The notes under the pieces: model-generated
Database searches by the model: none
Told to the model about the DNA's origin: nothing
What the model saw: only the letters and a program-made list of their open reading frames with translations
Part shown: positions 1-15,474 of the stretch, piece after piece
Position numbering within the stretch: the first letter of the stretch is position 1
How the letters are laid out: each line of letters opens with the position of its first letter
Translations under genes and position numbers: made by a program
From: a virus
UHGV virus genome: UHGV-0168751
Strand: one strand, 5' to 3'
DNA: 15,474 bases

Positions 1-44
1 CACGTAAGGAGTCGTCGGCAGCGTCAGATGTGTATAAGAGACAG
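1..44. other. Illumina Nextera adapter remnant: P5 tail fragment CAC, i5 index GTAAGGAG, read-1 adapter TCGTCGGCAGCGTC, Tn5 mosaic end AGATGTGTATAAGAGACAG
   Basis: Exact match by eye to the known Nextera read-1 adapter and mosaic-end sequence; the same string is present reverse-complemented at 15424..15474. The ATG at 28 and the MCIRDS N-terminus of the track ORF 28..1344 are adapter-encoded. Confidence 0.95.
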
Positions 45-1344
45 CCCCTGGATTATGAGTTTTGTTTTAGACGACGAAATTCATTTCTTTGCTACGAAAG
101 ACTACGTCGCACGTTGCGGGCGTGAAAACTTTGAAGCACGACTCGTCAAACGAGCTCAAGAACTGCTTTCTAAAATCGCTTTTCGTGGGAAAGACGAGAA
201 CGACAACCCTATCATTAAATACAAGAACGTTATCGATGGCTACAAAATCTTCGTTTACGAATGCCTCAATTCAGGTTGTTGTATTCAACGGATGTTTGAA
301 GAAATCCACCCACGACTCCCTGATTTATTAGTCGCATGGAACCACGAGTTCGATATTTCACGTATGTTAGAAGCTTTAGAAGCTGCGGGAATTCCACCGG
401 AAGACGTCTTCTGTCACCCTGATGTGCCGAAGCAGTACCGTCGTGTCTACTTTAAGAAAGACGAAGCATCGAAGAAAACGGAATCAAAGTCGTTAACAAA
501 AGCGCCTTCACAACAGTGGCACATACTTTACTGTACCGCATCGTTCTATTGTGTAGATGCAATGTGTCTATTCCGTTCATTGCGTGTTCATGAGGGTCAA
601 CGGCCTTCTTACAAACTTAATGCGATTCTGGAAACAGAGTTAGGTTTAAACAAGTTAGACTTACCGGAGCTGCCTTACGAGGAGAAACTGGAGTGGCACT
701 TAAAAGCACAAAAAGACTTCCCGTTAGAGTATTGCGTTTATAACATCTTCGATAACCTGATGATTGTTCTGCTCGATAAAAAGACGAACGATTTGTCTTC
801 AGCTATTTCGGTGTTGGCCGGTTATTCGATGTACGATATCTTCCCTTCTCTACCAAAACGAATTTGTATTGCTTACACCTATTACCTTTATGAACAAGGA
901 CTCGTTATCGGATGTGTAGGTAGTGCGATGCGTAATGACTTCGATAATGAGGTTATTGGTACAGACGGTTGGATTGTTACGCTCACGGCGTGTATGAACG
1001 CAGAGAACGGATTACGGAACATCATTAAGGAAGTTGATGATTTCTACACGGCTTTCCGTGGTCAAACCGCAGATGCCGACTTAACTCAGGCTTACCCATC
1101 AGCAACAAACATGATGAATCAGTCTCGTGAAACAACGTTAATCGAACTGTTAAGTATTCATGGTGTTCCTGAAGAAGTCCGTCGTCGAGTCGGGATTAAC
1201 CTTACTGCGGGACGTGTTAACGCAATGGAAATCGCAACGGATTTCTTCTTGTTACCTGATAAGAATACCGTGCTGGAAGCTTTCCTACGCCGTCAAGGAG
1301 AGACAATCACCGATCCTTTTGAATACATCAAAACCGTCCACTAA
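45..1344 (+). CDS. Putative 3'-5' exonuclease-like protein (DEDDy/RNase D-like N-terminal domain, unknown C-terminal part); 5' end probably truncated by the fragment boundary
   Basis: Frame is open from the first genomic base; first Met at 55. Exo I-like LDDE at 67..78, Exo II-like N-x-x-F-D (WNHEFD) at 337..354, LG-x-x-K...W...Y-x3-D pattern with YNIFD at 739..753. Stop TAA 1342..1344 is followed by a terminator hairpin. No polymerase motifs seen downstream. Motif match is by eye only. Confidence 0.45.
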
Positions 1345-1360
1345 GAAAAAATAAAAGCTA

Positions 1361-1392
1361 CCCTACTCCTTCGGGAGTAGGGTAATTCTTTT
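1361..1392. terminator. Bidirectional intrinsic terminator between convergent genes
   Basis: 9-bp stem ccctactcc/ggagtaggg (1361..1369 and 1374..1382) closed by a TTCG tetraloop; T-run on plus strand 1383..1392 and A-run 1346..1360 (T-run on the minus strand). Confidence 0.7.
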
Positions 1393-1900
1393 AAGCCGCG
1401 TTGAAACAGTAAGCCAGTAACTGTTGCAGCTCAGGATCGGTTACGCGTTGCAACATGCGACCAACGTTATCACGTTGCGCAAAGTTTGCTTTATCCTGCG
1501 CATTTGCGAAACGCACTAACATGTTGATAAAGACAACATATGTTTCACGTTCTGCGGAATCGTGGAACCAATCTAAATGGTAGTTCACATTCGGGTAGTA
1601 GAAGATACCACGTTTGTGTTTAATTGCCGCTTCAACAAACACGTTGAACGCATCGATGAATGCTTGGCCACGGAGTTCGAATAACGTACGGAACGACTGA
1701 TGCAGTTTACGGAAAGCATCGTCAGCTTCAGCACCGTCTTTTGGTTTATTCTGACCGATTGCGCTGCCAGCTTCATCGAGTTGGGTAGCGATCAAGCGCA
1801 CTTGATACGCGTCGTCCTGGCTGTAAGTTACGGCGGCTTCTTCAGCGCGTTTTACTGCGGACGGACGTGCATCTTGTGTTGAAATATCTTTAGTTGCCAT
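1391..1900 (-). CDS. Hypothetical protein (169 aa)
   Basis: ATG start at 1898..1900 with TAAGGA Shine-Dalgarno about 13 nt upstream, overlapping the stop of the upstream gene; stop lies in the T-run of the 1361..1392 terminator. Confidence 0.6.
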   Translation of the reverse strand: MATKDISTQDARPSAVKRAEEAAVTYSQDDAYQVRLIATQLDEAGSAIGQNKPKDGAEADDAFRKLHQSFRTLFELRGQAFIDAFNVFVEAAIKHKRGIFYYPNVNYHLDWFHDSAERETYVVFINMLVRFANAQDKANFAQRDNVGRMLQRVTDPELQQLLAYCFNAA

Positions 1901-1913
1901 TGGTTAATAATCC

Positions 1914-3215
1914 TTACGTAATGTGGATCAATGGATTAAATTCGTGTACCACAGTCTCTTTACCGTGCATCGCGGCCATTGCCACGGACATAACGTTAGA
2001 GAACGCCGAGGAAATATCCGCAGCGATTGCGCGAGGTTCTTCCCCTTTATTCGCAGACGCGCACGCTGTGCAGCAGTCGATGTGGCCGTATTGACATAAG
2101 ATGGGTCGGCGTAATCGTACCACTTTACCTAACTGTTGCTTTAAATATTCCTCAGTCAGTGGTGTTAATTTACCATTCACCATCGCGTTCATTCCAACGT
2201 AACGCTTCACGTTATCCTCGGTAATCACAACCGGGTACGTTAATTTCGTTCCGCAGTCGCCAGGAACAATTCGATGGTTCTGGAAAATCATCTGGATGAT
2301 ACGTACCTGTTCACCCCCTTTCGCGGTTTCCGCACCACGAGAGAATGAACCCTCGCGAATAGAGTTGAATTTCGCGACCAGGTTTTCCATCCCTGCCTTA
2401 TCCACCTCAACCAGCGCGTTCGGAATGAGCGTGTAATGCCCACCTTCCTGGAAAGATGATTCAATACCATACATCAACATTAGCTTACGTCGACGCATCC
2501 GTGATTTCGGCGAGTTATAGAATTCAATAGATTGGTCTCCCGACAACCATTCTTTATCGAGTTCATCCAACGCCTTTTCAATCTTAACAATAACCGCAGG
2601 ATCGTCTAACTCGTCTTTGTGCTTCAACAATAACGCATCACGGATTTTATACGCATCAGGATGCACTGTAAGGCTTCGTAACGTACCCGTTGGTGCAATA
2701 CCTGACGTAAGCGGTGCAAGTTCGTGTAAGCCACTTACAAAGCGCTCAATCATGCTCGGACGAATCGCACCTTCGTTTTCCGGCTCATCGGTTTCGTGGT
2801 CTAAACAACGACGATGCATCTCTTTGCGATATTCCAACGGGTTTTGTGAAATCGCCAGATACGGTAAGCGCGTACCGAATGCGTACCAGATAACAATCCA
2901 GTTAAAGATATAACGTCCTACGGTAGTAGGAATCGGTCCTTCTAATCCTGGGTAGTCATCCACCTTCAGCTCGAACTGTTCTTCGGGAATAAACAGTTCT
3001 TGGTCTTTTACGCCGTCAGTAATCGGTTCCCAACTACCCTTGCCATCTTCTACAGCGTAGTAATGCGGCAAACCGTCAATATACGTAATATCAAACGCTT
3101 CGGGTTCTTCACGCCCCGTTGGAAACACCGACATGTTAAAGATAGCAATACGCCAGACCAGGCGACGCCATGCTTCGGCTTTACACGCAGCCACTAAGAA
3201 CTCAAATCTCGTCAT
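1914..3215 (-). CDS. Hypothetical protein (about 433 aa from ATG at 3213..3215; track ORF begins at a TTG at 3233)
   Basis: Long open frame; strong SD GAGGAGG (revcomp of 3224..3230) sits 9 nt upstream of the ATG at 3213..3215, which would lie inside the coding region if the TTG start were used. Overlaps the upstream gene stop by 14 nt. Confidence 0.6.
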   Translation of the reverse strand: MTRFEFLVAACKAEAWRRLVWRIAIFNMSVFPTGREEPEAFDITYIDGLPHYYAVEDGKGSWEPITDGVKDQELFIPEEQFELKVDDYPGLEGPIPTTVGRYIFNWIVIWYAFGTRLPYLAISQNPLEYRKEMHRRCLDHETDEPENEGAIRPSMIERFVSGLHELAPLTSGIAPTGTLRSLTVHPDAYKIRDALLLKHKDELDDPAVIVKIEKALDELDKEWLSGDQSIEFYNSPKSRMRRRKLMLMYGIESSFQEGGHYTLIPNALVEVDKAGMENLVAKFNSIREGSFSRGAETAKGGEQVRIIQMIFQNHRIVPGDCGTKLTYPVVITEDNVKRYVGMNAMVNGKLTPLTEEYLKQQLGKVVRLRRPILCQYGHIDCCTACASANKGEEPRAIAADISSAFSNVMSVAMAAMHGKETVVHEFNPLIHIT

Positions 3216-4056
3216 CGTGTTCTGCCTCCTCAACCTGATAAATCACCCGTAGACTTTTTAAAGCAGGTTGTAGAACAGTGATAGGTTGTAACCCATCATT
3301 ATTAAGTTTCTCTAAGTTCGTCGAAAGATCGGCATACGCATCGTCGAAGTCATCGTTATCGATAATCGATAGCCCTACCGTATACATCTCGAGCAATTCC
3401 GTTTCGCTGTAATCCTCAACATCAAACACCAACGATTGTTGGACAACGGTCAAGTCAGGATCTTCGGGTAAGTTTAAGAATACGAACGCAGAGGGGTTTT
3501 GTGGATAAAGTCGTAAATATTCTGCGATACGTGACAGTCGCGCGTCGTTACCTGTCGAGAGTTGTTCATCCACAGCCATTGCTGAGAGGTAGTTACGCAT
3601 TACTGTCATCACACGAGGAGAAACACGAATGACCAAATCTTCAAAATGGATATTATCGTCACCGTATACATAACGGCACATGCTTTCCAGGATATACTCT
3701 GGTGTTTCACCAGACATCACCAGACCGTATAACGTGTCGGTGTCTTCGAACTCTTCGAACTTAGACGTTATACCGTCCAGAATACGTACTGTCTCTTTCG
3801 GCTTACGGAAGACTTCTTGTGGGTTTAAAGCGACGCCTAAACGGTTACCTAATGCTACAGCGCTTTTTACAATAATCCCTTCCAGTCTTACAGTTTCGTC
3901 CGCAGGATCAGATGACGGTTGCCAATACACATCGCTTAACGCAACATCGTAACCGTAATCCATGCACAACGTCACTAAATCCAGGAAAGGCGCAGCACGT
4001 TCTTCCGCACGATTGACGGTAAGAACGGCAGCGTAATCGGTATAAATGTCAATCAT
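3202..4056 (-). CDS. Hypothetical protein with acidic C-terminus (about 284 aa from ATG at 4054..4056; track ORF begins at TTG 4068)
   Basis: Long open frame directly downstream (minus sense) of the 4091..4133 terminator; only a weak SD-like GGAAAAGG before the ATG; start choice is uncertain. Confidence 0.55.
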   Translation of the reverse strand: MIDIYTDYAAVLTVNRAEERAAPFLDLVTLCMDYGYDVALSDVYWQPSSDPADETVRLEGIIVKSAVALGNRLGVALNPQEVFRKPKETVRILDGITSKFEEFEDTDTLYGLVMSGETPEYILESMCRYVYGDDNIHFEDLVIRVSPRVMTVMRNYLSAMAVDEQLSTGNDARLSRIAEYLRLYPQNPSAFVFLNLPEDPDLTVVQQSLVFDVEDYSETELLEMYTVGLSIIDNDDFDDAYADLSTNLEKLNNDGLQPITVLQPALKSLRVIYQVEEAEHDDEI

Positions 4057-4090
4057 AGCCTTTTCCAATACAAGGGGTTCATACCAAAGC

Positions 4091-4133
4091 GAAAAAAAAA
4101 AGAAAAAGCTAAGGGAGTCTTTACGACTCCCTT
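4091..4133 (-). terminator. Intrinsic terminator (minus-strand sense)
   Basis: 9-bp stem aagggagtc/gactccctt (4111..4119 and 4125..4133), 5-nt loop, followed in the minus sense by a long T-run (plus-strand A-run 4091..4108). Confidence 0.65.
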
Positions 4134-4137
4134 ATAC

Positions 4138-4443
4138 TTAATTTTTCAGCTTAAGTTCTTTCTCCAAACCTTGTAGCTCTGGGTCACCGGCAGTAACGTC
4201 ACTCATGACTTTCTTAATCGCGGCTTTACGGCGATTAAGCACACGGAGCATCATCATGATTTCCCACCGTGGTCGATTTAACCACTCATCGAAAGTCATT
4301 CTGAAATGCTCGCCTATCTGCTCACGCAAATACACTTCCATCCAGATTTCGTACAAACTCCCATACTCGGGGTTTTCAAAATCTGATAAGCCAACGTGTT
4401 TCGTCCCGGTGTCTAGACCGACTGATAAATCGTACGCACCCAA
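4138..4443 (-). CDS. Hypothetical small protein (101 aa), questionable
   Basis: The only in-frame start is TTG at 4441..4443 with a poorly spaced SD-like AGGAAG; no in-frame ATG until residue 35. Retained only because the region would otherwise be non-coding in a dense genome. Confidence 0.3.
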   Translation of the reverse strand: MGAYDLSVGLDTGTKHVGLSDFENPEYGSLYEIWMEVYLREQIGEHFRMTFDEWLNRPRWEIMMMLRVLNRRKAAIKKVMSDVTAGDPELQGLEKELKLKN

Positions 4444-4559
4444 AAGCTCATCGTGGGCTTCCTGATAAGTTATCGGGCGCGTGCTACGTTGTTTGAACAG
4501 AGAGGTGGTATCAAGCTTAAGCGTATTAATGACATGATCCGAAGGAATCTCGTTCGGGT

Positions 4560-6518
4560 CTAGCCAATAACGGCGTATTGATCCCTCAGATACCGCTGAA
4601 TCTCGGACACCACTCGAGATAGCTCGAAAAAAACGCGGTCCGGTGAGATCGTCACGATACCACGGTAAGTGCCTTCTTTCTCGCCTTCATGGGTCTTACC
4701 GCAAGACGGACATTTCTGACCCATATACCCGAACACCGCCAAACGACTACGTTCGTTATAGTTCGCCGCAGCAACTTCAAAGTCGTACACATAATGACGA
4801 TCGGAAGACAGTTCCTCCAGAATCTGGATAATCTTATCGGTATCCGTTTCTGTGGTACTTACTTCGCGAACTTCATCGTCCTGCACAACTTCTTCAGTTA
4901 CCGTGATGGATTCCACCATATACGCGTAACGCGTTAGACGACGTGCTTCGGTGATGAGACGAAGATGATCTTCACGCTCACGTTCGGTGCCTTTCTCAGC
5001 CAATGCAGATGTGGAAGCGGTGTTGTTCTCTTCCACCCAACGTTCTGTATTATCAAAGAACTTACCTAGTGTGGAACGACCGAATTTAACGGTAATACCG
5101 TCGCTTACAAATGTCGCAGACGGATCTTTCAGGTGTTCTTCAACAAACTTACGTTGCTCCAAACGGCTGATCGTAACGTCTTCTTTACCACGCTGTTGGG
5201 CCCACAGGCTACGCTGCATATCGGTGTAAAGTGACGTACCCATGCGAATACAACGGGCCAGGTTCAAGCGGATGTCTTCTTGATAACCACAACCTTCATG
5301 GCCACAGATTAACGTCCACGGTAAGCCGCCAGGATATTTCGCTTGCATCACACCAATCAACAGCAACCAGTAATCCGCAAGGTCAATAGTATCCAGCAGC
5401 ACGGTCTTCATGTCGTTCCCTTCGCAATCCAACGTACAGTCGGTGACGAAGCGTAACGCAAATTCAACCATATGGCTTAAATAAATACCTGAAGACGCAG
5501 ATAGCATCAGACCATAAGTCTGCATACCAATTTTTGCAGTTTCCAGGGTCAGCTGAATATCAAAGTCACAGATTTCGCGTTCTAATGGTGCACGGAAACC
5601 GACAAAGATACCTGTTGCTGGCAACCATACCCAGTTAGGGATACCTGACTTACGACGACGGCGAAGTGCCGCAATAGCGCCAGAATGTTGGCTGTTACGT
5701 GGCGTAATGAAACCCACCGGCTTAGACATTCCCGGCAACTGCACACGCTGTTCCCAGGCGGTGTCTTCACGAGACAGCGCACCGTCAAACGCTTGCTGTT
5801 GGTTTTGTAAACGTGGTGGCATCATGTTCAAAGCACGATACAAACGCTCGTACAAATCACGTTGTTCTTCCGATTTAAACAGAAGACGACCATCGCTACC
5901 ACGTGGAATGCTGGAGAAGAATTTCTTCAGTTCACTACCGATAAGGTTCGGATCTTCACGTAAGCCAATCAGCGTATTGAAGTCGGTCAGGATGCGGCCA
6001 GGATCGTCTTCAGGCAATTCGCTGATTTCTTCGTGGGGTGCTTGTGTACCAAAATTCACCCGATGTTCGGATGGCTGTTCTTTTACCGCCGGTGACGCTT
6101 CAGGCTCGTGGTCAGCAGCAATCTGCGGGTCTTCAATCGCTTGAGGAACATAAGGTTCTTCGGCTTTCTTCTCTACCACCGGCTCAGGCTTGTGCTCAAC
6201 AGGTGCAGCAACAGGCTGCGGAATAACCGGTTCCACGACAACAGGTTCTGGTTGAGTAATCGTCACTGCCGGGGCAGGTTCTTCTTCATACACCGGCTTC
6301 GGTAAAATGGGTTCTTCAGCAGGTTTTACTTTTACAAGATTGTGATACATCTCTTCTGCTTGAGCAAAAGAAAAATGGGGATTACTGCGTTTAATAGCCA
6401 TAATCCCATCGTCAGCGGACAGTGTAGACAAGTCAACCTCAGGTACAATGACGTGAGGTGTGTCTTCCTGAGTCCGACGACGCCCATTACCTGGGCGTTG
6501 GTCTAAAGTATCTGACAT
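4560..6518 (-). CDS. Hypothetical protein (652 aa) with Pro/Glu/Val-rich low-complexity N-terminal region and two Cys pairs near the C-terminus
   Basis: ATG at 6516..6518 with AGAGGG SD; start is 3 nt from the upstream stop (TAATTAATG). Residues about 64-150 are PEPVV-type repeats; CGHEGC and CPSC motifs later. No recognisable catalytic motif. Confidence 0.7.
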   Translation of the reverse strand: MSDTLDQRPGNGRRRTQEDTPHVIVPEVDLSTLSADDGIMAIKRSNPHFSFAQAEEMYHNLVKVKPAEEPILPKPVYEEEPAPAVTITQPEPVVVEPVIPQPVAAPVEHKPEPVVEKKAEEPYVPQAIEDPQIAADHEPEASPAVKEQPSEHRVNFGTQAPHEEISELPEDDPGRILTDFNTLIGLREDPNLIGSELKKFFSSIPRGSDGRLLFKSEEQRDLYERLYRALNMMPPRLQNQQQAFDGALSREDTAWEQRVQLPGMSKPVGFITPRNSQHSGAIAALRRRRKSGIPNWVWLPATGIFVGFRAPLEREICDFDIQLTLETAKIGMQTYGLMLSASSGIYLSHMVEFALRFVTDCTLDCEGNDMKTVLLDTIDLADYWLLLIGVMQAKYPGGLPWTLICGHEGCGYQEDIRLNLARCIRMGTSLYTDMQRSLWAQQRGKEDVTISRLEQRKFVEEHLKDPSATFVSDGITVKFGRSTLGKFFDNTERWVEENNTASTSALAEKGTEREREDHLRLITEARRLTRYAYMVESITVTEEVVQDDEVREVSTTETDTDKIIQILEELSSDRHYVYDFEVAAANYNERSRLAVFGYMGQKCPSCGKTHEGEKEGTYRGIVTISPDRVFFELSRVVSEIQRYLRDQYAVIG

Positions 6519-6521
6519 TAA

Positions 6522-7094
6522 TTAACCCTCTGCTTCAACGACAGTATCCGGTTGTTTTACAGCCTGTTCAGCTTGCTGTAGAAGTTCATACGCTTCAGCG
6601 AACGTACTGCCCTGCTGCATTGCACGTTTTACAAAATCAGCACGGCTGTTGTAGAGTGACAAGATTTCGATCGCAGCGCCCTGAATATCTTTGCCCAGGA
6701 ACATCGCATCGGTTTCCAGGTTAGTCACCAGCAGCGTATCCAGCTCGTATTGCTCTTTGACTTTGGCCCAGTTTGCACTTTCCAGCAATGCTTTGGATTT
6801 GCTTGCCACTTCGTCAATCGCAATCAGTTTGGCACCCAGCTTCTCTTTCCCTTCTGCCATCAGGCCCACGAAAGCCGCTTTCGCTTCTTCTAATGCGTTA
6901 ATGGCAAATTCTTTATATTCGGGTTCTTGCAGCGCGTCCAGAATCTCACGTTCTTTGTCAATACGCTCAGCCAGGATTTTCATTTGGTCTTCAAACAGAA
7001 TGACCAGTTTATACACGTTCTTCACGCTATCACGAAGTGATTTCTTCGCCAGAGCACGTGGGTTATAAGCGGGTTTCTTTTTACGACGTGACAT
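6522..7094 (-). CDS. Hypothetical protein (190 aa) with basic N-terminus (MSRRKKKPAYNPR) and helical, charged remainder
   Basis: ATG at 7092..7094 with AAAGGAA SD 9 nt upstream; lies immediately downstream (minus sense) of the 7111..7142 terminator. Confidence 0.65.
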   Translation of the reverse strand: MSRRKKKPAYNPRALAKKSLRDSVKNVYKLVILFEDQMKILAERIDKEREILDALQEPEYKEFAINALEEAKAAFVGLMAEGKEKLGAKLIAIDEVASKSKALLESANWAKVKEQYELDTLLVTNLETDAMFLGKDIQGAAIEILSLYNSRADFVKRAMQQGSTFAEAYELLQQAEQAVKQPDTVVEAEG

Positions 7095-7110
7095 TTTTAT
7101 ATTCCTTTAA

Positions 7111-7142
7111 CAAAAAAGAAAGGGTGTACACAATATACACCC
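7111..7142 (-). terminator. Intrinsic terminator (minus-strand sense)
   Basis: Stem gggtgta/tacaccc (7122..7128 and 7136..7142) with 7-nt loop, followed in the minus sense by a T-run (plus-strand A-run 7111..7121). Confidence 0.55.
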
Positions 7143-7154
7143 GTTCTGTACTTT

Positions 7155-7538
7155 TTAACCGTTATCGTGAGGAACGGTTACCCAGCTGTGCCATTTCTCG
7201 GAGTATAACCGATAAGCCACTTTCGGGTTTTGGTCTACACTCCCTGCGGGGTTTTCAACCCACAGCACCCAGCTATACAGCTCGTAAGACGACGTATTAC
7301 GAATACTGGAGTTACGTGTGATGTAATAACATTTACCTCGTTGAAAAATCTGCATTCCTGCGTAGTGTTCATTCACCATGTAATAGTGAAACGCAACGCT
7401 CATCACAGGATCGGTGCAGAGTTTATTTACGACGTCTAAAACGTCGGGATACGCCTTTAAAACTTTTTCGAGAAAACTTGCTAAGTTCAGACCGGCATAC
7501 GGCGCGGTTGGCTCTGTTGGCTGCGGCGGTAGTAACAT
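7155..7538 (-). CDS. Hypothetical protein (127 aa)
   Basis: ATG at 7536..7538 with strong SD AAGGAAAG; start lies 116 nt inside the 3' end of the helicase gene in a different frame. Confidence 0.55.
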   Translation of the reverse strand: MLLPPQPTEPTAPYAGLNLASFLEKVLKAYPDVLDVVNKLCTDPVMSVAFHYYMVNEHYAGMQIFQRGKCYYITRNSSIRNTSSYELYSWVLWVENPAGSVDQNPKVAYRLYSEKWHSWVTVPHDNG

Positions 7539-9132
7539 CGGCTTTCCTTACAATATACGGTGAGGTGGCTATCTTAAACGACAACACAGAATCACTCAGT
7601 GACTTTTGACGCGCATTCAAGTAATTGCAGTGTTTCGGTATCGAGTAAGAATGGAATAACCACACAACGGGATCGAGTTCACCCCAATCGTTGTGGAGAA
7701 TCTTACGTGGGCGTCCGGCCATCTGGCGGTTTAACTGTTGGTCTTCCACAGGGGTGGTAATGTACATGTGAACCAACCCCGGTTTGTCAACCGCAGTACC
7801 CGCTTTCCCTGGTGTTGAAATAGAGAAATCCGCTTGAATAAAGTCGTCATACGAATCCCCTGCGTTATATTTCGCAACCATTAATGCATGGAACTTATCA
7901 GACTGTGCAAGTTTCTCTCGCACATATTCCGTAAAGAATTCACACATCGCAACTGTTGCAAACAACACCAATACTTTCTGACCAGGTTGATAACCTGCCA
8001 GATACGTCCGTTCTATCACGTCCCAGACCATATCCGCGTACGACTGATGAAGGTTTTCGCTAATCAACTTCCCTTCAAACAGTTTGTGGTTATACGGGGT
8101 CATCTTCGTTGCCCACCACGCAAACCGCTTATTTTCAATTCTGTAATACAACGCTTTCACATGTACCGCAGGAATAATCGGAATGGTGATACGTGCCTCT
8201 TGTGGGAAACGTTCTTTATACCGTTCTGCCAAGAATGCTTTTGATTCGCCCGGTTGGAGTGTGGCCGACATTTCGACAGAAGGTGGCGGATTCAACATAA
8301 TTCCAGCCATGTACACCAAGTGGAAATGTTCGTGCACTTCGTCCATCGATAAAAACCCGACACCTAACGTGTTATAGAAATCATCGATGTTCACTGGATT
8401 AGTCGCAGCAGTATTGATATACTCTTTCAAAAACCGCTGTAACGTCACCGTAGAGACGATAATCACTTTGATGCCACGTTTATCCAGCTCACCACTTTCA
8501 CCCATTTCTAGCGCTTCGTAGACCGCTTGTACGCCCTGTATAACCAGGACGTCTTCTTTCGATTCACGAAGGCCAGTAGGATCTTCCGTTAAGTCGAATA
8601 ACCACTTGGAAATATATGTGGGCCGATGAATCAATAACGTTCTTACCCCTTTACGAACCATCACCTTCATGTTGGTTTTCGACTTACCCATACCGGTGCC
8701 GATTTCAAAGATGGTTTGTAAACGGTTCGGCTGACAGGCCGTTTCGACAACCCCATTCTGATAAAAGAAACGTGACGACTCATCCTCTTCTATCATGTTA
8801 AAACCGTAGTTTTCAAACGTACAACGGTAAGGGGTTCCTTGGGTTAAGTGATGCTCGTAAAGTTTGAAGTCAATTGCAAACTCAGCAGCCGTTCGGTTAA
8901 TAATGATTCGTAAACGTTCGGAAAAATTCCGGTGGAATATAAAAGTACGGATAGAAGGAATATGCGCGTAATACGGATCACCACGTTCGGTAATAATTCT
9001 TCCGTATTGCTTGCCCATTTTCGGGGCGTGCATATTCTCTTCTGCCCACTTTAAGATTGCCGACTCTATAGGTCGGCAAGGGACTTCGACCCTCACGCCC
9101 ATACTCGTAAAGGTCATGTGGAATTCGTACAT
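7423..9132 (-). CDS. Superfamily 2 DExH-box helicase/ATPase (569 aa), nucleic-acid substrate unknown
   Basis: Motif I GTGMGKSKT, motif II DEVH, motif III SAT, motif IV-like VLVLFATV, motif V-like STPGKAGTAVD, motif VI QMAGRPR, in canonical order and spacing (core about 7693..8715). ATG at 9130..9132 with strong SD AAGAGGGGAG. Basic C-terminal tail RRFRRRK. Confidence 0.8.
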   Translation of the reverse strand: MYEFHMTFTSMGVRVEVPCRPIESAILKWAEENMHAPKMGKQYGRIITERGDPYYAHIPSIRTFIFHRNFSERLRIIINRTAAEFAIDFKLYEHHLTQGTPYRCTFENYGFNMIEEDESSRFFYQNGVVETACQPNRLQTIFEIGTGMGKSKTNMKVMVRKGVRTLLIHRPTYISKWLFDLTEDPTGLRESKEDVLVIQGVQAVYEALEMGESGELDKRGIKVIIVSTVTLQRFLKEYINTAATNPVNIDDFYNTLGVGFLSMDEVHEHFHLVYMAGIMLNPPPSVEMSATLQPGESKAFLAERYKERFPQEARITIPIIPAVHVKALYYRIENKRFAWWATKMTPYNHKLFEGKLISENLHQSYADMVWDVIERTYLAGYQPGQKVLVLFATVAMCEFFTEYVREKLAQSDKFHALMVAKYNAGDSYDDFIQADFSISTPGKAGTAVDKPGLVHMYITTPVEDQQLNRQMAGRPRKILHNDWGELDPVVWLFHSYSIPKHCNYLNARQKSLSDSVLSFKIATSPYIVRKADVTTAAANRANRAVCRSELSKFSRKSFKGVSRRFRRRK

Positions 9133-9143
9133 GCTCCCCTCTT

Positions 9144-9171
9144 ACAAAAAAAGAGGGGCGCAGGCCCCTCT
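9144..9171 (-). terminator. Intrinsic terminator (minus-strand sense) between the beta-prime-like gene and the helicase gene
   Basis: GC-rich stem gaggggc/gcccctc (9153..9159 and 9164..9170, extendable by one A-T pair), 4-nt loop, followed in the minus sense by TTTTTTT (plus-strand A-run 9146..9152). Confidence 0.7.
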
Positions 9172-9174
9172 CGT

Positions 9175-11274
9175 TTACTCAATGATAGTCGCGGCCACCG
9201 TATTGTCGTATAACGACGCCGGACGTTTACGTGACGTATAGAAACGCACGTTGTCCAGGTTTTTCTGTTGGCCTTCGAATAACAACATCGGTACAGCTGA
9301 ACGTATCGCAATCAACGTGTTGTGATCTTCGAAACGTTTACCGTCCATGATATCTGCGTCTTCGCTATCAAACCCAACTGCCGGGAAAGGATTGGTTGGT
9401 GACTCAACGCGAGATATCGCCAGCATAATCGCGATGTGTGTCATCGGAATACCACCGAGCTTACGCTGAATATACTTAAACACATCAAACAACGCATGTG
9501 TACATTGTTTTTCCGTAGCACCGCGCATCTGAACCAGTGTTGTGGGTTTTACTTTACCCGACTTCTTGCTCAAACGCATTGAGTCATCCGAGAACTGTTC
9601 GAAAGTATCCGATTTATCAGAAGCAACCGAACGAAGTTTCAATTCTAACCCTGCTACGAACTCCGCCATAGATTCAGACCGATTCGTATAAATTAGTATC
9701 GGCCAACTCGGTTTCCAGCCTTTCAGTGGAATCCGTACCAGTTTCTTCGACGGGAACGTAATGTTATCACGCTGCTTCAGGAAGAAATGCAAGAAGGCTT
9801 TCGAGAAGTTACCACAAACCCCCATACGGACGTCGATGGGATCTTCAGCCAGTACATTCCCGGCTTCATCCATCCGCAAAAAGGTCAGTTCGTTAATCTC
9901 CGGCAACGCCGTTTCGTCAATCACTTCCAAATCGTCATGGTACGCGATTTGGCTGATTTCAGAATAGACTTCATCGGAAATAACGAGTTGGTATTCATCC
10001 CAATTACCGTACTGCGGTTTCTCTCGTAAACTTAGACCTTTTACAGAGTTGTGTTTATACTCCCCAAGATAATCCCGCATTCTTGGGGTCAGTACCAGAT
10101 TCAACAGATAGCGCAAGAAGTCTAAATGTTTCGTTGAGAGAATCCCCTGGGTACCCTTTTCAGATATCGAGGTTGAGGCCAAGTGACCTGGTGACGTTCC
10201 CGGCGAAAGGTTATAAATCAAATCACCCATGCAGGTTGCACAAATGCTTTGACGCGCCATCCCCTTACAACACATCGCAGTACGGAACTCAATAGGTTTG
10301 CCTAAGACTTTCTCAAACTCCCCTTTCTCGAATCGTAGCCACGGACCTCCCATGCCTTCAAAACGATAACGCATTCCCACCATCGCATCGTACTTCTTAC
10401 GCTCCAGTTTACTTTCTGTAAACGTGTGGCGATGAACGTGATGCGTACCACAATCGTCGTATTCGAAATACATTAACACGTTGGCTGCTAACTGTAGCTT
10501 ACGTGACGCGTATTCCGCATCGGCGATTTTATCGGTATTATAAAGATGAGAACGTGACGTTGCCCCGGCTTCCTTCAGGCGGCTAATTACGGAATGCAGA
10601 CCCGTAAAGAAACCTTCCCATACCTGGTTAGAATAAACGCGGGAATCAATCTCGGATGTTTTCCCACGTATATACGCCTGAAGAACCTGGTTCATTTTGA
10701 TGGTCTTATCCAAGACCGACATCACCACAGGGTTTAAACGAAGTTGTGGGTCTTTGAAGATATCCTCGATAAGAAGATATGCTTCCTCAACCATATCACG
10801 ACCTTCTTCGTCGTACCCAGTAGGATACATTTGTGCCCACTGATGAATCTGCGTAAAGTTTCGGTGTTGGTAAATTTCCATCATCGTATCGTAGTCAATC
10901 GTGACGCAATACGACAACAGATTTTTCACCGACAAGTTAAACGCATCCGCATAAACGTGCTGCTGCAATAAGTAACGAGTGTCTGCTAAATCCACGCCCG
11001 CTTTACGTGCCGCCACAGCTGCCAATGACATAAACTTCAGATGTGCGTCATCTGTCGCGGTGTCACCATGTTTATACGCCATCTGTGAACTGATTGGGAT
11101 CTGCGGATAAAATCGTGTTAGACCCCAATAAGGCCAACTTATTTTAATGTGGCGTCCTGACATGTTTAAGGTTACCCCATCGTCGAACGTCACTTCATAT
11201 CTGCCGCGTAATAGCCACACCTGATCCGAGTTCAGTTTACACAAATCACGCACGTGAACTGGAGTGCCCTTCAT
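9175..11274 (-). CDS. Multisubunit RNA polymerase beta-prime-like protein, C-terminal module (699 aa)
   Basis: Trigger-loop-like segment ASTSISEKGTQGILSTKH (about 10120..10197) resembles the bacterial SIGEPGTQLTMRTFH; a weaker bridge-helix-like segment lies about 130 residues upstream, matching the bacterial spacing. No Asp-triad catalytic loop, so the N-terminal beta-prime module is not here. ATG overlaps the upstream stop (TAATG). By-eye similarity only. Confidence 0.6.
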   Translation of the reverse strand: MKGTPVHVRDLCKLNSDQVWLLRGRYEVTFDDGVTLNMSGRHIKISWPYWGLTRFYPQIPISSQMAYKHGDTATDDAHLKFMSLAAVAARKAGVDLADTRYLLQQHVYADAFNLSVKNLLSYCVTIDYDTMMEIYQHRNFTQIHQWAQMYPTGYDEEGRDMVEEAYLLIEDIFKDPQLRLNPVVMSVLDKTIKMNQVLQAYIRGKTSEIDSRVYSNQVWEGFFTGLHSVISRLKEAGATSRSHLYNTDKIADAEYASRKLQLAANVLMYFEYDDCGTHHVHRHTFTESKLERKKYDAMVGMRYRFEGMGGPWLRFEKGEFEKVLGKPIEFRTAMCCKGMARQSICATCMGDLIYNLSPGTSPGHLASTSISEKGTQGILSTKHLDFLRYLLNLVLTPRMRDYLGEYKHNSVKGLSLREKPQYGNWDEYQLVISDEVYSEISQIAYHDDLEVIDETALPEINELTFLRMDEAGNVLAEDPIDVRMGVCGNFSKAFLHFFLKQRDNITFPSKKLVRIPLKGWKPSWPILIYTNRSESMAEFVAGLELKLRSVASDKSDTFEQFSDDSMRLSKKSGKVKPTTLVQMRGATEKQCTHALFDVFKYIQRKLGGIPMTHIAIMLAISRVESPTNPFPAVGFDSEDADIMDGKRFEDHNTLIAIRSAVPMLLFEGQQKNLDNVRFYTSRKRPASLYDNTVAATIIE

Positions 11275-13511
11275 TATTCATCGCCCCTTTTCATTTTCAC
11301 CAATTCAAACCCTTCGCAGTTGTGGATGTTTTTCATCATCCTGTCAATCTGTGAATCCCCTAACGGGAATTTATTCCGGTCTACCAGCGGACCCGGATTA
11401 GACGGGGTTTGAGATCGATAAAGCCCTACTAAAATCTCACGATGCACCGCAGGGTTGTTTGCCCTATCGTGAACTTCTTCGTAGTTACCTGGACCATAAC
11501 CCGCTAACAGTCGTTCTTCCGAAGGACCAGCCCATTTTAGCGTTTTATAGTTTATCGGATACGAACCACGGCCTTGGTTAGACGCGTCTATCGTGCCCAG
11601 ATAGTTCAGGTACATTGACGAGATACTGGAAAACTCACGGCCTGTTTTATCCAGACGTAATGTTTCCACACCGCCCACGTAAAACTCGTCTTTTGTCCAT
11701 TCCTGTTTACCGTCGAAATTAGTAATCAGGAGTTTGGATTTACGCGGTTTAAATTCACCTAACCGTTCGCTGATATCGACAGGTGTGTCATCCAGCTCAT
11801 GCGGCAAATAGATACGGATTGTAAAATCGTAAATCTCTTTAAAGAGTTCGCGTTGTAAATCCTCCGTAGGATGCGTTACCTGTAGTGTATTGGCCCAATC
11901 AGGATTATAACGTGACAGATAATCCATCAGGATTTCCCAGCTCTCACTGATACGCCCTTCATCCAGCATTGGTTTAAGACGCATCTTCAGCTGCTCAGAC
12001 GCCGCTGACCAATACATGTGGAACAGTGCTGCATAAGTCGAACGACGAATTACAGCGTTCATCGAACGTAAAACATGAACACGTTCACCGAATTCGTTAA
12101 TCGGCATCTGTTCAACGGGTAATACACGTCCAACAATCCCTTTCGTACCCGAACGGTCAGTAATCTTAGACGATACCGTTACCGGGATCGGATAACGAAC
12201 CGCAATACGAATAGTATACGTATTGATGGGATCGCTGAGTCCACGTTGTACTGGTGAGGTCAACTTAGAAAGAATCTGTTGGCTAACATTTTCTTTACCG
12301 TATTCACCACGACGAATGGCTTCATCAATCACCACGCGAATCTCTTCACGAAATTCGTGATAGACTTCGTAGGTTTCAGATGCAAACGCTTTTTCCAACA
12401 ACACACACGCTTTCGGTGACCAGATAATATTTTTGTCACGAGACATCGAGAAATAGAATCGCACAATGGCATTGTAATAATCTTTCAATGCTAATGCGTA
12501 TTTATCTAACTCTCGTTTGTTCTCTTCAGTACAAGAAATATTGTTAGTCCCATTCGCACAGGACGTTTCATCGCGCCACACCTGAATGTCCACGATACGT
12601 GTACCGCTACGCTCCATCAGTTCTTTGTCACCTGCCAGCCGCGCTTTATAATGGACGGGATCGGCATCCACATATTCGCAACTATCAAAGAACGGTGAAA
12701 CGTGTTGGGTTTCCCCAAGCGTCGCATCAATCGCAGCGTAAAGTTCATCGAAACGACGTGATGCAATAACCAACCCGTCATCACGAATAGCTTCGCCCAC
12801 ATCCGGGAAATAACGAGGAACGCGATTACCGTTCGGATCGTTATACCCATAGGTGTCTAACAGAAACTCATCTTCACGCAACGTTTTCTCGATGATTTTC
12901 AATCCATACCCGTGAAGCTTTTGTGCGGCGTATTCAGAAATGGTGTAGGAATCCTCGATAATGTCAGGATGCGAAATCGTAACGGTGGGTAGCACTACGC
13001 TGTCAGCGTATTCTCCTTCTACCATGCACGGCATCGTTGTAAGGATTTCATCTTTTTCCAACTGATCGGTTTCACCACGCAAAATACTGCGCAGTTTCAT
13101 CGATTCATGTTTCTCAGATGAGAAGATGTTGTCGTGATTGGTATAGAAGTTAATCTCCAACACGTCTATCATGGTTTTACCGCCTTTCATTTCTGCGCGG
13201 CGGAAGAAGATAGCGTGCTCCAGTGCTTTAGAATCCCCACGGCGTCCATAACGTGTAAACGTTGCACGACGCTGACGACCGTCTTTGGTCATATAGTGAC
13301 AGATGCTACCGGGATCTTCTACAACGTCGTTGAACAGAAAATCGTGGTAGTTTATATCTGCCCCTGTAAAATGTGGTGATGGTTCAGGATTGTCAATGGG
13401 GACCGCAGACTTCATATGGTTGCCTACCATCGATGCCCTTGCACCGGATACTTCGGTGATGTTAATCTCACGGTCAGCTACACTGCTCATTAGCTCTACT
13501 GGCGTTTTCAT
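11274..13511 (-). CDS. Multisubunit RNA polymerase beta-like protein, C-terminal module (745 aa)
   Basis: Residues 451-490 DRSGTKGIVGRVLPVEQMPINEFGERVHVLRSM (about 12042..12161) align with the conserved beta segment [33 protein letters not shown]; the C-terminal KWAGPSEERLLAGYG resembles beta EVWALEAYGA. Motif position implies only the C-terminal roughly 740 residues of a beta subunit. ATG at 13509..13511 with AAGGAG SD. Confidence 0.75.
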   Translation of the reverse strand: MKTPVELMSSVADREINITEVSGARASMVGNHMKSAVPIDNPEPSPHFTGADINYHDFLFNDVVEDPGSICHYMTKDGRQRRATFTRYGRRGDSKALEHAIFFRRAEMKGGKTMIDVLEINFYTNHDNIFSSEKHESMKLRSILRGETDQLEKDEILTTMPCMVEGEYADSVVLPTVTISHPDIIEDSYTISEYAAQKLHGYGLKIIEKTLREDEFLLDTYGYNDPNGNRVPRYFPDVGEAIRDDGLVIASRRFDELYAAIDATLGETQHVSPFFDSCEYVDADPVHYKARLAGDKELMERSGTRIVDIQVWRDETSCANGTNNISCTEENKRELDKYALALKDYYNAIVRFYFSMSRDKNIIWSPKACVLLEKAFASETYEVYHEFREEIRVVIDEAIRRGEYGKENVSQQILSKLTSPVQRGLSDPINTYTIRIAVRYPIPVTVSSKITDRSGTKGIVGRVLPVEQMPINEFGERVHVLRSMNAVIRRSTYAALFHMYWSAASEQLKMRLKPMLDEGRISESWEILMDYLSRYNPDWANTLQVTHPTEDLQRELFKEIYDFTIRIYLPHELDDTPVDISERLGEFKPRKSKLLITNFDGKQEWTKDEFYVGGVETLRLDKTGREFSSISSMYLNYLGTIDASNQGRGSYPINYKTLKWAGPSEERLLAGYGPGNYEEVHDRANNPAVHREILVGLYRSQTPSNPGPLVDRNKFPLGDSQIDRMMKNIHNCEGFELVKMKRGDE

Positions 13512-13574
13512 TTTAATGCTCCTTTAGGTTGATTCGGTAGGATAATATCTATCTCACTTATTTTAGGAACGATT

Positions 13575-13898
13575 ATGTTAGACAATTTTATTACCCTAGA
13601 AGAATTCATACCTGCGCCTTACACCACGACGTGGAAAGTGATGCACGATTACACAGACTATCTGCGTAAACACCCGAAAACTAAAATAGAAAATGTTGAC
13701 CCACGCTACAGCTGGCCTGAAGTCCACAATTTCTACGCCTACTGTAAACTCAAAGGTTACGCCGATATCATTATCTATCCGATGATGCTATTAAACGGGC
13801 TAGAAGACCCCATGAATTTCACCCCTGAAATCACGCAGCTGATCGTTCCCGACGTCGGGACGGTCAGTGAGATTATTAGCACCATCGGCGACTATTAA
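13575..13898 (+). CDS. Hypothetical protein (107 aa), the only internal plus-strand gene
   Basis: ATG at 13575 with AGGAA SD; ends at TAA just before the 13902..13930 hairpin. Divergent from the beta-like gene and convergent with the 459-aa gene. Confidence 0.5.
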   Translation: MLDNFITLEEFIPAPYTTTWKVMHDYTDYLRKHPKTKIENVDPRYSWPEVHNFYAYCKLKGYADIIIYPMMLLNGLEDPMNFTPEITQLIVPDVGTVSEIISTIGDY

Positions 13899-13901
13899 AA
13901 A

Positions 13902-13930
13902 AAGAAGGGACCGTGTCCCTTCTTTTATAT
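13902..13930. terminator. Bidirectional intrinsic terminator between convergent genes
   Basis: Stem aagaagggac/gtcccttctt (13902..13911 and 13915..13924) with a short loop, flanked by an A-run upstream and a T-rich run downstream on the plus strand. Confidence 0.65.
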
Positions 13931-13935
13931 TTCAC

Positions 13936-15315
13936 TTAACGCGTAAACGCTGAAGTTGCAATTCCACCGAAGCTGTTTTGGGATTGTCCACCAAAACTGT
14001 TGTTCGTTGCAAATGCTGAACTTGTGCTAAACGCGCTAGTACCCCCTACATTCCCGCCAAAGGAATTACTTCCTCCACCAAAGGTACTTGCCAAAGAACC
14101 CCCGGTATTTCCCCCACCGAAATTACCCTGGCCTCCGAATGGGGACATCTTACGCTCACCACCAAACGCATCCACAACAGAGATTCGACTTACCATACCG
14201 TTGGCAGGGTTGGTCGTGCCGTGTTGTTCAGCGTAGCGTTGCATCGCCGGTGTCAAATTCCCATAGGGACTATGTGCGGCCATGCTACGCTCACGGGCGC
14301 GGAAGAATTCCATCGGATCAGACTTATCTGCCTTATCTGCGTCCGATGCACGTTTCTGCGGGATCTGCTGCGGAGCCTGCTCACGATCAATACGGAAATC
14401 ATGCGCTGTGGTATCCCGTTCAGGACTGTCAGAGCGTGGACCAGTGTTATACGGTAAGGTCTGAATGACGTTATCGTAAATTTCCATATTGTCCAGCTGA
14501 GAAATCCATTCATCTTCTAACGGTCGTAATGGGGAATGGTCACGCAACCCTTTAACGACGTTGTTATAGTTTACAACGTACTGTGCCCAACCGCGTGCTA
14601 AACAACCGAAGTACGGACGAGAATCATTAGACCCTGTTACACTCGGATACCAACCAAATACGGTGGTCAGTAAACGATGAATAATGATTTTGTCCTGCTT
14701 ACGTTGAAGTTTCGCAGAGAAGTACATTGCAGTACCATCTAACGATTCTTCTTCAAACATATTTCGATAATTGGCAACACGGTTAAATTTCACACCGTCA
14801 ATAACTAAATCGGATGCGATAAAGAGCTGAGTAATCTTGTGCTTTTTATCCTTTTCCAGTTGGGCGTAGACAAATGCTTTAACCGCTTCCCAGGATTTCA
14901 CCAAACGTTCGTCAAACGTCGGATCTTTCATCCCTTCACAAATCTGTTCTGTTAAGAACTTCTTGTAAGAAGCGGAACGTACCGCTTTGCCGCTTGCTCC
15001 GGTTTCCAAAATTGCATCGATTAGCGCAAACGAACGAATGAACAGGTTCGCATTGATGGATTTCTTCAGAAAACGAATTGTCCCAGATTCGCCTGCCAAT
15101 ACCGATTCGCATAACGGATGAAACGCCTGGCATTCACGACCATCATCGTCTTCCATGCCGCGCTTAATCATCGCTGGGGTAGGAAGCGCCAGACGGCGCT
15201 TCACTTTGTTATACGTAAACTCTGCCGGTTCACCACCGTCACGAGTAAGTAAATCGTTTTCGAAATCGTATCCTTGTGATTTAAGAAACGATTTGTAGAA
15301 TTCAATAATTTTCAT
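13936..15315 (-). CDS. Hypothetical protein (459 aa) with Gly/Ser/Phe-rich low-complexity C-terminal tail of repeated SFGG/FGGG units
   Basis: ATG at 15313..15315 with AAGGA SD 8 nt upstream; the last 76 residues (13939..14166) are a run of FGG-type repeats; terminator follows the stop. Confidence 0.7.
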   Translation of the reverse strand: MKIIEFYKSFLKSQGYDFENDLLTRDGGEPAEFTYNKVKRRLALPTPAMIKRGMEDDDGRECQAFHPLCESVLAGESGTIRFLKKSINANLFIRSFALIDAILETGASGKAVRSASYKKFLTEQICEGMKDPTFDERLVKSWEAVKAFVYAQLEKDKKHKITQLFIASDLVIDGVKFNRVANYRNMFEEESLDGTAMYFSAKLQRKQDKIIIHRLLTTVFGWYPSVTGSNDSRPYFGCLARGWAQYVVNYNNVVKGLRDHSPLRPLEDEWISQLDNMEIYDNVIQTLPYNTGPRSDSPERDTTAHDFRIDREQAPQQIPQKRASDADKADKSDPMEFFRARERSMAAHSPYGNLTPAMQRYAEQHGTTNPANGMVSRISVVDAFGGERKMSPFGGQGNFGGGNTGGSLASTFGGGSNSFGGNVGGTSAFSTSSAFATNNSFGGQSQNSFGGIATSAFTR

Positions 15316-15337
15316 TTAAGAGTCCTTGATTAATCTT

Positions 15338-15423
15338 TTACTCGCCGAATGCACCAAAGCCAGTTACTGGCGCAGGAGTTGACATATCGCTGCTACCAAA
15401 GCTGCCGAAACTACCCAGGGTTG
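15338..15423 (-). CDS. 3' end of a gene truncated by the fragment boundary; encoded C-terminus is Gly/Phe-rich (TLGSFGSFGSSDMSTPAPVTGFGAFGE)
   Basis: Frame open from the last genomic base (15423) to stop TAA at 15338..15340; next gene starts 22 nt downstream in the minus sense. Confidence 0.5.
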
Positions 15424-15474
15424 CTGTCTCTTATACACATCTGACGCTGCCGACGACTCCTTACGTGTAGATCT
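15424..15474. other. Illumina Nextera adapter remnant, reverse complement of the left-end adapter (mosaic end, read-1 adapter, i5 index CTCCTTAC, P5 fragment GTGTAGATCT)
   Basis: CTGTCTCTTATACACATCTGACGCTGCCGACGA followed by CTCCTTAC and GTGTAGATCT; exact inverted copy of 1..44 extended into P5. Confidence 0.95.

Follow-up and report, generated by a model that had tools for sequence, protein, structure and literature searches.

Results

Gene content of the window

The window (the whole stretch of 15,474 nt that was analysed) consists of a block of jumbo-phage genes bounded at each end by an inward-pointing copy of a synthetic adapter. Its features are as follows.

1-3, plus strand: last 3 nt (CAC) of the P5 flow-cell sequence, a suffix of AGATCTACAC; exact suffix match to the 70-nt i5 oligonucleotide
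4-11, plus: i5 index GTAAGGAG (index 505); published index table
12-44, plus: Tn5ME-A/Nextera read-1 adapter, TCGTCGGCAGCGTC and mosaic end AGATGTGTATAAGAGACAG; exact match
12-25, plus, and 15443-15456, minus: 14-nt read-1 primer site TCGTCGGCAGCGTC, directly 5' of the mosaic end; exact
26-44, plus, and 15424-15442, minus: 19-nt mosaic end AGATGTGTATAAGAGACAG, adjoining the insert; 0 mismatches
28-45, plus: false start codon and false N-terminus MCIRDS; ATG inside the mosaic end
45-15423: native insert, from the interior of a jumbo phage genome of the SPN3US/Asesino-like type; gene order and identity to longer contigs
46-1344, plus: DNA polymerase, 3' fragment, residues 162-593 of 593; phrog_3011, E 2e-178, profile 164-573 of 576
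1391-1900, minus: conserved jumbo-phage protein, 169 aa; phrog_7825; Asesino gp60 orthologue
1914-3233, minus: gene for a phage multisubunit RNA polymerase beta-type subunit fragment, about 433 aa; phrog_2962, E 4.5e-169; Asesino gp59
3202-4068, minus: conserved protein, about 284 aa; phrog_7807
4138-4443, minus: conserved protein, 101 aa; phrog_7580
4560-6518, minus: conserved protein, 652 aa; phrog_8054; Asesino gp56
6522-7094, minus: conserved protein, 190 aa; phrog_8045
7155-7538, minus: small conserved gene overlapping the 3' end of the helicase gene; phrog_9835
7423-9132, minus: DNA helicase, 569 aa; phrog_16, E 4e-50; Asesino gp53
9175-11274, minus: RNA polymerase beta/beta'-type subunit, 699 aa; phrog_3015, E 2.9e-224; Pfam Rpb1_5 weak, below cutoff
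11274-13511, minus: RNA polymerase beta-type subunit, 745 aa; phrog_3295, E 2.6e-253; Pfam RNA_pol_Rpb2_6, 24.4 bits, cutoff 23.4
13575-13898, plus: conserved protein, 107 aa; phrog_3455
13936-15315, minus: conserved protein, 459 aa; phrog_3520; Asesino gp49
15338-15423, minus: final 27 codons, with the stop, of the gene for a 568-aa protein; orthologue of Asesino gp48; phrog_3141
15424-15456, minus: Tn5ME-A/read-1 adapter, inverted orientation; exact match
15457-15464, minus: i5 index GTAAGGAG, read on the plus strand as CTCCTTAC; index table
15465-15474, minus: last 10 nt of P5 (AGATCTACAC), read on the plus strand as GTGTAGATCT; published primer

All 13 ORFs scanned against PHROGs fall in jumbo-phage families, and it was this search that proved informative; Pfam returned one match just above its cutoff, one weak match and nothing else for the insert proteins. 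The insert contains the conserved block of DNA polymerase, RNA polymerase subunit, helicase and RNA polymerase subunit that is found in SPN3US/Asesino-like phages, and its genes stand gene for gene in the order of the 14-gene block of Erwinia phage Asesino (gp48-gp61) and Proteus phage 7. The overlap between the small gene at 7155-7538 and the helicase gene has its counterpart in gp54/gp53 of Asesino. In these relatives the block lies at about 25-55 kb of genomes of 242-246 kb, and the contig represents about 6% of the roughly 240 kb genome from which it derives.

At the protein level, the DNA polymerase shares 76-81% identity with that of SPN3US/Asesino-like isolates (Seoulvirus, Erskinevirus). 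The best isolate genomes share 71-76% nucleotide identity with the insert over only 23-44% of the 15 kb fragment; membership of Seoulvirus or Erskinevirus would call for about 70% or more across the whole genome. With even the best isolates this distant, and alignable to under half of its length, the insert probably comes from an undescribed species, and possibly an undescribed genus, of this group of jumbo phages. At least six independent public datasets contain the insert at 97.6-100% identity. A scan of genome contigs for a host gave only a weak 33% partial match to a Campylobacter MAG, which is uninformative, and a scan of the window for sigma-70 promoters gave 18 sites against 23.8 expected, which is not above background.

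The window ends match a Nextera oligonucleotide exactly

Bases 1-44 and 15424-15474 match without exception the Nextera i5 PCR primer together with the Tn5ME-A oligonucleotide, whose order from 5' to 3' is P5 tail, index 505 (GTAAGGAG), TCGTCGGCAGCGTC and the 19-nt mosaic end. Published oligonucleotide tables give the 33-mer as Tn5ME-A and GTAAGGAG as i5 index 505, and the full i5 primer is published as beginning AATGATACGGCGACCACCGAGATCTACAC-GTAAGGAG-TCGTCGGCAGCGTC. The left end reads CAC, then GTAAGGAG, then the 33-mer TCGTCGGCAGCGTCAGATGTGTATAAGAGACAG; the right end is the reverse complement of AGATCTACAC, GTAAGGAG and the same 33-mer. Compared with the Illumina i5-side adapter the window ends show no difference, being identical base for base over 44 and 51 nt, and the defining elements (mosaic end, read-1 site, i5 index with the 3' end of P5, and non-native status) are all found. 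The mosaic end occurs exactly twice in the window at up to three mismatches, with 0 mismatches in both copies, against 0.01 expected by chance; at the same tolerance no internal copy was found within the window, nor did oligonucleotide matching find any i7-side adapter or P7 sequence there.

An inverted repeat finder reported a single perfect terminal pair, 1-45 with 15423-15467, 45 nt long at 100% identity. Its 45th pair, C45/G15423, consists of native bases that are each conserved in relatives, and this last pairing is therefore due to chance. An earlier note on this DNA had described both termini as mosaic end, read-1 adapter, i5 index and a piece of P5 in inverted arrangement, and had set the limits of the insert at 45 and 15423; the oligonucleotide matches bear out the description, and the limits are correct to the base.

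Independent assemblies read through both junctions

To examine the junctions we used four assemblies of this phage that are independent of the window (ERZ27268788, of 79 kb; GCA_051109635.1; ERZ28629076; and Logan SRR24045184), which are 97.6-100% identical to the window and match it inward from base 45 and up to 15421-15423. Their divergence from the window falls between bases 44 and 45 and between bases 15423 and 15424, and past both junctions they carry differing, native sequence for kilobases in which the adapter string is absent. Uninterrupted single alignments to independent contigs cover 45-11901 at 97.6% and 3936-15423 at 100%. Judged by sequence comparison, the Nextera adapters at the window termini are not native to the phage. 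An adapter-free assembly, apparently of the same reads, also ends at base 45, which makes a true lack of coverage the probable cause of the break on the left. A single Tn5 insertion into a circular molecule was considered and rejected: it would duplicate 9 bp at the insert ends, but the insert opens with the 9-mer CCCCTGGAT and closes with a different one, CCAGGGTTG. We also saw a CCCTGG/CCAGGG likeness just inside both junctions, with a 2-nt offset, which we judge to be chance.

Reading frames are open to both boundaries of the insert, on the plus strand from 46 and on the minus strand from 15423. At the left, the DNA polymerase is without residues 1-161, the fragment beginning at what is residue 163/164 of 596/594 in isolate homologues; at the right, about 541 residues of the 568-aa protein are missing. 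The ATG at 28, within the mosaic end, yields MCIRDS-PWIMSF, in which the codon at 43-45 (AGC, S) is itself chimeric, made of two adapter bases and one native base where the native codon is GAC (Asp161). The proposals that the adapter creates a false ATG and the MCIRDS N-terminus, that ORFs run into both ends of the insert with the genome continuing on either side, and that the fragment is internal all stand: the start codon lies in the mosaic end, both end genes are cut (the polymerase begins at residue 162 of 593 and only the last 27 of 568 aa remain of the other), relatives read through, and in them the block sits at about 25-55 kb of the genome.

The same adapter ends other public contigs

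When IMG/VR was scanned for the two adapter types, each gave matches at at least 120 loci, and contamination of this kind is therefore widespread among viral contigs in public collections; a search of the literature for surveys of residual adapters in public assemblies yielded nothing specific. Among the matches listed, 118 of 121 for the 33-mer are terminal and inward-pointing, as are the copies in the window, so that at least 118 unrelated contigs end in the same string. The 8-nt slot beside the 33-mer holds at least 16 different i5 octamers among these matches, the bases upstream of the slot are always a suffix of AGATCTACAC, and the 12-mers downstream of the 33-mer are distinct in 120 of the 121. 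The i7-side (B-type) adapter behaves likewise (124 of 125 listed matches terminal). Adapter tails at assembled contig tips measure 33-86 nt among the matches listed, a range that includes the 44 and 51 nt of the window. Five of the nine both-ended contigs among the listed matches carry the identical adapter type at both tips, and the presence of the i5-side adapter at both tips of the window accordingly needs no special explanation. In two of the listed contigs, L015 and L142, the adapter is distant from both ends of the available stretch.

Discussion

The window is the ENA record ERZ1026973 NODE_313, and its full name, NODE_313_length_15474_cov_5.188144, indicates a short-read de Bruijn assembly at a low coverage of about 5x. 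From the identity and inward orientation of the adapters, the exact junctions, the native sequence that other assemblies carry across them and the loss of part of each end gene, we conclude, with a probability of about 0.98, that the terminal inverted repeat is an artefact of library preparation and assembly. The 15,379 nt between its arms are, on the same conclusion, genuine phage DNA free of chimeric joins, which comes from within a jumbo phage genome of about 240 kb and encodes a DNA polymerase, a helicase and the split subunits of a multisubunit RNA polymerase. We found nothing substantive that speaks against the artefact. The sample would have been tagmented by Tn5 and amplified with an i5 primer bearing index 505; the kit appears, from sequence alone, to have been of the Nextera type, and a literature search on ERZ1026973, SAMN06164670, MEHT18 and ERZ28629076 to identify the sample found no papers. 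Some library fragments would have been shorter than the read length, and reads from the i7 side (read 2) would have run through the insert into the reverse-complemented mosaic end, read-1 adapter, i5 index and P5. Left untrimmed or incompletely trimmed, such reads could have led the short-read assembler to extend two contig tips into adapter at independent Tn5 cuts, between 44 and 45 and between 15423 and 15424, and then to stop; the read 2 route, the incomplete trimming and the assembler's reason for stopping at each end are what we infer from this pattern.

A perfect 45-nt inverted repeat placed exactly at both termini, with a 19-nt core derived from the ends of Tn5/IS50, would at first sight suit a transposon or a 15.5 kb linear replicon with true inverted repeats at its ends, but the repeat is the synthetic hyperactive mosaic end joined to Illumina primer sites and an index. 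The Reznikoff laboratory engineered the 19-nt mosaic end as a hybrid of the Tn5 outside and inside ends, and the sequence CTGTCTCTTATACACATCT differs at 3 and 4 positions, respectively, from what we take to be those natural ends. Its tip (...CAG) adjoins the 15.4 kb insert at either side, and since the tips face inward the insert is target DNA and not transposon cargo; in a natural Tn5/IS50 composite transposon, outside or inside ends enclose transposase and cargo, whereas here the phage DNA would lie outside the 'transposon' and no transposase gene is present. The contig contains nothing beyond the repeats, where the 9-bp target-site duplication of such an element would lie, and the first and last 9-mers of the insert are unlike. 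Linear phage genomes with genuine inverted terminal repeats resemble the window in having a perfect inverted repeat, 20 nt or longer, at both ends, but complete linear genomes have intact end genes and termini common to their relatives, whereas here the end genes are truncated, relatives read through the junctions and the repeat is synthetic. The recurrence of the string, with varying indices, on unrelated contigs, together with the native read-through in near-identical phage contigs that are without the repeat, refutes a transposon or linear replicon, and we regard its likelihood as negligible.

The same adapter and index at both ends might instead reflect one physical, tagmented molecule of 15.4 kb with adapter A at either end, captured by long-read or synthetic-long-read sequencing, and Tn5 tagmentation does yield A-A fragments. 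The record has, however, the name of a SPAdes-style node with a k-mer coverage of 5.19, its adapter tails are unequal and inside the range seen at assembled tips, and A-A fragments, which lack P7, do not form clusters on Illumina flow cells. We consider a single molecule very unlikely; were it right, the adapters would still be artefactual and the fragment internal. Least probable of all is that the contig is chimeric, with unrelated pieces joined internally by adapter-mediated misassembly. Untrimmed adapters can cause false joins, and the two listed IMG/VR contigs noted above have adapter away from the ends, but the window has no internal mosaic end even at three mismatches, its alignments to independent contigs are continuous and its gene order agrees with Asesino and Proteus phage 7 throughout; the continuous alignments and the absence of an internal mosaic end refute internal chimerism.

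As a library-preparation and assembly artefact the terminal repeats are of a known kind, and nothing novel is left in them. Their value is one of data hygiene only, in that they present a false terminal repeat, a false signal of a complete genome and a false N-terminus. The virome tools CheckV, geNomad and Cenote-Taker use inverted terminal repeats (perfect, with 20 nt or more accepted) as a signal of completeness, and pipelines would therefore read the perfect 45-nt repeat as an ITR and hence the contig as a complete genome; the warning in the earlier note that it could be mistaken for a genuine terminal repeat was well founded. We recommend trimming bases 1-44 and 15424-15474 and marking the genes at either end as partial. 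The public gene call already bears the mark of the adapter, more heavily than the earlier note had feared: it runs for 447 aa from base 1 and places the adapter-encoded HVRSRRQRQMCIRDS, 15 false N-terminal residues, on the truncated DNA polymerase.

Nextera adapters at both ends

The terminal inverted repeat is not biological: it is Nextera adapter sequence left over at the tips of the contig, an artefact of a known type. The observation made in the earlier note was confirmed, and its interpretation, adapters at the ends of an internal fragment, is supported. We compared both ends with the 70-nt Nextera i5 oligo, P5-[i5]-Tn5ME-A, and found inward-pointing matches on either side of the insert (45-15423).

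Matches of the window to the i5 oligo
1-44, +: left end, CAC + GTAAGGAG + TCGTCGGCAGCGTCAGATGTGTATAAGAGACAG
15424-15474, -: right end, reverse complement of AGATCTACAC + GTAAGGAG + the left-end 33-mer

In published oligo tables Tn5ME-A is the 33-mer present at both ends of the window, i5 index 505 is GTAAGGAG and the full i5 primer is AATGATACGGCGACCACCGAGATCTACAC-GTAAGGAG-TCGTCGGCAGCGTCAGATGTGTAT; together with the oligo match, these establish to the base that inverted i5-side adapters occupy both ends, as had been proposed. A repeat finder returned one terminal inverted repeat (1-45 / 15423-15467), perfect over 45 nt. Its 45th pair, C45/G15423, is native and pairs by chance, because related contigs share both bases. 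The 19-nt mosaic end is present in exactly two copies in the window (0.01 expected by chance, with up to 3 mismatches allowed); no internal copy was found in the window even with 3 mismatches allowed, and oligo matching detected neither the i7-side adapter nor P7 sequence there.

Scanning IMG/VR for exact copies of the 33-mer yielded at least 120 loci. Among the matches listed, 118 of 121 lay at a contig end and pointed inward, the 8-nt slot upstream held many different octamers (its 501-508 members agreeing with the published i5 list), sequence further upstream was always a suffix of AGATCTACAC, and the 12-mers following the mosaic end were distinct in 120 of 121. The i7-side adapter (again at least 120 loci) behaved in the same way, being terminal in 124 of the 125 matches listed. 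Adapter tails in the listed matches have a median length of 46-48 nt (range 33-86 nt), and those of the window, at 44 and 51 nt, are of typical length. Nine listed contigs had adapters at both ends, of the same type in five, and such an arrangement is therefore not unusual; matching types on one contig create a false inverted terminal repeat. Same-type examples include L029 (i5-side at both ends) and L136, L193, L234 and L236 (i7-side at both ends), and many IMG/VR viral contigs (loci L013-L236) carry either adapter type at their ends. In the IMG/VR loci L015 and L142 the adapter is far from either end of the examined stretch, which may mark a chimeric join.

Native sequence beyond the junctions

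A look-up of exact protein matches showed the window to be ENA ERZ1026973 NODE_313_length_15474_cov_5.188144 and found longer contigs with proteins identical to its own, which were then aligned by megablast.

Contigs aligned to the window by megablast
45-11901: ERZ27268788 k141_35881 (79 kb), 97.6% identity
45-5727: GCA_051109635.1 contig 57, 98.0% identity
3936-15423: ERZ28629076 scaffold_141, 100% identity
12942-15421: Logan SRR24045184_7260, 99.4% identity

All four run kilobases past the insert, and base-level alignments showed identity as far as 45 or 15423 with unrelated native sequence outside. The native junctions in the relatives, with a slash at the breakpoint, are ...TCTCGAGA/CCCCTGG on the left and ...CCAGGGTTG/TAGGTGCC on the right; the genome thus continues beyond both positions, as the earlier note had held. 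The ERZ28629076 assembly was probably built from the same sample as the window. Its scaffold_2491 (L011, 1-1921) is 100% identical, adapter-free and stops exactly at window base 45, and its scaffold_141 continues through the right junction; the assembly has a further break near window 1946-1965, in sequence that the window spans without interruption. At 97.6-99.4% nucleotide identity, this phage also occurs in the unrelated public datasets ERZ27268788, Logan SRR21910067, SRR24045184, SRR34222453 and GCA_051109635.1 (loci L006, L008, L009, L010 and L004).

Truncated genes and a false N-terminus

The + frame entering at base 46 starts at residue 162 of 593 in the DNA polymerase encoded by the 79 kb contig (431/432 residues identical), at residue 163/164 of the 596-aa/594-aa orthologues in Asesino/Proteus phage 7, and at profile position 164/576 of phrog_3011. 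From 15423 the open - frame yields just TLGSFGSFGSSDMSTPAPVTGFGAFGE and a stop, the final 27 residues of a 568-aa protein (phrog_3141; window copy 15338-15423, -) that is complete in scaffold_141. The fragment is accordingly internal. The phrog_3141 orthologues, of ~570-585 aa (also at L001 27203-28957 and L002 18273-19973), all have a low-complexity C-terminal tail, rich in Gly, Ser, Leu and Phe and unconserved in sequence between phages.

The suspected false start proved real: the ATG at 28 sits within the mosaic end, and codon 43-45 is a chimera that reads AGC (Ser) here, where the native codon is GAC (Asp161). The public gene call on the ENA contig (447 aa; window 1-1344, +) starts at base 1, so the first residues of its product are HVRSRRQRQMCIRDS, encoded by the adapter, and the protein collection lists a truncated DNA polymerase with this N-terminus. 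These artefacts have practical weight, as virome pipelines take inverted terminal repeats as evidence of complete genomes and adapter-encoded residues get into protein catalogues.

Origin of the adapter tips

When a Nextera insert is shorter than the read, read 2 runs through the insert into the reverse complement of the mosaic end and read-1 adapter, i5 and P5. Such read-through sequences would have stayed untrimmed, and the assembler would have extended the two contig tips into them. The insert's first 9 nt are not the same as its last 9 nt, so the two junctions stem from independent cuts by Tn5. On the left, the window probably breaks at a genuine gap in its roughly 5x coverage, since the adapter-free scaffold_2491 likewise ends exactly at base 45; on the right another assembly crosses the junction, and the adapter tip therefore displaced the true path.

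A genuine inverted repeat of a transposon or linear replicon is ruled out by the synthetic composition of the string, its orientation and the truncated end genes, as well as by the lack of a transposase, the presence of the string at the ends of unrelated contigs and the divergence of relatives at the junctions; the tip of the mosaic end adjoins the insert, which is thus the target DNA. That the window represents a single long tagmented molecule with i5-side adapters at both ends is unlikely, its record name being SPAdes-style with a coverage value, and would leave the conclusion unchanged. Internal chimerism of the contig is excluded by the megablast alignments to other contigs and the absence of an internal mosaic end.

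Identity and gene content of the insert

When the insert was compared with 50,697 phage records by megablast, all the records listed were jumbo phages, 239-247 kb in size: Proteus phage 7 (classified as Seoulvirus SPN3US), the Erwinia phages Asesino, phiEaH2 and relatives, and Salmonella phages. Nucleotide identity was 71-76%, across no more than 44% of the insert, and because the nearest isolate genomes are this distant, the insert probably derives from an SPN3US/Asesino-like jumbo phage of an undescribed species, present in several public datasets; this probable species is the only mildly new item. Gene order is the same as in Asesino gp48-gp61 and the corresponding block of Proteus phage 7, which in those genomes is found around 25-55 kb. 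By PHROGs, the insert encodes a DNA polymerase and a helicase; three further genes are for RNA-polymerase beta-type subunits, and another eight for conserved proteins of unknown function. Pfam was nearly silent, and the content is ordinary for this group.

At 7155-7538 (-) lies a 127-aa ORF with a strong match to phrog_9835 (E 9e-60). It shares ~100 nt with the 3' end of the helicase gene (7423-9132), read in a different frame, and falls in a stretch that the public gene caller left empty; the same overlap is annotated for Asesino gp54/gp53.

Intergenic gaps contain strong GC-rich hairpins with a T run after each; these are probably intrinsic terminators.

Intergenic hairpins with T runs
1358-1385: bidirectional, between convergent genes
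4110-4134
7122-7142
9151-9172
13897-13920

Two elements, 9146-9169 and 13897-13920, form a direct repeat whose copies are 75% identical (repeat family D13).

Follow-up and report, generated by a model that had tools for sequence, protein, structure and literature searches.

Results

Organization of the helicase and RNA polymerase genes

The window, i.e. the whole stretch of 15,474 nucleotides analyzed here (UHGV virus genome UHGV-0168751), is a contig from the genome of a nucleus-forming jumbo phage of the SPN3US/phiEaH2 type. On its minus strand, two genes encoding subunits of the non-virion RNA polymerase and a helicase gene follow each other in the order beta, beta', helicase. The beta gene (11274..13511, minus strand) encodes a protein of 745 amino acids containing the catalytic barrel (Pfam Rpb2_6, 1.9e-5; phrog_3295, 2.6e-253) and was identified by BLASTP as the ortholog of phiKZ gp71+gp73 and RAY gp248. 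The gene of the beta' C-terminal subunit (9175..11274, minus strand, 699 amino acids) showed a weak match to Pfam Rpb1_5 and a match to phrog_3015 (2.9e-224); its BLASTP orthologs are phiKZ gp74 and RAY gp249. The helicase gene (7423..9132, minus strand), which according to the ORF list and its translation encodes 569 amino acids with an ATG start codon, begins 42 nt after the stop codon of beta'. The location of the helicase directly downstream of the polymerase pair, as given in the initial annotation, is thus true on the minus strand.

The 42-nt spacer contains a terminator-like hairpin (GAGAGGGGC-CTGC-GCCCCTCTT followed by a T run; 9144..9172, minus strand), which is located between the beta' stop codon and the ribosome binding site and ATG of the helicase gene. 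Its stem is conserved across the SPN3US/Erwinia clade, while the loops are variable. The hairpin (GAGGGG...CCCCTC) is present in a single copy, and repeats of it were not found in the window. The presence of a strong terminator-like structure in this short spacer means that co-transcription of the polymerase and helicase genes is not assured in the SPN3US/Erwinia clade, which counts against a polymerase-linked role. The ORF downstream of the helicase gene (7155..7538, minus strand, 127 amino acids, phrog_9835) overlaps the 3' end of the helicase gene by 116 nt, and the same overlap is present in the SPN3US annotation. A 459-amino acid ORF at 13936-15315 was considered as an ortholog of PicA/Imp1 (phiKZ gp69), but the gene lengths in phiKZ point to PHIKZ070 instead.

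Conserved motifs of the helicase

The gene encodes an intact SF2 ATPase in which two RecA-like domains follow an N-terminal alpha/beta domain of approximately 100 residues. All core SF2 motifs had been proposed to occur in canonical order, and each of them was found in the translation of 7423-9132 (all of the following positions are on the minus strand). Helicase domain 1 begins with the Q-motif-like sequence FFYQ (8758..8769, residues 122-125), which is followed by motif I (Walker A, GTGMGKSKT; 8674..8700, residues 145-153), motif Ia (LIHRPTYISKW; 8602..8634, residues 167-177), which aligns to the Ia region of XPBII, motif II (DEVH; 8332..8343, residues 264-267), and motif III (SAT; 8260..8268, residues 289-291). 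The motif IV strand VLVLFAT (7954..7974, residues 387-393) was located in the AlphaFold2 model, in which three predicted helices (residues 335-376) precede it, and motif V (STPGKAGTAVD; 7786..7818, residues 439-449) and motif VI (QQLNRQMAGRPR; 7705..7740, residues 465-476) complete the series. Motifs Q, I, Ia, and II to VI are arranged in the order of an SF2 enzyme, and the Walker A lysine, the DExx sequence, and the arginine finger are intact.

In the family alignment, the catalytic residues G147, G149, K150, D264, E265, T291, Q470, R474, and R476 are invariant in relatives down to 20% identity. The same applies to Q125 of FFYQ, which matches the YQ of XPBII, to W177 of motif Ia, and to T440, T446, and D449 of motif V; R164 and Y173 are nearly invariant. 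In many homologs, an intein is inserted into the Walker A motif between K150 and residue 151, whereas the window helicase is free of it.

Homologs and family assignment

Nucleus-forming jumbo phages (Chimalliviridae) share a core protein represented by phiKZ gp75 and RAY gp250, and the window helicase is its ortholog in the SPN3US clade. Together with both polymerase genes, the helicase was tied by BLASTP to the phiKZ-type and RAY counterparts; it is 22-27% identical to the helicases of the phiKZ type and of RAY and 73% identical to SPN3US YP_009153330. The similarity greatly exceeds what chance would produce. A match to PHROG_16 ("DNA helicase", 4e-50) was obtained, tblastn retrieved 289 phage records, and a helicase profile searched against 1.84 billion cluster representatives yielded 1151 matches at E<=1e-30; most of the best 150 of these 1151 representatives covered profile positions ~1-526 in one stretch. 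The homology to the gp75/gp250 group therefore spans the full length including the N-terminal domain, as seen with tblastn, BLASTP, and the profile.

Pfam, NCBIfam, and PADLOC gave no match for the window helicase itself; DEAD, ResIII, XPB, or PbeA models were reached by more typical family members only, and the NCBIfam XPB model NF045503 matched six of 24 family members (best E 2.5e-8). Likewise, phmmer with the single helicase sequence retrieved nothing from the PDB sequences, and the family profile was needed for the XPB match: with it, XPBII and Rad25 ranked first (E ~1e-4). The hhalign comparison of the family with the single T4 UvsW sequence paired the domains in a wrong register and reached a probability of 29.5%. 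Over the profile, NCBIfam, and fold searches, the best homology was to the helicases and translocases XPB/Rad25, UvsW, HsdR, and Hef and not to terminases, which bears out the earlier assignment as an SF2 DExH helicase.

Predicted fold, N-terminal domain, and C-terminal tail

The AlphaFold2 model of the helicase (pLDDT 87.4, pTM 0.77) displays two RecA-like domains. Its input alignment consisted of the SPN3US-like clade and two distant members; repeated searches of a set of 5.8 billion proteins, with the phiKZ, RAY, and Bacillus-phage orthologs in the alignment, returned the same ~119 proteins. Foldseek found 343 SF2 matches in the PDB at E<=0.001. The best of them was Ssl2/XPB within Pol II pre-initiation complexes (E 1.8e-13), and UvsW was third. 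The N-terminal alpha/beta domain (8842..9132, minus strand, residues 1-97) appears to resemble the damage-recognition domain (DRD) of XPB, and XPB N-terminal domains were its best matches. By both sequence and fold, XPB/Rad25/Ssl2 are the closest known relatives; T4 UvsW and further duplex-DNA translocases come next.

The basic C-terminal tail described in the initial annotation corresponds to the last 39 residues (7426..7542, minus strand, residues 531-569) and comprises 13 K/R versus 2 D/E. It is predicted to be disordered from residue 546, and its coding stretch overlaps the next ORF. The tail is limited to the SPN3US/Erwinia clade and missing in the alignment members P0102, P0117, and P0118. 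Orthologs of phiKZ and RAY have a length of ~512-515 amino acids and lack it.

Comparison with characterized helicases

The proteins phiKZ gp75, RAY gp250, and SPN3US YP_009153330 share the domain order of the window helicase and its place after the polymerase beta and beta' genes. Compared with the phiKZ and RAY orthologs, the window helicase has ~40 additional residues in its basic tail, and the window clade has the conserved terminator-like hairpin upstream of the gene.

With XPB, the window helicase has in common the motif II sequence DEVH, a YQ and a P...W element in the region of motifs I and Ia, and an association with a multisubunit RNA polymerase, which here is a gene linkage; the succession of a putative DRD-like N-terminal domain and two RecA-like domains may be a further common trait. 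However, the identity to XPB is only 11-13%, and the protein is encoded by a phage rather than by an archaeon or a eukaryote. A further difference concerns the RED motif, i.e. Arg-Glu-Asp directly after motif III in XPB. At its position, the window helicase carries LQPGES, so that TATPERDDG of XPBII is aligned with SAT-LQPGES, and L-x-P-G replaces RED in the family consensus SATLxPG. A partner of the p52/p8 or Bax1 type was found neither among the ten largest ORFs of the window (Pfam, PHROG) nor among the annotated genes beside the helicase in the SPN3US, PA7, and RAY loci.

T4 UvsW, whose substrates are DNA and RNA-DNA hybrids (T4 annotation), is comparable in size and likewise a phage-encoded SF2 helicase, its N-terminal domain binds nucleic acids, and the architecture of an N-terminal domain plus two RecA-like domains is shared. 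In contrast to the window helicase, UvsW is not linked to polymerase genes, and the profile match to it, for which a single UvsW sequence was compared, was not significant. UvsW/A18 helicases were described by Iyer et al. in another group of jumbo phages, whereas the gp75-type protein was called Rad25-related (PMC7824862).

As a functional analog, E. coli RapA has been proposed, a Swi2/Snf2 DNA translocase that recycles the multisubunit RNA polymerase (PMC7824862). Mfd may be regarded as another such analog. Polymerase-binding modules of RapA or Mfd had no specific sequence or domain similarity to any part of the helicase, and the likeness is that of the generic SF2 core. Neither Snf2-specific helical insertions nor the N-terminal polymerase-binding domains of RapA were found in the window helicase. 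Further candidate analogs are the poxvirus proteins A18R and NPH-I, which are SF2 translocases releasing or recycling a multisubunit RNA polymerase.

Gene order in related phages

The linkage to the polymerase genes is retained in relatives. The order beta, beta', helicase was observed in all 10 GenBank lineages examined, which comprised SPN3US, PA7 (phiKZ-like), RAY, and jumbo phages of Vibrio, Ralstonia, Xanthomonas, Bacillus, Aeromonas, Pseudomonas, and Klebsiella, as well as in 80 out of 80 IMG/VR loci, the helicases of which are 26-100% identical to that of the window. The helicase and beta' genes occur in the same genera (289 and 256 records, respectively), and the adjacency of helicase and polymerase is tighter than that of the variable genes downstream. 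Nucleus-forming phages conserve the gene order over whole core blocks (PMC10299810), and core genes unrelated to either function share the block with the polymerase and the helicase. With synteny extending over the whole neighborhood as a core block, adjacency by itself says little about a common function.

Published data on orthologs

The family, its polymerase linkage, and a suspected role in transcription are already known. Iyer et al. (2021) described a Rad25-related helicase that is linked to the polymerase genes and correlates phyletically with the polymerase subunits, and they put forward a RapA-like hypothesis (PMC7824862). RAY gp250 was found inside the phage nucleus (PMC10299810) and phiKZ gp75 in or beside it at 40 min (bioRxiv 2024.03.24.586471); the orthologs are synthesized in the cytoplasm and then accumulate in or at the nucleus, where phage DNA and non-virion RNA polymerase reside. 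The phiKZ gp75 protein looks nearly essential. In PHIKZ075, 2 transposon insertion sites with 15 reads over 1614 nt were recorded, compared with 116-5481 reads, mostly >1500, in its dispensable neighbors (PMC12676376 supplement 2). Antisense knock-down of PHIKZ075 led to a lower ChmA level; plaque or colony counts were not reduced, which counts against the role proposed below (PMC12571901). Against a polymerase link also stands the phiKZ Grad-seq polymerase cluster, in which gp79, gp122, gp176, and gp264 are extra members and gp75 is not named. The text of the phiKZ transcript-map paper mentions neither gp74 nor gp75, and no functional study of the helicase emerged from our literature search, which covered gp075/PHIKZ075, XPB in jumbo phages, and SPN3US amber mutants.

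Discussion

The ortholog of gp75 and gp250 encoded in the window is most likely a DNA-dependent translocase that assists the non-virion polymerase, a reading to which we assign a probability of roughly 0.45; a transcription-associated role of the helicase is plausible. The protein would act as a DNA-dependent ATPase moving along the phage duplex DNA, and this tracking would remodel the transcription complexes formed by the non-virion RNA polymerase. The protein may release or recycle stalled polymerase, help in termination, or clear the template of nascent RNA (R-loops). The purified five-subunit phiKZ non-virion polymerase, however, reportedly transcribes in vitro without gp75, which counts against this reading. 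Activities of the kind proposed would be needed because the nuclear shell bars most host proteins, presumably including Rho, Mfd, and RapA, and because transcription in the nucleus is uncoupled from translation. A DNA rather than an RNA substrate is favored by the duplex-DNA translocases among which the nearest relatives are found and by the apparent resemblance of the N-terminal domain to the DRD of XPB; the caution of the initial annotation that sequence cannot tell an RNA from a DNA helicase is still formally valid. It is somewhat unlikely that the protein, as an XPB-like duplex-DNA motor, is even an obligatory factor of the sigma-independent multisubunit polymerase, required for termination, recycling, or promoter opening.

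The strong rival is a branch-migration helicase similar to UvsW or RecG, which would rescue forks in the phage nucleus and serve replication that depends on recombination there, and whose adjacency to the polymerase genes would be inherited synteny only; it may also unwind R-loops, with replication rather than transcription as the purpose. The conserved order of whole core blocks and the position of the gp75/gp250 group as the sole core nuclear SF2 helicase of nucleus-forming phages (PMC10299810) are consistent with this reading. The phage group lacks UvsW and UvsY and possesses a UvsX/RecA homolog, and Iyer et al. suggested that its own Snf2/Swi2-type SF2 helicases could replace UvsW (PMC7824862). 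The UvsX-type recombinase of nucleus-forming phages fits a recombination role equally well (PMC10299810, PMC7824862). In addition, one set of GenBank annotators labeled the ortholog "UvsW-like" from HHpred against 2OCA. However, XPB/Rad25 was preferred over UvsW in every sequence-based comparison. The hhalign alignment to T4 UvsW was mis-registered and, as a weak test with a single UvsW sequence, neither supports a UvsW relationship nor firmly excludes it. The strict adjacency in 80/80 loci and the phyletic correlation with the polymerase subunits, a closer association than that seen for the variable downstream genes, also argue against the recombination reading, and we regard the recombination helicase as possible but somewhat unlikely.

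An initiation factor comparable to XPB in TFIIH, i.e. a duplex translocase that would pump downstream DNA into the non-virion polymerase and thereby open middle or late promoters, is suggested by Ssl2/XPB in Pol II pre-initiation complexes as the best structural matches, by the neighborhood of the helicase and polymerase genes, and by the lack of a canonical sigma factor in these phages (PMC7824862). The RED motif of XPB is replaced by the LQPGES of SATLQPGES, a TFIIH-like or Bax1-like partner was not found in the locus with Pfam and PHROG, and gp75 is unnamed in the Grad-seq polymerase cluster of phiKZ. Moreover, the five-subunit phiKZ polymerase is reported to initiate alone from late promoters in vitro. 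Taken with these points, a dedicated initiation factor has a slim chance of being correct.

The combination of DEVH and SAT is also found in Ski2-like and DExH RNA helicases, and in phiKZ the gene of the RNA-binding nuclear protein ChmC (gp67) lies in this region, approximately eight genes upstream. The protein could thus be envisaged as an RNA helicase that targets nascent or nuclear phage mRNA and serves its processing, RNP remodeling, or export through the nuclear shell. But duplex-DNA translocases were the top relatives by four methods, the N-terminal domain appears to resemble the DNA-binding DRD of XPB, and motif Ia is of the P...W type common to XPB, Snf2, and HsdR; the chance of an RNA substrate of this kind is similarly slim. 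Finally, the labels "terminase large subunit", "DNA helicase/terminase", or "DarB-like antirestriction" for the ortholog in several GenBank records, and with them a non-helicase function as terminase large subunit or anti-restriction ATPase, are effectively refuted by the lack of terminase matches in Pfam, PHROGs, and the fold searches, by a model with two RecA-like domains, motifs IV-VI, and no nuclease domain, and by the separate terminase gene of phiKZ, gp25 (PMC12571901).

For this window, the result is an annotation, whereas the polymerase linkage is a family trait noted earlier in the literature. We recommend annotating the gene product as an XPB/Rad25-like SF2 helicase (phiKZ gp75 family) and not as a terminase. 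The protein is the sole core SF2 motor of the phage nucleus, with a near-essential appearance in phiKZ, and this compartment appears to be devoid of host factors for termination, recycling, and R-loop avoidance. If the helicase is an accessory motor of the polymerase, it would fill this gap and represent a counterpart of XPB/TFIIH in a prokaryotic virus. Should it even be an obligatory XPB-like factor, the arrangement would parallel those of TFIIH with Pol II and of A18R/NPH-I in poxviruses. The coupling of an XPB-type translocase to a multisubunit polymerase would then be either ancient or repeated wherever transcription has been separated from translation.

The phage and its helicase gene

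Nucleotide and protein searches assigned the window to nucleus-forming jumbo phages, and among these to the SPN3US/phiEaH2 group. The helicase encoded in it shares 73–75% identity with those of SPN3US, phiEaH2 and Stratton, and none of the GenBank phage records was closer than about 75% protein identity. Identical helicases (100%) are encoded in two IMG/VR genomes of 221–225 kb (L022, L027), and a protein cluster of 293 members from Salmonella enterica isolate assemblies (P0001) is 99% identical; the lineage seems to be common in Salmonella sequencing. Both window ends carry an Illumina Nextera adapter (1–43 and 15425–15474), with TCGTCGGCAGCGTCAGATGTGTATAAGAGACAG at 11–43 and its reverse complement at 15425–15457. 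The window thus represents a complete assembly contig whose adapters were left untrimmed, and phage DNA proper extends from about 44 to 15424. The apparent ATG (position 28) of the DNA polymerase ORF (28–1344) lies within the adapter, indicating that this gene is truncated by the contig end.

The helicase gene (7423–9132, minus strand) starts with ATG and encodes 569 amino acids. Its translation contains FFYQ (residues 122–125), motif I or Walker A (GTGMGKSKT, 145–153), motif Ia (LIHRPTYISKW, 167–177), motif II (DEVH, 264–267), motif III (SAT, 289–291), motif IV (VLVLFAT, 387–393), motif V (STPGKAGTAVD, 439–449), and motif VI (QQLNRQMAGRPR, 465–476). Upstream on the same strand are a beta-like ORF of 745 amino acids (11274–13511; Pfam Rpb2 domain 6, phrog_3295 at 2.6e-253) and a beta'-like ORF of 699 amino acids (9175–11274; weak match to Rpb1 domain 5, phrog_3015 at 2.9e-224). 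Since all motifs listed in the initial annotation occur in SF2 order and the polymerase genes precede the helicase as claimed there, the observation is confirmed.

BLASTP identified the counterparts of the beta gene as gp310 and gp309 of the phiKZ-like phage PA7 (phiKZ gp71 and gp73) and RAY gp248, those of beta' as PA7 gp308 (phiKZ gp74) and RAY gp249, and those of the helicase as PA7 gp307 (phiKZ gp75) and RAY gp250. The RAY record labels gp248 and gp249 as beta and beta' "subunit 2" of the non-virion RNA polymerase (nvRNAP) and gp250 as a "non-virion SWI/SNF family helicase". Three further minus-strand ORFs of the window are core genes: one of 459 amino acids (13936–15315) matching PA7 gp313, which is PHIKZ070 and received almost no transposon insertions in phiKZ (PMC12676376 supplement 2), one of 439 amino acids (1914–3233) encoding a virion RNA polymerase subunit (phiKZ gp80), and one of 652 amino acids (4560–6518) matching PA7 gp303.

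The C-terminal 39 residues of the helicase include 13 Lys/Arg. The region encoding this basic tail (residues 532–569) overlaps the next minus-strand ORF (7155–7538, 127 amino acids, phrog_9835) by 116 nt in a different frame (7423–7538), and the latter has its own AAGGAAAG ribosome-binding site. The overlap is annotated likewise in SPN3US; tail and overlap are clade-specific. Many orthologs of about 910 amino acids harbor an intein (Pfam PF05203, PF05204, PF14528) in Walker A between GK and S/T, a site corresponding to the Lys150 codon (8683–8685) of the window helicase, which is free of an intein. Examples are P0046, a homolog whose intein begins with Ala, and the IMG/VR loci L029, L038–L041, and L073. 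The helicase gene is enlarged in at least 17 of the 80 IMG/VR loci, and the helicase match is split into two pieces across 2.7 kb in some GenBank relatives.

Assignment within SF2

Searched alone against Pfam, NCBIfam, and PDB sequences, the window helicase gave nothing above threshold. A profile of 24 orthologs matched XPBII of Sulfurisphaera and Rad25 of Archaeoglobus best among the PDB sequences (E about 1e-4), in an alignment spanning YQ, motif I, and the motif Ia region. When the 24 members were scanned one by one, DEAD (15/24) and ResIII (14/24) were the commonest Pfam matches; the XPB model NF045503 was the commonest and best in NCBIfam (6/24, 2.5e-8), and TIGR00603 rad25 was matched as well. 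An AlphaFold2 model built from 38 homologs was confident (pLDDT 87.4, pTM 0.77), with predicted disorder only from residue 546 onward. In Foldseek searches against the PDB, Ssl2/XPB in Pol II pre-initiation complexes ranked first (E 1.8e-13), T4 UvsW third, and archaeal XPB fifth; a profile comparison with T4 UvsW, based on a single UvsW sequence, was uninformative. The lead of XPB over generic SF2 cores is modest, yet four methods concur on an XPB/Rad25-like family.

In XPB, motif III is followed by the RED motif. Where XPBII has TATPERDDG, the window helicase has SATLQPGES. Across the family this stretch reads SATLxPG, and Pro294 and Lys298 hardly vary. A TFIIH-type or Bax1-type partner gene was found neither among the ten largest window ORFs (Pfam/PHROG) nor in the SPN3US locus. 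For these two reasons, the protein is named XPB/Rad25-like rather than canonical XPB, and it is assigned to the broader SF2 branch that comprises XPB, UvsW, and ResIII. The affinity to Rad25 was likewise recognized by Iyer, Anantharaman, Krishnan, Burroughs, and Aravind (Viruses 2021; PMC7824862), who described the SF2 helicase of group 1 jumbo phages as "specifically related to Rad25".

Synteny with the polymerase genes

The order beta, beta', helicase on a single strand is found in SPN3US, PA7, RAY, Vibrio phage pVp-JHP1101, Xanthomonas RTH11, Bacillus phage AgentSmith, Pseudomonas HHBS47_1, and Klebsiella FBKp24. Ralstonia FLC1-1B and Aeromonas CF8 keep the order with two ORFs and three small ORFs inserted, respectively. 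Eighty IMG/VR loci, whose helicases are 26–100% identical to the query, were searched locally with ortholog sets of both subunits: beta' lies directly upstream of the helicase on the same strand in all 80 (gap 2–1637 nt), preceded by beta in 78. Among GenBank phages, the helicase occurs in 289 records and beta' in 256, in the same genera and similar numbers. The synteny in these ten phages and 80 loci, together with the co-occurrence in genera, shows that the linkage is conserved in the relatives examined. One caveat is that whole core blocks keep their gene order in these phages, synteny in SPN3US, PA7, and RAY extending also to genes upstream of beta.

A second caveat is that the spacer between beta' and the helicase contains a GC-rich, terminator-like hairpin on the minus strand (9144–9172, within the region 9134–9172; GAGGGGC-loop-GCCCCTC followed by T7). 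In the SPN3US/Erwinia clade, the spacer is 42–78 nt long and the stem is kept, with a different loop in nearly every relative. In type, the hairpin broadly resembles the G/C-rich hairpin terminators mapped in phiKZ. RAY-like phages and several further clades have spacers of just 2–30 nt that lack the hairpin. The ribosome-binding site GAGGGG, immediately ahead of the helicase ATG, is complementary to the 3' arm CCCCTC, and the two might conceivably pair instead and so mask this site.

Possible role of the helicase

According to Iyer et al., the phyletic pattern of the helicase correlates with that of the polymerase subunits, its gene often adjoins those of the beta' C-terminal part and catalytic beta, and functional equivalence to RapA is possible (PMC7824862). 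RAY gp250 was reported as a core gene of unclear function, whose GFP fusion localizes within the phage nucleus (Prichard et al., Cell Rep 2023; PMC10299810). A fusion of phiKZ gp75 was located in the cytosol at 10 min; by 40 min it was inside the nucleus or adjacent to it (bioRxiv 2024.03.24.586471). Antisense knock-down of PHIKZ075 lowered ChmA and left plaque and colony counts unchanged (PMC12571901). A transposon screen across the genome recovered 2 insertion sites with 15 reads in PHIKZ075 (1614 nt), compared with 2–4 sites and 116–5481 reads (mostly more than 1500) in adjacent small genes and zero insertions in the essential polymerase genes (PMC12676376 supplement 2); we read this as near-essentiality. 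Gp75 was not named among the proteins co-sedimenting with polymerases in Grad-seq (PMC10914614), and our literature search found no biochemical study of a gp75-family helicase.

The helicase is an intact SF2 ATPase whose architecture is XPB-like, encoded in the core genome beside the non-virion polymerase genes; its orthologs are imported into the nucleus, and the protein is important for phiKZ. Tentatively (probability about 0.45), we propose a duplex-DNA translocase acting on transcription complexes. It would bind and translocate on duplex phage DNA and might recycle or release polymerases, aid termination, or clear R-loops. Such a motor would be needed because transcription in the nucleus is separated from translation and most host proteins are excluded, presumably including the bacterial factors that normally perform these tasks. 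The main rival, somewhat less likely yet strong, is a UvsW/RecG-like helicase for recombination and fork remodeling. In its favor, UvsW is a close structural neighbor, these phages possess a UvsX-type recombinase and lack UvsW, and this is their only core nuclear SF2 helicase. An R-loop helicase would be compatible with both views. TFIIH-like promoter opening is improbable, and a role as RNA helicase slightly more so. The labels "terminase large subunit" and "DarB-like antirestriction" on orthologs (OR413585.1, OR413581.1, MK368614.1, MN562221.1, OP123707.1, OP599913.1, NC_070958.1) are wrong by family and fold evidence.

The finding is real and its earlier interpretation correct, family assignment and neighborhood analysis both being positive. 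Earlier publications already cover the family, its Rad25 affinity, its linkage to the polymerase, and the proposed role in transcription; the window copy is an ordinary member. Added here are the quantified synteny (80/80), a tentative structural assignment for the N-terminal domain, the absence of the RED motif, and two features specific to the clade, the terminator-like hairpin and the basic tail.

Follow-up and report, generated by a model that had tools for sequence, protein, structure and literature searches.

A conserved terminator and ribosome-binding-site element between the RNA polymerase and helicase genes of SPN3US-like jumbo phages: a possible RNA switch limiting helicase translation

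Genes and signals at the polymerase-helicase junction

The stretch of DNA analysed here (the window: 15,474 nucleotides of the virus genome UHGV-0168751) carries on its minus strand two RNA polymerase genes followed by a helicase gene. The first one encodes an RNA polymerase beta-like subunit of 745 residues (11274-13511; phrog_3295, 2.6e-253; Pfam RNA_pol_Rpb2_6, 1.9e-05) and the second one a beta'-like subunit of 699 residues (9175-11274; phrog_3015, 2.9e-224); the homologs in phage SPN3US are gp34, annotated as the RNAP beta subunit, and gp35, annotated as the beta' subunit. The helicase (7423-9132; 569 residues; phrog_16, 4e-50) is of the SF2 type with GxGKT and DEVH motifs, and its start codon is confirmed by the homologs, which align from residue 1. 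These family matches bear out the labels given to both neighbours in an earlier reading of the sequence, in which an RNA polymerase was placed upstream and a helicase downstream. A further RNAP beta-like subunit gene lies downstream in the window (1914-3233); it is a homolog of SPN3US gp42, which is presumably a subunit of the virion RNAP and hence would be a late-type product.

Some other features of the locus are worth recording. As called, the helicase ORF shares 116 nt (7423-7538, minus strand) with the ORF that follows it (7155-7538), and a similar gp36/gp37 overlap is annotated in SPN3US; the start of the small downstream gene is uncertain because it is annotated shorter in pEa_SNUABM_9 and CR5. 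The helicase of several relatives (L162:1456-4257, L163 and L031; EC001, JN03 and Kwan) has an in-frame insertion of about 350-360 residues after residue 150 or so, and the CDS of those in GenBank (EC001, JN03, Kwan) measures about 2.7 kb. Since this insertion contains Hint and LAGLIDADG homing endonuclease domains (Pfam LAGLIDADG_3, 1.2e-10), it is regarded as an intein, which the helicase of the window does not have. Finally, a strong hairpin of 11-12 bp with T-runs on both strands (1358-1385) separates the convergent DNA polymerase-like gene (28-1344, plus strand) and ORF 1391-1900 (minus strand), and is probably a bidirectional terminator.

The transcription unit that holds the junction appears to begin at the putative early-promoter motif TAGATATTATC (13541-13551, minus strand), an exact match that precedes the first RNA polymerase gene by about 30 nt. 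The motif cAGATAGATATTATCT is found in SPN3US 25-75 nt upstream of about a dozen genes, gp34 among them, with plus-strand copies at 4430, 7393, 15617, 15710, 23813, 28972, 72489, 72687, 92543, 109896, 174957, 184047 and 191605; some copies are palindromic and stand at divergent gene pairs. The early promoters of jumbo phages have been described as AT-rich motifs of about 10 nt (PMC7598289), and it is because of their fit to this description that TAGATATTATC and cAGATAGATATTATCT are read as early promoters; the AT-rich cAGATAGATATTATCT is likely to be the early (virion-RNAP) promoter consensus of SPN3US-like phages. No early-promoter motif was found between the polymerase genes and the helicase, which has no copy of its own. 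The genes for the non-virion RNAP are early genes in phiKZ and AR9 (PMC7598289) and, by comparison with these phages, the polymerase genes at this locus would be early as well. Virion proteomics of SPN3US assigned gp34 and gp35 to neither of the polymerase sets.

Read on the minus strand, the junction consists of TAA (9177-9175), ACGA, GAGGGGC, CTGC, GCCCCTC, T7, GT, AAGAGGGG, AGC and ATG (9132-9130), and the order of elements described by the original prediction is present as such. The terminator 5' arm occupies 9164-9172, with the core GAGGGGC at 9170-9164 and two further bases, GA (9172-9171), that can extend the stem. It is followed by the loop CUGC (9160-9163), which differs among relatives, and by the C-rich strand GCCCCUCUU (9151-9159), composed of the terminator 3' arm (9159-9153) and the first two U of the U7 tract (9146-9152). 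The stem is G+C-rich, the loop short, and the hairpin begins 4 nt past TAA and ends in T7, as in intrinsic terminators; a terminator scan gave 9 pairs (6 G-C), a 4-nt loop and a T-run, which places the hairpin among the best terminator-like sites of the window. A T-run followed by GT was also considered as a motif placed after terminators and discarded (2 matches in the window versus 1.4 expected).

The C-rich strand is shared, because it can pair either with the terminator 5' arm or with the ribosome-binding region of the helicase, AAGAGGGG (9136-9143). In the alternative hairpin, CCCCUCUU pairs with AAGAGGGG (9151-9158 with 9136-9143) through 8 bp of exact complementarity, just as had been proposed, and the 3' part of the U7 tract lies in its 7-nt loop. 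A search of positions 8900-9400 against Rfam gave no family at E <= 10 for the junction, and one chance-level sRNA match elsewhere in the stretch.

Conservation and specificity of the three sequence blocks

Megablast of the region against GenBank phages gave no match, and relatives were gathered through the helicase protein (identity 51-100%). The helicase marks a family of jumbo phages of enterobacteria with genomes of 220-250 kb, and that of the window is 100% identical to the one of metagenomic contigs of about 225 kb. Members of the family are SPN3US and SPAsTU (Seoulvirus), phiEaH2, Stratton and Asesino (the last one classified as Erskinevirus), Huxley, Machina and pEa_SNUABM_9 (Machinavirus), Wellington and Kwan (Wellingtonvirus), and CR5 and EarlPhillipIV (Derbicusvirus).

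Every enterobacterial member examined keeps a common layout: TAA, N3-8, GAGGGGC, a loop of 4-5 nt, GCCCCTC, a T-run, N2-7, GAGGGG(C/T/A), N2-3 and ATG. The 16-17 distinct junction variants span Seoulvirus, Erskinevirus, Machinavirus, Wellingtonvirus, Derbicusvirus and the lineage of the window itself (at least five genera), and all 21 block positions (GAGGGGC, GCCCCTCT and GAGGGG) are invariant among them; at the start of the helicase gene of the same phages, 3 of 60 third-codon positions and 36 of 60 second-codon positions are invariant. The variable parts are the spacer before the stem, the loop, the spacer between the T-run and the RBS, and the spacer between the RBS and AUG. The distance between the second and the third block ranges from 9 to 14 nt, and the loops, always of 4-5 nt, are CTGC, CATGT, CTTGC, AGAT, ATCT, ACCC, CTTGT, TCCG, CACGT and CCCGT, to which CACGC, CGTGC and CAGGT are added by other relatives. 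The blocks were scored by means of anchored regular expressions; MAFFT placed the 5' arm one column off in the variants with a 4-nt loop.

Two Vibrio phages are the only outgroups with a recognisable helicase N-terminus. They keep a terminator with a different stem, and for their RBS, GGAGAG, a weak pairing is predicted with the first part of the U-tract, so that both hairpins would coexist there instead of excluding each other. About 2 kb downstream of the junction, before the next gene, another intergenic hairpin, GGGTGTATATTGTGTACACCC followed by a T-run (7094-7155, minus strand), is partly conserved. In the corresponding regions (loci L009-L013), the stem persists in SPN3US without its U-tract, it is altered in Machinavirus and Wellingtonvirus, and another hairpin stands in its place in Derbicusvirus; the core of the window's hairpin, TATATTGTGT, is not repeated genome-wide.

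The conservation foreseen for the three segments is, as described above, complete in the enterobacterial homolog loci; the covariation that was to be looked for along with it is not seen, as no compensatory change was detected in either core helix among the 16-17 variants. This is so because every pair is invariant, and such invariance is expected of a strand with two partners, as any change in a three-way pairing would need two simultaneous compensations. Support for the element comes from invariance, uniqueness, energetics and a clade-limited complementarity between loop and AUG, and not from covariation. Outside the core, the second position of the tail has changed to C in the Derbicusviruses and the matching position before the RBS to G (U-A to C-G), while the adjacent pair is lost.

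Regarding the loops, 5% of all 4-nt loops make the alternative fold of the window as stable as its native loop does. When loops were replaced by all 4-mers or by 400 random 5-mers, this fraction was 0.01-0.32 (median about 0.08) for the window, Seoulvirus, Erskinevirus and Machinavirus, and 0.29-0.83 for Wellingtonvirus and Derbicusvirus, in which the complementarity between loop and AUG is absent. The native loops of the first clade would thus stabilise the closed fold unusually well, a signal that is only suggestive because the lineages are related; for the same reason the Fisher value of about 6e-4, combined by hand from lineages that are not independent, is not a real probability. Sister Machinaviruses have either AGAT (L008, L173, L175) or ATCT (L174, L176, L021) as loop, which are exact reverse complements, with the spacer unchanged, and this indicates an inversion of the loop between perfectly inverted arms rather than co-evolution. 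Covariation between loop and start codon, enriched in one clade and absent in Wellingtonvirus and Derbicusvirus, is taken as supporting evidence only for an extended closed helix, since loops change or invert without any change in the spacer. The CAUGU loop of PhiEaH2-like phages and Asesino (L003/L167) contains an AUG located 4 nt past the SD-like GAGG of the 5' arm, which opens a mini-ORF of 9 codons (MCPSFFVEG) ending at a UAG just before the helicase AUG; this mini-ORF is not conserved in other lineages and was discarded as a functional candidate.

The arrangement is more than chance. The stem GAGGGGC...GCCCCTCT is also present in more than 120 other viral contigs, and among 93 terminator-like sites with the same stem found elsewhere, a single one has GAGGGG within 45 nt downstream. 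This exception carries the junction and the helicase start of a locus of the same family (L031), which leaves 0 of 92 apparently unrelated sites. GAGGGG is the RBS of only one of the 262 putative gene starts of SPN3US, namely the helicase, the usual ones being GGAG, AAGGA and AGGAG, and GAGGGGC occurs three times on the plus strand of that genome versus about 14 expected, two of the three copies being at this junction; a dispersed DNA-binding motif was rejected on account of this rarity. The duplex formed by the 3' arm and the RBS at the helicase junction of SPN3US reaches -19.5 kcal/mol, versus -8.6 or weaker at nine other junctions and -4.8 +/- 2.5 for mismatched pairs of arms and RBSs, none of which is as strong as the helicase junction. 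Judging by the established anti-SD sequence, 16S rRNA pairs with no more of GAGGGG(C) than its GAGG; the invariant GG of the RBS and the following C or U match the CC and G of the arm, beyond the pairing with 16S rRNA. The base after GAGGGG pairs with the G of the arm in 15 of 16 variants (C in 9, U in 6), the A of the window being the only exception. A weaker junction of the same logic was observed in SPN3US upstream of gp185 (about 168129-168180), with the order GAGAGGTAGCC, TACG, GGCTACCTTC, T7, GTTGAAGAAGGA and, further on, ATG; there, the arm and tail CCUUCUUC can pair with the GAAGAAGG RBS (-8.6 kcal/mol).

Predicted folding of the read-through RNA

The energies given here are nearest-neighbour predictions for naked RNA, and the barriers, obtained with findpath, are upper bounds. 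For a 66-nt read-through RNA of the window, the structure of minimum free energy (-19.8 kcal/mol) is the SD-pairing hairpin and not the terminator, and the ensemble is composed of the alternative fold (about 85%) and the terminator (about 15%). Evaluated separately, the terminator has -14.3 (7 bp) to -16.8 kcal/mol (9 bp) and the bare alternative of 8 bp has -13.6 kcal/mol. UGC/GCA and C-G pairs lengthen the alternative fold and bring the AUG into it, as U9162, G9161 and C9160 pair with G9134, C9133 and A9132, beside and inside the start codon. The prediction places SD and AUG in a stable helix whose other strand lies upstream in the longer transcript, as is characteristic of RBS masking.

With other flank lengths, the balance between both folds of the window ranges from 0.08 to 1.0, and these swings imply that they are nearly isoenergetic. 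Moreover, the whole 66-nt fold is not unusual when compared with shuffled sequences (z = -1.37), so that energy alone cannot carry the case. The energy difference between alternative and terminator in 11 lineages goes from -7.2 to +4.3 kcal/mol; the alternative is dominant in seven lineages and within about 1.2 kcal/mol in three, and this dominance or competitiveness is stable over flank sizes in PhiEaH2-like phages, SPN3US, SNUABM_9 and Phobos. At Wellington-type junctions the terminator is favoured by about 3-4 kcal/mol. The predicted equilibrium between folds is, then, not conserved among lineages. The stability of the SD-pairing alternative, on which the original prediction hung, is nevertheless far from negligible: it is the minimum free energy fold in the 66-nt RNA and is dominant or competitive in 10 of the 11 lineages.

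The order of transcription determines what this competition may affect. The terminator hairpin is formed first, leaving the RBS open, because it is transcribed first, and the alternative fold does not pass 50% until the RNA extends to about the AUG. Since the RBS lies 3' of the U-tract and is transcribed later, SD pairing cannot sway termination. The two structures are, as originally noted, mutually exclusive on the read-through RNA, although the alternative does not compete with the termination decision. An attenuator or a terminator/antiterminator riboswitch was discarded for the same reason, as the competing strand (9143-9136) comes after the U-tract (9152-9146), and no aptamer or leader family was recognised. 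Once formed, either fold could persist: the barrier along the direct path is about 10-17 kcal/mol into the closed fold and 12-22 kcal/mol in the opposite direction, and with barriers of this height the RNA could be kinetically trapped for anything between seconds and a time far beyond the lifetime of the mRNA.

The upstream stop codon is located 3-7 nt before the stem in all lineages, and a ribosome ending translation of the polymerase ORF would therefore stand on the 5' arm or close to it. When the RNA was masked up to +9, +11 or +13 nt, counted from the first base of the stop codon as a conservative ribosome footprint, the probability of SD pairing was 1.0 in all seven lineages analysed, Wellington included. 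Classical translational coupling was discarded on this basis, because the masking strand is 15-19 nt beyond the stop codon and the ribosome would cover the 5' arm, thus closing the RBS.

A possible terminator and translational lock

The reading that we prefer, with a probability of roughly 0.55, is that the three-strand element may act both as a terminator and as a translational lock on the helicase in read-through transcripts. GAGGGGC, the loop, GCCCCUC and U7 would end most of the transcripts of the beta and beta' genes, begun about 4.4 kb upstream at the putative early promoter. On the RNA that reads through, GCCCCUC(UU) could leave the 5' arm and pair with the RBS of the helicase, (AA)GAGGGG(C), which is a repeat of that arm. 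In many lineages the terminator loop is also predicted to pair with the start-codon region, in which case the SD and often the AUG would be buried. Occupancy of the 5' arm would tip the RNA into the closed state, and the candidate for this role is the ribosome that finishes the polymerase ORF. We infer termination at this site, the closed fold in vivo, a reduced translation of the helicase and the ribosome as the trigger. The coupling between read-through and helicase translation put forward originally fits a translational device of this kind and does not fit a terminator/antiterminator switch, coupling and direction both being deduced from the predicted folds. The helicase made in spite of the lock could be the result of a kinetic window, of a partial equilibrium, or of a shorter RNA produced from a minimal promoter or by a cut in the U-tract.

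A stricter version of this mechanism, which appears quite doubtful, is a one-way latch actuated by the ribosome, whereby the history of beta' translation would limit the helicase output of each mRNA (inverse translational coupling). It would suit phages that form a nucleus: as transcription takes place apart from the ribosomes, the terminator hairpin would already be folded, and the helicase RBS exposed, when the read-through mRNA enters the cytoplasm. The ribosome that is first to complete the beta' ORF would then melt the base of the hairpin, and the RBS would capture the C-rich arm. Such an RNA would stay closed because of the return barrier of 12-22 kcal/mol. To our knowledge, no example of inverse translational coupling of this type has been described.

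Several known systems resemble parts of the proposed lock. Hairpins mask the SD or AUG of the T4 genes e (lysozyme), soc, 49 and I-TevI on read-through transcripts (PMC3014915), and the likeness lies in a strand transcribed upstream that engages the SD and/or AUG of the gene that follows, the read-through RNA being poorly translated. The masking strand of T4 is an ordinary leader, and an internal late promoter makes the open mRNA (PMC3014915). At the junction, on the contrary, the mask is the terminator's descending arm, for which the 5' arm competes as a third strand, and there is no evident internal promoter. In translational riboswitches and in the TRAP-controlled trpE of Bacillus subtilis, sequestrator/anti-sequestrator platforms hide or free the RBS. 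The junction is similar in that a single strand has two possible partners, the RBS being accessible when the upstream one is paired and closed when the RBS itself is; it differs from these platforms in having neither an aptamer or ligand domain nor an Rfam match, and in that the anti-sequestrator helix is a complete terminator. A fold-back hairpin over the start region is also known to inhibit transposase translation on read-through transcripts of IS10 and IS50. These elements share with the junction a start-region hairpin that guards a gene from translation on transcripts begun upstream, although their genetic context is different and they use two strands and no terminator, versus the three strands found here.

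As a terminator, the junction is canonical in its G+C-rich stem of 7-9 bp, its loop of 4-5 nt and its U7 placed directly past the stop codon. Unlike ordinary terminators, which drift in a compensatory way, its stem is frozen across genera and duplicated as the RBS of the next gene. Hairpin-type terminators with measurable read-through have been mapped for the phage RNAPs of phiKZ and 201phi2-1 (PMC10914365, PMC11512511). SPN3US and Asesino have been shown to build a phage nucleus (PMC13282480), and transcription is consequently taken to be separated from translation in these phages. The three-strand terminator/RBS arrangement did not come up in the literature consulted on neighbouring subjects; compared with known cases of RBS masking, what would be new is the use of a terminator arm as the mask and of the ascending arm as an anti-sequestrator copied in the RBS.

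Other explanations have to be weighed against the lock. An ordinary terminator followed by an ordinary strong RBS, with each block conserved separately and the complementarity as a by-product, is considered unlikely. Any purine-rich Shine-Dalgarno sequence is naturally complementary to a C-rich arm with its U-tract, and this explanation accommodates well the weaker complementarity at another SPN3US junction (-8.6 kcal/mol) and in the Vibrio outgroup, the lack of covariation in the core, the commonness of GAGGGGC/GCCCCTC as a terminator stem in unrelated phages, and the ordinary position of the 66-nt fold among shuffles (z = -1.37). However, it leaves unexplained that GAGGGG follows 0 of the 92 apparently unrelated terminators with the same stem, that the helicase is alone among 262 genes in having this RBS, with a GG(C/U) beyond what 16S pairing accounts for, and that its duplex exceeds that of every other SPN3US junction by more than 10 kcal/mol. 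Furthermore, a terminator under selection for structure only should drift as the neighbouring hairpin does, whereas 21 positions are frozen here while synonymous sites are saturated. Strict invariance of sequence in the absence of structural covariation is also what a binding site predicts, and the direct GAGGGGC repeats with their inverted copy might be bound by a phage or host protein, as a DNA operator or as an RNA site for a regulator or an export factor, in which case binding instead of refolding of the RNA would account for the invariance. This is very improbable: a rigid multimeric binder would not tolerate the variable spacing of the blocks (loop of 4-5 nt, then 9-14 nt), GAGGGGC is under-represented in SPN3US and unrepeated elsewhere, and the orientation of the loop is flipped in sister phages, as a hairpin would allow.

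A temporal switch like that of T4 e, soc and 49 looks rather unlikely. According to it, the early read-through RNA would be closed and a later and shorter RNA without the C-rich arm would be translated, its source being either a minimal promoter of the non-virion RNAP within the junction or an endonuclease cut in the single-stranded U7. Besides the T4 precedent (PMC3014915), it is favoured by the middle and late promoters of phiKZ, which are almost sequence-free (a start-site TATG or a weak AT-rich motif; PMC7598289), so that a promoter inside the junction might carry no recognisable sequence. The helicase without an early-promoter motif of its own and the presence of the RNAP beta-like gene 1914-3233 among the genes further downstream point in the same direction. 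Nevertheless, the junction, of 42-50 nt, is wholly taken up by the terminator and the RBS, it contains no conserved promoter-like motif (TATG is found in some lineages only), and TTTTTTGT is not enriched in the window.

Little is understood of how nucleus-forming jumbo phages regulate their genes, and control built into the mRNA may weigh more in them than in ordinary phages, because their middle and late promoters are nearly sequence-free and their transcription is separated from translation. The element described here is computationally well supported as a conserved and specific structure, and it looks like an RNA switch that would limit the translation of the helicase. If confirmed, it would unite a terminator and a translational lock on read-through transcripts in one small natural part, of possible use in the design of synthetic operons. 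It is, moreover, an example of a terminator whose sequence, otherwise free to drift, can be frozen by a three-way pairing constraint. Being short, frozen across at least five genera and located between the polymerase and the helicase genes, the element probably sets the ratio or the timing of the phage RNA polymerase with respect to the replication helicase.

Follow-up and report, generated by a model that had tools for sequence, protein, structure and literature searches.

Two adjacent genes in a viral genome (UHGV-0168751, of which the whole stretch of 15,474 nucleotides analysed here is termed the window) raise the question of which RNA polymerase their products belong to, and whether that enzyme is already known. 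The original prediction had described the products as beta-like and beta-prime-like C-terminal modules of a split, divergent phage multisubunit RNA polymerase, possibly of an uncharacterised lineage. Both reading frames are present in the ORF listing at the predicted lengths (Table 1). They can be assigned with great confidence to two of the five subunits of the non-virion RNA polymerase (nvRNAP) of the Chimalliviridae, the phiKZ-like, nucleus-forming jumbo phages. The analysis establishes that the two proteins are homologous to known subunits, keep the catalytic residues and are predicted to share the fold, that the gene order is conserved, and that partner genes exist. The complex formation, expression timing, promoter function and translational coupling of the pair are proposed by reference to the literature on phiKZ, AR9 and SPN3US.

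Table 1. Genes and candidate signals in the window
Feature	Position	Strand	Basis or remark
nvRNAP beta C-terminal-half subunit gene, 745 aa	11274..13511	-	ATG start, ORF listing
nvRNAP beta-prime C-terminal subunit gene, 699 aa	9175..11274	-	ATG start, ORF listing
Virion-RNAP beta-prime middle fragment gene, third RNAP gene	1914..3233	-	phrog_2962, E 4.5e-169
Conserved upstream block CCTAAAATAA-N3-AGATAGATATTATCCTAC, candidate early promoter	13537..13567	-	comparison with relatives
Core 13-mer GATAGATATTATC of the candidate early promoter	13541-13553	-	
Shine-Dalgarno TAAAGGAG	13519..13526	-	7 nt ahead of the 745-aa gene's ATG, sequence reading
TAATG stop/start overlap, 1 nt in common	11272..11276	-	read from sequence
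Shine-Dalgarno-like AAAGGGG	11284-11290	-	9 nt ahead of the second ATG
Intrinsic-terminator-like hairpin and T7 run	9144..9172	-	terminator scan and sequence

Identification of the two subunits

The larger protein is covered from residue 1 to 744 by phrog_3295 (E 2.6e-253), and a phmmer search of the PDB aligned it with phiKZ gp71-73 (7OGP_C, E 3.3e-30) in two stretches, 21-356 and 427-737; its homology to gp71-73 and the orthologues of that protein is full-length. The smaller protein is matched by phrog_3015 (E 2.9e-224) and by phiKZ gp74 (7OGP_D, E 4.1e-32), in an alignment that begins at residue 8. With PHROG and phmmer values of this order, the assignment of the gene pair is not a matter of chance. 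The same search matched chains of the nvRNAP of Bacillus phage AR9 (7S00_C, E 1.3e-14, for the larger protein; E 2.2e-4 for the smaller). The orthologues of the larger protein are phiKZ gp71-73, SPN3US gp34 (a number counted from gp35) and Asesino gp51, and those of the smaller are phiKZ gp74, SPN3US gp35 and Asesino gp52.

Pfam scores were weak, being marginal for RNA_pol_Rpb2_6 on the larger protein (24.4 bits against a gathering score of 23.4, over 79 residues only) and sub-threshold for RNA_pol_Rpb1_5 on the smaller (15.8 against 28.5). Homology to the cellular beta and beta-prime subunits is nevertheless clear from profile and fold comparisons, two of the checks that had been proposed with the original prediction. 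Both proteins are shorter than their cellular counterparts and, as predicted, match their C-terminal parts: hhalign placed the larger profile on E. coli beta 658-1236 (probability 96.3) and the smaller on beta-prime 733-938 (probability 93.3). AlphaFold2 models (pLDDT 79 and 81, respectively) were most similar in Foldseek to the corresponding phiKZ chains, 8QUE_C for the larger protein (E 1.5e-40, TM 0.65-0.69) and 8QUE_D for the smaller (E 3.2e-32). For both models the phiKZ nvRNAP was followed by that of AR9 (5e-31 and 1e-17) and then by bacterial beta or beta-prime, all with a probability of 1.00. The anticipated modules, and their resemblance to split phage polymerases, are thereby borne out in sequence and in fold.

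The motifs quoted in that prediction occur in the proteins as described, namely DRSGTKGIVGRVLPVEQMP (residues 452-470) and WAGPSEERLLAGYG (660-673) in the larger protein, and in the smaller the bridge-helix-like GATSRSHLYNTDKIADAEYASRKLQLAANV (237-266, the bridge helix spanning about 229-264) and the trigger-loop segment EKGTQGILSTKH (372-383, in a trigger loop of 362-392). In the larger protein, K449, D452, G455, K457 and G458 are unchanged in 36 sequences. The two lysines sit in SKITDRSGTKG, which aligns with the E. coli GDKMAGRHGNKG segment, and correspond to E. coli beta K1065/K1073 and phiKZ K386/K394; the model has strands at 432-483, and the protein carries the beta-side double-psi beta-barrel (DPBB) with these conserved lysines. 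The phiKZ protein gp71-73 constitutes the C-terminal half of beta, including the DPBB, and gp74 bears the bridge helix, trigger loop and zinc site (PMC4666361; PMC8287921). The smaller protein shows bridge helix, Cys4 zinc site and trigger loop in the gp74 order. Its cysteines C275/C336/C345/C348 correspond to phiKZ C288/C341/C350/C353 and its H383 to E. coli beta-prime H936, and all five residues are among the unchanged columns of the family, together with E254, R258, Q376 and K382. In the assembled enzyme the larger subunit would contribute the beta-side DPBB with two active-site lysines and the flap and clamp-anchor regions, while the smaller would provide the bridge helix, the zinc site and the trigger loop.

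Comparison with known polymerases

The subunit split of the pair is that of the phiKZ nvRNAP (gp71-73/gp74; PDB 7OGP, 7OGR, 8QUE, 9RJS), and the sizes are similar (745 versus about 700 aa, and 699 versus 677 aa). The two enzymes have the conserved lysines, the bridge helix, the trigger loop and the Cys4 zinc site in common, and in both phages the genes lie side by side ahead of a helicase gene, with gp68-, gp69- and gp70-like genes and a gp80-like gene of the virion RNA polymerase (vRNAP) in the same neighbourhood. The phiKZ proteins, however, are only about 20% identical to the pair, and the phiKZ beta-C gene is broken by an intron with ORF72, whereas the gene described here is continuous.

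The AR9 nvRNAP (PDB 7S00, 7S01) likewise has split beta and beta-prime subunits, but it is much more distant. Its subunit genes are not known to lie next to each other, the AR9 genome contains uracil, and promoters are recognized on the template strand.

As for the bacterial enzyme, its catalytic core aligns with the pair, including beta K1065/K1073, the beta-prime bridge helix and the trigger-loop H936, although identity is about 14%, trigger-loop R933 is replaced by S380, and each cellular subunit is represented by two polypeptides in the phage enzyme. The phage polymerase also differs in lacking alpha and omega and in having a sigma-like fifth subunit as an integral component (PMC8287921).

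Expression of the gene pair

The pair is framed by signals which are shared with the isolated phages SPN3US and Asesino. Although coding DNA identity between the window, Asesino and SPN3US is only some 71%, the upstream block is unchanged among them, and each phage has the exact 13-mer at three sites that agree in synteny and strand. In these phages, early promoters are reported to share conserved AT-rich motifs, about 10 nt long, at -10, and the nvRNAP genes are counted among the early genes, which the virion RNA polymerase transcribes (PMC7598289). The Shine-Dalgarno sequence of the first gene is kept as AAGGAG in the relatives. Beyond the second gene, the terminator-like hairpin begins 2 nt past the stop codon and has a 9-bp stem with 6 GC pairs and a 4-nt loop; stem and T-run are kept in Asesino and SPN3US, and the loop varies. 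The pair would form a bicistronic unit, transcribed early by the injected virion polymerase from the candidate promoter about 30-40 nt ahead of the first ATG, and its transcript would end at the hairpin and T-run directly after the second gene.

Direct reading of the junction (GAA TAA TG A) upholds the reported TAATG overlap, in which the stop codon shares its final A with the following ATG. The same overlap is found in Asesino and SPN3US, whose AATAATG is identical to that of the window. This conservation suggests that translation of the two genes may be coupled, and the overlap would favour near-equimolar synthesis of both subunits. It is possible, though somewhat doubtful, that the genes are adjacent and co-transcribed yet independently translated, the overlap being a by-product of genome compaction rather than a coupling device. 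The Shine-Dalgarno-like GGGG 9 nt before the second ATG (in AAAGGGG, with GGGAGGA as its counterpart in the relatives) means that independent initiation may also occur and that strict coupling is not required. The phiKZ orthologues are separated by 30 nt in place of the overlap, and other genes of the window also abut or overlap (e.g. 3202-4068 with 1914-3233, and 7155-7538 with 7423-9132). Against this explanation stand the retention of an unchanged AATAATG in three genera-level lineages, despite coding DNA identity of only about 70%, and the requirement for both products at a 1:1 ratio in a single complex (PMC8287921).

A more speculative and rather improbable idea is that the invariant overlap of this clade could serve co-translational assembly of beta-C and beta-prime-C from a single mRNA, in enzymes which have no alpha-dimer assembly platform. 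The beta-C and beta-prime-C polypeptides jointly build much of the active-site cleft, and on this idea the neighbouring position of their genes would itself contribute to how the split polymerase is put together. A separate suggestion, equally tentative, is that the shared 13-mer GATAGATATTATC may serve the virion RNAP as an early promoter retained in three genera.

Partner subunits and the virion enzyme

The original prediction stated that the window has no Asp-triad catalytic loop. This is true of the window, since a six-frame scan found neither DxDxD nor [NAS]AD[FY]DGD in it. The prediction also called for a search of the rest of the genome for the missing modules, which was partly successful. 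Longer contigs of the same phage, defined by identical neighbouring genes, carry two partner genes outside the window: one for a 535-aa NADFDGD protein, about 9.5 kb upstream, which matches phiKZ gp55 (7OGP_A, E 2.1e-39), and one for a 542-aa sigma-like gp68 homologue, 3.5 kb upstream (7OGP_B, E 5.4e-9). The genome thus encodes both the beta-prime N-terminal subunit with its DxDGD motif and the sigma-like fifth subunit; a homologue of phiKZ gp123, the beta N-terminal subunit, was not found in the approximately 31 kb of retrieved flanks. The pair, together with the NADFDGD subunit, a beta N-terminal subunit and the sigma-like subunit, would form an RNA polymerase devoid of alpha and omega, which would transcribe the middle and late genes of the phage without the host enzyme. 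That this polymerase would be made early in infection and be missing from virions has indirect support from orthology to SPN3US gp35 and phiKZ gp74 (PMC5105663; PMC4666361) and from the candidate early-promoter 13-mer. In a related contig, a polymorphic group I intron lies within the NADFDGD codons.

A third RNA polymerase gene, overlooked in the original prediction, lies within the window itself. Its product cross-matches phrog_3015 and has SPN3US gp42 (74% identity), phiKZ gp80 and Asesino gp59 as orthologues. Its alignment with gp42 begins at residue 7, and translation probably starts from the ATG of codon 7, close to position 3215. SPN3US gp42 has been identified by mass spectrometry as a subunit of the virion RNA polymerase, and gp35 has been named as an nvRNAP protein (PMC5105663).

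Both phage enzymes are sets of split beta and beta-prime homologues, and PHROG and GenBank labels ("RNA polymerase beta subunit") fail to separate them, so that the pair might be taken for subunits of the packaged vRNAP, which transcribes the early genes. This is extremely unlikely. Over nearly their full length both proteins match the solved nvRNAP chains best and are not orthologous to the virion subunits phiKZ gp178/149/180/80 or SPN3US gp240/241/218/42/244, and the gene order around them follows phiKZ gp68-gp74. The vRNAP subunits of SPN3US are gp240, gp241, gp218, gp42 and gp244, which do not include the gp35 orthologue (PMC5105663), and the separate gp42-like gene of the window already represents the virion enzyme. 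Furthermore, the C-terminal sequence of the vRNAP beta-prime is split again (gp42 and gp244), whereas here it is one 699-aa protein, and the SPN3US and phiKZ orthologues of both proteins have already been shown to be missing from virion proteomics.

Lineage

The gene pair belongs, as an unexceptional member, to a known family with solved structures and does not represent an uncharacterised RNA polymerase lineage. The contrary proposal, of a new lineage apart from the known jumbo-phage enzymes, could draw on the lack of any megablast DNA match in 50,697 phage records, on NCBI copies labelled only "hypothetical protein" and on the low identity to phiKZ, yet it has next to no likelihood, being refuted at the level of polymerase type by orthologue identity, full synteny with Asesino, SPN3US and phiKZ, and membership of the same PHROG families. 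The pair is 75-77% identical in amino acids to its annotated orthologues in Asesino (Erskinevirus; 75% for the smaller protein) and 70% to those in SPN3US (Seoulvirus), DNA identity to isolated relatives is 71.8% by blastn, and the phiKZ gp71-73/gp74 family has been published structurally and biochemically. Gene order is identical to Asesino gp49-61, matches the SPN3US block and phiKZ gp68-82, and is the same as in SPN3US and Asesino over at least 15 kb.

All that is known of the phage itself comes from contigs of metagenomes and bacterial assemblies; NCBI already has the exact protein, encoded on contigs of about 223 kb from Salmonella assemblies. The lineage fits the recently proposed Chimalliviridae genus "Bapsvirus", which was described from bacterial assemblies (PMC12768965). 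Given the DNA identity and the megablast result, the phage is a different species from SPN3US and Asesino and probably belongs to a different genus; its source contigs measure 222-226 kb, compared to 240-246 kb for SPN3US and Asesino.

Identity of the two encoded subunits

The two adjacent genes encode the C-terminal beta and beta-prime subunits (beta-C and beta-prime-C) of the non-virion RNA polymerase (nvRNAP) of phiKZ-like jumbo phages (Chimalliviridae), and the core of the original prediction, a split phage RNA polymerase, is correct. At the level of sequence, a search of solved structures was decisive for the identity of both proteins. The 745-aa protein matches PHIKZ071 (gp71-73, 7OGP chain C; E 3.3e-30), followed by the AR9 non-virion RNAP chain 7S00_C (E 1.3e-14) and then by about 30 bacterial beta subunits (segment around residues 860-940). 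The 699-aa protein matches PHIKZ074 (gp74, 7OGP chain D; E 4.1e-32), in an alignment starting at residue 8, and AR9 7S00_D (E 2.2e-4). In phiKZ, gp71-73 forms the C-terminal half of beta, with motifs a10-a16 including the double-psi beta-barrel (PMC4666361), and gp74 has a Cys4 zinc site besides the bridge helix and the trigger helix/loop (PMC8287921). In PHROGs, the proteins belong to phrog_3295 (745 aa, entire length, E 2.6e-253) and phrog_3015 (699 aa, E 2.9e-224), both annotated "RNA polymerase beta subunit". The Pfam scores are barely over the cut-off for RNA_pol_Rpb2_6 in the 745-aa protein (24.4 bits; cut-off 23.4) and under it for RNA_pol_Rpb1_5 in the 699-aa protein (15.8 bits; cut-off 28.5), so that Pfam by itself gives the beta-prime assignment no support.

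The predicted structures (pLDDT 79.4 and pTM 0.71 for the 745-aa protein; 81.1 and 0.64 for the 699-aa protein) both match the phiKZ nvRNAP first and bacterial subunits later in Foldseek searches of the PDB. The best match of the 745-aa model is phiKZ nvRNAP chain C (8QUE_C; E 1.5e-40, TM 0.65/0.69), then AR9 nvRNAP (5e-31) and bacterial beta chains (~1e-23), and the ranking for the 699-aa model is 8QUE_D (3.2e-32), 9RJS_D, 7OGP_D and AR9 7S01_D (1e-17), with Thermus and E. coli beta-prime below (~5e-12). In profile-to-sequence hhalign, the 745-aa family aligns with residues 658-1236 of the 1342 of E. coli beta (probability 96.3, E 1.9e-9) and the 699-aa family with residues 733-938 of the 1407 of beta-prime (probability 93.3, E 2.8e-7); thus both cover only C-terminal parts of their cellular counterparts, as had been proposed. 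K449 and K457 of the 745-aa protein are equivalent to K1065 and K1073 of beta and to K386 and K394 of phiKZ. In the 699-aa protein, C275, C336, C345 and C348 correspond to phiKZ C288, C341, C350 and C353, and E372...H383 to beta-prime E925...H936, so that the trigger-loop histidine is retained. The family alignments A2 and A3 (36 and 43 members) show no variation at any of these positions. The 699-aa model has low confidence at residues 241-244 and 383-393, in the kink of the bridge helix and the tip of the trigger loop, both of which move in real enzymes.

The possibility that the pair represents an uncharacterised polymerase lineage, raised in the original prediction, was considered and rejected: solved structures, biochemistry and genetics already exist for this type of RNAP, which is thoroughly known. 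Assignment to the virion-packaged polymerase (vRNAP) was likewise considered and rejected. Degeneration into pseudogenes was rejected as well, given the intact state of both ORFs, the invariance of the catalytic residues in the 36 and 43 family sequences and the identical copies on many contigs.

The ORFs, their lengths, their overlap and all the quoted motifs are present as originally described (see table). A six-frame scan of the window gave no DxDxD or NADFDGD-type motif, which bears out the original statement that the Asp triad is absent from it.

Features of the polymerase region (window coordinates unless a contig or locus is named)
Feature	Position	Strand	Remarks
beta-C gene (745 aa)	11274..13511	minus	ORF listing, ATG start
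beta-prime-C gene (699 aa)	9175..11274	minus	ORF listing, ATG start
DRSGTKGIVGRVLPVEQMP	residues 452-470, 745-aa protein		motif originally quoted
WAGPSEERLLAGYG	residues 660-673, 745-aa protein		motif originally quoted
EKGTQGILSTKH	residues 372-383, 699-aa protein		motif originally quoted
GATSRSHLYNTDKIADAEYASRKLQLAANV	residues 237-266, 699-aa protein		bridge-helix-like segment
vRNAP beta-prime fragment (439 aa)	1914-3233	minus	phrog_2962; 74% identity to SPN3US gp42; position of phiKZ gp80
127-aa ORF	7155-7538	minus	overlaps 3' end of helicase gene (7423-9132) by 116 nt
ORF-less group I intron, 350 nt	L003 (ENA ERZ28629076 scaffold_141) 1497-1846		outside window; Rfam RF00028
CCTAAAATAA-N3-AGATAGATATTATCCTAC	13567..13537	minus	conserved block upstream of beta-C
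GATAGATATTATC (13-mer)	13541-13553	minus	candidate vRNAP early promoter core
GATAGATATTATC sites, longer contig L003	6564, 7975, 11763
GATAGATATTATC sites, Asesino locus L001	6717, 8133, 11956
GATAGATATTATC sites, SPN3US locus L002	6798, 8214, 11957
TAAAGGAG	7 nt before beta-C ATG	minus
9-bp GC-rich hairpin, then T7	2 nt after 699-aa stop codon	minus
AAGGGACACGGTCCCTT hairpin, then T-run	13897-13925	minus (T-run)	GC-rich
459-aa gene	13936-15315	minus
107-aa ORF	13575-13898	plus

Relatives and gene order

The 4.3-kb region had no megablast match among 50,697 phage records, because its DNA identity to the Erwinia phage Asesino is only 71.8%; relatives were reached only by protein-level search and blastn. 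In tblastn against phage genomes, the 745-aa protein matched 273 records, led by Asesino gp51 (77%), phiEaH2 (76%) and the Salmonella phage SPN3US (70.5%), and Asesino gp52 shares 75% identity with the 699-aa protein. Asesino gp49-gp61 and the corresponding SPN3US block are collinear with the window's minus strand, and both phages share the 1-nt overlap of the two genes. This junction reads GAA-TAA-TG (TAATG at 11276..11272, minus strand), the final A of the beta-C stop codon being the A of the beta-prime-C ATG. The core order is also that of phiKZ (gp55 ... SbcD-like gp65 ... gp68, gp69, gp70, gp71-73, gp74, gp75 helicase and, beyond it, gp79, gp80, gp81, gp82 DNA polymerase), yet in phiKZ 30 nt separate gp73 from gp74, with no overlap, and ORF72 interrupts gene 71-73.

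SPN3US orthologues were numbered by counting genes from gp35, named as the nvRNAP beta-prime model by Thomas et al. (PMC5105663), and from gp42, a virion RNAP subunit according to mass spectrometry (PMC5105663). The 745-aa and 699-aa proteins are thereby orthologues of gp34 and gp35 and, together with the gp42 orthologue, bring the RNAP genes in the window to three, where two had been recognized. The gp42-like 439-aa ORF, assigned through PHROG and SPN3US gp42, has no PDB sequence match; its true start is probably the ATG near 3215 and not the TTG at 3233, since the gp42 alignment begins at residue 7. The adjacent 459-aa, 568-aa and 652-aa ORFs found no match by phmmer against the PDB and thus cannot be assigned as RNAP subunits. 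The 127-aa ORF is 73% identical to SPN3US gp37 (counted from gp35) and may encode a vRNAP-associated head protein, as virions of the SPN3US mutant 241(am11) had lost gp37 as well as the vRNAP subunits (PMC5105663).

The remaining polymerase genes and a group I intron

The window corresponds to ENA contig NODE_313_length_15474, and two longer contigs of the same phage, L003 and L004, bear an identical 459-aa neighbour gene. The search for the missing modules located the Asp-triad beta-prime on L004, in a 535-aa ORF with ...IKAPNADFDGDQLQ... that lies ~9.5 kb upstream of the beta-C gene and matches phiKZ gp55 (7OGP_A, E 2.1e-39), the bearer of DFDGD (PMC8287921); the window and its flanks on the longer contigs showed no gp123-like beta-N gene. 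Both contigs also carry, ~3.5 kb upstream of beta-C, a 542-aa ORF matching gp68 (7OGP_B, E 5.4e-9), the sigma-like fifth subunit of phiKZ (PMC8287921). Four of the five nvRNAP genes thus lie within ~16 kb.

On L003, ~9.5 kb upstream of beta-C, the beta-prime-N gene is cut by an ORF-less group I intron (Rfam score 56.6 bits, gathering threshold 50, E 6e-12) exactly between AAT GCT and GAT TTT GAT GGC GAC (NA|DFDGD), and joining of the exons restores the 535-aa ORF. L004 has no intron here, and beside the insertion site it reads GAC TTC in place of GAT TTT. Gene 55 of phiKZ is split within one codon of this site (KAPN|ADFDGD), there by an intron with the gp56 HNH endonuclease. The window itself holds no RNA family at the Rfam gathering threshold.

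Lineage and annotation

All known sequences of the phage come from metagenomes or from contigs of 222-226 kb in isolate assemblies of Salmonella, E. coli and Shigella. NCBI has a protein identical to the 745-aa sequence, EIL5663609.1, "hypothetical protein [Salmonella enterica]", encoded on a contig of 223,321 nt; the 90% cluster of this protein comprises 245 members, drawn from Salmonella serovars, from E. coli and Shigella assemblies and from metagenomes, on contigs of 222-226 kb. The size, hosts and relatives of the phage, set against the published description, fit "Bapsvirus", a proposed Chimalliviridae genus of 'bacterial assembly-associated phage'. That genus has 247 genomes of ~220-226 kb, which come from assemblies of Salmonella, E. 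coli and Shigella and show synteny with Seoulvirus (PMC12768965). The occurrence in assemblies suggests a carrier-like state.

Existing annotation often makes the beta-prime-C gene 64-81 codons too short because its overlapping start codon is missed: the NCBI proteins P0103 and P0107 are 635 or 618 aa long, with internal Met65 or Met82 taken as the start, and the shortened product is named 'hypothetical protein' in Salmonella assemblies. The full 699-aa form is supported by the gp74 alignment from residue 8, the invariant N-terminal columns F30, D32, S46 and W50, and the predicted model, with pLDDT ~90 over residues 1-70. The gene pair opens no new biological question, and its main value lies in the correction and clarification of annotation: hundreds of assemblies from Salmonella, E. 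coli and Shigella list identical or near-identical proteins as "hypothetical protein", and their recognition as nvRNAP subunits identifies the contigs concerned as nucleus-forming jumbo phage (Chimalliviridae). The pair also adds one more diverged sequence set for comparing this alpha-less, split RNA polymerase.

Candidate expression signals

The 63-bp region upstream of beta-C contains a block that is essentially invariant in the window phage, Asesino and SPN3US. In jumbo phages that encode RNAPs, early operons share a conserved AT-rich motif of ~10 nt at -10, which the vRNAP recognizes, and nvRNAP genes are early genes (PMC7598289); the block is thus most likely an early promoter. Each of the three phages has the 13-mer within it at three syntenic positions on the same strand: ahead of the gp68-like gene (with one mismatch in the window phage); within the 3' part of that gene, upstream of the gp69-like gene; and upstream of beta-C. 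It is kept although DNA identity among these phages is only ~71%, with ~6e-4 exact occurrences expected by chance in 21 kb, and is a candidate vRNAP early promoter common to several genera. A sigma-70 consensus scan gave 6 sites against 9.1 in shuffled controls, and hence no evidence of host-type promoters.

Downstream of the 699-aa gene, the hairpin stem and the T-run are kept in relatives, with a variable loop. The promoter-like block, the TAAAGGAG element, the hairpin with its T-run and the outcome of the sigma-70 scan together suggest that beta-C and beta-prime-C would form a two-gene early transcription unit. Translational coupling, implied in the original prediction, is plausible since AATAATG is invariant, but an SD-like GGGG 9 nt upstream of the beta-prime-C ATG and the lack of a stop/start overlap in phiKZ count against coupling being required.

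A second GC-rich hairpin, between the convergent 459-aa gene and 107-aa ORF, resembles a bidirectional terminator. The small 107-aa ORF on the opposite strand has conserved counterparts in Asesino (gp50) and SPN3US.

Follow-up and report, generated by a model that had tools for sequence, protein, structure and literature searches.

Matched FG-rich tails on a PicA/Imp1 homologue and its gp70-family neighbour as possible attachment arms at the phage-nucleus shell

We found that two adjacent proteins of a jumbo phage both end in Gly/Phe-rich low-complexity tails: a 459-aa protein of the phiKZ gp70 / PhiPA3 gp64 family, and the homologue of the phage-nucleus protein importer PicA/Imp1 that is encoded directly upstream of it. 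We infer from the sequence, with a probability of about 0.5, that these tails are flexible, multivalent arms of low affinity by which the proteins attach at the chimallin shell, and that their FG character is a lineage variant and not a sign of homology to nucleoporins. The window, by which we mean the whole stretch of DNA analysed (15,474 nt, UHGV virus genome UHGV-0168751), is a fragment of a nucleus-forming jumbo phage of the Chimalliviridae that is SPN3US/phiEaH2-like. A 225-kb relative, IMGVR_UViG_3300029126_000001, shows 96-97% identity to it in its proteins. Among the open questions about the phage nucleus, the main one concerns the passage of folded proteins across the chimallin shell, and the tails provide a testable lead on how both proteins attach to this "nucleus" or act at it. 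If the tails are attachment arms, they would explain how accessory proteins integrate into the lattice.

The original prediction held that function could not be assigned from sequence. This was too pessimistic, since the families of both proteins can be recognised by profile homology and synteny. The 459-aa protein matches phrog_3520 (E=1.6e-124), the same PHROG that is matched by phiKZ gp70 (4e-122), and it also matches phiKZ gp70 by BLASTP (7e-12). It is 63% identical to SPN3US YP_009153326, which was listed as a PhiPA3 gp64 homologue by Enustun et al., and tblastn matched it to 153 chimallivirus records. In the window and in 30 other loci, its gene lies directly downstream of a gp69 homologue and immediately upstream of the nvRNAP beta gene, within the strict synteny gp67-gp68-gp69-gp70-(small antisense ORF)-nvRNAP beta-beta'-helicase. 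By profile and synteny we thus assign the protein to the phiKZ gp70 / PhiPA3 gp64 / Goslar gp173 family, from which it differs in the flavour of its tail. The upstream gene is represented in the window by 27 codons, and its near-identical counterpart in a related genome (L004) was therefore used as a proxy. This protein matches phrog_3141 (1.5e-127), as does phiKZ gp69 (2.7e-179), which is the protein named both PicA and Imp1 and the counterpart of PhiPA3 gp63. The full-length gene is found at the position of the fragment in relatives L004-L007, and in these and all other loci it stands between the gp68-like nvRNAP subunit and the gp70-like gene; the window shows the gp70 side only. With the PHROG, the gene position and a length of ~570 aa in common, profile and synteny identify the upstream gene as PicA/Imp1. 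The folded domains had no PDB sequence match, and no Pfam family was found in either protein.

Table 1. Position and strand of the features discussed in the text, in window coordinates, and the basis on which each was delimited.
Feature	Position	Strand	Basis
PicA/Imp1 (phiKZ gp69) homologue, 3' end, 27 codons + stop	15338..15423	-	translation, identity to P0060
gp70-family gene, 459 aa, phage-nucleus shell-associated family	13936..15315	-	ORF + translation, profile, BLASTP, synteny
Folded N-terminal domain, aa 1-290 of the 459-aa protein	14446..15315	-	
Variable linker, aa 291-383 of the 459-aa protein	14167..14445	-	pLDDT, alignment, dN/dS
FG-type low-complexity tail, aa 384-459 of the 459-aa protein	13939..14166	-	composition, shuffles, pLDDT, dN/dS
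Illumina adapter, not phage sequence	15424..15474	-	P5 end, i5 index GTAAGGAG, Nextera/Tn5 mosaic end
Hairpin + T-run between the convergent gp70-family gene and ORF 13575..13898	13897..13924	.	read from sequence

The tail of the 459-aa protein had been described as about 76 residues of SFGG/FGGG/NFGG units, and both its position and this wording proved accurate (Table 1). Its translated sequence, FGGERKMSPFGGQGNFGGGNTGGSLASTFGGGSNSFGGNVGGTSAFSTSSAFATNNSFGGQSQNSFGGIATSAFTR, contains 7 FGG and 10 Phe, with a mean Phe spacing of 8 residues and an FG density of ~1 per 11 residues. Gly, Ser and Phe make up 28%, 17% and 13% of the tail, G+S+N+T+Q together 67%, and only 4 residues (5%) are charged; the spacers consist of uncharged G/S/N/T. 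The entropy is 3.15 bits, versus 4.03 for the remainder of the protein. When the whole protein was shuffled 20,000 times, no shuffle placed 7 FG within any stretch of 76 aa (mean 1.6, maximum 5). The succession of Phe by Gly is also above the compositional expectation, with 61 of 20,000 within-tail shuffles reaching the observed count. The tail of the PicA homologue is ~30 aa long and contains 4 FG. Both tails are predicted by AlphaFold2 to be disordered (pLDDT ~35 in the 459-aa protein tail and in residues 535-568 of the PicA homologue), each next to a confident folded domain. In the 459-aa protein, domain and tail are separated by a linker with pLDDT values of 35-61, mostly low, which contains two short predicted helices (334-346 and 356-365) and closes with a ...ISVVDAFGG motif that is conserved in the alignment. 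TRF found no DNA tandem repeat beneath the tail of this protein. Therefore, the repeats exist solely at the protein level, and a recent expansion by replication slippage was rejected.

The tail was found in every gp70 homologue examined (62 of 62 distinct homologues), and the possibility that homologues lack such tails, which could have undone the original prediction, does not apply. The FG flavour, on the other hand, did not hold up as a conserved feature: the dominant sticker is Leu in 41 of these homologues, Phe in 11 and Met in 7. What is shared is composition, the last 70 aa being 7.5% charged (versus 26% in the body) and 68% G/S/N/Q/T/A/P (versus 35%). The flavour is FG here, LGG/LLGG in most SPN3US-like phages, NPF in Derbicusvirus, and M/Q/P in phiKZ, RAY and Psa21, the sticker in phiKZ-like phages being Met/Gln. 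Some relatives carry literal SLFG/GLFG-like repeats (e.g. P0039: NNSLFGTSNNGGLFGSSGGGGSLFGN). In SPN3US-like phages, the Gly-rich sticker tail of PicA measures 30-50 aa and is of the FG type, as in the window homologue, or of the LG type, and the phiKZ PicA tail is Q/P/N-rich, whereas PicA of RAY, AH06, Proteus phage 10, Goslar, Eowyn and P0049 has no tail. Because several nucleus-forming phages have a tailless PicA, the tail is not essential to the core function of this protein. The tail sequences of both proteins turn over quickly between genera, and the natural F/L/M flavour series across phages constitutes a ready-made set of compensatory variants.

Such tails are rare, as originally predicted. 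In phiEaH2 (243 kb), the three strongest Gly-rich uncharged segments belong to the gp70-like, PicA-like and ChmC-like proteins of this one operon, and outside the operon only one or two proteins of the whole genome have such segments. phiEaH2 also has LGG in a third protein, AFQ96548 (phrog_8185). We found no publication that describes tails of the FG or low-complexity kind on PicA, Imp1 or gp70; the literature covered was incomplete, and this does not prove novelty.

Within a genome, the two tails resemble each other, and they appear to change in step across phages. The Gly contents of the PicA and gp70 tails correlate (r=0.81, p=2e-4), and so do the Gln contents (r=0.50, p=0.02), in both cases over 17 clusters and with permutation tests that ignore phylogeny. 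The tails share 2.43 3-mers within a genome versus 1.42 across genomes (p=8.5e-4; 23 representatives, phylogeny ignored), and the similarity of their C-terminal hexapeptides is 1.0 within versus -3.9 across (p=4.5e-4, phylogeny ignored). After lineages were collapsed to the 17 clusters, neither the Phe nor the Leu content correlated significantly between the tails, and the claim of co-variation therefore rests on the Gly and Gln contents and on shared k-mers and C-terminal motifs. Contrasts between sisters were concordant: FG/FG in the window clade versus LGG/LGG in phiEaH2, GNSIL/GNSIL in Caitlin versus GNSLL/GNSLL, and GGTFNF/GGSFNF versus GGTFNY/AGSFNY. Gene conversion between the tails was rejected, since the motifs common to both tails of one genome use different codons and no shared DNA words were found above chance length. 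The motif sharing within genomes and the predicted disorder fit the original suggestion of a common partner, a flexible linker or an assembly role.

PicA/Imp1 is the only essential, conserved import licensing factor known. In phiKZ, the selective import of proteins depends on it and it gathers in puncta at the shell, and the mechanism of import through the shell is still open ('pore, flippase or unfoldase'). Published work on PicA/Imp1 places the cargo-recognition surfaces on the folded part and makes no mention of a C-terminal low-complexity tail. In PhiPA3, both gp63 and gp64 are found at the nuclear shell, and both co-purify with ChmB. phiKZ gp70 has been reported within the nucleus and not strictly at the shell, and in E. 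coli pull-downs it did not come down together with Imp1, a result that speaks against a stable direct complex but is compatible with weak multivalent contacts. In each of the two proteins, a folded domain is followed by a predicted-disordered, nearly uncharged sticker-and-spacer tail in which hydrophobic stickers (here Phe, about every 8 residues) are embedded in a Gly/Ser/Asn/Thr matrix. In the arrangement that we propose, these arms would keep PicA and the gp70-family protein together in one shell-associated assembly, through contacts with a shared hydrophobic partner, with each other, or both. FG would be the version of this lineage, with Leu and Met/Gln versions elsewhere.

The most likely partner would be putative tail-binding grooves of the chimallin (ChmA) lattice, because the C-terminal segment of ChmA has a similar grammar and a similar aromatic-x-hydrophobic C-terminus. 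Protomers of the ChmA lattice contact their neighbours through extended, flexible N- and C-terminal segments that dock on them. The putative ChmA C-tails of SPN3US-like phages are G/S/N-rich with F/L stickers and end in SNFKL, SSFNF or GYFNM, and many PicA and gp70 proteins have ends of the same type (NFKL, GFKL, TFNF, SFNF and GFSF); the extreme C-termini of the window lineage, AFGE and AFTR, do not fit the F-x-aromatic type. ChmA tails can be aligned between genera, whereas those of PicA and gp70 turn over. The relatives carry a putative ChmA (phrog_8316) and, downstream, an RNAP beta gene. The phiEaH2 protein AFQ96749 is called putative ChmA only by synteny and the style of its termini, and tblastn, phmmer and BLASTP gave no link between it and phiKZ ChmA (gp54).

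A further shell-associated protein of the same operon, ChmC/Imp6 (phiKZ gp67), is like PicA and gp70 in having a Gly-rich, uncharged, disordered tail, which in ChmC comprises 50-70 aa and in PhiPA3 is required for condensate formation in vitro. The ChmC tail is, however, N/G/Q/Y/R-rich, has an acidic-aromatic tip and follows an RNA-binding Whirly domain; both the tip and the domain are present in the gp67-like neighbours in related loci. In contrast, the PicA and gp70 tails use aliphatic or aromatic stickers, lack the acidic tip and are not joined to any known nucleic-acid-binding domain.

The tails could alternatively form a selective phase like that of the cohesive GLFG/SxFG nucleoporins (e.g. 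Nup98/Nup100/Nup116 and the Nup62 N-terminus), with which they have in common repeated FG, disorder, uncharged G/S/N/T/Q spacers, a folded anchor and a position bordering a DNA compartment. In that case, an import pore through the chimallin lattice would be lined or filled by tails from PicA, from gp70 and possibly from further shell proteins, perhaps including chimallin. They would form a cohesive meshwork that bars bulk proteins and lets PicA-recognised cargo partition through, and the sticker type would co-evolve among the partners of each lineage. If true, this would be a striking convergence with eukaryotic nuclear pores, but we regard such a gate as unlikely. The FG density, the spacers and the predicted disorder speak for it, as do the SLFG/GLFG-like repeats of relatives such as P0039, the role of PicA as an import licensing factor that forms puncta at the shell, the open state of the import mechanism in the literature, and the phase separation of ChmC via its tail. 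However, nucleoporin FG domains typically comprise well over 100 and up to hundreds of residues with many repeats, and are thus 5-10x longer than the phage tails of only 76 and ~30 aa. In most phage relatives Phe is replaced by Leu or Met, with Leu rather than Phe in most lineages, and a search with three tails gave no Pfam match at E<=10, nucleoporin FG families included, which argues against homology. Nucleoporins occupy a membrane pore, whereas the phage tails would act at a protein lattice for which no transport-receptor system is known. The absence of the PicA tail from several nucleus-forming phages and the reported presence of phiKZ gp70 within the nucleus also count against a gate.

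Another explanation is that the tails are mere flexible linkers or tolerated low-complexity expansions, with a composition set in each lineage by mutational ease (the F and L codons are one step apart) and a shared genomic background. The fast turnover of tail sequence between genera agrees with such drift, as do the lack of a significant correlation for F and L at cluster level and the rate of nonsynonymous change, which in the tail of the 459-aa protein is 6-9x that of the folded domain. Nevertheless, the same tail has a dN/dS of 0.079 at a dS of 0.72 when compared with L004 (0.014 for the linker, aa 291-383), and 10 of 10 Phe were kept at this saturating dS. Judged by these substitutions, the tails are real coding sequence under purifying selection. 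Drift also sits poorly with an uncharged sticker-spacer grammar that is constant in 62 of 62 homologues, with motifs that are shared specifically between two proteins of one genome and written in different codons, and with the near restriction of such segments to this operon. Altogether, PicA and its shell-associated neighbour carry selected, predicted-disordered and matched tails that, with that of ChmC, are almost the sole segments of this kind in a 243-kb genome, and we consider neutral drift or a purely entropic spacer improbable.

It is highly improbable that the tails are chaperone handles that behave like the G/F region of DnaJ-class co-chaperones and recruit host DnaK/Hsp70, for instance so that cargo is unfolded or held while being imported. 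The composition of the tails does resemble the Gly/Phe-rich low-complexity G/F linkers of J-domain proteins (DnaJ/DNAJB), and an unfoldase-type import model has been proposed in the literature. The G/F linker, however, lies between domains, whereas the phage segment is a C-terminal tail of non-conserved flavour on proteins that have neither a J domain nor any Pfam domain. Moreover, most lineages have Leu or Met/Gln tails, and a G/F-specific function therefore cannot be the conserved one.

The FG-type end that had been reported for the truncated upstream gene was confirmed as well. Its reading frame ends in ...TLGSFGSFGSSDMSTPAPVTGFGAFGE*, with 27 genuine codons (15341..15421), whose translation exactly matches the C-terminal end of P0060, a full-length protein of 568 aa, and a stop at 15338..15340; in translation, the fragment of the adapter-truncated gene ends in ...LGSFGSFGSSDMSTPAPVTGFGAFGE. 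The letters that adjoin it read AGATCTACAC GTAAGGAG TCGTCGGCAGCGTCAGATGTGTATAAGAGACAG and are an Illumina P5/i5/Nextera adapter, which is also found at window 1..44. The truncation of the PicA gene is technical and not biological because this adapter cuts the fragment, and its presence at both ends of the window indicates that the assembly was not cleaned. Although the adapter might raise the suspicion that the tails derive from a frameshift, mis-assembly or an adapter chimera, we dismiss this with near certainty: these ORFs, with their tails, recur in four independent IMG/VR contigs and in many assemblies of Logan and ENA, the adapter begins only past the 27 genuine codons, all other reading frames across the tail DNA contain stops while the tail ORF is open in all relatives, and the substitution pattern is that of the annotated coding frame (dN/dS 0.08).

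On the other side of the gp70-family gene, 12 nt past its stop codon, begins a hairpin (GAAGGGAC-ACG-GTCCCTTC) that is followed by TTTTTTT (Table 1). It is absent from the results of the consensus terminator scan. Read from its sequence, and located between two convergent genes, this hairpin is probably a bidirectional intrinsic terminator.

Two shell-associated proteins encoded in one operon carry translated, constrained, disordered and uncharged sticker-spacer tails, in which hydrophobic stickers (Phe, Leu or Met) are spaced by G/S/N/T/Q residues, and the grammar of these tails tracks between the two proteins. The original prediction had placed FG tails on both adjacent gene products, and translation and composition bore this out at the same positions (see table). 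The tail of the 459-aa gp70-like protein contains 7 FGG and 10 Phe (mean Phe spacing 8 residues), consists mainly of G (28%), S (17%), F (13%), N (9%) and T (9%) with 4 charged residues, and has an entropy of 3.15 bits vs 4.03 in the remainder of the protein. Shuffling the protein 20,000 times never produced a 76-aa window with as many as 7 FG, and Tandem Repeats Finder detected no DNA repeat under the tail. AlphaFold2 gave pLDDT ~90 for aa 1-285 and ~35 for the tail of the 459-aa protein (33 homologues), and a confident fold for aa 1-531 of full-length PicA (pTM 0.77) with pLDDT ~35 for aa 535-568. Truncation of the upstream PicA gene is technical: positions 15424..15474 are Illumina adapter (P5, i5 index GTAAGGAG, Nextera/Tn5 mosaic end), which recurs in inverted orientation at 1..44. 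The adapter truncates a DNA-polymerase-like gene (phrog_3011) as well as PicA, the source assembly having been made without adapter trimming, and supplies the 'MCIRDS...' start of ORF 28..1344.

Coordinates of the features discussed (L numbers denote comparison loci)
Feature	Location	Strand	Remark
459-aa gp70-like ORF	window 13936..15315	minus	translation
FG tail, aa 384-459 (last 76)	window 13939..14166	minus	reads FGGERKMSPFGGQGNFGGGNTGGSLASTFGGGSNSFGGNVGGTSAFSTSSAFATNNSFGGQSQNSFGGIATSAFTR
PicA reading frame, C-terminal end	window, stop 15338..15340	minus	translation, ...TLGSFGSFGSSDMSTPAPVTGFGAFGE
107-aa antisense ORF	window 13575..13898	plus	phrog_3455
Hairpin and T-run	window 13897..13924		common to phrog_3455 ORF and gp70-like gene
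652-aa protein	window 4560..6518	minus	phrog_8054
phiKZ gp70	L003 7328..8629		Met/Gln/Pro-rich tail; likewise L015-L017, L022-L023
gp67-like, Proteus phage 10	L017 549..1259		ends ...DFDDDIPF
gp67-like, RTH11	L018 1..819		ends ...DDDIPM
AFQ96548 (phiEaH2)	L034 2051..3682		phrog_8185
SPN3US_0078	L041 301..1977		phrog_8185
Putative ChmA, AFQ96749 (phiEaH2)	L037 37469..39325		phrog_8316; SPN3US-like homologues L052-L063
phiKZ gp54 (ChmA)	L049 3649..5529		

The DNA comes from a jumbo phage in the SPN3US/phiEaH2 group; its closest isolated relatives are the Erwinia phages phiEaH2, Stratton and Asesino, which share 76% nucleotide and 72% protein identity with it. Both proteins fall into chimallivirus families that are known but little understood. 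Matches to phrog_3520 were obtained with the 459-aa protein (1.6e-124) and with phiKZ gp70 (4e-122), and the two also aligned directly with each other by BLASTP (7e-12); phrog_3141 was matched by the full-length upstream protein (1.5e-127) and by phiKZ gp69 (2.7e-179). The gene order (gp67-like, gp68-like, gp69-like, gp70-like, small antisense ORF, nvRNAP beta, nvRNAP beta', helicase) is strictly kept from SPN3US-like phages through phiKZ. The antisense ORF lies at the same place and in the same orientation, between the gp70-like and nvRNAP beta genes, in all chimallivirus loci examined, which range from SPN3US-like phages to 201phi2-1 and Goslar; its label in RTH11, 'baseplate wedge protein', looks like a mis-annotation. 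PicA/Imp1 (phiKZ gp69) is a conserved factor that forms puncta at the phage-nucleus shell, and mutations on its surface abolish nuclear import of specific proteins. Both PhiPA3 counterparts, gp63 for PicA and gp64 for gp70, are found at the nuclear shell, are not in virions and co-purify with ChmB; the 459-aa protein is 63% identical to the SPN3US protein published as a gp64 homologue. phiKZ gp70 is among the listed nuclear proteins and was not pulled down with Imp1 in E. coli.

We surveyed the four operon proteins in 30 loci, together with further database homologues. The original prediction would have been undermined by homologues lacking such tails, and every gp70 homologue examined carries a low-complexity C-terminal tail. 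Across 62 distinct gp70 homologues, charged residues make up 7.5% of the last 70 aa vs 26% of the body, and G/S/N/Q/T/A/P 68% vs 35%. The sticker is FG in the window clade, LGG, LLGG or GNSLLD in phiEaH2, SPN3US, Kwan and Machina-like phages, NPF in Derbicusvirus, SLFG/GLFG-like in one metagenomic lineage (P0039), and M/Q/P in phiKZ, RAY and Psa21. Leu dominates in most homologues (41 of the 62; Phe 11, Met 7), so the architecture is what is conserved and FG is one of its less common flavours. Met/Gln/Pro-rich tails of phiKZ-, RAY- and Psa21-like phages span at least 100 aa (e.g. QMQMPGMMPQMQMPGMMQQGYPQQ), with up to 24% Met or up to 45% Gln, a composition rare for a bacterial-virus protein. 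The PicA tail, present in SPN3US-like and phiKZ-like phages, is shorter than that of gp70; among the loci and homologues compared, PicA has no tail in RAY, AH06, Proteus phage 10, Goslar, Eowyn and P0049, and the gp68-like nvRNAP subunit has none in the 30 loci. In several Salmonella phage SPFM records, database proteins (P0044-P0048, P0093-P0096) jumble the order of gp70 and PicA segments, which points to assembly or annotation problems in those records.

The tails of PicA and gp70 co-vary. Both are FG in the window clade vs LGG in the sister genus; 'GNSLLDD' is common to both tails of pEa_SNUABM_6, 'SGNSIL' to both of Caitlin, whose relatives have 'GNSLL' in both tails, and one metagenomic phage has 'GGTFNF'/'GGSFNF' vs 'GGTFNY'/'AGSFNY' in its relative. 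Over 17 lineage clusters, the two tails correlate in Gly (r=0.81, p=2e-4) and Gln content (r=0.50, p=0.02), and not in Phe or Leu content alone. Shared 3-mers number 2.43 within vs 1.42 across genomes (p=8.5e-4, 23 representatives), and C-terminal hexapeptides score 1.0 within vs -3.9 across genomes in BLOSUM62 (p=4.5e-4); as these permutations are not corrected for phylogeny, they are supportive, not decisive. The common motifs use different codons and no shared DNA word is longer than chance, so that the likeness is kept at the protein level and gene conversion is rejected as its source.

ChmA protomers assemble into the lattice by docking extended N- and C-terminal segments on one another. 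In SPN3US-like phages the putative ChmA, identified only by size, style of termini and a downstream RNAP beta gene, shows no detectable sequence similarity to phiKZ ChmA, with which it has that terminal style and the downstream gene in common. Its C-terminal segment, compared in phiEaH2 AFQ96749 and homologues outside the FG lineage, is uncharged and G/S/N-rich with F/L stickers and ends in SNFKL, TDYKL, SDFNV, SSFNF or GYFNM. Many PicA and gp70 proteins have aromatic-x-hydrophobic ends (NFKL, GFKL, TFNF, SFNF, GFSF, GFKW), and the PicA, gp70 and putative ChmA of one genome have the ends SFNF/SFNF/GFSF between them. The phiKZ ChmA tail is M/G-rich and resembles that of phiKZ gp70. Because the C-terminal segments and ends of the three proteins are often alike and ChmA docks via such segments, we favour, at a probability of about 50%, that the PicA and gp70 tails are chimallin-tail-like attachment arms. 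They would be flexible and multivalent, making weak hydrophobic contacts with a common partner, for which chimallin is a concrete candidate, and/or with each other. The negative Imp1-gp70 pull-down, the tailless PicA of several nucleus-forming phages, the weak Phe/Leu statistics and the unproven ChmA assignment of AFQ96749 argue against attachment arms. The tails bring the question of how accessory proteins join the phage nuclear shell, and how cargo passes it, within reach of tail deletions, sticker swaps and docking.

In the way they work, the tails are comparable to sticker-spacer low-complexity domains. Among characterised cases, the N/G-rich tail of the gp67-like ChmC/Imp6 in the same operon, which drives condensates in vitro, comes closest; in appearance, cohesive FG-nucleoporins are the nearest analogue. 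A nucleoporin-like selective phase is unlikely, and membership of the nucleoporin class fails on homology, length and Phe conservation. In the full-text literature, covered in part, we found no paper tying chimalliviruses or the phage nucleus to FG repeats or to nucleoporin-like or low-complexity PicA/Imp1/gp70 tails, and such tails go unmentioned in the primary PicA and Imp1 papers.

Equally doubtful is a neutral or entropic linker. Between the 459-aa protein and its 97%-identical counterpart on the related contig L004, dN/dS was lowest in the folded domain (0.009), slightly higher in the linker (0.014) and highest in the tail (0.079), with dS near saturation (0.63-0.72), and Phe was kept at 10/10 tail positions; an 85%-identical relative keeps 11 Phe, with spacers altered and shifted. 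A chaperone handle of the DnaJ G/F type is very improbable. An artefact is the least credible: 4 IMG/VR contigs contain both genes, the upstream one at full length (567-568 aa) and with this FG tail at its end, and a database protein (P0060) exactly matches the window's 27 upstream-gene residues. Frameshift, assembly and slippage are excluded by these independent contigs, the stops in all other reading frames across the tail DNA, the dN/dS and the lack of a DNA repeat; the tails are genuine coding sequence, and the translation artefact that the original prediction had allowed for falls away.

Among the 621 ORFs of the complete phiEaH2 genome, the top three Gly-rich, charge-poor segments belong to the gp70-like, PicA-like and ChmC-like proteins, and in fourth place comes an LGG/IGG insert inside AFQ96548, a third LGG-type protein. 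This internal LGG-type segment (SGGGLGGGGIGGSGGGI) is longer in SPN3US; the family occurs only in SPN3US-like phages, and the gene adjoins that of a gp55-like nvRNAP subunit. In ChmC/Imp6 homologues (gp67-like genes in L001-L033), a G/N/Q/Y-rich linker is followed by an acidic-aromatic tip, which in Proteus phage 10 and RTH11 is the same as that at the E. coli SSB C-terminus. This suggests SSB-interaction-motif mimicry on a Whirly-fold nucleic-acid binder. The N-terminal ~180 aa of the 652-aa protein are rich in P/E/V/A (...EEPILPKPVYEEEPAPAVTITQPEPVVVEPVIPQPVAAPVEHKPEPVVEKKAEEP...), a charged low complexity of a different kind from the FG tail.
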